A stretch of DNA of 57,899 nt, filler included, from Sphacelaria rigidula (taxonomy: Eukaryota): the NCBI GenBank assembly GCA_964200075.2. It is 4 parts of 4 records of this genome, joined end to end, with 100 filler letters (N's around TTAATTAATTAA, not from the genome) between each part and the next. Parts side by side here need not be neighbours in the genome. Positions count along the whole stretch, not along the records: positions 14,502 to 28,902 come from CAXNAA020002269.1; 3 more parts are not named here. One strand, 5' to 3'. This document shows, piece by piece, positions 1-57,899 of the stretch (positions are counted from its first letter, which is position 1; each line of letters opens with the position of its first letter). The position numbers and the translations under genes are program-made. The notes under the pieces were generated by a model, which was not told where the DNA came from, ran no database searches, and saw nothing but the letters and a program-made list of their open reading frames with translations.

Positions 1-404
1 TGTAAAACAAAGCACCGGAATATCCGACAATTACCCGTGACCATAGTACCCCTGTTTGACCGTCACATTCAGGGTACAATCAACCATCATACACCTGCGG
101 GAAAATTGGTGCGGGTAAAATCGATTACCCGTCACCGCTACTGTTCTCTCACACACGCGCGAGCAAGGACGGCTGAGTCCTTGCGGCAAGATCTAATACT
201 CGGAAGCTGTGGGGTGTCATTGCAGTCGTTGATTTCACCTGACGTCTGCGAAACAAGGACGGCAGTCTGCCACATCCCAGTTGGGAGGATGGATGTTTAA
301 GAGATGAAACACTCGTCTGGACTTTCTTGGTGTGCAGAGTAAAACGGAATGTCTCGTGTGGGTGACTTGACTTCTGCTGTCGTGACCGAAGTGAGGGCTG
401 AGTA

Positions 405-495
405 AATGAGTTGAAAAGCGTCGATCTTGGGCTGTTCAAATTCCTGTGCGGTCCAAAACGTACACGGTCCCCCCACGCATCACACGTTTTCTGGA
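405..495 (+). repeat. Partial copy of the MITE family seen at 7310-7529 and ~17820-17965
   Basis: gaaaagcgtcgatcttgggctgttcaaattcctgtgcggtcc...cacggtccccccacgcatcacac aligns by eye with the right arm at 7453-7525. Confidence 0.6.
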
Positions 496-1801
496 GATCA
501 ATAGAGGTCGATGTCGTTCTGCATGAGACTAGTGTTGGCAAAGTCACCCGACTTGACTCACATGCTTATTATGATGGATTTTTGAAGCAGCCGGGGATGA
601 CTTCGTGATGACTTCATGTGATGGGGTAAGTTCAGCCGTGGTATAGTTCCCTTTCATGGTTCCTGACTTACATCCTGCGAGACCCATCGGCGTGCGGAGA
701 TGACCTCGGGCTGTTAGAATTCAAGCGGGCTTGGCATGGCAGGAAACATGCCGGGACTGTCGCCTTCTGCCAATATTTGTTTACACATGAAATTTCAAAT
801 CTCTGTAGTACCACACCGTAGCGCGTCACATGCATGTAAGAGCTGCACGCCACTGAGGCGTGTGCCCAACTTTTCTGTGATCAAGATTTCTTTTGATTAC
901 TCTTCTACAAGGCGGCACTCATGGCTTCCCTTTGCCTTCGGCAGTTGACTTCTCCAGTTCAGAGAGGATGCAATATGATGAACGGTACATGACAACGGTT
1001 TCGTGAGATTGAGAGTGTACCGTTGATCGAGAGTGGGTTTCATTATACACTTCTTCATTTGATCATTTTTTCCATCATGTGCGTGCTCGACGTTGCCCGT
1101 AATACTGGGTGTGCTTACAGCTGCAGGATGACACCGAAATGAAATATCGGTCAACGTTCTCCGCGTTTTCTCAACAAAGTGCACGTGAAAAGATGAAGAA
1201 ATCCCTGCCGCCACGATAAGAAGCAATCCGCCCCCGCTCCGCAACGGTGAATGCACACTTTGAAACCGCAGCGCACAGGCAGATTGCGCAAGATATCAAC
1301 ATGACATACCGTCGTGACCACAACACACTTTCTTTACCCTGCTGCACTTGTACCCCTCCATGAACAAAGTTCAGCTGAACGAGCACATTCGCAATGCCGA
1401 TCATTTGCAAACGCTTGGGCACGTACACAACACTCTCTTGTTCCGCCTTCGAACAACCACGGGGAGCAAAAAGCGTCACATATCTGACATGCAAAATCCG
1501 TGCTCGAAATCAAGTGACATACGTACTGCAGCATGACATATATATGCAGCATCCTGCATCCCAACATGAGGGCACGTAGCGCACACTTTTCCGTCAAAAC
1601 CGATTAGCATGCCTCTTCGGAAAAACCCGATACCTACGTACATGACGCGCATTTTTCGCCAAGCCCTTCATCTGAAGCAATACGGTCAAACAGAATCGCA
1701 ACATGATCTGCATACGAAGCCACATGAGTGGTTTCACGTTGAACGTGCATACGGCACCTAAAAAACGCTACGATATTTCGACCATGCCAGGTACTCTTCG
1801 T

Positions 1802-4800
1802 CTACTTTCCGTCATAGGCAGGATCGCCAGGATTGCGGTATCTGTCCAACGGCGACCGCAACCCATCACTCCCAAAATACCAGCCGCTGCCGGGTACATC
1901 CCCGGTAGCCAAAAATATCGGTGTTTTGGCCCCGTCAGACGGCGGTTTACCCCCCATTTCCTCCACAGTTTTGCCTGAGCCCGCCCCCACAAAAGCTCTC
2001 GACAAATCAGTCACGATCCACCCGGGGGTGCACGAGTTGATTAGCAAATTGGGGTGCTCTCGTGCCAGATACATGTTGTACATATTGACGACTGCCTTCG
2101 TGAAGCCGTAACCCGCTCTCGTGTCTGCGCCCGCTAGCCCTGCATCCGAGAATTTGGCCGACACTTCCTCGGCTGGCGAGGCGGACGAAATGGCTAAGCA
2201 TTCGTCCATCACACCTGTGATCTGTGTAGGAGGGAGAACGCGGATAGGGGGCGGGGGGGGGGGGTACCATTCATAGTCCGATGCTCGTTTGTTTTGAGAG
2301 TTGCACGGAGCAGCATGAAAGAACCATTGTTTTTTCGCACAAGCCGTACAGAGGGTTGTCGCTCCTTCATCAGCCCCTTTCCTTCTCATGGGACAGGCGG
2401 TAGTTTCGACCTTGGTTCGTTCCATCACTTCCATACCGTCCCTCGTATCCTCCAGTGCAGAAGGACAGCGATTTCACATTAACCGAAATCAAGATAAATA
2501 CCATCCGTCTTTGACTTGGGGTGTAAGATATTAACGCAGACCGGAAGCTCGAACATGAAATTTTGAACACGGTTCATCTATAAATTATGCGATGTGCTCA
2601 GAGGCCATGGACAAAAAGGTCGAATTCTGGGCGACTGGTACCACAAAATGTACTAGACAAGCCGCGTTATAATGTACCCATCAACATATGTAACTTGTCT
2701 TCATATCTGGAAGATGGCTTGTTGCCTTCGTCACTCCCTGGGTACGCTACCGCGCCACGACTGGTGAGCAGCAAAGTGTGCATTGGTTCCCAATTCCGAC
2801 AACAAAATGCCGTCCCAGTCGATCAACTGGTACATCATCGGTCCGTGAGGGCGGAGAAGTGGGCGACAGTCTCTACACCTATGGTTCAGAACTTGCGTCT
2901 ATTTTCATTGCGGGAAGGATGAGGACGTAAATGATGACAAAAGAGTCGACACAAGCCCAAAGGCTGTAGGAGTGCCCAACGCTCGATAAACATACTCAAG
3001 GGAGGTACCGGGAGGGAATAGGTTGATCTTTTCTGATAAAGGACTCCGCCCGAGGAAGGGGGCATACTCATTTGTTGCTGGTCTTAGTCGTTTGGCCATT
3101 GACTATGCATCCCCTTCGCGACCGAGCACCGTCTCTACTCCTAATAGAGGCACCTCCAACATGTCGGTGTTCATTACGCACGTTTCTTTTATACTTTACA
3201 CAAAACCTTTTACACATCTTACCCCTGTCCTGTATTGCCATCTGTAGCCACCATATTTTCTCTAGCACAGCCATCGTTTTCCCGCTACTGTCTAGTGCAT
3301 CAGACGATTTCATGCCACCTTCGTTCATGTCTTGCATTTTCCCCTCTGGCACGTCTCGTTCCTCCTTGTACAGTTCACATTCAGTGAAAGGGGCACATTT
3401 TGCTTGCAGCCTTGCGTCGAAGAAGTCGATAGGGATGCTCATTGGTGATGCGATAAACAGGGTTAATTGGCGGTGGACGTCCGTTTTTGCTCAAAAGCAT
3501 TTCCCTTCGAAAACATGAAGAGCGTCGTTCATGCACTCTTAAATAGTGGTACTCTTTTTCCATAATATAAAGGCGGTGTATTGGCAGCTTAGGCGTGAAG
3601 AGAATCCGCACCTCGCGTTAGATGACGCCGAAATTCGGAGAATGTGCAGATTGGTATCAGAGGAAGGTATCACAGTCACAGCTGCAGCAGGAAGACTCGC
3701 TAATGGTTCGGTCTGCATTAAGACGGTGGATATCCACGATGCGTGGGATTTCATGTCTTCAACACCCTGCTGTCTGATGACGATTATAGTGGGTACAGTG
3801 ACAGTTGAGCACGCAGGCTGCGACGGATCTTGCCGGCCTCATCATCAACCTTCGCCCAGTTATGGATGAACGCTCGAAGAGACCCAGCAAACAGGCATCG
3901 TTTATGGTCCGCTATGTATGTGAGTGTTGGGAGCTGCACGTTTCTGCTCCAAAAAGGTCCGTAGTCGAAGGTTAAGCTCCTCTCGCGCGACCTGTGGGTA
4001 GTGCCACGAATACCGGGGCGACATCCTGGTGCAGACAGTCCCATCACTACCGGGATGGGCGTCGCACCGGTATTCATCTAGCGTCATCAACTTGGAGTAC
4101 GGCCGCACAGGCTTTGCACGTGAATAATTTAGTGATTCTTTACTTCCACTTCGGCCATGTGCTGTGGGTGTTTTCACGATCTCACCGCCTCATATATATG
4201 TGGAAATATATTACACCGTGGACATGAGCTTTTTACAGTCAGTATGCAATTCAAAAGAATGTACTGTACACGGTATAGAAGCTTTTGCCTACTGCGACGT
4301 GCGCAATACTCGTAGTGGGAACTGCGCGCAGTTTCACTTCAAGACAGTGTAGAAATCTTCACGGTATGAATTGTCACAGCCGGCTTGCGCGCAATAGCGG
4401 CTGTGTTACCATACAGCTCTGCTCAAGATACAGGCATTATAGCGATAGGGGCGGCATTTTACTCCTGCGTGCGCCACCTAGGGCAAATGCACGCTTAGCT
4501 GCAACACCGGCCGTTGTACAAGATGTGGCGGAGCGAGGGGTGCTTCACCACGTACACGCAAACAGCAAGCAGTATCATACATATACTGAATAGAAGTGTA
4601 TGTGAAATCCGTGCGCGCGGGCTGGGGCCAGCATGTAGGGAACCCTGCACAACTTCGCCGTGTACTACCGGGACGCGACCTCTTTTCAGTTGCAGTCGCT
4701 TGTCAAGTGCGCTGTGACGGGTCTCGTGCGTGATGGTGCTTTTTCCACCCCCGAACACCGCCCGTGAAGCGAGCTTTCGATGTTGGAAGTGCCCACCCCT

Positions 4801-7800
4801 CTTCCCGTGATGATCTCCACCCTTGGTCTGAGACAATTGAAGCTGCGGAATGACAGTATCTACTGGAAGGTATATACTCTCCCACATGAATGCCTCCATA
4901 ATATGGTAAAAGAATAACACTGCATTACTCAGTACCACCAAACAAGAGCTGGCCCCCAGCCACCTCCTAGATGTCCGACCCACGGTGGGAAAGCCAAAAA
5001 GCAAAAGAGAGTATTTTCATGTAGCCGTCGGATTAGGTCATCCTACAACGTGTAAGTAGTTTCGTGCAGATCTTAAGACGTCGAAAATTCGTTATTTCCG
5101 GTTTCCTGGTGTGTTATCGGCCCCTCTAACAACGAGATATGCAGTCACAATTTCCGGCACCACACCCTCGCATGTCTTTTCAGTCCACATAAACAGGTCA
5201 CCCTGGTCAAGCATGCCAGCTACGCGAGATAATCAAAGCAATCAAGCATGCTAGCTAAACAAAAGTCATGAGTAACCACCACTGTACATTACAAGAGGGT
5301 ATGTGGCTTGAAGGGATTTGACGTTGTTTGAACGTCACTACGATAAACGGCCTGATGGTGACAGGAAGAAGACAGGCAGAGAGCAGTCGAGTTGCGAAGT
5401 TGGCGATCAACCTGTACCTCATCAAAACAGGGCGCTGACAGGTAAAGATCAGGTCACGCTAGGGCACTTGAGCAGAAATGATGAATGAATATCATCCCCC
5501 CGAGAATCGAAACTCGATCAAGAGGCGACGGGGGACGGGGCAAGTGTTTTAGTTTGGCGCGGTACCAGGAAATCACTCGTGCCTCTTTCTCTTATTTTGC
5601 AGTGGTTGAGCGGTCGGTACCCAACTGGTGAGCTACGGGTAGGATGCGGGAAGTGACCTGTCGGTCATCTGTGGGGGAACACAATGACCAAATTAAGCAA
5701 AGCAATCCAAATGGTCGCTTACTTCCTTCGTGCTTGTTGCCCGGCGCAGAATTTCCTTTTGAAACGTCTCAACACGCGTGTTTGACTCTGTATGCTCTCC
5801 AAGTGGTCTGGCAGCAGGCATCCCCTCGCGCTCGAAAACCCCACCATCTCCCCGCGTGCCCCCTGGATATATCTGCATCGTCACGCGACGAAACTTGCCC
5901 GAGACAAGGCTTGCGTTCAAAGAATTGAAGATGGATGTCTCAGTAACGTCTTGAAGGCGTTCAACTCGACAATTACTCATGGGGTACCTATTTCAAGGTC
6001 GCATTGAGTTCAAGATTTATTTTCAAACGCGAGCGCGAATCCAATGAAACAGGTGGTGTCATGAACAACGTTTGTTGCCGAAGTCCTCTGCAACGGATCC
6101 ATACACTCGGTTCCCTTTAAAAAACGTACGCTTCCGCTTAAATGGTTGTTTCCTTCGCTTCACCCGTTCCTACACGCTCTACTGGATCTGTCGGCAAGGC
6201 GTCCCCCCAGTTTTTGAAGAGGGGGGGCACGGCGGGCTTTCTTCGTAGTTGTCTCCTGGCTCTACTGTACGTGCTTACCGCACCTTCGACCCGCCTCCTT
6301 CCTCGGCACAAATCCATCACAGTCTCACAAAGACCGTTCTACGATTATGCGTCTCTCCCCTGGGACTCGCACCGCACTCTATTCGTATCGAGCATTACCG
6401 TGGTTTTGTGCACTGTGCTATTTCCTCGTTCTTTCTGGAAGTTCCTCCCCCTTCTTTGTTTCTGCATATTCGCTTTCTTGGTTATCTTCCCTCCGTTCCT
6501 CTTGTCCTTCTCCATTCCCACATGCATTTCCTTTTTTCCCGTTCACTTTGTTATTCTCTCTGAGCCGTGCCAGTGTGTATGTTGCCTTCCTGCAAAGCTG
6601 CTGGGTGAGTGCACATGTCCAAATCGTGCGGTCCTCAGACAGCCAACTCGCAATCTGCCTTCACATCACTACTTTCGTAAGGCCTTCACACATGAAGCCT
6701 GGGCAGGGACCTGTAAGGGACTCCTCGGGATCGGTATCAGACTTTAGCCCGGCGCTTTTCATGTCCTCAGCTTATTTCCTTCCGTTTTGCTTGCTCTGAT
6801 CAGTTTCCTCTGTTCGTTTCCGTCATTTATTTCCTCATTCTTTTTCGAGTCTCCCCATTCGAGGGCTTCCGTCGATTCACCTTGGGTACATTAATCTCGT
6901 CACCATGGCTGGATCGGTAGCGAGTCAGGGAAATCGATTGACCTATCCATCCATTAATTGGATCAGCACTGCTCCCGGAGCCCATGAACTCTCCACGAAT
7001 TTTGCTGCTGAGTGCGTGTAAGTGCGATACCGCCGTTATGTATACCCTTGGTTGCTTGGGTATGCGCCTCGTCTAGTTCAGCACAAAGAAAAACGATTTT
7101 TCTCAAGAATCATCAAGGAGCATCAAGACCCGTTGTGTGTGTACCACAAGGTCCCCGCCGTCCAAGAGACTGAAGAGATACATGTGTCTTGAGGAGTTGC
7201 AACGCGTTACTGGAACAGAGTTCTGAATCGAATTGCCGTACCGCGTCGTGGAACACGCATAGGTTGCCGGTACATGAAATCTGTGTAGAGAGCACATTTG
7301 TGTACAGCACATGGTGTGATGCGTGAGAGGACCGCGTGCTTAAAGGACCGCATCGGAATTCGAACATCCCTATTATTAGGGTTAGGGTCAGGGTTAGTGT
7401 TAGGGTTGTAGTCAGGGGCGTGATACCTGCAGAGACGTACCCGATTGGTTTTGAAAAACGTCGATCCTGGGGTGTTTTGAACTACGGCGCGGTCCTCTAA
7501 GCACGCGGTCCTCTCACACATTACAATGGAACATGAAAAGAAGTTTCTACAATGATCACCTACACAAACACTGCTTGACTGCCTTGAATTACAATCACAG
7601 ACCCGAATTTCAAGGAACAAACGAACAAAAAGGAGAAAAGCAACATCACATTTGTTTGGGTTGCATGACACAACAAAATCCTTCCTGCTGCTTCCCACCC
7701 GTGCAGTAGCCACATCAATATTCGTACCATCGTGCACATACCTGAGATAATGTAACTGACGGATCCGTCATGAGCTTTTGTCTCTCCGCCGAGCAACCGT

Positions 7801-10800
7801 TGACGAACGACGGCCCAGCGGCAGACGAAATTATTACGATGCGTCCTTTGTCTGCATCCAAAAGCGGTAAAAATGCCTCCGTAGTTCGCATCACCCCACG
7901 TACATTCACCTCCACGCACCGCGCGAAATTTTCGGCCGACGCTTCGACCGTCATGACGCCCGCGTTGTTTATGAGGGCTGTCAGAGGGCACGGACCTGAC
8001 GTGTTCCAAGGATTAACGGCCGTCACGTGTGTGCATCATAGCGGATCGGTTGACATGCGATCATCAATGGAATTGCTCGATCGCTGAATCAAAATTGCGA
8101 TGTGACAGCTCTCTTTCCGTACCTTACGCCTGAATCTCTCTCCCGTATCATGAAATCACCCAGTTTTGATCAAATATGCGGCGCGCGATGGGTCGATTTT
8201 GCCATCAAAATCTTGTCTGCTATCAGCGGAAGAGAAGAGGAGCAGTATGAGCCCGGCACCCCGGAGGAAAACGGAAGATTGGGGGCATATTTGTATCTGT
8301 AGCGTGTCAAGAGCTCTCACGACCTTCCGTTCGCAAGGAGTCCCAGTAGGGAACGCAGGTCTCCGCGATACGTTCCATCGTCGACAACGCTGGTACGCCC
8401 TCTCGTCTGGAATATCGGCGTGGGCCTGTCAGAGATTCGTTCCGTACCATTTCTAGTTCGTAGTCTGAAGTGTATGCCGGTATATTCTTCCCACTTTGGT
8501 CATTCTTTCTTCGTTAACTTTGCACGAGCGACTGTTTCCGTCTCTTCGCCGTAGCTACACCCATCTTGTGACCACGGGTGGATTAAGAGCAGTAGTGGGT
8601 GGGCGAAAGGGTAATACCATCGGTGGACCAGCCAATCATCTCAGCCACCAATGAGACCCGGTAAGGAAACGGCTCCAACATACGGTCGGACATTGGCAAA
8701 AAGTTGACAGAGGCCTAGCGTCTGTTAATGCCTGGAAGTAACTTCAACAGGCTAGTTACACTGAGGTTCGAAAGGCCTGGTGCTGGGTATTCGACCCCTG
8801 CGGTTGCACATGTTTGAAAAATCTCCACATGGATGACGAATCAAAGCATGCGCACTGACTAGCACAAACATCGAACTTATGCGCCTTGTTATACGATCAG
8901 AGTGTGATGATTAAACTGAAAGATTGCATTCATGGATCTAAGGGTACTGCCGGATCGGTTGCTATGCACTATGCTGACAGGGGAGAACATACACTACCAG
9001 GTTCGTGAGAGTGAGACCGGAGGGTGGACCGCAACTGCCCGGGAGTGCCGTAGTGTCTGATACTCCGGCGTTCGGGTGTTGATCCCTAGAAGCGTCCAGA
9101 TGTATGTCCATATGTTGTACTGGTGTGTTAATTTACCAGACTGCAGTCGTCCATAGTTTGTGCTCCGACCGACGCAAGTGCCCTGTCCTTCAAGCAAACC
9201 ACGCTACAATTTAGCTCAACAAAACGAGATCATCATGCACATGAAACCAAAGACTCACCGATGACACCAAAACATCACCAGTTTGGGTTTTCGGCTCTAC
9301 CTCTCCACGCAGCAAACCGGGCGCCTACTTTATTGCACAGTAGATACAGTTCATTTCTCCACGTGTATATGTGTCGAATGACCATTCTCATGTTCGAAAC
9401 ACTCCACACCCTGGAAAATATATGGTCATTATATGCAATAAACAAAGATAAATGTTTTTTGAGTAGAGTATATCAAAGTCGGCGGTAGGTTCGACTCAAA
9501 GAGAGCTTCTTGATGTCCTATACGTCTGTCTCAACCTCTTCGAGGGGTGATGAGTTCGAATCTTGTTCCCACGGAGCACACTTGAGGCGGGGGTCGAATA
9601 CCTTATGGGTTTGGTGTTTGGTGTTGCTGACAACCTACAATGAGTTGCTTTATTGTGTGGTATCGCCACTACCAGAGCACCACGTCTTGTGCACTGCCTC
9701 ATGGCTGTCTAACGTCATACGGTGGGGGGATCTTGGTTGTTCGAATGTTGGAGTGTTACGTGTACACTCCAACCACCTCGAGAGCGGGAATCTAAACCTA
9801 TCCTACTCATCCGATCCGCTAAGCTCCCATGTGTAGCAAACGGTCGCTTGCCGAGGAATCAACTGGGAAGAGAAGAAGTGGGGTTTCTGCTAAGATACTT
9901 CCAAACTTGTCCACTAAACGTCTCTCACGACACCCGGAGCAAATGAAAGTCAAGCTGGTAGAACCGCGTCGATATGGTGACGCCAGGGTTTGCTCGAGAG
10001 TGTCAAAAATGATGTGTCGTAGCGACCAGGGATCCCTCAACCTCATCAAATACTATCATGCAAGCCGTGTTTAACAATTCGCAATTGCTTCGATGAAGTT
10101 TCGATCAAGTGGAAGACATGAGGACATGAGACAAAAATATATACAACTCCTCAAACTCCAGTCAAACGGGAATACACCAAGGGAGATTGCTCAGCAGGTG
10201 CGCTCAGGAGACAGGCGTGAGGTCTTTTCTCCCTCACATGCCACCTAAACCCTCTTGACCTCTCGATACACATCTTTTAGGCAAAAGCTCGCTGCGCTGA
10301 ACGCAGTACTGGCGATTGAAAAGGCGCACCTTCACTTGAGGTGTTCGCGTACCCATTTTGGGTCGTCGCTTTCACATGTAGTTCTCTTTTGTGTGATGCC
10401 GGGCAAGTTGGGCACGTGTTAATACAACCTTCCTTACACTTCGCTTCAAGGCGCGAATCTTGACCGACCAGATGGAGGTAGTGAGGAAAATGCGCTTGTG
10501 ACAATCGAGGTCAAACTGGAATCCCAATGAAAGTAAAAGAGACGACGATCTCCTGACGATCGAGATTAAGCGAGCAACGTGTGACCAATGCTGCGTGCTA
10601 TATTTGTGGCAATGCAGTGTGCTTTCGTTGTTGTACCGCATGCAGGGCGAGGTAACTAACTGCCTTGCACGACACACAATTACTCTGCGTTGTCGATTTA
10701 CGGTCTCTTTCGTGAAAGGAGCTAAGTGCCCGTAGTTCACACTTGCATACTTTGGTTGTGACTGCCACAGTTTTCTGTTGCACGTGCGACTTTAATCAAT

Positions 10801-11508
10801 GAACCGATGGAGATCAACGCTACCGTGATGATCCCACTACCTAGCAGTGCGTACCGTCGACCATGACTGGCGATGTGGGATGCATGCACCGACCAAACGG
10901 GCTTCTCTCCAAGCCAATATTGGGGTGTGCCCCCTTCTGGCCAAAGATTTTTATTTTGTTTTGGAGGGGGGGGTACCCCCTTTGTGCCTATTGCCCAAGT
11001 CAAGGTGATGCCGCATAATGTTGACCTTCCAAACCTGGGGCCTCACACAAAACCGAACACATGTACGAATGAAAAGTCCTACTTCCGGAGTCTAGAGCTG
11101 TCATACTCTGCACAAGTGTACCAGTACCTGAAACAACCACGATTGTCTTCAGCACATTCAACAGCGAATGCCGGATACACAAGCTCCAAAGCCCCCAGAA
11201 CATCATCCATGTTTACTGCACATGGTGTGTTTATCCTTGCCTGAGTTGTCGTCCGCAAAGCGCCCTCGAACAGAGGCAGCCGCTTGGGTAACCGATTCGG
11301 CGTCAGAAACATCGATCTTGAGAGCTTCCACGCGACCCTTGAAGTCGGCATCATCATCGATCAAACCTTTGACAGCATCGAGACCCCTACCCATGTCTCT
11401 GCAGCCTAAAAACACGAAATTATGCTTGTCAGCTTGTAGCAGGCCTTTCACAATCGCCAGGCCAATCCCCTTATTTGCTCCCGTAACGAGAAATCGAGCC
11501 ATAGCCAT
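1802..11508 (-). CDS. Short-chain dehydrogenase/reductase, carbonyl reductase-like; 3 exons join(11508-11241,7995-7742,2221-1802), ~313 aa
   Basis: Exon 1 has the Rossmann motif LVTGANKGIG. Exon 2 has INNAG and IVIISS. Exon 3 has catalytic YGFTK (YxxxK), then INSCTPGWIVTDL and a stop. Splice phases match (phase 1 with AG|GCAAGG donor, then phase 0 with CAG|GTATGT); total 942 nt in frame. Confidence 0.93.
6140..6960 (+). mobile_element. Probable 3' remnant of a non-LTR retrotransposon (pyrimidine-rich 3' UTR plus terminal motif)
   Basis: Long CT-rich tract ending in gtcaccatggctggatc...tcag and an (ATCC)-like tail. It resembles the LINE 3' motif at 33403-33466. Confidence 0.4.
7310..7529. mobile_element. 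MITE with ~60-bp terminal inverted repeats and a core of degenerate TTAGGG repeats
   Basis: The left arm catggtgtgatgcgtgagaggaccgcgtgcttaaaggaccgc is the reverse complement of the right arm gcggtcctctaagcacgcggtcctctcacacattacaatg, with a few mismatches. The core reads ttagggttagggtcagggttagtgttagggtt (~7376-7410). Confidence 0.8.
8100..8600 (+). mobile_element. 5'-truncated, decayed RTE-like LINE fragment in SDR intron 1
   Basis: ORF 8166-8456 (ILPSK...PRRKTEDW...RALTTF) weakly parallels the LINE C-terminus at 32547-32921 (RIPKH...RHKDW...EDMKAF). It is followed by a gtgaccacgggtgga 3' motif at ~8567-8582. Confidence 0.4.
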
Positions 11509-12959
11509 GCTGCCCCTGCTACTCGAAGATGGTGATTTAGGAACGCTAGAACTGTCCGGGAAGAGGGGGGGGGGGGGCAGAAAAAGGCGGGGAGGGTGCA
11601 TGGAAACACAATTTAAACGCTCAAGATCGAAGACTCATAGGGTGCGTAAGTCATGGTAAACGCCGCGTGACCATAGCAGGTGCTAAGAAACGACTTGTGA
11701 GGTATTTCAAACGAGGCTGGGCGAAGAGATGCTCAACAACGCTGGATATAACAATTGAAAAGTAACTCAGCATCTATTATCCAAAACACGCACGCGCAAA
11801 TAACGCGGAATTCATCAGGATAAAGCGCGTGAAACACCTGAGAAATAACTAGCACCGCGCAACATTATTTCATGATCGGGCTGGTTGTTTCAACCATGAC
11901 AGTACGCTCAACCGTCCCCCTCGTGCCACTTCAAAATTCGAAGTAGTTGCAAATTTCTCAAACTAGCGTTGTCCTTGCTGAGTGATTCTTGAGTGTGCGT
12001 TCCAGTTCCTCAATGCACCCGCTCAGAATGATTTTGCATCTTCTTGAGTAATGAATACTGTTCATCCAACCTGAAAAACGCACGCTTTGCGCACTGCAAC
12101 TTCAAATTGCGAGCGCAGAGAGCTGGTCATTCTTACGAAAGAGCCATATTTTGTGCCACCTACACTTCACAGATTCCCGGAAAACAGGGACGAAAGAGTG
12201 CCAACTTTGCGGGCACAGGGGCAAATTAACCTACGATTACGAACACGACTGCTTGGACAGAGGAAATCAACAATTGCGTACAGTTGAGCCGCATAATCTT
12301 CAATACCGGATGGGCGATGATGGCAGGTCACCTGGCAATGCTATTCCTGAACATTGTCCTAGATGACAACTAGATAGTGCCCTTCCCTTTACAACTATAA
12401 AGACGTGTGAGATTCGTCGGTGAGCTTTCGAATAGAAATAAGCCTCTGCACCACGCAACCATCCCGTTTCCCAAGCATCTCGACTACATTCATCATTCCA
12501 ACAGCAAAACGTTCGGTGGTGTGGCCTGTGGCGTAGTAGATGCTTAAGTATTGGTGTATAAATCGACGATTTACAACCCGGCACCAAGCGTGGTACACTA
12601 CGCCGTCTACAGGACATACATACAAGAGCACATATCATGGCTTGACATACGAGATACGAATCAAGCAGCAACCTACGAGTCTCAGCACCTCCTCCAACCA
12701 TCTTGAGAACCGTACAACGTTCACTAACAAACACTACATTTCTTAGTACCAGCACACGATTGTCCGAGGAACCGTATCGAGAAAAGGATACCAAGTACGT
12801 TACACAACCATACATACCGGGCGCTGAAACTGCTAAACGCGGAACACCCAGCAACACTCCACAAGGAAACACACAAGAAGAACGCGAAATTCATTGGTGA
12901 TCTGCAAACGCCCCGTAGCTCTCAATCCCGCACCCTGCGAGATAGATACAAGTTGCAAC

Positions 12960-13240
12960 CGACATGCAATGTGTACACGCCGATTTATTCACAGACAACG
13001 AGTGCGGTCGTACCCGCTTGGTACAATCACACAAAAGTGGGAGTCACTTATCTCTCTTTTTTTCATGTTTCAACTACCAAACCTGTAGAATATGGGCACT
13101 TCGTGTGGGTCCATATCCGACAATGCTTCAGTACGTGGCTCAACGTTTACTTGGGATGCTCCAGCAGTGAGGATCCCCATATAATTCGCGGTGACTGGGT
13201 TCAGGCGCAGATTAGGTAATAAGTGAGAAGGAGAAACAAT
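12960..13240 (+). pseudogene. Possible hAT transposase C-terminal dimerisation-domain remnant
   Basis: WALRVGPYPTMLQYVAQRLLG, then frameshifted CSSSE...QIR, resembles the hAT W...P.L..A.RLL...SS..ER motif. Interrupted by stops. Confidence 0.4.
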
Positions 13241-14401
13241 GCAGGCTACACCAGCGCTATCTGCTCCGTCACAGAGAGTCCCGGTATGACGGATAGCCCA
13301 GTACGGCACATGCTAGACCGCAAACTGTATGAATCATCAATTCATTCCTCCAACATTGGGATTTTCTTCATCTGACGTACGAGGTATCGGAGAGGCTCAG
13401 TTCACGGACAGCGTGGGGCACCTTCCAGGGCTCGTGATTTTGTGCCTCATGTCCATTGCAACAGCACCGACGAGTATCACAATTTCAAAACACCGTTTAC
13501 TCGTACCTCTTGCCGAGTGTTGGGACCTGGCGCACAAATCAGACGATTTCTGCTGCTCCTTAATCCTTCGACCGCCAGGGTGTGTCATATCCCAAGTGAA
13601 GATGGTGCCGATTTAAGAGATGACCACCCTGGCTGTCGAAGGGTGAATAAAGCTATCAAGCTTACGAAAACCGCGAGCTTAACCTCGAAAATTACGTGAA
13701 TCCTTCAACCGCGAAACAGTCTGTTCAGGTTCACGCATGCCAATGCGCCAATTCGTGTACGGCTTTTGAATCGACTACTACTGAAGTGAAACTCTTAACG
13801 TCCACGTAATTGCCAAGGGGTTGGCCCTTGAACCACACCAGGGTGGCTCATGTAGGTCTTGGGTTTATTCAAGTGGCAAGGATCTCGATAGGACTGATCA
13901 GGGGCCTGTCGAACGAAGATTTCGGGCCACGTAGGCTCCAAGGTCGAAGAAGTATGTTTTTCTGGGGGGGGGACGCCCAGCCTGCTGTCCACTAGCTTAT
14001 AGCCGACGCGTTGGCGGACGCGGGCAGCTGCTGTGTACAGATATCCTTGGCATGGAGACCGCTGAGATGGCGGACACACCGCCCCTCCCCAAGCTCATCA
14101 TTTATCATGACAATATTCATGGGAGTATGTTCCGTGTCGTGTGCCTCGAGTACCCACCAGTAGTACGGGCAAGTTTGGCGAGGCGTGAGATAATGTTGCT
14201 ATTTTGGCTACAACAGGGATCGGAGGTTATCGCGCGCGACAGAGCGAGCAAGGGGCGGAAGGAATACGAACAACTCGCAAAGTCTACCATACTTTTCGAT
14301 TGTTGCCAGTGTTTCTTGATCATTTTCTTCAACAATATTCACCCAAAACAAATAATGAAAAGTTTCGAAACATTTCCCTCCGGGAGGGGAGGGAAGGGGG
14401 G

Positions 14402-14501
14402 NNNNNNNNNNNNNNNNNNNNNNNNNNNNNNNNNNNNNNNNNNNNTTAATTAATTAANNNNNNNNNNNNNNNNNNNNNNNNNNNNNNNNNNNNNNNNNNN
14501 N
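14402..14501. other. Artificial contig-joining spacer (N44-TTAATTAATTAA-N44)
   Basis: Exactly 100 bp; TTAATTAATTAA gives stops in all six frames; identical to the other two spacers. Confidence 0.98.
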
Positions 14502-15051
14502 AAAGTCCGACACCCAAGTGGTCGCCCCCATTGTGGAAAAAGCGCGTGGGCGGTGTGGGGCGGGGGGGGGGGGGAGTACATAGGTGTGCGGGATTTGACT
14601 TTTCGTGCACCCTTGACCAAACTTCCGAAAAAATTTTACGTCCCGCTGCTGAGACTAATAAGAAGGTCCCACCACCTTTCATCATGACCGATTCTGCGTC
14701 GTTTTTTTTCTTTCGCCAGCCCGCCATATCCGAACCCGGAACCCAAGCGTTACTGATGTTTGAAACGAAGCGAGACATGAATGTGTCCGTAATGGGTGCG
14801 TATACGGTAACGAAACAAATAAGGAGACCGACCGCCTATCGAAGTCCACTCAACACGAGTAATGACAGAAACAATAGGAGCAGCTCACTCTGGTCTTCCG
14901 CCGTCCGTTAGTGCCGTGGACGGGAGTAATTTGATTCACAATGTATGCGTGCACGGTATACAGATCAGCTCAAGGGTACACACCTTGTTTCGGTGTATAC
15001 TTCACGCTACAGCAGAAAAACAGTGCTGACGCATGGCAGAAGGGCACTCAC

Positions 15052-16076
15052 CGCCTGGAACGCCTTCATCACTTTCGTGCAGATCTGCGCCGCTGTCAGT
15101 GACTTGTCCTTCAGTTGTTCGGGCTGTACAAGAGACCTATACCACATGAGCTCATCTACAAGCACATGCTCAACAATAGTCGAGGTCGCTTTGTTCATCC
15201 CTGTGCAACAGAAATATATATGTATATGTTCGGACGGGGATACATGTCGGGATGTCGAGGTCAGTGGGAGGAAGTCCTCTCAACATGAGCCGACGGTGAT
15301 TTAGCGTGTTACCGTGACCTGCACGTGGTCATAGGCTAGCTCTTGACTTCATTTCACCTTCATCTAACGGAGAAATATACTGGACGCGATTTGTGACAAA
15401 TACACTACATGTGAGGAAGGTCTACATATCATAGTGGACGAAAAAAAAACGATGCGGTTTTCCATACATTCTCAACAACGGATCCATGCAAAGCTGAAAT
15501 GGCACGTTCAAAACACTGAACAGGGCGCGAGTGTCGCAGCACTACGATGCAGTAACGACGCAGGTACTGACGCGTGCAACACTTCTCACCTCCGACCGAC
15601 CCGCTGCCGCCGCTTGAATCTGAGATATCGCTGAACACTAGACTATCTAGATGGCACATTGTTTGGGGTAAAAAATTGATTTGCTCACCATCAGCAACCA
15701 TGCGCATGATCGTCTTATCCATGGGGGAATGCACGCGCACAAGGATGGATGACGTTGTGTCGTCCTCTTCGTCGTTAGCTTTCATAGCAGCGACCCTATG
15801 GTTGCCGTCGGTCACGATGATGCGGGTATCAGGTAGGAGATCACTCAGTTGTGCCTGCTCAATGGAGTCCGTCAAACAGACTAGAGGCGCAAAAGATTCC
15901 AAAACTCCGTGTTCACGTATCGCCTTTTGAAGTTCTCGTACACCAGACTGTCGTTGAGGTCGACCCAATGACGTAAGCTCAAGGTGTGCGACAGACACCG
16001 TACGGGTTCCGAGGAAACATTGGCTCAATAGCTTCTGCATCCCTGTGGCGGCGGGCGATTATGCTGGAGCTGACAT
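15052..16076 (-). CDS. Spliced ParB/Sulfiredoxin-fold (ParBc-like) protein; exons 16076(or 16040)-15689 and 15200-15052; further 3' exons probably toward the contig end
   Basis: R...GVRELQKAIREHGVL...PLV...IIVTDGNHRVAAMK matches the ParB N-terminal box I/II pattern. Donor G|GTGAGC (phase 1) matches acceptor CAG|GG ATG AAC; exon 2 ends GCG|GTGAGT. An upstream in-frame ATG at 16076 is followed by a TAA at 16061-16059, so this copy may be damaged or start at 16040. Confidence 0.75.
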
Positions 16077-16334
16077 GGTCGAGTAGTAATGTGAAAGGTG
16101 GCGAGATTACCCACAGCAGCGTGGGCGACAGTTAGCGCCTACATAATATTGTTTTCAAACTGCGTTCGGGTCATCAACGCCATCACCAGTAGCCGCGATC
16201 ATCACATATCCGTTGTTCAAGCAGCACCTTGCTGGTCCTGGTTCATGTCAACGCTACTCTCTTGGCCTCTTCGTTCTGTAACATGTGGGCCAGGCCGTCA
16301 CGACCCATCGGTTTTACGGTAACATTGCAGTGCA

Positions 16335-16627
16335 CACGGGTGGCCGCTGGGGTCTGAATCCTGGCCATTTTGAGACCTTATCCACATTTGGTAAGGTCCG
16401 CGGGTTAGGTGGACAACTAAAGAGCATTCGCACAGTATGGACAGATTCGAAACAAAGCATGTTCTAGTCTACAGGGGAGTCACTTGCCTATAGACTGGAA
16501 CATGTTTTGTTTCGAACCTGTCCATGCTGTGCGAATGCTCTTCAGTTGTCCACCCAACCCGCGGGCCTTACCAAATGTGGATAAGGTCCCAAAATGGCCA
16601 GGTTACAGATCCCAGCGGCCACCCGCG
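16335..16627. mobile_element. Foldback MITE with CACGGGTGGCC termini and 2-bp TSD (CA)
   Basis: Near-palindrome with ~140-bp arms centred at ~16480. Ends are cacgggtggccgctggg...cccagcggccacccgcg, flanked by CA on both sides. Confidence 0.85.
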
Positions 16628-16744
16628 CAGAGTTTCTTTCAACGGGTGGATGGGATAAGGAACATGTCTTCTTTCGACACAGCGGCATATCTGCTAGAAG
16701 GTCACGGACGGAATGTAGCCACCGTTTTGTGTCAACCTTTAGAC

Positions 16745-17035
16745 GGCGATGGAGAGTCCATCTCTTGAATCAGCATCATTTCCACCTGAAAAAATTATGT
16801 GACCCAGATGGACTGCCCGCATCGTTGTCTAAGGGTTAAAATATGGGATGGTACGATAGTGGAACCGGTCTTCCGGTTTTTTCCACATGTGTATACCCGA
16901 TAAAAACCGCTCCGTCTTTGACATCAGATGCCAGCACGATATTTTAAGCCATAGACAGCGGCGCGGGTATTCCATCTGGATCATATGCTTTCAAGTCAGA
17001 TGGATGCCGATTCAGCAGGTGGACTCTCCATCGCC
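16745..17035. repeat. Older, diverged palindromic (foldback/MITE-like) element
   Basis: ggcgatggagagtccatctcttgaatcagcatc pairs with gatgccgattcagcaggtggactctccatcgcc. Inner arms cagatggactgcccgc...ttaaaatat and atattttaag...gcgggtattccatctg also pair. Confidence 0.7.
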
Positions 17036-17819
17036 CCCACGGCCTAATAATCTGGTATATTGAGAACTATAGATGCGGGACACATCCGCAGACGGTCTGT
17101 CTGCCGTTAATCATGAATTCATAGTACAGGCCTGTATATATTTGAAGAGGCCAGAATTCGTTGACGGAATAACGGCAACGGTCACGCATCGGAAATGATT
17201 CTTGACTATCGCACCGAACCGAAACATCACCGTTAGATTTCAGAAAAGTATCGGTGTAATCTGAACGCTGTGAATCCAATTCGTGACCGACAAAAGTTTT
17301 TCACCGCCTAGGTAATTTATTCTATTCTTCGGCGGAACATACGATAGTATCGTGCTGGGCATAACAATATATGAATAACAAGCATTTGGTGTGATACTGT
17401 CGTCATTATCCGATCGATTGATTACGTGACGTAATGAAATATGCAATACGCATATCGTTTCGAATACGGCGACGCATCAACTCACTAGATATCCTATTCT
17501 CACGCCATGTCATCCCCCGGAACGAAATCCGCGTCCTCCCGCCTCACTCTGTCAGTTCATTTTACTGTTCTACCTCGGAGCTATCGGGAACAGCCAACCG
17601 ACATATGCACACCGTCGCTACGCTGCCAAAGCGAGTCCTTCAGCGGATGATGAACATTGTGAGTACAATCAACCCACCATGCATGGCATACAACGTGTGA
17701 TGAGATCTTGTCGCCTGAAAATATCACATGAAGAGTGGATGACATGGAGTCTGTCCGATGATATCTCAACTTCCCCGATCGGCGTCTGAATGTAATGCAT
17801 GAGAGGATATCATACGGTT

Positions 17820-17965
17820 GTAGTGATGGATTAGTGGCAGGGTTAGGGTGAGGGGCGTGGTATTTGCAGGGACCGGCCCGATCGTTTATCCAAAACGTCG
17901 ATCCTGAGGTGTTTTGAACTACGACGCGATCCACTTGGTCCGCGGTCCCCTAACAGATTGCACTA
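17820..17965 (+). repeat. Partial copy of the TTAGGG-core MITE family
   Basis: gggttagggtgaggggcgtggtatttgcagg...aaaacgtcgatcctgaggtgttttgaactacgacgcg aligns with 7400-7520. Confidence 0.7.
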
Positions 17966-18529
17966 CTGGTCCTGTACGATGCACCACAGGGTTGACAAAT
18001 GTTCGCCGCTTTCTATGCCTCGAGGGCACGCAGCCGGACTCTAACTATCGGAGCGGAAGTACAATCAATTGATCCGCCATCGTCGGGTTCAACAACGCCT
18101 GCAGGTGGAGCGAATGATGCAAGAGCGCCGCCGAAGAGCACTGCACAAGTGGTGGGTACTTTGCCAAAACCCACCCGTAGACAGCAGTGCGGGTGGTCCA
18201 TGTGGATTTTGATGCTAAGAAACCAGCTGTACTTTAATAGTATATGAAGCTTGTATGCGGAGCAACATGAGGTGGTCGGGGTGTTGCTTGCAGTACAAGC
18301 CGAATCGAAAATGCTATTATGATGGGCACGACACGTGCACCGGTATCCATACTGAAGAGACAGCCGTGGGGTCGGTTTTCACTGCCGGACCATGTACTTG
18401 CCTGTGCTTGGTGAGGGCCCTTCTTAACCCTTGGACCGCGAGGTAAGGCTTTCTGGATCATGCATACTTTTTTTCACTTGAAATTTATGCTGATTCAACA
18501 CAAGACTAACCTCGCGGTCTATGGGTTAA

Positions 18530-19138
18530 CGAAGGGGATTATCCCCTTTTTCACAATCCCCTTTTGACAGGGAGTTGGCCCCACAACGACCAGCCCCGAG
18601 ACCTATCGGCAAGCAGTTTTGTACAGGTTGGAACCCAGATCTGCACGCAGATNNNNNNNNNNAGATTTACAAACGCAGCGGGTCAGGAAGTGGTCGTTAG
18701 TCCAAGCAGGTCCAAGGTCTGTGTAACGCGAAGCACACGCTTACAATCATCATTTCTCAATGAATTCTGAACAGATTCGAGCAAGGTCACGCACAACCTG
18801 CACAGCTGATGATCAGGTACGGCTCGAGCTGTGTGTTTCTGGTTTGCGGGGCCATCAAGTTCCTCAGGTTCCGCTCTGATTGTGTTGGATTGTGTGGTAA
18901 GCCTTTGCATGTGCCCCTGTCAACCGGACACGTATGTTCCTCTTCGAGGTGCTGGAAATCTCCTTTTGACAAGGGGATTGCAGGAAGTGTTTTTGCACTT
19001 GGTGAAATCCCCTTTGGGGAGGGGATTTCCGTGCACATTGAGAGAATTTTGTTTTTTTTGGGGGGGGTGATATCGCAGCGACCAATCGCCGGTCGTTTTT
19101 TAAAAAGGGGATTTTGAAAAAGGGGATTATCCCCTTCG
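18530..19138. mobile_element. MITE with ~38-bp TIRs flanked by TTAA
   Basis: TTAA|cgaaggggattatcccctttttcacaatccccttt ... aaaggggattttgaaaaaggggattatccccttcg|TTAA. Contains a true 10-N gap at 18653-18662. Confidence 0.85.
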
Positions 19139-19339
19139 TTAAGAAGTACCCTGACGACCTAGAGCGGAGGGCGTGTGATACCATAGCACAACTGGTCCGC
19201 TCTCAAATGTGTTTTGCGGGATGATGCTGTTCGAGTGGTTAGGCCGGGTCTTATCAGAATCGATCATAACGTTTCGGAGCAAAACACCTTTGAATAAGGA
19301 TGGCTTCAACAACGCCAGGCTTTGAGTATTATCAACAGT

Positions 19340-19720
19340 CCGTTCTGGCCATATCGAAGCCCAGATCTGCACACAGGCTCAGAAATGCGGCGGGTGTGGA
19401 AGTGGCCGTTAGACCAAACTCTTTGTACCGCTTCAGACTAGACGCAACAAGGCAACACAACGTCTGCAAATCGAGTCCCTCGCACACACACAACCCACGC
19501 GGAGTAGCTCCAGCGGTAGCTCTTCATCATGTACACATAAACAGTAATTGTTTTATGGAAGTCCGTTAGGTATTGGATGAGACACAGGCATGTGCGTGTC
19601 AAATGACAACCGAGAGCATCCACGGATATATCTGAGTGTTTTTGGTTGCGGGGGCGACGCGATCCTCAGGTTCGAATTAGATTGTGTTGAGTTGTCTGTC
19701 AAGCCGTTGGTGATTCTCGT
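19340..19720 (+). repeat. Diverged second copy of the internal sequence of the TTAA-flanked MITE
   Basis: cccagatctgcac...ggaagtggccgttag and tgcgggg...cctcaggttc...gattgtgttg blocks match 18634-18700 and 18830-18905. Confidence 0.65.
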
Positions 19721-20030
19721 GTTAACGGGATATGGTTGACCGGATGGCTACTTCATTCTTTTTTAAGGGGCAGGTGGACGGTGAACCTCAGCGTTCACGG
19801 GGCTGAACGCGCGCGCACTTGAAGCCCCCTCTTGTTATGTTTTTCCGTGCCTGTGTTGCAACCATTCCATGAGTGGTCACGTGCTGCCTGGCTCGCACAT
19901 GAGTCTACCGTGCACTTCATTCTGTGCGTCCTGCCCTCCTGCCATAAATTTGATCGGAAGCACGCACGTATCGCGATCGATCCCAAGGATGGCACACCAT
20001 TTGCTGCAGTATTATTGCACCAAAACAAAA

Positions 20031-20066
20031 ACAGTACAGTACAGTACAGTACAGTACAATACAATA
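20031..20066 (+). repeat. (ACAGT)n/(ACAAT)n pentanucleotide microsatellite
   Basis: acagtacagtacagtacagtacagtacaatacaatac. Confidence 0.9.
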
Positions 20067-20086
20067 CCGTAATATCAATGTTATAA

Positions 20087-23000
20087 TGTATATGGTAGCC
20101 AAGACACGTGCAAAGGCTACTCCGGACGAGTTGCTGTGCATAGCGACCGACGGGAGCGACCAGTCAAGCTATGCCACACCGTACTTCAGGCAGGAGACCA
20201 AAGACACAAGCAAAGGGTGGAAAGCAACACGCTGTAGTAAACAAATATTCCGAAAAGGCATGGTGTACAACCACTCAGTCGCCGCTCGATATAATAGCAA
20301 AGGTACAAGTTTGCAGCCAATAAGGAGGCGGTACGTACAAATGGCGACACTCTGTCCCCGTATGGCGCCCCGTCGCTTCGATACCCTCCGACAACTACAT
20401 CAGTATTTATGCGGGAGTCCTGTGTAGAAGCGAGGATGATCGCGCATCTGTGTTGTGGTAGCTTTGACTCGGTTTCAATCGAAAGACATTGTTGTAACGA
20501 TGTAGCGATATAGGCTAAGTAGGGATGTTTTTTGGGGGGGCCCGCCAGTGTTGCATAATGTAACCCAATCTAATACATCACCTCCTGCGCCTGCAACGTC
20601 ACAGATGAGATTGAAACTCATAGGCGCTCTCGTGAGTGGAAGGATGTGCATGTTCTACACGCTGGGTTCGAATTGGGAATCAGGTGAGTTCGATCTGGAT
20701 CCGGACAGACGCGCAAGTCTTCGCACTCCCCTGTACCGTGCATGACAGGTAGATAAAAGAACGTCAGTATACTCCCCCTACGTGAAAAAGGGGGGGGGAT
20801 GCTTCGGGGAGGGCGGGGGCACTGAGGAGAAGGTGGCGTGACATTCTGCCCATATATCGACCAGACTGTGCATCGACCATTATGTGGTCGCTGCTCCCGT
20901 CCCGTGACGCCACGGACCAGGACACTTCGACCAAACATCAGCGGCAACGCCTTGCGTTTACGGAGGGCACTTTGACTGGCATTTCGTCTGTGCTTCCGCG
21001 CGAAATCAGGGTCGAACCTCTCCATCCAAGTCCTCCACGCCACACTAACGGAGGTAACGGACAGTCTCAAAGAAGGCAAAACACTCCCTCGAGCTCTGCA
21101 CTTGCAGATGGATAACTGTTCAAGGCGAATGCATGACACGTGTGAGGTGGGGGTAAGAGAGACCGGGGGTTGGTACGTGCTCATACCGATACCCCGATCG
21201 CATTAATCCCTCTCGCCCCGCGCCCTATGGACCTTTCATTTGCCGAACAGGGAGAACAATGACCGGATCTTCCTCGCATTTTTGCACATGCTGGTGTACC
21301 ATGGTATCTTTGATTTCATCGAGCTGCACTTCGGACTGAAGGGTCACACCCACGACGGTGAGACCGCGCGGTGTAAAAGGCAATGAGGCGAAGTTCCCCC
21401 ATTCCGTGGGTACCAGTCGCTGCCTGAGTTGTCGAATTGGTAGAGTAGCAGCACACAGTGTTTTTTGTGGCCTATACTGTCGTGCTTTCTTCTACGTGTA
21501 CTCCTACCCCACGCCCTCGACCTCCCCCCGTACCCAGTCCTGCGCTGCGCCAAAATAACGTACATCCCCGCAACTACGTATGCTGTGATGGGCGCTGGCT
21601 GGTGGACCACATGCGCGCGTCGGTGCTGGCGCCTTTGACCTCTTCAGAGATAGACCAGTTCTTCTCCAGGTACGGGGCCTCGTCTCCATGCTGTCCTGAG
21701 TTTTCGCCCAAAACACGGGATATTACAAATGGAGTAGGGAGTTTTATCGGGTATTGGCGCCGGGAAAAATAAAGAGATAGATAACGTCTTCACCACGCAG
21801 GGGGACTCGTCTCCATATTGTAGCGAGTTTTCACCCAAAATACGGAATTTTACACATGGGGTATGGATATTTCATTGGGTATCTGCGCTTAAAATATTCG
21901 TAGCCACGCCGAATATTCGAAATATTTTCCCATTTGTTCACCTACTGATCTTTATTGACAACTACAATACGCCATACAAGTTTGGATTTCGAAAACCGAA
22001 ACGTTGGGGTCCCAGATGAAAAACCCATTTCAGCGTCCATTCGGATCGGCGAAAGACCCCGGAATTGGTTTTTCACCTCTGGGACCCCAACGTTTCGGTT
22101 TTCGAAACCCGATTTTGCATGGCGTGTAGTTGTTGTCAATAACGATCCGTAGGTGAAGAAATGGGACCATATTTCGAACATTCGGCGTGGTTACGAATAT
22201 TTTAAGCGCAGATACCCAATGAAAAATCCGTACCCAGTTTGTACAATCCCATGTTCCAAGCGGAAGAGGCTTGCGTCACCTTGTGCCTAGAGAATATCAT
22301 AGCACGGCACCTTCGAACAATTCCCAAGGTAACCTAGAGGATAATGTGTTGGGAAGACATTTTCATACGTGCAGTTCCCTGCAGAGATCGACATTGCACA
22401 ACAGGCGGCGGCACCTTCGAGTCCCCGGATTATTATATTTGTTTCTGACGGATAGGGTGGGAGTGGGCCTCAAGAGAACGGACGCCGCAACTCGGACCCT
22501 TCTCGGTCAACGTGTCTTCGAGTTCTACAGGGCGGGAAACCCCTACTTCCACGTCGGCCTGACGCACTTGAACAACTGTACGATTATTCGGGACCTTCTC
22601 GTCGGCTGCATGTATTCGATTCCCTCTGTCACGAAGCCGCAGGCGTTCAAGGTGTCTAGAGATCCTACGGACGGCTTAGTCAAGATGAAAGTGCAGGAAA
22701 GAAGCTACAGGGACGATTGGGGCGTGATCAACAGGTGCGTCGTGTAGGATAGCATCCGAGGATGAAATATATATATACGTTCGCAGCTTCTTCAGGTGTT
22801 CTTTCACAACTGGTCGTGGTTGCTCTTTGAGGATCGAAAGACAGGGTCCGATGAGAAAGGGTTGAGCATGGAGCATAATATATATGAATAGTGCAAACCG
22901 TGGCCGTCCGCTCGTTTGTGATGCTTCGAAAAAAAGAAACGGCGAGTACGGCGAGGGGTACATGAGCATCATGAAGAGCTGGCCTGACCTGCGGGATAAA

Positions 23001-24395
23001 CCTGATCACCCACGGAAAGTGGTGGACGACCACACCCTGAACCAGCACCGCTTGTGCATCGAGGCTTCGGAGCGACGGGTCGAGACTCACTGCCACAGCG
23101 TCGGTGAGTGTCTGAGCATCCCAACTATGGTGGTGCCTGTACGGCCGCTGAAAATTGCACGGGTGATCTTGGTGAAGCATCACCCAAGCACCCGCCCACC
23201 GAGAAGTCTTAGTCATGACCTGGCCCAGTTGGTCAGTGCCATGCGTCACGGTAGTGCGAAAAAGGATAACATTGTCCACGGGTGGCCACTGTGGTGCCTG
23301 AAACCTCAAATTTGGACATTACAGACGTTGCACAAGGTCTGTAACGTCCAAATTTGAGGTTGCAGACACCCCAGTGGCCATCCGTGTCGTATTTGCTATA
23401 GACACGGGTAGGCACCGATTTTTACCCTCGCTGGAACAGGGACCCTTGTACGTACGGCGGACCATTTTGCACGGGCCACCCACGTCGAGGTATGGATAGT
23501 CGCGCTCCGTGTGTCACGTTTTCGTACACGAACTACCGTGATTCACCCGGACGGTGGTTTTTCTCGATAGGACAGTGTTTTCCCATCTCATCATTAATGG
23601 AGGCTGTACGCACCATACTATACGCCAATATACCGTCTAATAACACAGGTGAGCTGCCGGAGAGATTGTCGGCGAACCAATATCCCAGGGCGTTGATGTC
23701 GGAACTGGCGTCAAGCGTTATCGACGTTGGGAAGTCGACGCCTGTTTCTTTCGACTGGAATCTGCCCCTGTATAGTAGGCCCGAGTCAAACGACAACACA
23801 GATGATGATGGCGGGGCTTCGAACTCAGGTACACGCGATAGCACGGGTGATGCGGCTCGGACTCTTGGAGTGAGGAGCGATCCGTCTTCTACGGTGGGGG
23901 ACAGAGTTGCCGGGAGTGCAGTAGCGACTGGAGCTTCCCCTGTCCCACAAGGAGGGGGGGGGGAGGAGGCGCGGCCTGAGTAGAACGCCGGGGCCGCTAT
24001 TCAGGGTGGAGGTTGGAGAGTTTGTTGCTTTTTCGCAGCCGAAGAGCTCGCCGTTGTCGGTCTGTGTCGGGAAAATATTGTTCATGAAGAAGGGGGCAGA
24101 TGGGGACGAGGTGGAACTTCAGTGGTACATGCCAAAGAAGGTAGATGCCAACGCACCGCGGTCAAGATATGGGAGAGGAGGGTGGACCCCCGAGTATCGC
24201 ATGGTGGACGGGAAAAGGGTACGCTCGATCTCCTTCGAGCACGTTGCAGCAATAAGCTGGCAATTCGCCAAGCTTCCCACATCCCCGAAACTTCCGCATC
24301 ATGTGTGGTCTGCTATTGCAGAAACTACACAAGCACAAAACGCTATAGAGGACGTGGGGGATGAAGATATGGATGTCGGAGATGAAGACGAGTGA
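20087..24395 (+). CDS. Multi-exon RNase-H-fold DDD transposase-like protein (DUF7869/Sola-like); exons ~20087-20223, 20605-20683, 21010-21124, 21251-21357, 21648-21669, 22456-22734, 22937-23103, ~23649-24395 (frameshift at the poly-G ~23953-23963); 5' end unresolved
   Basis: Spliced translation: LLCIATDGSDQSSYATP...MRLKLIGALVSG...GSNLSIQVLHATL...LPRALHLQMDNCSRENNDRIFLAFLHMLVYHGIFDFIELHFGLKGHTHDEIDQFFSRV. Splice phases are consistent through these exons. Probably a damaged copy (frameshift, weak GC donors, no acceptor before 20087). Confidence 0.8.
21845..22250. repeat. ~400-bp foldback palindrome in a transposase intron
   Basis: Arms such as cattgggtatctgcgcttaaaatattcgtagccacgccgaat / attcggcgtggttacgaatattttaagcgcagatacccaatg and tttcgaaaaccgaaacgttggggtcccaga / tctgggaccccaacgtttcggttttcgaaa; centre ~22050. 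Confidence 0.9.
23277..23386. mobile_element. 110-bp MITE with CACGGGTGGCC termini and 2-bp TSD (TC)
   Basis: tc|cacgggtggccact...ccagtggccatccgtg|tc; palindromic; same family as 29136-29245. Confidence 0.88.
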
Positions 24396-24999
24396 TAGGC
24401 AGAGAATTCACCGACACCCGGCGTTCGGGGCTTGTCATGTGTAGCCATTCCCGTCGCACCACCGATTTTGTCCGGCTGTGTACTGGCTTCAGTTCGCGCG
24501 CACGATAGTCGTCTTGTTATCGGAAATTACGTGCAGCTATATAGCTGTCGATATGGTCTTGTTCGCGGTTGGTTACAGCTTCTGCGTATATCAAGTTGTG
24601 CAGCGTTTTCGGGAATACAGGCGGTTCGGCCGCAGGCGCAATAATTACAATCCTCGCAACACAATATCTCTCAAAGGAGGGATTATTTTCATGGCTTGGC
24701 CCAAAATGTCGTTAACAACTACCTGCTGATGACGAAATACTCTTTTGCTTCGCAAAAGCGAACAAACCTGGAATTCGCTCACGACAAGGCGGTTTCTTTG
24801 TAAGACATGAGTGGAATATGTATCGCGGGCTGAGAGTTTGTCCCTCGTGATATACAGTGTTGACTTGATACTCGAAACAGTTGCGATACTTCATCTGCAC
24901 TTGTCAAAACATTATTCGAAATTTGTCCTGTTACTGTTAGCTGAGTTTGCAGTCAAAAACGGATGAATAAACACTATCCTTTAGAATGTCTCGGTTTTT

Positions 25000-27900
25000 A
25001 ACCAATGTCCTACCCAAGCATCTTCCTACGGAGATTAGGGAATTATCACCAGTTACCGCACCAGGATTCTCCAACGTCGCGACCAAGCGTTTTCGCATGA
25101 AACCCAGTGAAACATCAACAGGTTTGCCGGCAGGACTTTGCACCAATGTGCGAGGTAAGCGTTTTGTCTATTATTGATGTAGGCACAACCGGCCGCTGAA
25201 AGCCATGAAAAGCTTACTCTCAATCGTATCGTAGATTCTCAATCTCACCAAAACACTGTTGAAGGTCGGCAGGCCATTTACCTCACGTTCCCTACCTGCA
25301 TGTTTCGATATACTCAACGGACAGTTGTTGGGTTGTGCTCAGGCGCCTCTCCTACGAACTTTGCTGTCATATGCGTGCCCCCCTGCGGAAACCAACTCGT
25401 CAACCGACCCCCCGAAAACCACGGGCGCCCCTCCACTACACATGCCTGATCCCGTGGTGGTGACGAATCTACCAGATACACCTGAACCTAAACCCTCAAC
25501 TGCATTACTGGACAGGTTTTCCCCACAACAACGTGCCAGTTTCCAAACGTTGTGGGATGACATCCCCCAACAGTTGCGGCATATTGTTTTTGATCTATCC
25601 GGCGATGGTTGGATACCCACTGTAATCGATAGATTGTGATCCATCTTGATTAGATATTCTAGACGGTTTTCTACTGCACCGTTGGATTTAGGTCGATGTA
25701 CCACGACCCCTTTCAAAATCAAAATCCCTGATGGCACTCCGCCTATCGCTATGCGTCCGTACCGTACGAACCCCCTCTTAGCGGAGAAGCTCCAATTAGT
25801 TCTCGATAATTACTTATCCGCCTGTTTAATTCGGCACTCGACGGCTCCGTGGGTCTCGCCTTAAGTAGTCGTCCGCAAGAAGAATGGCAAAATCAGGCTG
25901 ACGGTAAAATATCAACGATTGAACGCTGTCACCAAAATCGCCCGGCTGCCTCCTCCACGGATTGATGAAATTATTGACCCTCTTGGCGGGGGGAAGGTAT
26001 TTTCAAACTTCGACATGCAGTCCGACTACCATCAACTCGTGATGGATCCGAATTTCATTGAACTGACGGCGTTTTGCACGCTATCAGTTTTGTACAAGTG
26101 GCTGGTTACACCACAAGGTGCCACCTGAGCCCCAGGTACGTTTCAACGTGTAATGTTCCGTGTGACTGATGGATTGCCCAAATGTCAGTGTACCTTGATG
26201 ATGCGGTGTGCCATGACTCCACACCGGCCGAACACGTCGAACAATTGGCATCACTCTTCGGTCGGTTTGAACAACACGACTTGAAACTCGCCCCCTCCAA
26301 ATCCCGCATTGGCGCCACGAAGATTGAGTTCCTGGGTGATTGCATCCCCCCCGAAGGTCGTAGCCCAAACCTCAACAAGGTCGCCACACTCGCCGACATG
26401 CCCATGCTACGGGACATTTCTCAACTGCATTCCTTGTTGGGAGGTCTAAGCTACTACAGACAGTACTTGCCAAACCTTACCCGAACGCTCAAACCCCTCA
26501 CCACCCACCTCAAAAAAAGGGTGGAATTTGTGTTCACATCGGAAATGGAAAAAATCATCCGCCGTCTTCTTGACACCCTTTCGCGCCCGACGATTCTCGT
26601 CTTCCCCGACTGGTCGGCCGCGGAACATGGTTCTCGCCTTTCCGTCTCCACACAGGTTCTTCTAAAATTGGGTTTGGCTGCATATTAGAACAGAAGTAAG
26701 ACGATGCTACTCTTCGTCCCATTGTATATCTGAGTCGCACCACGTTTCCAAATGAACAGAATTGATATGTCGTGGAATAAGAGGCCGGCGCAGTTGTTTG
26801 GGGCGTGCGACGTCTGCGTCAGTATTTGTATGACGACATCCCGTTTGTGATGTATACGGATCATGAGTCTTTGGAAAGCCTCGCCAAAATGGCGGAACAC
26901 AACGCTAGGGCACAACGCTGGTTCGAAATCCTGTCGTCTTACAACTTCCAGTTGAAATATCGCACAGGCCCGCAAAATGCAAACGCCGACTTCCTGTCAC
27001 GCTTGCCCACACCGACTCAATCTATCGATGAATCCCCCATGGGACGTATCACCGATCCCACCGAAGACGTTGTATATTTCATCAACAGGAATGGACATAG
27101 AGGTCTCTACACACCGCTCTCACTGAGGAAAACGCCGGCTTTAGGCGTGGGTGGGCTGACGACCACAGCCTACGCATCAGTGCTGGGCAGCTTGCAACGT
27201 CAATCGTTGTACTCAGTTTGGAATGGACTGTCTACGAATGCTGTTGGCTATGATCATTTTCGTGCAACTGGCCAACGCATGGTTTTTGCAGCAGGTGTAG
27301 AACCGTCCTTTGCTGACTCCGTCTCACCAGTTCAGGTTCGAGATTTGATCTCGGGTAGGACTCGTGGACGGCGGACCGCCGAAACGGCCACGAAATTAGC
27401 CGTATCTGGTCCTGACCTTCCCCTACCTGCCCCCACTCCGGTCCCCGATAGTTTCCTTGCGCCTCGTCAACCTCCACGACGCAAGGCACCCAGAAGCTCG
27501 ACCATGACCGTGTCTCCCTTGCCAACCATAGCCGAAACCACGGCTGTGCCCCCCTCCCTTGGTGATGATATTAACAACACCACCACAACACCTCCCACGC
27601 TAATCGACGCAGCAGTAGATGTTAGCGTTCCGCCTGAGAATACACCACCTGGTAGGCTCACCCTTGATTCCGACATCACCGCTTCTTGTCACCCCCGCTC
27701 CGAACCGACCCAACTCGAAGTAGACGCTTCAACAGATGGCGAATTCAAGGAACGTTTTACTCTCTTTTCCCACGCCGATTGGGCCCGGGAACAACATGCA
27801 GAACCTGCTCTTGAATCAGCTATCCATTATCTATCCAAAGGTTGCCCGTGTCCATTCTCCGAAATCGAGTTCCTTTTGCCCGTCGGGAACCTCAAAGCCC

Positions 27901-28850
27901 CCACACAGGATAAAGTTACTGAACTTTCGCGGAAAGGTGTATGCTGCATACGGACGACGATGGTGTAGTTCTGTCAGTCCACCGGCCCACAGCGGCCCTC
28001 CCCAGGGGGAAGCCTACAAGTCGACATGCCCACTTGCTAGGTGATGAACCCATCCGAATATATGTCCCGATGCTCCTGCGCCCATGGGTTCTACACGAAT
28101 GCCATTCACAGGCATCGACTCATTTGGGCGCCATCAGGACCTCCCAGATGTTGTAACGTTTTTATTGGTGGATTTGCATGGATCAGTGTTCTCGTTGGTG
28201 GGTTCGGCGTTGTGTCTTGTTCCAAGCGCGCAAGGCTTCACGTCAAACAGTTCGTTGGCCGATTGTTTACATGCCACTCCCAAACGGGCCTTGTGAAGTA
28301 GTTTCGTGGGACTGTTTTGGTCCTTTGCCCCCTGACGGATAGTGGTAATAAGTGTATGACACTTTCTACGATAGCCCCCCCCAAAAACCAGCTAAAAGCG
28401 TCACGAAAAAACTGGCCATACAGCACCTGATGTTCGGGTTCGGGCTGCATGAAGCGCCTCATATTGGCGGCAGTAGCTACAACGAACCCAAACGTGGGAA
28501 TTCTTAGCTTCCCGTTGTGCTCGACTTTTTCCATTTTAATTTACGCGAAGATTTTGCCTCCCAAAACCATGCACTTTCGGGGGGGGGCTATCGTAGAAAG
28601 TATCATATTTCGTTGTTTACAGGTAGATTTAGTCGACACGCGGTGATGCACGCTGTCCCGGCCAGTAGCTATAACGCGGAAAGTACCGCCAACATTCTTG
28701 TATACATGTACATCCCCCAGTGGCGTGTGCCCAAACGATTACTGTCTGACAAAGGCTCGCATTTTTCAGGCAAACTTTCGGCCGCAGTCATTGACCTTTT
28801 GGGTGCCCACCGCATTTTCATTAGTTCGTATCACCCTTCCACCAATAACA
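25000..28850 (+). mobile_element. Decayed Ty3/Gypsy LTR-retrotransposon pol (RT-RNase H-integrase)
   Basis: RPYR...STAPWVSP; PRIDEII...FSNFDM; YLDD at 26191-26202; LGGLSYYRQY; RNase H YTDHESL...NANADFLSR; integrase His/Cys zinc-finger remnant and core (RFSRHA, PKRLLSDKGSHF, SYHP). Many stops and frameshifts; LTRs not seen. Confidence 0.92.
28357..28605. mobile_element. Tc1/mariner-type MITE (TA TSD) inserted in the Gypsy integrase
   Basis: TA|tgacactttctacgatagccccccc ... gggggggctatcgtagaaagtatca|TA. Removing it plus one TA restores the integrase frame GNKCISLFTGRFSRH. Confidence 0.88.
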
Positions 28851-28902
28851 ACAAATTGTGCGAATTGAGGTTTAACTCCGAGATGAGGTTCAAGCCTAAA
28901 AC

Positions 28903-29002
28903 NNNNNNNNNNNNNNNNNNNNNNNNNNNNNNNNNNNNNNNNNNNNTTAATTAATTAANNNNNNNNNNNNNNNNNNNNNNNNNNNNNNNNNNNNNNNNNN
29001 NN
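28903..29002. other. Artificial contig-joining spacer
   Basis: N44-TTAATTAATTAA-N44. Confidence 0.98.
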
Positions 29003-29135
29003 CCTCAATCAATAGCACCATCCTCAATATAGATGATTGGCTGTTTCAGGGTGTGAAAAATCGACGTCAAGGCACGTCACATCAGCTTCCGCTATGAACG
29101 TTTCAGCTTTCACTCTCTGCTCTGGACTCTCAAAA

Positions 29136-29245
29136 CACGGGTGGCCACTGGGGTGCCTGCCACCTCAAACTTGAACGCTACAGACCTTGTGCAACGTCTG
29201 TAACGTTCAAATTTGAGGTGGCAGGCACCCCAGTGGCCACCCGTG
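29136..29245. mobile_element. 110-bp MITE with CACGGGTGGCC termini and 2-bp TSD (AA)
   Basis: aa|cacgggtggccactggggtgcctgccacctcaaa...tttgaggtggcaggcaccccagtggccacccgtg|aa. Confidence 0.9.
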
Positions 29246-29399
29246 AAGCTTCCACTCTGGAGCTCTTCCACTTTCCACTCTGACCCTATGATGCGAAAAT
29301 TATTTCCCGAAACTCTCTATTATCATCATACGCTTTAGATATCGTTCGGGGTTTCACAGATATTTTAGTATATTCTCTATCTCCGTACGTTGTAGGAAT

Positions 29400-29885
29400 A
29401 TTACAAGTTGTCTTCTGTAGGGTACGGTTTTCTGTGTACCCGGGGTATTTTGCCGGGGATTTACAATGTACCGTACCCGACAGTTCTGTGACTTCTGTAA
29501 TACTTCAATACTAGTATCCGACAGCTCTGTAATCTCTGTAATACTCCCGTACCGTTACCGGGGGGCACGGGTACGCTCTTGATAAGATACCTGATAGCGG
29601 GTGCGATTTTCTGTGCAACCTCCATACCCTACCCGACAGGTCCTGTGAGTTCTGTAAACCTCACATACCCTTACTCCACAGTTCTGTGAGTTCTGTACAG
29701 AATGTTGACCCGTACCCGCAGCGCGGGTATGCTTTTCAAGAAATACCCGATTTCCGGTACCGATTTTCTGTAAGCCTCCCATACCGTACCTGACAGGTTC
29801 TGTAAGTTCTGCGAGACTTTCATCCAGTAGCGGAACCCGACAGTTCTGTGAGCTCTGTAAGCCTCCCATATACCCCTACCCGGGC
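29400..29885 (+). repeat. Degenerate minisatellite-like array (core TACCCGACAGTTCTGTGAGTTCTGTAA)
   Basis: The core recurs at about 29474, 29515, 29630, 29678, 29787 and 29835 with variable spacers. Confidence 0.75.
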
Positions 29886-30689
29886 TTAGGGTGTACTGTT
29901 ATAGATGTAACCGATTGCAGGTATGAGCACGGGTATATACCTTGGGGAGGTACCGATATAGGTTCAATCCAAACACAACCTCATGGCCTGAACATGTACC
30001 TCCCATCGATCAATCCACCCAACTCCTCCATTCAAAACTGCACATCAGCAATACTTTAATGTTGAAAAGTTCTTTAGTTTGGGATCTGACGGGACACGAG
30101 ATACCGCTGAGAGGAAACACGAAACATGAGCAGCACTCACTGTAGACCGTCAGGATGGATCACCCCCATACTCGAGTGGTAGCTCGAGCGGGGGCGGTTC
30201 ATCTGCGCCACCAGGGGATCAAGTAGCAAGATGCACGTCATCGACCTTGATGGTGGTTGTGTCGTAGTCACCAAACCCCAGGCCGTTATATCGACATGTA
30301 CAGCACAGACGATGTGAGCTGCCACCGAAAGTCGTCAAGGCAGTCGGCGATTGTGTCGCGTGCTGAAGGGCTTCCCGAGAACGGGCAGCCGTGAATGCTC
30401 CTTCCAGGCTCCTCCATGTACTCTCTGGGAGTGTACGTGAAGCCGATAGATGTTGGCGATCCGGTGCGCATGTACTACTACTGCGATTTTTCGTGTAGAC
30501 TTTCTGTACAAACCCCGTGAAGCCGCGTTCAGAATTTTCGTGAACTGTCATCTGTATTTCGCCACTGTTGTAGTGACGTAGGTCCCACCACAGGGGTGAT
30601 GATAATAGAATATTAGTCAACATTGCGCGTTTAATTGATCAAGAAAAAAAGTGATCCAACCTTTTGAGCAGATGTATGTCTTCCCCTTA

Positions 30690-33466
30690 CAATTACGCGA
30701 TTGCACGAGTGCCGAGACCAAGGCAAAGATCCACACTACATGGACGGCGAGGGAAACAGCACGGAGGGTATCCATGTCAACACCCACTGACACCAACCTC
30801 AAGAAAGTCTTGAAGGAGACCAACAAGAAACCCCGTCGTGTTAGAGCAGACGCGGTGGAGAGATTCTTCGAGACCTACGTCAGCCGACTTGAAGCTCACA
30901 TCGCGGAAGGTGACCAACGCGGTTCCTACAGGCACCTGAAGGGAATTGATGTCGAAGGGAGGAAACCATGTAGCTCATAGCAGCAATATATCCGCGACAA
31001 CAAGGGCCAACTGCTCAGAAACGTGAAGCTCATCCGCCCGCGGTGGCTACAATGTTTTCACACCCCCCTCAACACCCAGTCGCCCCACCTCAACCCAGCA
31101 ATCATCGACCAACTCCAGGTGCGACTTCCGAGCACGTCGCTAGACGAGATACCTACGATAGACCAGGCAGTGAATGGCATACGATCTATGTTCAACGGAA
31201 AGGTCGTCCGCCTAGATGGACTGCCGGCTGAACGGCTGAAGATACTCGTCGACGGCGACGACACTAGCCGACTACAGAGATTCCACGCTATCATCGTTGA
31301 CATCTGGAGCGGGGCAGCCGTACCACAAGAGTGGAAGGATGCCACCATCATGGTTCTCCGCAAAAGGGCGACTAGACGGACTGCAGAAACTACAGAGGAG
31401 TTTCACTCGTATCACACGCCGGCAAAGCGCTCCTCAAGATAATCACCCGCCTAAGCATCTGTGTCGAGGGCAATGTAATTCTGCCTGAAGAGCAGGGCGG
31501 CTTCCGCCCCGGACGCTCAACCGTCGACATAATGTTCACCGTCCGACGACTCCAGGAACTTGGCCGTAGACGACAGATCCCGCTCTACATACATATGTTT
31601 CGTCGACCTCACGAAAAAATATGATTCTGTCGACCGCCTATTGCTGTGGAAATTTCTGGAACGCTATGGCGTCCCACCCATCATGCTCTCGATCATCTAG
31701 CAATTCCGCGATGGCGTGCAAGCTCGGGTGCACACGAACGACTGGGAATACTCGGAATGGTTCGACATCGGACAGGGCCTCCGACAGGATGCGTCCTAGC
31801 ACCACTACTCTGTAATATTTTCTTCACGGCAGTGCTCACGGTGGCCCTGGCAAGCTTCCGCGAAGGTCCTGGCATCTTGGGGGACCTGGTGCGAGTCCGA
31901 AAGCGTGAAAAGGGAGATTTCCAACAGGAATGTGCGGTAGCATGGGTCAAGCCAGACGTGGCCACAGCTACCGTGGCAGAAGAGGTACGGTCCATATTAT
32001 GGAGTATGCTGTACGCCGATGACGCCTGCATCGTCTCGCGGACACCATCGAGCCTCGAGAAGGCGATGACGGTGATTGCGACGATCTGCGGAGAGTTTGG
32101 CTTGACCGTGTCGGAAGCAAAGACGAAGACCATGCGGCTGCACTCACAGGCGGGGCACCTCGACACTAACGCGGCTGGCCAGATATACAAACAAACACCT
32201 TTGTATACCTGGGGGTGTCAGTTAGGAAAGCGACGATCTCTCGTTGGACATAAAAAAGCGCGAACAATGGGCATGATCGAACTACTACCAGTACAAAGTC
32301 CAACTCTACAGTCGACCGAACGCGGCGGTCAACCTCAAGGTCCGCATGATCAAAGCCGAGGCTGTCGAGGCGCTCCTGTACCGGTGCGTCACATGGACCC
32401 CTCTCAACGCACACTACAATCTCCTGCGCACGGCCCACCATGCGTTGCTCAGGCGCTGTCTTGGATAGCACAAGCGCAATCGCACAGACCACGTTCTGTC
32501 ATACCGAGAGACCCTCGCGAGGACAGGATGCGAAAGCATCGAGACGATGGTGAGGGGGAGGAGACTCCATTTCTCCGGTTTCGTCACGCGCATTTCACCC
32601 GGACGGATACCGAAACACGTCATGTTCGGTGAAGTTACAGCCGTAAAGGGGCAACAAAGACAATTTAACGGCAGGCACAAAGACTGGATCCGTTGCCTAG
32701 CGGAAGACATGAAGGCGTTCGGTATCGAATGGCAGGGGTGGACTACCAGATCCTCAAATGCAGTAGAGGTGAACGGCTGTGTTGAACAGGGAGCAGGAAG
32801 GTGTATGGCGGACTGGTGCCAAAAGGATGACGCAGCGGCAGCGATACGGCACGCGAAAGCTGTAGGCCAAGGTGCACCGACAGCACCTGGGGCCGACAGT
32901 ACCAGCATCAACTCATCATAGTCTACGCCAGATGCCGTAGAGTATTGTGTTTGGTTCCAATCTCTGGTTTGTCCATCTCTTGTTCCTGGTGGTTTATTGT
33001 CTGTTCTTGTTCCGTCTGCGCACCCCCCCTCCCCCCTTCCCCCTCCCCCCGGAAACGAGCCTGATTCCGTCTTGTCTCTTGTATTCCTTTTTCTACAGTA
33101 AGTTTTATTTTCATTTTTTTCTTTTCTTTCATTTTTCTCCCTATTTTTGTTCTTGATTTTTTTTTTCATCACGAGCTGGAGTCTTCATATCAGCTACGTA
33201 ATGCGAGATAATCATCTTGTTGTGTTGTTCGTGTTTGCGTTTGTGTGTGTTGCTTGTTGCTTGTTGTTTGTTGTTTGTTGTTGCTGTTGCTGCTGTTGTT
33301 CTTGTTCTTGTTCTTTCCTTTGTGTGGATTTTGCCCCTTCTGTCTTTTTCTGTTATTTTCCTTCTTTCGTTCTTATTTTCTGTTCTTTTTTTTGCTTCTC
33401 CTGACCACGAGCTGGATTGTTGTAATCAGGTAATGTGAGCTAATCAATCAATCAATCGATCAATCA
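30690..33466 (+). mobile_element. Decayed RTE-clade LINE (RT domain, 3' UTR and (ATCA)n tail), 5'-truncated
   Basis: DGLPAE, VPQEWKDA, NYRGVSL, EEQGGFRPGRSTVD, FVDLTKKYDSVDR, GLRQGCVLAP, LYADD (32012-32023), FGLTVSEAKTK, RIPKHVMFGE; tail taatcaatcaatcaatcgatcaatcaa at 33441-33467. Multiple frameshifts. Confidence 0.92.
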
Positions 33467-36465
33467 AGATGTGCGCATCGCGGCCCACTTTTCTGTATCG
33501 AGGAGATATGGCTGTGATGGCTTAAATGTGTTTATGGGCTCGCCCAGCTCGTACCCTACCCGCCCTGCCCCTGCAATCTTTTGTTCCTTGTTCGTTGCAA
33601 ACGAGTAGTTGCCATGCGCGGGTCTGCGAAGTGGTCAGTAATCGAATATAACATTTTGCGAGATCACAGCTGCGCGCAGGACTACACCACAGACGCTGTT
33701 GGCGCTGAGTTCCTCATCAAAGGGTGCAGGGTTATCCAGGGCGCTGGCATAATTGGAGTAAGGCGAGTAAATATGTTTTATTTCATCCATTCTCCGGGGG
33801 ATCCATGCACTCCCTGCAGTTGTCAAACCCAGTCCCCGCGACATGTCGATCGATCCGTGGTTGGTACGAAGGCGGCGTATAACACCCTGGTCAGAGTATT
33901 GTTTCAAAGCTCGACTTCCTCTATAAGGAAGGCACTCCACTCTTTTGGCACTCCCTGCTGATCTCGCCTGGCGTAATGTTTGGCAGCATAACTCCATATT
34001 ACACACGTCTTTCCGTAGAATAGCCGTACCAGTTTCAGGTATCCTAACTGCGTCACGTCTTGAGGGAGTGCTATGCATCGTCATCCACGAGCGGTCGGAC
34101 TCTTTCAACTTAAGGCAACTGGCAGACAGGTTCTGGGCCCCCAATACTCGTAACACTACGAGGGCGAATATGGGCAAAAGCTTGAAAGCTCGTACTAGAT
34201 GCTGGTATCCTATACGTTACCAGCATTCGTTCTTTTGATATTGTGCGGAAATACCACGTGCGATTGCACAGACAGCACAGTACAGCTAGTTCTACAGTGA
34301 CGACACTCCGTGGGTTTGGTATTGTCGTTGTATTTTTTCACCCTGTTTTCTTGTACTTTATCGGAAGGCGCCTATCCTCGATCTGGAAGATTTTCCTCTG
34401 CCGGGGCCGCTGTATACCGCCCGTATCTACTCTGTCTACACGTGATTATTTTTCGGGCTGTGGTTAAGCTTTTAGCAGCTGACTGCCATGGCGGGTGCTA
34501 TTGAAGTTAGCACCATGGTGGGTACAAGTATTGTCGGCTGCTATCGCTACGAGTAGCTGCTGTATGCAGCAGATCCCCGGTTGCCTAGCGGTTTGAGTGT
34601 TGATACATGGTCCCCCCTCAGGTCTCTCGTGGATTTCACTTGAGAGGGCTATCTGTGGGGGTTCGCAATGGTTGTTTCGGCGGAGATACAAACGTCTTCA
34701 TGGAAATGTGCAGCGGCCGAACAGTAACTGCTCACCGACGACAGCCAAACAGTGCTGTGGTGGGGAACAGCGAGTAGTAGCACGTGCCATGGTGATGATA
34801 CCTGTCTCGCAAGGCACACAGGACAGCGACTAATGAAACGCGCGACATAGCGCCCGCGCTTCAACCATAGCATCAGACTGCTGCAAGACTGTCCGCTAAA
34901 TTATTGCTGAAGTAATGCAATACTTTTGATGAAATCTCGGAGCTACTGCACATGCGCCGGGCTCCATGTGCGCATAGTTGGTCTAAGCAAGCACAGCATG
35001 GAATGAAAGCTGCTGTTCGAATTTATTTTGTCCGCACCCAAAGACTAGCCGCGATTCTTCGTGCGCCATCCATTCGGCATTATCTGCCCTTGTTACCCAG
35101 CGTTCGACACGGCCCGAGGGAGGCACAGTTTCCCTCATATTAATAGCTAGGAGCCATGGTCCGAGGGCGATCGTTACTAGGTATCGGGTGTTGTCCACAA
35201 TCAACACCGTTTTCGTGACATCGAGAGTAGACCGTTCGTTGAGGTTGGGTTTCATCATTCGCTTTAACTGGGCCAGTTTTTCATTTGGTGTGCTTAATTT
35301 TTCTTGTACCATTGGCGAGTGCTTTCAGCCACACGTCCATATGCTATTCAGGGATATCAAGGTCTTCAGTTGCAGGCTGCTACAGAAAGCAAAGCGTATC
35401 GGGCCTCGTGGAGGGCCATGTCGGACTTGAAACGATTTGTTCGTTAATTGACCGCTTCTCACTCTCAATCGTATCCTCTACTCTCAATCTCACGAAAGCA
35501 CCGCTAATCATATTTTTCCTGGCATGCAGTACTACGTGCTTCTCAGGCAAACTACTCCACCTCTCAACAAAAGTGCATCCTCCGCATCCACGGCAAGCCC
35601 AGGCCAAAGGTGATTGTGTTTTCTTTTTTGGTGATGAGAATCTCGACAGGAAGCGCCCTTTCGTACGGTTTGCGAGCTCTCATAACAAGTGGCTGTCATC
35701 AACATTCACGGAAAACATTCAGTCATCTACACCTAGGCTGCAAGCCACCCTCCAGCGTCGAAGGCTAAAAGCTCATGTACACGATAAGGCAACATTTTTA
35801 GTGTCAAGAAAAACTCGTGTTGAGAAGTGCCTTTTTGGTCCTTCGCCATCGTTTTACGCCCGCACACAGGGCTTGGCGGATGTCAACACCTTGAAATGAC
35901 TTGCTCTACTCGTTAAAACCATCCCAGGGAACCTTTGCGTTTTCTGGTTTCCGCAGGTTTTTTAGGAAAACTTGCATTTTTAATAACCGATGATAAAATT
36001 ATCAATAAACCAGCGGGGAAACTCCCATTTATCTTCATCGCCTGACTGTCTGTTATTGAACATGCAAGTTTGGCCAGAGAAAAAACGCTAAGGTGCCCTA
36101 GAACGGTCTCAACGAGTAGAGGAACTCATCCCAAGGTGTCAACGTCCGCCTAGCCATCTTTTCGGGTATTGAACGACGGAGAAGGACCAAAAAGACAGTT
36201 ACGAACATAATTTTTTTCCTGACACATACGTCGTGGCCTACGGAGTAGATGAGAGAGGTTTAATACGAAGCACGGTAAACGTAACCGTCTTGCGGGGAAA
36301 GCGGCTAATTAAAGAACAACATGGGCTTGTACGAGGGGCCCGTGGTTTATGCATATGAACTGACATCTGGAGCTTTGCGAACAAGCATGAAACCATGTTT
36401 TCCAACATTTTTGGCTCGACCGTACAACAAAAGACGAACATGACACAAGTTTGAGGGCCCAAGAA

Positions 36466-36497
36466 AGTGTGTGTGCGTGCGTGCGTGCGTGTGTGTG

Positions 36498-36566
<69 letters not shown>
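36466..36566 (+). repeat. (GT)n/(GCGT)n compound microsatellite
   Basis: Directly visible. Confidence 0.95.
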
Positions 36567-36567
<1 letters not shown>

Positions 36568-38788
36568 CTCATCCTTAGCCCCTTGATACCCGCTGCATCA
36601 GACTCGCGGGATTTTCACCGGTGAAATTCTCGGGAAAATCGTCTGTTTGTGTTCAATGAGTACCCTTCTGAAAAAAAAAACTGAAAAAACCCCAGCATTT
36701 GAACACACACAAACAGTTGGAATTGACCCGAGAAAACAAGCAAACCACGTGCACCAGTAGAGTACGTGAATGGCTGCAGTCGGGATGGTGATTATACACG
36801 CCACTGCATCCGCCCAACCCTTCTCGTGAGGGGTGTATTTGGAAGCATGGCACGCCACCGTTATTAGTTATAACGTAGTATGTACGCGTTTCAAAGCCAA
36901 ATTAGTGTTACTATGTCGTAAGGCACACCTACAGGTATTGCGGGATGCTCGAGCTCTTGTTTCACTTGGCCACGCGCGGTTTCGGCTGCTACGATTGACG
37001 TTTTTGCGACTGGTCCCAGTGCACACCGTCAAACTTGCAGTACAGTTATGCCCGTGAGTGGGGGCCTTAGCGACCAAAAGTCCGTGGGCAACACGGAAGA
37101 ACATGAATGCGGAGGGATATTGAAGACGTGTTCAAGACGTCATAGGCTGGTCGGACCTGCCCCGAATCTCTGCCGAACAGACCACACGCTCCATCCTAAG
37201 TTTAGTATGCGAGAGCTGTAATTTTTCGTCGCATATTTCTCGAGACAGGAAGCAAACCGGCCTGTGGTACTTCGCAGCCCCGCACACACACTACACCTAC
37301 TCAGTGTGGCGATGAAGTTGCTCAATTCGCCACAGCAGATCCTAAAAGCCCCAGAACGTTAAAGAAAACGTGTTTTTTGGTACATTTCATGTTTGTTGCA
37401 GCGATTTGCACAGTGCTGCGGTCTCCTCAGCACACTTTACGGAAACCTGCTGCCACACTGAACAGTTCCGATGTGTGGGAAGGACACGCATCAAACCGTA
37501 GACCAATCCTCTGCTTCTTTACCGACAAAAAGAGGTTGAAAGATAGGCACAACGACATACTGCAACAAGAGGGGCACACCAACACGAGCAGCAGATTCTA
37601 TCCTCCTGTTGTTGTAACCCTGTGAACGGGTGTACAGCAACGTCAGTCACAGGTTTGTTATAGAATGTACTACAGTGATAGTGCATTTTGTAAGAGCGCC
37701 GTCGTCATTTCGAGTGACTCGTGTACTTTGGATGAATACTGATTGGCTCATTTAGTGTCCATTTCTTCTGCATTTAACGGACTGTGTAGTTGGTCGGTCT
37801 ATTTTCCCGATATATAGTGCCCAAAATCGGACCCCATTCACGGGCACAACAGTGCAGCACGCTTGTATATGATACTCTCGATGCAGCAGGATGAACACCA
37901 CCTTGGCCTAGCAATAAGGAGCAAAATTGTCAAAACATGCCAAAGTATGCTACGCTCTGTTCAAGAGAGTCGGCGAGTTTTCGCGCTACGTTGCTTTTGT
38001 AATGTAATACAGCGTTCCGATAGTAGCCACCCCACGATCTGCTGGGGATGCGTATGTTGTTGTGTGTATTTTTGAAGTTTGTCCTTCCCCGGGCGCACAT
38101 CAGGTGGTATGTGCAATGGTGGCATGATTTTGAAAGTGCGTATGAGTACGGTCGAGCTGCCTCACTATAGCAGTTTCATTTTCGCCCCCCTTTTCATTTT
38201 TCGAACAAGTACACTCCAACGCAACTGTGTACTGTACATGTTATCGTTGCACCCGCATGCCAACGAACCTTGTTTCCTCGACGGCTGCAATTCAAGCGGC
38301 GACCCAGTGAGCGCACGCAAAACCTCGTGGGACACTGCCATAGATCCGATTTCGGGGCAACTGAAAGCATCGGGATTACGCTGAAACACACGAGATCCTA
38401 TTTTGCCGGTGTGGGCCGTCCTCTACGCGGGGCACTTCGATGACCTCTGCGCCTCCGTACTGGGTTTGCGTGCAAGCCAGGGAACGCGGTACCTCCCTTG
38501 CCAGCGGTGTCTCAATTTCTCCATATTGTACCAATTAGGCAAGGCCACCCACATCCCCGCTGCTGAGGCCACTGTGGGATACTTTCCGACAGCTTTAGGA
38601 AGCGTTATGGGCCTTCTTGTGTGTAAGCCGAGCTAGGCACTTGTACTTGCTTTATTCCATGTCATGTCTTAAACCGAACTTCCCCAACTTTCCCGCACCA
38701 GCTGTCATACCCGGCTTGCCTTTCCCCTATCACCTGAGACCGATCCTAGCGTAACCCCAAACCCCAATCGCTACAATACCGTAATAGG

Positions 38789-41700
38789 ATGGTCGACATG
38801 TTGAGTGATGAGGTCGACGATGCCCAACCAAGAGAGAGTACAACAGGCTGCTCCAGGATCATGGCGTCCGCCGCCTCTGCGATCTGCGCAGGCACTGCCT
38901 GTCCTACAGAATTCTGTGAAATGGCCGGTGCTTCCGACAGGAAATGCTACGGGATCACGAGGGGCGTCAAAGATGAGGAAGGAGCCAAGCTTGGGAATGA
39001 CAAGATGACCGTGGTTGGATACGCGTTCATGCCGAAAAAAAATGACTCCATGTCCAAGGTGAAGTAGTAGCACGGATGGGATCGGTTGGGTATTTTGCTT
39101 TCTTGTACTGTTCGATGCCAATAGCAACACAGAGAGGATTCCTATCGTTCTTGCCATCATTGGGTGCCCATCGATTCTACCGCGGCCATGTTTTGTGCGT
39201 CGTTCCAGGTTATGGGGACCGGCCCTTCCGACGCAGTCGAATTCCTTCCCATTGACTTCTCGATCCCTCCCGAGGAGCACGATGACAAACACGGTAGGGG
39301 AATGGACGTTATCCTGCATAAGCTATCTGATGACATCATGATCAGGTGCGTTCCGGGGGGCCTCTAAGTTTACATGGCTTGCTGTGGCGACACTGTAGTG
39401 CGCTTCAAGTTTTCGCCACCGCTCGTGATGGGATTCGTTTCCTATCGGTTAGCTGGACGGTAATGGGTGTGTAGAGGACGGTGGTCGTGCCCCTTAAGTG
39501 AGGCTGTCGCTCCACCGCGAAAACCCGCGCTGCAACCCTTCGTATTTTTTCTTGGTGGACGGACTTTCTTGTGTACACGGCCTTGTCGGTACGTGAAAAC
39601 AGTTCGTGTCACCCCGGGAAAGTAACCGAATCGAGAGTGACGGTATTACCCCACAGAGCATAGCGCACCAAGTATGAGTTTTTGTGAGGGAACCAAATGT
39701 ATCATGCACCAAATTCGCCACGTGCTAGCGTGTTCGAAACGATTATTTCCTCATGAGATCAACGGGATTGCAATGGGCCACCGTTGGCACGTGCAAATCT
39801 AGCGTTTTTTTTTTTTCCTCTCCACCGTTCCGTAGCAAACTCAGGCTACTTATTTAGCCTCGGGCAGATGGCCATCGTATTTTGGGACGTGGAGCTATCA
39901 TTTGCCTTCCCTCGGGGGACCTGCTGAACAGTCGCCTCTCCTCCGTTTACCTCGTATGCTGGGTTTGGGATCTCCAGGAACAACCAGACGAAGGGAAGCG
40001 GGCGCCTCGAATGGATCGAGCAATACTTGAAATGTCACCCCGAGACTGTCGTCGTGGATGCTTTCGACAGCGTAGGCAAGGTCATCGATAGGCGGATCAC
40101 GCTTGAGGTAACCGCTTTTACAACGTGTACGATGCGGTCGAGAATCGCCTGCTTCCCACTTGTGTGTTGTTGAAGTGCAAGATTTCCGAGATTTCCTTTT
40201 TTTCCACCTACGGGTCTGAATACAGGACCCGAGACGGTAGACTTTTGGCGCTAGTAACCCTTCATGCTACTTGCCATTAGCATCACTATGCCGCTCAAAT
40301 TACCGCAGGTGATTGTCAGCGTCGGATGCAGGCAACATGTGCGTGTCAAGCTTCTGGGTAGGAATCATCGAACATGCACATCGGAACATCAATGCGTAGG
40401 TCCACTGTTATATACATCAATACACACACGGAAGGCCTCGAAAGGCGCGCTCCCTGTGATTTGTGGCTTTTACCCGTGCAGAACGCGTATTGCAGAGTGC
40501 ATCAAGTAGCACACGTTGCGGCAACCATTTGCATACGTTTCACAGTTAGGACGAATCATCACGACCAAGAATCACCAAACCCACGATTTCGTCGGCCTGA
40601 TTGCCCAAAAGGGAGAAAAAAAATTGACCGCTGGTCCAAGGGGTATCCACGCAACTTTTGCGCCATTCCACGTGTCTGGGCTGCGTTTACCTGGGTTGCA
40701 ACGCTGAAAACAAAGCCTAGGAATTGATTCGTACGAGTTGAATCAATTATACCAAGACCAAGTAATTTCCAGACGAGTGATTATTTGTCCGACCCTTGAT
40801 GCGTTTGGCATAGATCGTCCACGTACGATGTGGGCGCCATCGGTAAGTGTACCCTCTCCACCCTCCCGCTGCACTGTCACCATGTATATTTTCATTCTGC
40901 GGAAGTTGCTGACCGAATCCTACAGGAAGCAGGGGGCGTCAGGGGGCATGCCCCGGCCCCCACGTTATCTTGTGCTCGACACTGAAACGGAGGCAACAAG
41001 AGGCGAGAGCGAGGCGATTCGAGGGAGGAGGTGGGCTGGGAGTGTTCCTGAAGATGATAGCCGAGTGGACTTCCCGGTCATTTGCAAGCCCATTGACGCA
41101 TGTGGTGAGGACCTAGCTGCCACGGCGACCTGTTGATGATGGAGTAGAGCTTACCTTGACAAGTCGCTGAAGTCGCCGTATTTTGAAATGTACTTGTTTC
41201 TCGGTGAATTCTGATATTTGACTTATGGGGGCCAGCAGTAGGAAGTCCTCGCCAGCGTGTGCAGCACTCGTTTACACCTAAATGAGCTGTGCTAACGCGC
41301 ACTTTGTGTAGGACGCCCTCTGAGACTCCCTTGCCCGAAGGCCCTTGGTGTGTTTTGCGTTTGGGTTGAGATTACCGTGTTGGTTGCGATTCACGAACAC
41401 GAGTACGTGTTATGCCGGGGCGTTTGGCGACAGGTGGAGGGTGAAACGCCTCATTTAAGGCATACGTGCAGGGAACGAGGTGTCTATTTGGTTTCCCGCT
41501 ATCCACGAGTGCTTTGTGCATTTTTGTTGGCCAAACAATCACTCGTGACGTACGCGAAATAGTGCAATGGCTGCGACGTCCTGGCTCCAACGGCATTGCC
41601 TTGCCCGTGCTAGCTGTGGTGACTTGCAAGGGTCTCGCTATTGCGCCTGACCAGATCTAGGTGTTCCTACAGGAAGTCGAGAGTCGCACACGATGACTGT

Positions 41701-42884
41701 CGTCCTGAACGAAGCTGGAATGAGGGACGTTCCGAAGCCAACCGTGGTTCAAGAGTACTGCAACCATGGAGCCCTCCTCTTCAAGGTGAAGAACAGCTCA
41801 CAAGGATAATGAGCGTAGTGACGGGACCGGTGAATCTCCTGCGCCACTGTCATCCGTTAACTGCGGTTACACCTCCGTCAATTGCGGTTACACTAATGAC
41901 CCGAGCTGTACGCGCCAATGAGATCGTTAAGTACCAGCGTCACGTGTACCGTTGGGTGCAATTCATGTGACCTTTTCGTCATCTTAATGAAGTGTACTAG
42001 CTTAAAATACCGCACGGGCGAGTGTGAAACTATTTGCAAGGTCATCCCGGGAAACACGAACCCAACGTATTGTGACGCCAGGTCTGCGTGATCGGGAATG
42101 ATGTGCGCGTGTACACGAGATCCTCGCTTCCGGATCTTCCGCTGGGGTTGCAGGGGTCCTTCAAATTCGACAGTCAGAGGCCTTATCCAAGCTTGAATGA
42201 GGTAGGCAGGGCTTGATACTTTGGTAGCCGCTGGTGTTCCTTACTACACTCGCACTGTGCAATTTGAAAACAAATGCCATGTACCACCACTCGATGAGGT
42301 CTGCTACGACTTTTTGATGCACTCAGTGTCGAAATTTTCCTCTGAAGTACGGTGCCTGTCTTCGTCTCGCCCGTCGCCGACCGTCTCCTGTCGACCCATG
42401 TATAGTACAACACTACTCCCTGAATGCAACGGTGTTCTCAGATGATTGCGTCGTGCAGGGGAAAGAGGAAATCGGGTGATGCGTCTGACGGCAGCTCTGC
42501 AGCATCGCGCTGCAGCACAGGGAACGGCACTGTCTCCCGCGCGAAGCTGCAATCACCGCTCCAACCGACCATAACAGCTTCTGAGGTTGACTGTGTGCAC
42601 AATTATACTCCAGATTTATCACCATTCGCCGCTGAGGTCATCGAGTCGGCGCGATGTTGTAGCGACGGTGCCGTGGTCCTCTCGTCACCGGATACTGTGG
42701 CATCATCCCATTGCAGCGGCCGAGCCCACGGATGCGAGCACGCTAAATGTGCTCATGATTCGTGTCATCCTCCTGCTGGGATGATTCGGTGTGACGGCGT
42801 TACCTCGCAAGGATTGCAGCACGCGAAGGCAACGCCGGTTTCACTTGAAGCTCGAGGTCCCACCATTCCGCTAGACGTTGCAAG
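38789..42884 (+). CDS. ITPK1: Inositol 1,3,4-trisphosphate 5/6-kinase (ATP-grasp), 3'-partial; exons 38789-39058, 39209-39345, 39978-40107, 40906-41104, 41673-41785, 42082-42201, 42442-42884
   Basis: VVGYAFMPKK, DVILHKLSD, YLKCHPETVVVD...VIDR, FPVICKPIDACGSRESHTM, VVQEYCNHGALLFKVCVIG, RSSLPD, FDSQ are ITPK1-family motifs. GT-AG junctions are phase-consistent. The C-terminal exons were not found before the contig end, and the start ATG is uncertain. Confidence 0.9.
40520..40798 (+). repeat. Dispersed repeat in ITPK1 intron 3; reverse-orientation copy at 43592-43862
   Basis: ttgaccgctggtc...tttgcgccattccacgtg...gttgcaacgctgaaaacaaagcct...caagtaatttccagac...gtccgacccttg matches the reverse complement of 43592-43862. 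Confidence 0.85.
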
Positions 42885-43329
42885 GTAAGCGGTCCGGGGG
42901 TAGTGCACCCGAGGCTCGGCAAGCAATGTGAAGAGAAAGGGGGGGGAAATGTACTCATGATCTTGCATGCCATAGTCATATGACCATTGACTTCGCATCC
43001 CTACAAATCCGGGACGGAGCACGCCGGGTTTCCGCCGGATCAGGCGCGCAATCAATCACCAAGCGCGAAGCGCCATAATGTGTTCGACGAGCCGTGATGT
43101 GTTCGACGAGTTGCGTGAAGGGTGAGCTGCAGCCCGCTAAGATTTTTCGACACGAGGCGTACTGATTATCTTGGATTCGGATGATAACCTTCAATGAGTT
43201 GCTTCATTTTTCGGGGTTGCCACTTCAGGGTCAGCCATGGTTTATACACTGCCTCATGGGTGTCTCACCATTGAAACACCACGTAGTACGGTCATCCCCT
43301 TTGCGCGGAGTTGAGCCTCCCCCCCCCCC

Positions 43330-43402
43330 CCCAGAAGCAGAGTTGGGAATGTACTCACTAAAAACAAACAGAGACATGAGGAAATTGCGATGGCAGTATA
43401 GC
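43330..43402 (+). mobile_element. LINE ORF C-terminal fragment at the contig end
   Basis: AELGMYSLKTNRDMRKLRWQY resembles the post-RT ELG...R.R.L.W region of non-LTR elements. Confidence 0.5.
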
Positions 43403-43502
43403 NNNNNNNNNNNNNNNNNNNNNNNNNNNNNNNNNNNNNNNNNNNNTTAATTAATTAANNNNNNNNNNNNNNNNNNNNNNNNNNNNNNNNNNNNNNNNNN
43501 NN
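43403..43502. other. Artificial contig-joining spacer
   Basis: N44-TTAATTAATTAA-N44. Confidence 0.98.
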
Positions 43503-43591
43503 GTTGAGGTGGTGGGCTGGTTTTTGTTGTAGGGGTGGAGGTGGGGCGGGGGTATGGGGGGGGGAGGGGGGGGGGGGGGGGGTAACTTTTG

Positions 43592-43862
43592 CAAGGGTCG
43601 GACGAATGAATGATTGGTCTGGAAATTACTTGATTTTAGTGTTATTGATTCGTACCGTACGAACCAATCCTCAGGCTTTGTTTTCAGCGTTGCAACAAAG
43701 GTACGCGCAGCTCAGGCACGTGGAATGGCGCAAAAATTGCGTGGAGACCTTTTTGACCAGCGGTCAACTTCTTTTTCTCTTTCCAGCAACCAGGCCTGAA
43801 AAATCGTGGATTTGGTGATTCGAACCGGCGATGATTCGTCCGAACCGTGAACTTTTGCAACC
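43592..43862 (-). repeat. Dispersed repeat (copy of 40520-40798)
   Basis: Reverse-complement alignment by eye; ORFs 43684-43866(-) and 40374-40727(+) share FTVRTNH..ESPNPRF.RP. Confidence 0.85.
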
Positions 43863-44401
43863 CCACGAGGCGAAACTTGTCTCCGATAAGAATACTTTTG
43901 GAATGAAATCAGGTGTGTTCTTGACCGAGTTTCGACAGTACCGTGGGTACGTCTATCTTAAAGTTGCGACTGCATCCTTCGGCCGAGGATCAGATAGTAT
44001 CCGCGACAACTATTACTCCGTATATAATAGTAATCATGTCAAAGCATCACATTTCTGTGTCAATTTTTGTGAAAGGTTGGTCTTGAGATGAAGATCATCC
44101 CATTTTCCTGTGGCCAACAAAGGGTTGGGAAACAGTCAACTTAAAGGCCTCGCCCTACTATCATTCCTTCCAGTATACACAGATGATGGGAATCGGTGTA
44201 CGGTACACAATTGAGCAACTCTCATCATTTGAGACAGTTCCCACGTCTTGGCGCCAATTTCGCAAACGAGTATCTTCATCGCGGATCGCATCTGAAGCGC
44301 AACACAGTGAGATCCCGAGACACGGGGGGAAAAGTCGTGAGTAAATTCTGAGCACCATTTATTATTCAGCGGCGCCATGAAATTGTTGGCACAACCAATC
44401 A

Positions 44402-44402
44402 G

Positions 44403-44444
<42 letters not shown>
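44402..44444 (+). repeat. (GTT)n microsatellite
   Basis: Directly visible. Confidence 0.95.
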
Positions 44445-44445
<1 letters not shown>

Positions 44446-45209
44446 CTTTACATGAGAAAAATGTTCCGATATCTGTGCAGTACTCTGTACTGGGCATCAG
44501 ATGCGGACGCCTTCCGTGGTCACAGACTAACTATCTCAAGCTAGGGTAGTCAGTCCTTTGTGGGATTGGCTACCTCATCATCACACATCGAGGCCCATAA
44601 TTATCCACTGTTTTCAGACATGTCCGAAATTTTCGGCACTGGCAAGGTACCTGATGACTGACTCCAATGCTTGCGAGCGCCACGGCGTACTCTCAGGGCA
44701 GTTCTCCGGAGTGCTGCGTTGCAATCCGAATTTTTCAGAGTTCTCTCAAAATGAAGCTTAGGAAAAATAATTACGCCGCTTCATTTTCGGAAAAGTCTGA
44801 ACGCAGAGTTCGAAATGTCCAAAACTTTCTGACATCTCCAAAAAAACAGCGTCGAGAACAATTGACTTATGACTGACCCGTTGCGAATACAGCCGTGACC
44901 AGAAGATAAGACATATATCCAAGGTGTTTCAAGCGCTACGCATCCTTCGGGCTTTTGCCCATGACATCTTGTACTCTTTGACCGCGAGCAGGATCTAGAG
45001 GGGTTCCGCAGCGAGAAGATTTTGGCGGGAAGATCATTGATGGCTGCGAATGACCAGCCATAGAGAGAGAATGGACTTTTAAATATTACCATCGTCAGTG
45101 AACCTCCTATCAAGATCAAGGAAACTATGTTGTACTCATTTTTTGCATTTCGTAAAATGGAAAATTGAACGCTGCTGAAAGTCAAGAGAAAGCACTACGA
45201 GCTGGGCCA

Positions 45210-45533
45210 CACACGCGGCCATTTGGCTACACCCCAAAATGCCTCCGGAGGGGTGCGCGGCCCTCCAGAGGGAAAACAAGCCTCCGGAGCCCTTCAATCT
45301 CTCTGGAGGAAACCAAACTCTACCGACCGCGCACCCCTCAGGAGGAATTTGGGGGTATGCGCCGCCCTCCAGAGGCAAAAATAAGCCTCCGGAGGTGTTT
45401 AATCCCTCTGGAGGAATCCAAAAAATCTCCTCTGGGGGGCCGCGCACCCCTCCGGAGGCGTTTAATTCCTCTGGAGGCTCGAAACGTTTACCCACCTGGA
45501 CGAATTTTGGAGGTAGCCAAATGGCCGCGTGTG
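45210..45533. mobile_element. CMC/CACTA-like MITE: CACACGCGGCCATTTGGCTAC TIRs, 2-bp TSD (CA), internal CCTCYRGAGG repeats
   Basis: ca|cacacgcggccatttggctac...gtagccaaatggccgcgtgtg|ca; about ten internal cctccggagg/cctctggagg-type palindromes. Confidence 0.85.
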
Positions 45534-46850
45534 CAGCAGTAAATCCCGCACTCGCTTTCCACCCCACAACTTCTCAAGTTTTCCAAATCAGCACGACTTG
45601 AGCATATCGATGTGAACTGCATACCAACCTGGTCACATACGGCACCGCCGCTGGATGAAGAAAAGTAAAGAAAAAAAATGAAATGCATAATTTATGACCT
45701 TGATGACGGACGGAAAAAAAAAAGAGAATGTGTTGGCATTCGAACTCATGACCTCCATAACTGGAGTCTCCTGCATCACTTGAATTCAACGGGCGCAGCC
45801 GTGTCACGAAAAGTGCGACACAAAGCCCATTGAGGTGTTTTTGGTCGAAACTTTACCAGGATGTCGTTGACGTGAGTGATGTGTTGGAGCCTTGTCGTCG
45901 TTTTGATCATTTTTTGAGTAAGTTATAGCATTTTCCCTGTTTTTGCTGACACTTCAACTCGCTCTAACTTTTTTTTTTTCTTTCCTGCTTTCCTCTGCAC
46001 CACTGACAGGGTTGCACGGGGGTTGATGATTAAACTATCGTGTAAAACTTTCAGCGCCCAACTCTTCGAAATACCAATGGCATCTCCGCTTTTCCTTAAA
46101 AAATCAAAGGTCAGCTGACCCAGCTCGTGCCACAAAACAAGTGGTGAAGCAGACCTTCGCTTCTTTCCAAAGCTTCCGCGGGTTAGGTTCACAGTTACAC
46201 TTGACGTTGATGATTAGTGCTCATATTATGCCTCACAAGCTCGATCGAAATAACAAGGCCCAGAGAGAGCCACTATGGTTTCAAGCCGCCGCTGCACTCA
46301 GGCAACAAAATTAGAATCGGCAAAATAGTCAGCAGTTGAGACCACGTCCGAAAACTACGAGTTGGAATACATCACACTACAGTACACGATGTGTGCGTTC
46401 AAGTATATTCCCGCTTCCCCATGTAGATCACCCCCTCGTCCCTCTATTTTCCAGGCCCGACTCTTCAAGGAACATCGCTGGAGTACGACAAAAATTACGC
46501 AAAACAGACATCAAGACTAAGCCAAGAATGGGCACTGTGCCACACAACGCATAAAAATACATACAACACGACAGCGGTCACTTCCCTGCAGGATAAGAAC
46601 ACCCAGACTGCATACGCTTCCAACATGACGCACGAATACGCTACACTACACTACACCCAGGACACACAATCTGAAAACAAAACACGCCGTCATATTCAAA
46701 ATCCACTCGAGGTGGTGAAAGCCTTCCTTTTGTCCCTAGATTCCAACGAGGCCATAAACACAAGAAATACACCCAGCTATGATCAGCGTAAAGATAAACA
46801 GACGACCCGTACGACTAGCGACCGCCCAGCACTGCTGCTGCTCTGCCAGA

Positions 46851-49800
46851 TCAATCGCCGTGCGTAGTTGTTCCAATACCCTCCCAGTGCCCAGCCGCCC
46901 CTTCCAAATCCTCAATCACATCATCGCTGCGTTGGTAGTGGTTGAACGGCTGCCTCGCACTACTACGCCTGACACCACCCGTCGGCGTTGCCGCCGCTGC
47001 TCTGCCAAGACTTCCACCGCCGCCGGCCCCCGATGCCCCCGCGGAATTGCGGATACCGGTGGGAATCCAAGCACCGGCGGGGAGGCCTCCGGACATACTA
47101 GCCGCCGATCGCGCCCCGAACCTGCCCAGGATGTTGCCGGAGTAGGCGCCGCGTCCCTTCGGCTTCACCCGCTTCGATACTTTTTTCCGACCTGAAGCTG
47201 CAGGTTTCCTACCCTTTTTTTTTGGCTTCTTACTTTCTCGGGTCTTTCTGCGGGCCTCGTAGGTAGCACCGGCGGCGGGCCCTTTCACATTCAGGAATTT
47301 GGCGAAGTCTACGCTGCTTGATCCGTCATCCCGATGCTCCTCCACGCTGGCGAAGAACCTGTACTTGCGGATCCCGGACGCTACCCGCCCCCTGTCGTCA
47401 TCTGGACAGACGGCGATCTCATCATCGTCTGAGATGTCTTCCACGGCGTACCGTGGATTTTCGAGCGGGTCTTCGTACAACGATTCCTGGTCTTGTCCAG
47501 GCACATAACTCGATCCGTGGCCGTTTTGTTCTTGTGAGGATTCTTCGAAATTTTCTGTGAGATCTAGGATTTCTCCAGCTGGCGGAGCTTTGCGTTGCCG
47601 CTTCTCGCTCCGAGGTCCTACAGGAGCCTCGCCGTTCTCCTCCGAGAACACTTTGCTCAAACGCTGCTCAATCTGCGACCCGATCAATTCAGCGTTTGTG
47701 TCGCTTCCGTCGGACTCTTCATCATCCCCATCCTCTCTCCATTCTTCGTCGTCGTCCTCATCGCAAGGCCCGTCATCAGACTCATCGTATTCGTACCCGT
47801 AGTCCGCACCGTAACAACCCTCGCCGTCCGGCACGATCGCATCCACGTCACCGACGAACCCGTCCGCTCCCCCACCAACCTCACCGCCACCATCACCATC
47901 ATCAACACCATCATTGACGTTTTTTTTTCTTGTTCTAGATGACGCAGACCTGCTGCGAGCATTATCACGCCTTCCGCTGACCCCGGCTCCCACAGCTTTT
48001 TCATCATCATCAGCCTCGCCATCGTCATCATCAGTCGATTCTACCGCGGCACGCCTTTTCCTTTCTCGGGTACTTGTTTCCCTATCGACTTCTAAGCCAC
48101 CCTTGCCGCCCTCACCATTTCCCTCCTCTCCATCAGTGTCGACGCCCCTTTGGTCCTTTCCTCGGCCAGAATCTGAGACTGCCTTCCGTTTACGAGTGCT
48201 GCCGTCGGACGTACCACCCCCACCTGGGCCGGCAGGGGTTGCACCGCTACTCGCGCCTCCTCCGGAAGCGATCCGCTTGGGCTCATTGCAGATTTCGCAT
48301 TTTCTAGTCCGCGCTCTGTTCAAATATGTGCACCTCCCGCACGCCCACTCCCCCCTGCTCTGGTTCTTCGCCGGCGGAACCGAACTTTGGCTGCAGGGAT
48401 CATCGACAGAAGAAGTCGTAGTTGAGGAGGGGTCGCTCCGTGCCATGACATCCGAACCCTTCCGCGGCGTGAGCGATTTCCGCGGGGTCCGCCTCGCGGT
48501 AGATCCATTCGTGGTGCGCTCCGACGAGCACGGCTTGGCCGAGGCGCCCGGCGGCGAAGAAGGTGGAGTGTCCACCAGCCCCATGGACTTCGGCGAGGGA
48601 TCCGGGCTGTTTCCCCTCTTGGAATCACCGTGGGTGTCATCGGCATTCTCGTCGTTTCCTAATCGCCGTACGCTTCTCGGCGGAGGTGCATGAACTGCTT
48701 GTTCATCAGGCGGTGTGGTTGCTTGCAGCGCCGGCAACGCACCAGGAGCTGCAGCAGTAACGGCGAATGGATCAACGGTTACGGGGACGCCGCCGCAGGG
48801 GCTGGGTAGATTGGGTTCTTCACCCCTAGCCTGTCCTCGGTGCACCCCTCCGTTAATGTGGTGGGAGTGCTTCATTTCATCGTCGATGTCTTCATCAGAG
48901 CTGCCAGAGTCATCGCCAAAATCCACGTCCATACCCTTTCTGGCCGGCAAACGAGCTTGCGTGGTCACCGTAGGGCCTCCCGAGCTACCAGTACTCGTCT
49001 GCCGAGTCGTCAAGACTTTGTCCAAGACATCTCCAGGGGGATTGCTGCCGACCTGGGATGTTGATTGGTCATCGAGCGGCAGACTCTCTACTGTTGTCCG
49101 TTCGTGTTTCTCGCCTGTTCTGTCAGCGTCTACATGGTTACCTGATTCGTGTTTCTGCCGTCGCTTCGATGCAGACGATGATGATGCCGGGTCCACCGCG
49201 CGTTTGTCGGGGCGGGATTCGTTTCCGTTGCTTCGACTTGAGCCACCTGTGTCATCTTTTGGCGTCCAGACCGCACGCTCCCCTCCTTCAACAACACCGG
49301 CTGCAGAGGAAGTGTTACCCCCCACTGAACGCAGCAATCCGGCGTTCAATTTTCCTCCAGAAACATCCTCTTCACTTACTTCCTCATCCCCTTCCGCCGA
49401 AGGATCTTTCACACCACCTTCCTTAGTTTTCACGGCCTCCTCAGCTATCTTCAGCTCCAGGGATTGGGTTTGCTCGCACTTAGCAGATTTAGCAAGGCGT
49501 CCGTCGCCACCCCCACGCTTGAGGCTCAGTCTGGAACGTCTGCGATCAACAGCGCAAGAGGGATGGCATCATTGACCGCATTGTGGATACGCGATGCAAC
49601 TTAACTACCTACCATGCACAGCGTTCTCAACTACAATAATTTTTCGCACTCAAGGTCTGTAAATCACAACACTTGAGCATTGTGCTCCTACCTTTTATTT
49701 ACACAACATATACCGTGAGGGGTCTGGAGAGTCATGAAAAAATACGGCAAAGTATGCGAGAGGGGATAGGAACGCGCAGGGAGTTCAGCGATGCAGTAGT

Positions 49801-51778
49801 TGTCCACCACTGTATTCTCATTCCCAAAGGAGTTGCGCACATATCATGACCGGACTGAGTACATGCTAGAGGGGCACGGCTTTCGACGTGGGGTTCGGGA
49901 AGTGAGACGCCTGCTCCGTCAATTTTCAGTTCAATCACTGAACATGTGGATCATGTTCGAAAGTTATCGAGAGGCGTCAGAGGCTTCAGGCTGTTTCTGA
50001 GCTTCTAGTGGACTTGCGAAGAATCCTGTGATCATGTTTGTGAGGGATACTTCGAGAGTGCGCATTTCTACGAGAGAAACAAAAACACTGCGAAAGCGAC
50101 GACGACGACGACGACGACGACAACGATAATAACGGCGCCGCCAACACCAACACCAACACTAACAGCAATTGCAACCATCGCCTCTACAAAATGTCCACAG
50201 CGGTACTCACTTCCTCTGAGGATATCGCCCTTGCGTTTGTGCCTGCTGTGAGAACAGCATCGCGGAGTCCTCCGGCGACTGTTCCGCCAACATTACCCCA
50301 CCATCTTCACACGGCGACCCCTCTCCTTGACTCCTCCCTTCACCGCCCTGCCCTTCTCCCTCGCCGTCAGTGTCGTGGTCTACCGAACTCGTCTTTGTTT
50401 CCACCAAACCTCTCCGCGCGTCCGACTGAGAACCTGCGGATGCAGACGTAGCCCCGCTTTCCAGCGATCCCTCTTGACCATTGATGTTGCCATCACCACC
50501 GCTAACCTCTGCGTCTGCTTCGCGATCCGTAAGCGCCGATGGCGGAGAGGCAGGTGCCGGTCTCCCTACTAACCTCGGCGGCGTCGGCCATCTCCAAGGT
50601 AACCCCCCGTCGGTGGACGACCTACTTCCGCCACCGCGACGTTTGGATGGGGGTACCAGCGGTCTACGCTCGTCGTCTGAACCCGATTCCGTCCCCTCGG
50701 CCTTATGAATCCCTGACGAAAAAAGATTATCGCGGAAAATCGACGGCGGTGGGGGTAGAGGACGATGTCTCTTGTTCCCTCGGAGTTTTGCAGAGGACAA
50801 GGAAGAAGCTGCTCTTACGCCCGCGCGTGCCCTACTGCGAGCGTTGGCCGCGGCTGCGGTGCCCCCGTCGTGTGCGCTCCAGGTAAACCTGTGTTTCTCG
50901 CTCCATCCTCGGCCAAACAAAGGCGGGGTCTCCCCAAGGTCATCCTCGCCGGTGCTGTCTATGTCCTCACCGCCGGAGACGTGGGGACGTTCTTCGCCGG
51001 CGCGCTCGCGTTCGAGGTCGCTGTCATTTTCGCTGCTGCTACTACCAATATCGATCTCCATGATGCGGGCAGGCCTCTGAGCAGCGGTTGATCCCGATCC
51101 CGATCCCGATATGTTGTTTCTTGTTTCTGATTCATTTGGCGGGTGAAGAGCATGAGATGTAGATTCATCCTTGGCGATTGTGGGAGAAATCGCTGCGGTA
51201 CTCGAGCTCGCATCACCGTGATCACTTGCACTACGCACGACTTGAAGCAAGTTTGCACCCCGCCCGGGCGCACCACCACCTGCAGCATCAGCGCTATCAG
51301 GCCCCGCATCAATAGCAGCGGCGCTACCTCTATCGGGTTCCCGCCCTTTGCTACTTGCTGCCCCGCTGCCGCTACCGCTGCCGCCGCGGCGCACTCGCCC
51401 ACACCCGCGGCGTCCACGGCCACCGAGATTTGAACGCCCCTTTTTGGCGGCTCCTCGTGTAGCCAGGAAATCCTCGTCATCATCATCCTCGTCTTCATCT
51501 TCTGTGTTGCTCCTGCTCGCATCATCAGGGCGGGATGCGAGATCACCATCTTCGTTCATCAGGAAATCAGGCGCTGGGTTGCGAGCGGCGGCAGCTAAGC
51601 CGCTTGCGGTACGAGGTCTGAGCAGGCGGCCTTTTCGCTTGTTGTTGTGTCCCACGGGTCTTGGAGAGCCGCATGCGTTGCAGACGTTCTCTCTAGATTC
51701 GTTATCAAGCGTGCACATTGGGCATGCCCATTTGCTGCTCCTACCAGCGCCGGCGGCTGATTGGGGCGCGGGTGCCAT
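46851..51778 (-). CDS. Large low-complexity protein with two RanBP2-type zinc fingers; join(51778-50211,49539-46851), ~1418 aa
   Basis: KWACPMCTLDNESRENVCNACG and EWACGRCTYLNRARTRKCEICNE match W-x-C-x2-C-x3-N-x6-C-x2-C. Long open frames (555 and 860 aa). Donor AA|GTGAGT (phase 2) fits acceptor CGCAG|A. Acidic tracts and a basic KKPKKKGRK segment. Confidence 0.85.
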
Positions 51779-52217
51779 GGACAGCGTGTGATAGGTACAG
51801 ACAGTATATGGTGTAACCGCGCAGGTGTACAATAAAGTACGTCCGACCTCCTGGGTGATGATGCCTGTTTTCAAATTTGCTGGGGAGCACGAGCGGCTGT
51901 TGACGCTCGTGACGTTCGTCTCCGTCTAGCTTTTAACAGAAGGCAGAAATCTAGGAACCTGAAGATGACGATCCACTACTATTGTCCATGAAGAACATTG
52001 TGCTCCTTGCTGTCCCCAGCATAGATACTACTGTTCTAACAACTGTCATGCTGCCCGCGAAAGACGAGGTCAATGGAAAATGTTTCTTTTTCATGGAGTG
52101 GATGATGACTAATTGATGCTGTAGAAGAAAAAGGATTGTGTGCTGTTCGCTCGACCAGAAGTGGGTGCCAGTAACGTCGGCTTACGTCGTGGGCGGTGAG
52201 CCAGTCACCCCCGGAAG

Positions 52218-53030
52218 ATGTTTTTCCCTAATATGCACAGCGCGGCAATCATTGCCCTTCTCAGTTCTTCCTCTTCCAGACAGGCTAGTGCCTTCGTGAT
52301 CACTGCGCCATCGCCTCCAACAGCAGCAGCAGCATTTCACGCTGCCGAACGTCGCGAGTTCAAACCGTCACACTCGGAGATTAGGCACCGTCGGCAAATA
52401 CGATGGACACCAACTACCACAGGAGATACTGAATTGCTCGCCGGTCGACCGCGCAACGTGCAGCGAACACCAATGCAGGCATTTTATAGAGGAATTGATG
52501 TTGATTTGGATTATGTTTCGCGACCGGGAAGCAGCAGTAGAAGCGTAGTAGCTAGGGAACGGCACCTTTTAGGGCAACGACGCAGAAACAGTTTTCTCGT
52601 TGCTCCCTGGAGAACACATGTCTCGAACAGCAACCATAATACGGAGATACCACCTCCCAGACCAGCTAGTAAGGAGGTACAAGGGAACCTCACTAAAGAT
52701 ACTGGCGCCAAGAAAGAAGGGCTCAACACGGACACCAACAATGGAAAGCTGAACACCTCTGCTACACGCCAGCACAGCCCTTCAGAACCCCGTGGCGATG
52801 CGGCCACCTCCAGCAACAAACGCTCTGGAAGCGCTCACGCAGGTAACCACAGCAGCAGCAACAACAACAACAACATGGGCGGCATGCTTATTTCCATACC
52901 CATGCAGATACCTGGGATCACAGAGGGTTGGAATAAGTTCACGGGAAATAGCAATGCTACGGCTAAAGCGGCGGTGGCAACTGAACACGCTAGGAATGAG
53001 ATGAGGACGGTGCTCCATGAAAGCAAGAAG
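52218..53030 (+). CDS. First exon of a putative plastid-targeted protein of unknown function
   Basis: Hydrophobic N-terminus followed by RQASAFVIT (ASAF bipartite-signal motif) and a Ser/Ala/Arg-rich transit-like region. The open frame runs to a probable GC donor AAG|GCGAGT. Confidence 0.65.
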
Positions 53031-53817
53031 GCGAGTCGTGAATGTTTTGCTTACAACAGTATTGTAGTCGAGAGTTTTGATGTCGGTAACATGTTACAAG
53101 CGTTGGCTCTACAATACTTGTCACTGTGCGGTCAAATTTGCGCAAGGGCTCGTTGTACAGTAGTTTCATGAAAGATCGTATGATACTTCGAACAGCGACA
53201 CACGCATCTTGCACGCCAAACTACGCCGCGCCTGTACCACAAGGCTTGGTGTCGCCAGCTGTGCTTTGTTGTGCTTAATAGCAGTCTGCGCATTGCTTTT
53301 CAACTAGTCAACAGCTTTTGCGCGAAGCCTGATAAAACCACATCTTTATTTATTTGTTTTTTTGTTGATTTGTTATTGTTTTCTGTTTCGTAGCTATCTC
53401 TTGTTTGTCATCCCATTCAGTGACGATTTCCAGTCATTATGATACCTAATCCATGGGCGTTCCCCTCACGGCCACTGCTCGCTACTGGAGTTACAGAAAG
53501 CCAAGAGGAGTGCTCTCAGGGGACGTTTCCCTATGTCTTCCGACAGATAACGAGTATGCGAAAGCACGTGATGGTCGATGGTGACTATAAAACGCGCCGA
53601 GACCGCGATGGCTTTCATCGTGTTGCGGTAATTGTAATTAGGGCACTGGACTAATAAAAAGGTATACCCTCTCGTATTTTGCTCAAGAAAGCTTCGAAAA
53701 ATTACCAGAAATGCGAAAATTGCAAGACACACAGTCTAGACAGATTTCGCTCAGATTTTTTCACGCGCAACAATCGGCGGGCTCTTGGCATCCGGGCCTC
53801 GAAAAAAAAACAGAAAA

Positions 53818-54398
53818 AAACATGCTACTCGCATGATATGGCCATGCGCAGAAGGACATCTCGCCTCGAGAAACCACTTTCTCTTTCTGGGCCAAAATTT
53901 CGGCCAGGTATATACCTGATCTAGCAATTCTTTTTCAATTGCATCTTATCTGGACCACCAGTCGACCCAGAAAGTACCTGTCCTGAGCCATCGCTTCCCG
54001 CACTGTACCTGATGCGGCGCGCTGCGCGCAAGGGAATCTACGCGCCAACTCCAGCCATGACGCCCACACATTCGGCCGTGGCGTTCGCGCCAGTAACATG
54101 TGGTCGTTGTGGCGTTCGTGAACGGCAATGGGCGGGAAAAGAGCCGAATGTGTGGGCGCCATGGCTGGAGTTGGCGCGTAGATTCCCTTGCGCGCAGTGC
54201 TCAGCATCAGGTACAGTGCGGGAAGCGATGGCCCAGGACAAGTACTTTCCGGGCCGACTGGTGGTCCAGATGAGGTGCGACTGAAGAAGAATTCCTAGAT
54301 CAGGTATACCTGGCCGAATTTTGGCCCAGAAAGAGGAAGTGGTTTCTCGAGGCGAGACGTCCTTCTGTACATGGCCATATCTCGCGAGTAACATGTTT
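53818..54398. mobile_element. Long foldback MITE (~260-bp inverted arms)
   Basis: aaacatgctactcgc...aagggaatctacgcgccaactccagccatg / catggctggagttggcgcgtagattccctt...gcgagtaacatgttt; mirrored ORFs 53935-54207(-) and 54012-54284(+). Confidence 0.9.
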
Positions 54399-55394
54399 TG
54401 TATCGGTGAGTCCACCAAACGTACCTGCTCCGAGGTTATATTTACATATGTGGCGAAGTGCAGACGTGCAGACAGCAGTAGCATTGCGATCAATAACGAC
54501 AATGACATGTATCATGAGAATATTCATGTTCCTTTTTATAATTGCTGGCGCCCCACACGTGATCCCTCCGACCCCCGACCTTCAGGGTATATCACAGTTC
54601 AGGCGGCAGGCGGCTATTATGATACAAAGCTCCTTCGACCGACTGCAACCGGATGAACCCCGACCGAAAAATCAAGCCAAAGAAATAAAAACTGCAGCAA
54701 ATCAAAACATAAAAAGTTCAGGTGCAAGGGAAAAAACACTGAAAGCTCGATTAACCTGGCACGGAGTTGCACCACTCCGAAACCCCGAGAAAATAAATTT
54801 CACGCCATCCGCTATACTAGCTACCTCCCGCCCCCCACTCGTTACGAGAAGCACGTGTCGATCCTCATCCGATAGTCTCTACCGCTATTGCGCCAATTAT
54901 TTTGCAAAAACACTGCCGTGGAGGACTGCAATTACCACAGATGCTGGTTAGAATGCACAAAAATGATGTTTTCGGCGTTTCACGGTAATAGTGTTCCCTG
55001 CCACCGAGAAAAGGCGCTCCGAAGATGCCGAAAAAAGGCCTCATCGCCGGTGAGATTGATGGGATCTGGACGATTCCGGTTTGCTGGAGGGTCCTTGCCG
55101 GCGTTGGCGTTGGCAGTGGTCGAAGACGGCCTGGGGGCGGTGTTGGGGGTGGGCGCAGTCGAAGGCGACTGCTACTGAGACTCGCCTGTGTCCGGGGATG
55201 AAGGTGCCTGGGCGTTGCTCATCCAAGGCTCATCGCGTCAATACTTCACCTCAGTAATAAAAGTATGACAGACGTATACGTGCCCTTTTGTGTACAGTAG
55301 GCGGTCCAAGTTGTTATCGCGCACTGTATAGCACATTGCACCCATATGAAGCTGATATCTTACATGCATCACGTGATGCAGTCATATATACAGT

Positions 55395-55520
55395 GTAGAT
55401 CACCTGATATAGGCAACAAACTGATCAGTATCACCTAATATAGGCCTATATATTACCTGATGTAGACCTATATATCATCTGATATAGGCCTATATATCAT
55501 ATGCCACATATCATATACCC
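55395..55520 (+). repeat. Short tandem repeat of ~TCACCTGATATAGGCCTATATA
   Basis: Four to five degenerate units visible. Confidence 0.7.
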
Positions 55521-55689
55521 TTCTAGTCACATTTTGCTGAAAAAGCTCCATATAGGGTATATGATATAAAGTCATAAAAAAGTATCATCTACCTTCCGAA
55601 AAAACATGACTAAGGTGTATGAAATGCCATATAGTATAGGGGAGTATATATAGGCTAGGCCTATATCTATACCAGGCTCTAGCTGGGAT

Positions 55690-55890
55690 ACCATCCCTTG
55701 CAAAAACAGTGCGCCAAAATATTTTTCGCAGAAACGACTTTGCTTTCAGATTCAAGAAAAACATTACTGTTCTCGTTGTCGGCGGCACATGCAGAGGCTT
55801 AGCACACAACCCTCTAGAATCAGGGGGGAGCCTGAGGAACTAATTCGTTGCCCCCGCACACCGAAGGTCCACAGCTCGAGCCATAGCACG
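55690..55890 (-). repeat. Reverse copy of the internal sequence of the TTAA-flanked MITE (18820-19010)
   Basis: ggcacatgcagaggcttagcacacaa...cctgaggaact...cccgcacacc...cacagctcgagcc matches the reverse complement of 18820-18917. Confidence 0.7.
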
Positions 55891-56827
55891 TTGTAGGTCA
55901 CCTCGGACAAGGTTGTTCCGAATTTGATGAGAAACGATTATTTGTGTCGGACGCGCACCCCACACACGCACCCGAAAAGTCGGGAATGACAAGTTTTCGG
56001 TTGGAAAATGACGCGCGCTGCCGCCGTTCCTCCAATACTGAACGGATTGCTGTCAAACGAAGACGATCGTGTGTAGATGAGCAAGCACTAGCGCTGGAGC
56101 TCATGCGCGTGTGTGGTGGGTGTCTGTGCGTGTTTTTGGAGGGCTCGGCGAGTAGTTGTTGTGCCGCCTTATTTCGTCTATTCTGTTTCTGAACTGTACA
56201 GAGATGTTGAACCAACGACCATTTCGAGAACCGCCCAATTCTTGAACCTGTGCAAATCTGGGGCTCGAGCTGGACAAGGAATGTTTTGGTAGGACTCAAA
56301 CTGCTTTTCATGGATACAAGTTGTTTTCAAAAACGGTCTCGAGAATGAACATCTTATTCGTTTTCGATAAGAACAGGCCTTAACTCCAGTACTTGTGTCA
56401 CCCAAGCAGCTGTTTTTTGTTCATTTCTAGTGGTACACCTAAAATCAATCTGAGGGGCGTGGTGCCTAGCGGGTCGAGATGTAGCGAGTTGCGGCTGTGG
56501 CTGCTCGAGTGGTGACTGCTTCCGTCTGCGTGATCTATCATCTGTACTGCCTTTTCCGTCCCTGGAAACCTCCGACCGTCTCCAGCTCACGTTTCCTTGT
56601 GGACGCGGATCGAAGGCGCGCTCCATCACGTTGCAGTGTATCGTGTTTCGTAACATCACCCACAGTGTGCGAAGACAAGGCCATGTCTCGCGTGTTGCAT
56701 GTCGCGCTGTAGCTCTGTACGTGTGTGCTGTATGCGCGACGCATCGTACACTTCCATTGACTGATAGAAATTTTACCTCTTTCTTCACAGTTGGATTTGT
56801 TGTCGTTATCGTTTTCGTTGTCTTTGC

Positions 56828-56864
<37 letters not shown>
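56828..56864 (+). repeat. (GTT)n microsatellite
   Basis: Directly visible. Confidence 0.9.
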
Positions 56865-57189
56865 GAGTGTTGCTCGGAAATAAAAGATTATTTGGCGACC
56901 GTGCGAAAAAGGTGTGTACTATACTTATTATACTATCAGACTATTACTATTACTACTATTACTACTATTCCATCGCAGTACCCGGTAGTATGCTGGGTTT
57001 TTTTTCATCACTTCACGCACGTCAACCTATTTCGCTCCTCAAAACGCCGACTATACCGCAACATTCTTAAACCCTGTGCCCCATTATCGGGCATCGAAAA
57101 GTACCGTTGGTATGAGACTCGCAACGAGTAACTGAGTTCCAAATCACCGCTTCCCACCCCCCCCACCCACTCCTCCTATATTTGCACAG

Positions 57190-57522
57190 GCTGTACAACA
57201 GCCGCAAAATAGTCGTCCATCACACAAGCCGGAGTCGCTAGATGTACCGCCGGTACCCCAAAAGCGCAGTGGCAATACCACTAGCACCGCTACTACTACC
57301 ACCGGCAAAAGCAGGACAGGCGACGATAAGAGCAAGCGATCTCGATCGCCAAGGAAGAAACGACTTCGAGCGGCGCGGGTCGGGCGGCGCCCTCTGGTTG
57401 TTACGGATGACATGGAGCTAACGCAGATGACGTCGCTGATGGAGGAGGTGTTGGAGAGGGTGGGGGAGAACGAGAGAGAGCTACGGCGATTGAGGAAGGA
57501 GACGTCGATAGCGAAGCCCAGG
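57190..57522 (+). CDS. Probable internal exon (111 codons, coiled-coil-like end), likely belonging to the gene starting at 52218
   Basis: Pyrimidine tract plus TTGCACAG| acceptor; open frame AVQQPQ...MELTQMTSLMEEVLERVGENERELRRLRKE; AGG|GTGCGT donor. Phase 0 is compatible with the 53030 donor. Confidence 0.55.
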
Positions 57523-57899
57523 GTGCGTGATCGGGGATTTTGAAGGGGATTATTTCTGGGGTTTTGTTGATTTTGGCGTTTACAGTTGGTGTGCGTGTTT
57601 GTCTTTGGTTTCGTGTCGCGTGGCTTCAGTACTGTTCGAAGTGGTCATTATCTTCTTGGGATGCGGCGATAGGACCCCCGGACCCCAAAATCGTGGTTCA
57701 TGTACGAGATGGTTCAGCCTAGGATAGGGTTTATGCTCTCAATGCAATATCTCGTCGACGCAGACGAGGTGGGCCGTGATTCGCGTATCGTATTGACCCT
57801 TGTGGGACCGGACCCCCACTAACACAGGGTTGACCCTGTGTTAGTAGAATAATAAAAAATAAGTCTTCAGCGACCTCCCCAATCACAGCGAGGCGAAAT

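Follow-up and report, generated by a model that had tools for sequence, protein, structure and literature searches.

The stretch between position 14502 and approximately position 25100 of the analysed window (57,899 nucleotides, along the whole of which positions are counted) probably belongs to the interior of a giant, intron-bearing DNA transposon of the cut-and-paste type, from a brown alga that is likely Sphacelaria rigidula or a near relative, and in architecture it resembles the Ectocarpus element Sola1-1_Ec32. A ParB-like gene on the minus strand and a DUF7869 gene on the plus strand are arranged head to head and are divergently transcribed with 4.0 kb between them. As a transposon, the piece would be a further example of the arrangement published for Ectocarpus in 2025 and would not constitute a new kind of element. 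The 14.4-kb piece is preceded by an N linker at 14402-14501 (N/TTAATTAATTAA), and position 14502, which had been taken as the start of the element in a first-pass annotation of this DNA, is the edge of the piece behind this linker and no biological boundary. The piece stops inside the ParB gene and both element ends fall outside of it; equally, TIRs, TSDs or termini are not visible within the piece, which holds neither end, and an inverted-repeat search found no long inverted repeat joining the flanks of 14502-25300.

Contigs of several sequencing runs were compared with the window, among which X1 and X2 are DNA runs and X6 to X9 are regarded as RNA by guess only, with no record as RNA; X6 and X7, the two probable RNA runs, come from a related alga. 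Less than half of the sampled words were present in any one run, and summed contig depth does not equal copy number. Splice-like joints at predicted introns, seven in the transposase gene and one in the ParB gene, occur only in X6 and X7 and are absent from the DNA runs X1 and X2 (Table 1). A joint from 14577 to 21710 in X6, with a shorter side of 21 letters only, was judged spurious.

Table 1. Features mapped on the 14.4-kb piece, in coordinates of the whole window
Feature	Positions	Strand	Description
Presumed ParB intron 2	14502-15049	-	Cut by the piece end; 3' exons beyond the window
ParB exon 2	15050-15200	-	GMNKATSTIVEHVLVDELMWYRSLV...KAFQA; AG acceptor before, GT donor 15049-15048 after
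ParB intron 1	15201-15688	-	488 nt, GT..AG
ParB exon 1	15689-16040	-	ATG start (MQKLL...), end ...RMVAD/G, then GT donor; GRPQRQSG and DGNHRVAA motifs
Upstream in-frame ATG and stop	16059-16078	-	ATG 16078-16076, then TAA 16061-16059, before the MQKLL start
Palindromic MITE-like insertion, spacer	16337-16625	.	144-nt arms, 90% complementary; bin depth 29,490 (X1), 83,413 (X2)
MITE-like insertion, spacer	16745-17035	.	47-nt arms; X2 contig skips 16690 to 17003
Nested element	18526-19142	.	40-nt terminal inverted repeats (95%); inside high-copy 17869-19311; 10-N gap 18653-18662
Transposase exon A (visible part)	20087-20223	+	…MVAKTRAKATPDELLCIATDGSDQ…KGWK; holds DGSDQ; donor GC in this copy
Transposase exon B	20605-20683	+	MRLKLIGALVSGRMCMFYTLGSNWES; joints 20221 to 20603 and 20677 to 21004 (GT..AG, cut +6)
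Transposase exon C	21010-21124	+	MDNC; donor GC in this copy; PF25273 31.3 bits, profile 30-71; joint 21122 to 21249, ambiguity 3
Transposase exon D	21251-21357	+	ENNDRIFLAFLHMLVYHGIFDFIELHFGLKGHTHD; PF25273 31.3 bits, profile 70-105; 92% identity to P0045
Transposase micro-exon E	21648-21669	+	22 nt, (E)IDQFFS(R); in X7 contig joining 21357 to 22454
Palindromic MITE-like insertion, intron E/F	21839-22255	.	185-nt arms, 85%; bin depth 27,600 (X1), 43,470 (X2)
Transposase exon F	22456-22734	+	VGVGLKRTDAATRTLLG…WGVINR; 84% identity to P0045
Transposase exon G	22937-23103	+	NGEYGEGYMSIMKSWPDLRD…HCHSV; joints 22737 to 22940 (3 nt off canonical sites) and 23102 to 23648 (GT..AG)
Palindromic MITE, intron G/H	23277-23386	.	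110 nt; 23270 to 23385 skipped by contigs from each of the four runs
Transposase exon H (last)	23649-24395	+	Stop TGA 24393-24395; C-terminal part …FRVEVGEFVAFSQ…ELQWYMPKK…
High-copy retroelement	25100-28902	+	RVT_1 in 25865-26128 and 26170-26688; RT_RNaseH in 26781-27965

The minus-strand gene was recognized by its ParB signature in the frame 15432-16058 (...ELQKAIREHG...DGNHRVAA...), and its proposed spliced nature is borne out by the two visible exons and by one X6 contig that omits 488 nt (15198 to 15687, depth 4141), the length of intron 1. In those relatives of exon 1 that were aligned, similarity stops at the intron 1 boundary. Exon 2 finds its counterpart in residues 134-198 of the relative P0010 (E 6e-6), the spliced frame is open, and the visible reading frame is unbroken over 167 codons. 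In the presumed second intron, X6 depth drops from 1640-3563 to 34 in the bin 14502-14982. A tblastn comparison with P0010 across the stretch upstream of the first exon reads MSAPA*SPAATGMQKLL, where relatives encode 12-15 residues, and the stop codon, judged from the sequence, may have arisen by a nonsense mutation within what was once the ParB N-terminus. No parS-like repeat arrays were found beside the gene in 14502-25300. Repeats there were limited to a 15-nt sequence in two copies, located within a MITE, and to an (ACAGT)8 microsatellite.

The N-terminal domain of this gene is predicted to possess the ParB/Srx fold. An AlphaFold model of exon 1 built on a 36-sequence alignment reached a pLDDT of 92.1 and a pTM of 0.83, and the best 10 matches of this model in a Foldseek search against the PDB are all ParB, Noc or PadC (from E 9.6e-5, TM 0.62), including all 7 matches at E<=1e-3, followed by sulfiredoxin, KorB and SbnI. 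Equally, a structural search of BFVD delivered 42 matches at E<=1e-3, with most of the named ones ParB-like. On the sequence level, none of the 36 family members scored above the cut-off for Pfam ParB_N (PF02195), and the family profile gave chance matches only against PDB sequences (E>0.4). Sub-threshold Pfam matches among the 36 members were to GmrSD_N (3/36), DUF1015 (2/36), DUF6551 (1/36) and DndB (1/36), all of which we take to be families of the ParB clan. In the alignment, R27, G45, G79 and R82 do not vary, conservation of N80 and H81 is at least 90%, and DGNHR(V)AA stands in the place of the GERRxRA box. The predicted fold of the N-domain is shared with sulfiredoxin and with the bacterial ParB, Noc and KorB proteins, CTP-dependent DNA clamps, with which a conserved G-R…R loop and a Gly/Arg-containing motif before the central helix are also held in common. 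In contrast to bacterial ParB, DGNHR replaces the GERRxRA box, sequence identity is 12-21%, a Pfam ParB_N match is lacking, the gene is eukaryotic and spliced, and the visible exons show neither an HTH nor a dimerisation domain, with the 3' exons located beyond the piece end.

A search of 1.84 billion cluster representatives yielded 44 relatives of ParB exon 1 at E<=1e-3 (best 59% identity), all 44 with a length of 313 aa or less. A search for longer proteins found no long relative, methyltransferase-fused or not, and the longest relative, P0010 (313 aa), gave no methyltransferase match. The search for near relatives retrieved only two unnamed Logan proteins. In a metagenome scan (alignment A2), one out of 536 pattern matches was confirmed, L001, a 1415-bp contig without gene context. 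Given 44 clusters at 50% identity in which the first intron is conserved, the ParB-like gene might belong to a widespread, fast-diverging family of stramenopile transposons, and its effector half might differ from the methyltransferase seen in Ectocarpus. Another possibility is that the DGNHR-type domain itself clamps transposon DNA in a nucleotide-gated manner, in end recognition or in protection from silencing. Either would be an undescribed variant of the accessory system, and this is considered quite unlikely.

The plus-strand gene spans 20087-24395 with eight visible exons and at least one upstream exon outside the window. The initial description of a gene with at least eight exons and three acidic motifs holds, with RNA-like contigs supporting the exon joints and with the motifs in the order DGSDQ (20149-20163), MDNC (21108-21119) and GHTHD (21342-21356), the last continuing into the micro-exon that reads EIDQFFS. 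Its assignment to DUF7869 (PF25273) was equally correct, as two consecutive exon frames match the Pfam profile collinearly with 31.3 bits each (E 2e-7), above the curated cut-off of 26 bits. The gene thereby resembles the DUF7869 proteins over profile positions 30-105, a family without described function, which we take to be the catalytic core of Sola1. A literature search for 'DUF7869' gave no result on a link to Sola, the Sola passages of PMC5751038, bioRxiv 2021.09.26.461848 and PMC3985635 do not give Sola motifs, and the Majorek supplement contains no Sola1 rows. The closest transposase relative, P0045, is an NCBI 'unnamed protein product' of Sphacelaria rigidula which carries PF25273; it reads INR/NGEY over the junction of exons F and G and remains 92% identical even across translated intron sequence. 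The joint from 20221 to 20603 is present in both X6 and X7, and a contig of X6 has a loose end at 20087; therefore, the upstream exon sits elsewhere. No match to this exon was detected when allowing up to 3 mismatches in 23 positions, up to 7 edits of a 30-mer or up to 3 changes in its 9-residue translation. A degenerate tandem duplicate of the micro-exon and its downstream intron (77% identity) occupies 21773-21872. Exon H is spanned by an 803-nt X7 contig (23648-24451). Its C-terminal part gave no Pfam match and chance matches only in a sequence search of the PDB (E>1), and a single-sequence AlphaFold model of the C-terminal domain was unusable (pLDDT 38.8).

The two genes had both been described as decayed. 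This can be maintained for the transposase, where the 5' exon is missing, exons A and C possess GC donor sites and exon H is split at the G10 run 23954-23963, which is one G too long, this letter being left out at 23954 in all four runs. For the ParB gene, decay is only hinted at, with the TAA between the upstream ATG and MQKLL as the sole sign. Because of the missing upstream transposase exon, the 1-nt insertion in the last exon and the two GC donors, the copy is probably non-autonomous.

The neighbourhood is rich in MITEs, as had been noted, with five palindromic or MITE-like insertions mapped, and the bins that contain them show a 10- to 100-fold greater depth in the DNA runs. Contigs of the DNA runs differ by 3-10% from the window and lack the MITEs; for example, an X2 contig skips from 16279 to 16667, so other copies are without the insertion at 16337-16625. 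The nested element of the spacer reaches a depth of up to 209,694 (X1) and is bridged by joints from 18650 to 19434 (X1) and from 18726 to 19442 (X2). Altogether, approximately 1.5 kb of the 4-kb spacer consist of later MITE insertions missing from other copies, and the gap without them is approximately 2.5 kb (joints skip 387, 312 and 783 nt). A second copy of the 110-nt MITE is located at 29136-29245 in the next piece. From bin 25084 onwards, the depth climbs approximately 40-fold over the retroelement, which is either nested in the transposon or its right-hand bound.

A single mobile unit that includes a ParB-like accessory gene is the most likely reading of these observations, as such a head-to-head arrangement has been published for Sola1-1_Ec32. 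This giant Sola-1 DNA transposon of Ectocarpus has a size of 21,549 bp, AACCG/CGGTT termini, a 282-bp TIR and a 4-bp TSD, and codes on the strand opposite to the transposase for a 1104-aa ParB-like/DNA-methyltransferase protein, in which a ParB-like part is followed by an N4C/N6A DNA methyltransferase and which has been proposed to bind and mark the DNA of its own element (Dinatale et al., Genome Biol 2025, PMC12477816). The giant elements of Ectocarpus are also described there as containing nested TEs and transposases that are often pseudogenised. The features in common are the brown-algal host, the very large element, the intron-bearing transposase gene, the opposite-strand ParB-like accessory gene, the nesting of unrelated TEs and the broken transposase, a likeness at the level of the published architecture. 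The two differ in that the source of the present piece is closest to Sphacelaria and not to Ectocarpus, and in that the methyltransferase half and the ends fall outside the 14.4-kb piece. Both gene identities of the first-pass annotation (ParB/Srx fold, DUF7869) stand. Its impression that no such element had been described in brown algae fails as of 2025, because Sola1-1_Ec32 had already been published with a ParB-like gene opposite the transposase (PMC12477816). A ParB-like domain at the N-terminus of an accessory protein of a transposon is also known from PAG3 of the giant Plavaka/EnSpm transposons of red algae, which has likewise been suggested to bind its own element and modify it, but is fused to a 2OG-dependent oxygenase, belongs to another transposon superfamily and has tandem inverted-repeat arrays beside the gene (Petroll et al., bioRxiv 10.1101/2025.02.11.637652). 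A tandem inverted-repeat array of this type was not found in 14502-25300. In such a mobile unit, the transposase would cut and paste the whole unit, and the ParB-like domain might serve as a DNA-binding or nucleotide-binding targeting module of the accessory protein. Later on, the element was invaded by a retroelement and by MITE-like insertions, of which there are at least five.

The two genes might instead be unrelated neighbours in a repeat-rich region, with the DUF7869 gene part of one transposon and the ParB-like gene part of another mobile element or a lineage-specific host gene. The spacer full of unrelated insertions, the absence of common ends from the 14.4-kb piece and the identity of the best ParB relatives overall (59-66%) as compared to the best transposase relative (84%) would be in line with such a constellation. 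However, the same pairing has been published for a brown alga with Sola1-1_Ec32 (PMC12477816), spliced contigs of both genes turn up in the same pair of RNA-like runs, and the gap shrinks to the size given above once insertions missing from other copies are removed. Contig depth, which does not equal copy number, is also of the same order for ParB region, spacer and transposase alike, in X1 (419-455 versus 443-1446 in transposase contigs) and X2 (1445 in the spacer contig versus 692-1544 in transposase contigs). Unrelated neighbours are therefore judged unlikely.

The frameshift, GC donors and missing 5' exon of this copy, the existence of diverged paralogue-like copies and the MITEs in introns, missing from other copies, also make it very improbable that one or both genes have been domesticated from a transposon into single-copy, immobile host genes under purifying selection, even though both appear transcribed and correctly spliced in the relative and the visible ParB frame of 167 codons is intact. 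Hardly credible is the origin of the region from an integrated giant virus, a phaeovirus or another member of the Nucleocytoviricota, with a ParB-like gene. Language-model look-alikes of P0010 are indeed clusters from Nucleocytoviricota and phages, and the BFVD matches include Pithovirus, Orpheovirus and CroV proteins; these structural matches, however, reflect the general ParB fold only (5-21% identity), the viral-contig scan for ParB relatives confirmed none of 106 pattern matches, the region contains at least nine spliceosomal introns with support from RNA contigs, and the partner gene codes for a eukaryotic transposase-type DUF.

Transposons with their own gene for ParB-like DNA binding and DNA modification have only recently been recognised as a class, with members in green, red and brown algae. 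Genome annotation should mask the locus as transposon sequence instead of recording two host genes. If true, the same pairing in a second lineage of brown algae would make the module older than the split between Sphacelariales and Ectocarpales and would provide diverged copies for locating the binding sites of the ParB-like protein.

Both genes of interest, the ParB-like gene on the minus strand and the transposase-like gene on the plus strand, reside entirely inside the second piece of the window (14502-28902). Position 14502, given in the first-pass annotation as the start of the candidate, is an artificial piece edge with a linker directly before it; as pieces adjoining in the window need not adjoin in the genome, no inference is possible across the linkers, which separate four pieces of about 14.4 kb each. 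Elsewhere in the window, a GC-rich (54-58%) stretch contains an uninterrupted frame of 905 codons at 46854-49568 (minus strand) that matches no family of Pfam at E<=1e-3, and a frame of 572 codons at 50210-51925 (minus strand) includes a zinc finger of RanBP2 type (PF00641, 31.7 bits).

Coordinates of linkers, exons, motifs and contig joints along the window
Feature	Position	Strand	Remark
Linkers N44-TTAATTAATTAA-N44	14402-14501, 28903-29002, 43403-43502		
ParB-like exon 2	15050-15200	-	AG acceptor before, further GT donor after
ParB-like exon 1	15689-16040	-	ATG at 16040 (MQKLL) to GT donor
Joints skipping MITEs	16279->16667, 16690->17003, 18650->19434, 23270->23385		
Transposase exon A	?-20223	+	
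DGSDQ motif	20149-20163	+	exon A
Transposase exon B	20605-20683	+	
Transposase exon C	21010-21124	+	
MDNC motif	21108-21119	+	exon C
Transposase exon D	21251-21357	+	
GHTHD motif	21342-21356	+	exon D, then EIDQ in micro-exon
Transposase exon E	21648-21669	+	22-nt micro-exon
Transposase exon F	22456-22734	+	
Transposase exon G	22937-23103	+	
Transposase exon H	23649-24395	+	last exon
Transposase joints (X6/X7)	20221->20603; 20677->21004 (GT..AG); 21122->21249	+	
Transposase joint (X6/X7)	21357->22454	+	micro-exon in between
Transposase joints (X6/X7)	22737->22940; 23102->23648 (GT..AG)	+	

The ParB-like open frame (15432-16058) includes ELQKAIREHG…DGNHRVAA and, once spliced, extends over 167 codons without a stop. 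One contig of X6 (X6 and X7 are runs of the coded organism A, 90-97% alike and only guessed to be RNA) leaves out 488 nt, precisely as much as the GT..AG intron measures, with its joint 2 nt off the splice site because of the repeated G's there. A search of 1.84 billion cluster representatives with exon 1 alone gave 44 protein relatives at E<=1e-3 (14 of them at E<=1e-10, best identity 59%, all <=313 aa), and a word-index search added P0049 with 66% identity; exon 2 matches residues 134-198 of the relative P0010 (E 6e-6). Within an alignment of 36 of these relatives, four residues (R27, G45, G79, R82) are invariant, and five more (T23, G33, N80, H81, A116) reach 90% conservation or above. In almost every one of these relatives similarity stops at …VA.G, where the first intron lies, a pattern expected when gene callers read through introns and contigs are short. 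The 3' exons of the gene itself fall past the piece edge at 14502.

None of the 36 ParB-like sequences matches Pfam ParB_N; their sole Pfam matches are sub-threshold ones to DUF1015, GmrSD_N, DUF6551 and DndB, which we take to be ParB-clan families, and a profile search of PDB sequences with the ParB-like family gave nothing beyond chance matches, so that by sequence the assignment to ParB is weak. By predicted structure it is clear: the AlphaFold model built from the alignment (pLDDT 92.1, pTM 0.83) has Caulobacter ParB as its top PDB match (E 9.6e-5, TM 0.62), the other best matches being Bacillus and Myxococcus ParB, Noc and PadC, then sulfiredoxin, KorB and SbnI. Among predicted structures of viral proteins there are 42 matches at E<=1e-3; the named ones are mostly ParB-like, and one is a putative modification methylase. 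The ParB signature proposed by the first-pass annotation for a spliced minus-strand gene is thus upheld by motifs in frame, the intron-skipping contig and the modelled fold. As the arginine box reads DGNHR and not GERR, CTP binding by the protein is not to be assumed.

In the transposase-like gene, two consecutive exon frames match Pfam DUF7869 with 31.3 bits each (cut-off 26 bits) at profile positions 30-71 and 70-105. Its introns are marked by joints in X6/X7 contigs that are absent from the DNA runs X1 and X2; joints and sequence together give eight exons, in agreement with the eight or more originally noted, and all three motifs named with them are present. The joint between exons F and G is set 3 nt from canonical GT/AG, and the NCBI model of the closest relative, P0045 (INR|NGEY), agrees with the canonical sites. 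The C-terminal 140 residues have no relative in Pfam or PDB, and single-sequence prediction yielded no fold. The micro-exon and about 80 nt of downstream intron are tandemly duplicated (21646-21745 and 21773-21872, 77% identity), the second copy having lost reading frame and splice signals. With respect to a link between DUF7869 and Sola1, no mention of 'DUF7869' was found in the literature search; the original description of Sola by Bao and colleagues in 2009 reportedly comprises a DDD transposase and a 4-bp TSD.

Decay had been assigned to both genes, and for the transposase it is evident. An X6 contig extends upstream of 20087 into sequence for which the window holds no match at <=3 mismatches in 23 or <=7 edits in 30, nor for its 9-residue translation; hence, at least one 5' exon present in relatives is missing here. 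An (ACAGT)8 microsatellite at 20031-20071 directly precedes the first visible exon, at the point where this copy and the transcript of the relative part ways, and may be the trace of the lesion by which the junction to the upstream exon was lost. Furthermore, exon H is split by an extra G in the G10 run at 23954-23963 that the bulk of the contig depth lacks in each of the four runs, and exons A and C have GC instead of GT donors. In the ParB-like gene decay is barely visible, the sole sign being a TAA (16061-16059) that separates an ATG upstream in the same frame from MQKLL, in a segment translated in relatives.

That the two genes form one mobile unit, a transposase with a ParB-like accessory gene, is the best explanation and probably correct; the main rival, chance neighbourhood in a repeat-rich region, appears unlikely. 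P0045 ("unnamed protein product [Sphacelaria rigidula]", NCBI, with PF25273) is 84% identical to exon F; its first 25 residues are identical to the read-through of intron C|D, and over the first 76 residues identity to the window translation is 92% overall, which makes it a recent paralogue or close orthologue and places the source among brown algae near Sphacelaria. Three Logan proteins show 61-64% identity. DNA-run contigs across both genes are 190-470 nt long and 3-10% divergent from the window. Contig depth, which is no copy number, amounts in X1 to 419-455 over the ParB region and 443-1446 over the transposase, and in X2 to 1445 for a spacer contig and 692-1544 over the transposase, with up to 27,000-490,000 in bins of MITEs (palindromic insertions); depths of the same order across ParB region, spacer and transposase are no more than consistent with one repeated unit. 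MITEs skipped by contigs are absent from other copies; without such insertions the two genes, head to head, would be about 2.5 kb apart instead of 4.0 kb. One 110-nt perfect-hairpin MITE with 54-nt arms, of very high copy in the DNA runs, occurs at 23277-23386 in a transposase intron and at 29136-29245 in the next piece, the two copies being 86-90% alike. A high-copy, frameshifted retroelement with RVT_1 and RT_RNaseH frames occupies 25100-28902 (plus strand) at 40 to 400 times the transposon depth in the DNA runs, and either lies inside the transposon as a nested insertion or forms its right-hand limit; the third piece holds another reverse-transcriptase frame (31625-32629, plus strand; RVT_1, 39 bits).

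A published precedent favours one mobile unit. A study on Ectocarpus describes giant KDZ, EnSpm and Sola-1 transposons in which TEs are nested and the transposases are often pseudogenised (Dinatale et al. 2025, PMC12477816). Among them, Sola1-1_Ec32 (21,549 bp, with AACCG/CGGTT at its termini, an imperfect TIR of 282 bp, 4-bp TSD; 1989 copies, 2 intact) encodes, on the other strand from its transposase, a protein of 1104 aa that has ParB-like and N4C/N6A DNA methyltransferase domains (PMC12477816), so that the assertion that no such element had been described in brown algae does not hold. PAG3 of red-algal Plavaka elements is a ParB-like/2OG-oxygenase accessory gene adjoining inverted-repeat arrays (Petroll et al., bioRxiv 10.1101/2025.02.11.637652), whereas no comparable array was found in 14502-25300. 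The gene arrangement resembles that of Sola1-1_Ec32, with a ParB-like gene on the strand opposite the transposase in a brown alga; by this analogy, the window element is a putative partial, damaged copy of an element kind published for another brown alga.
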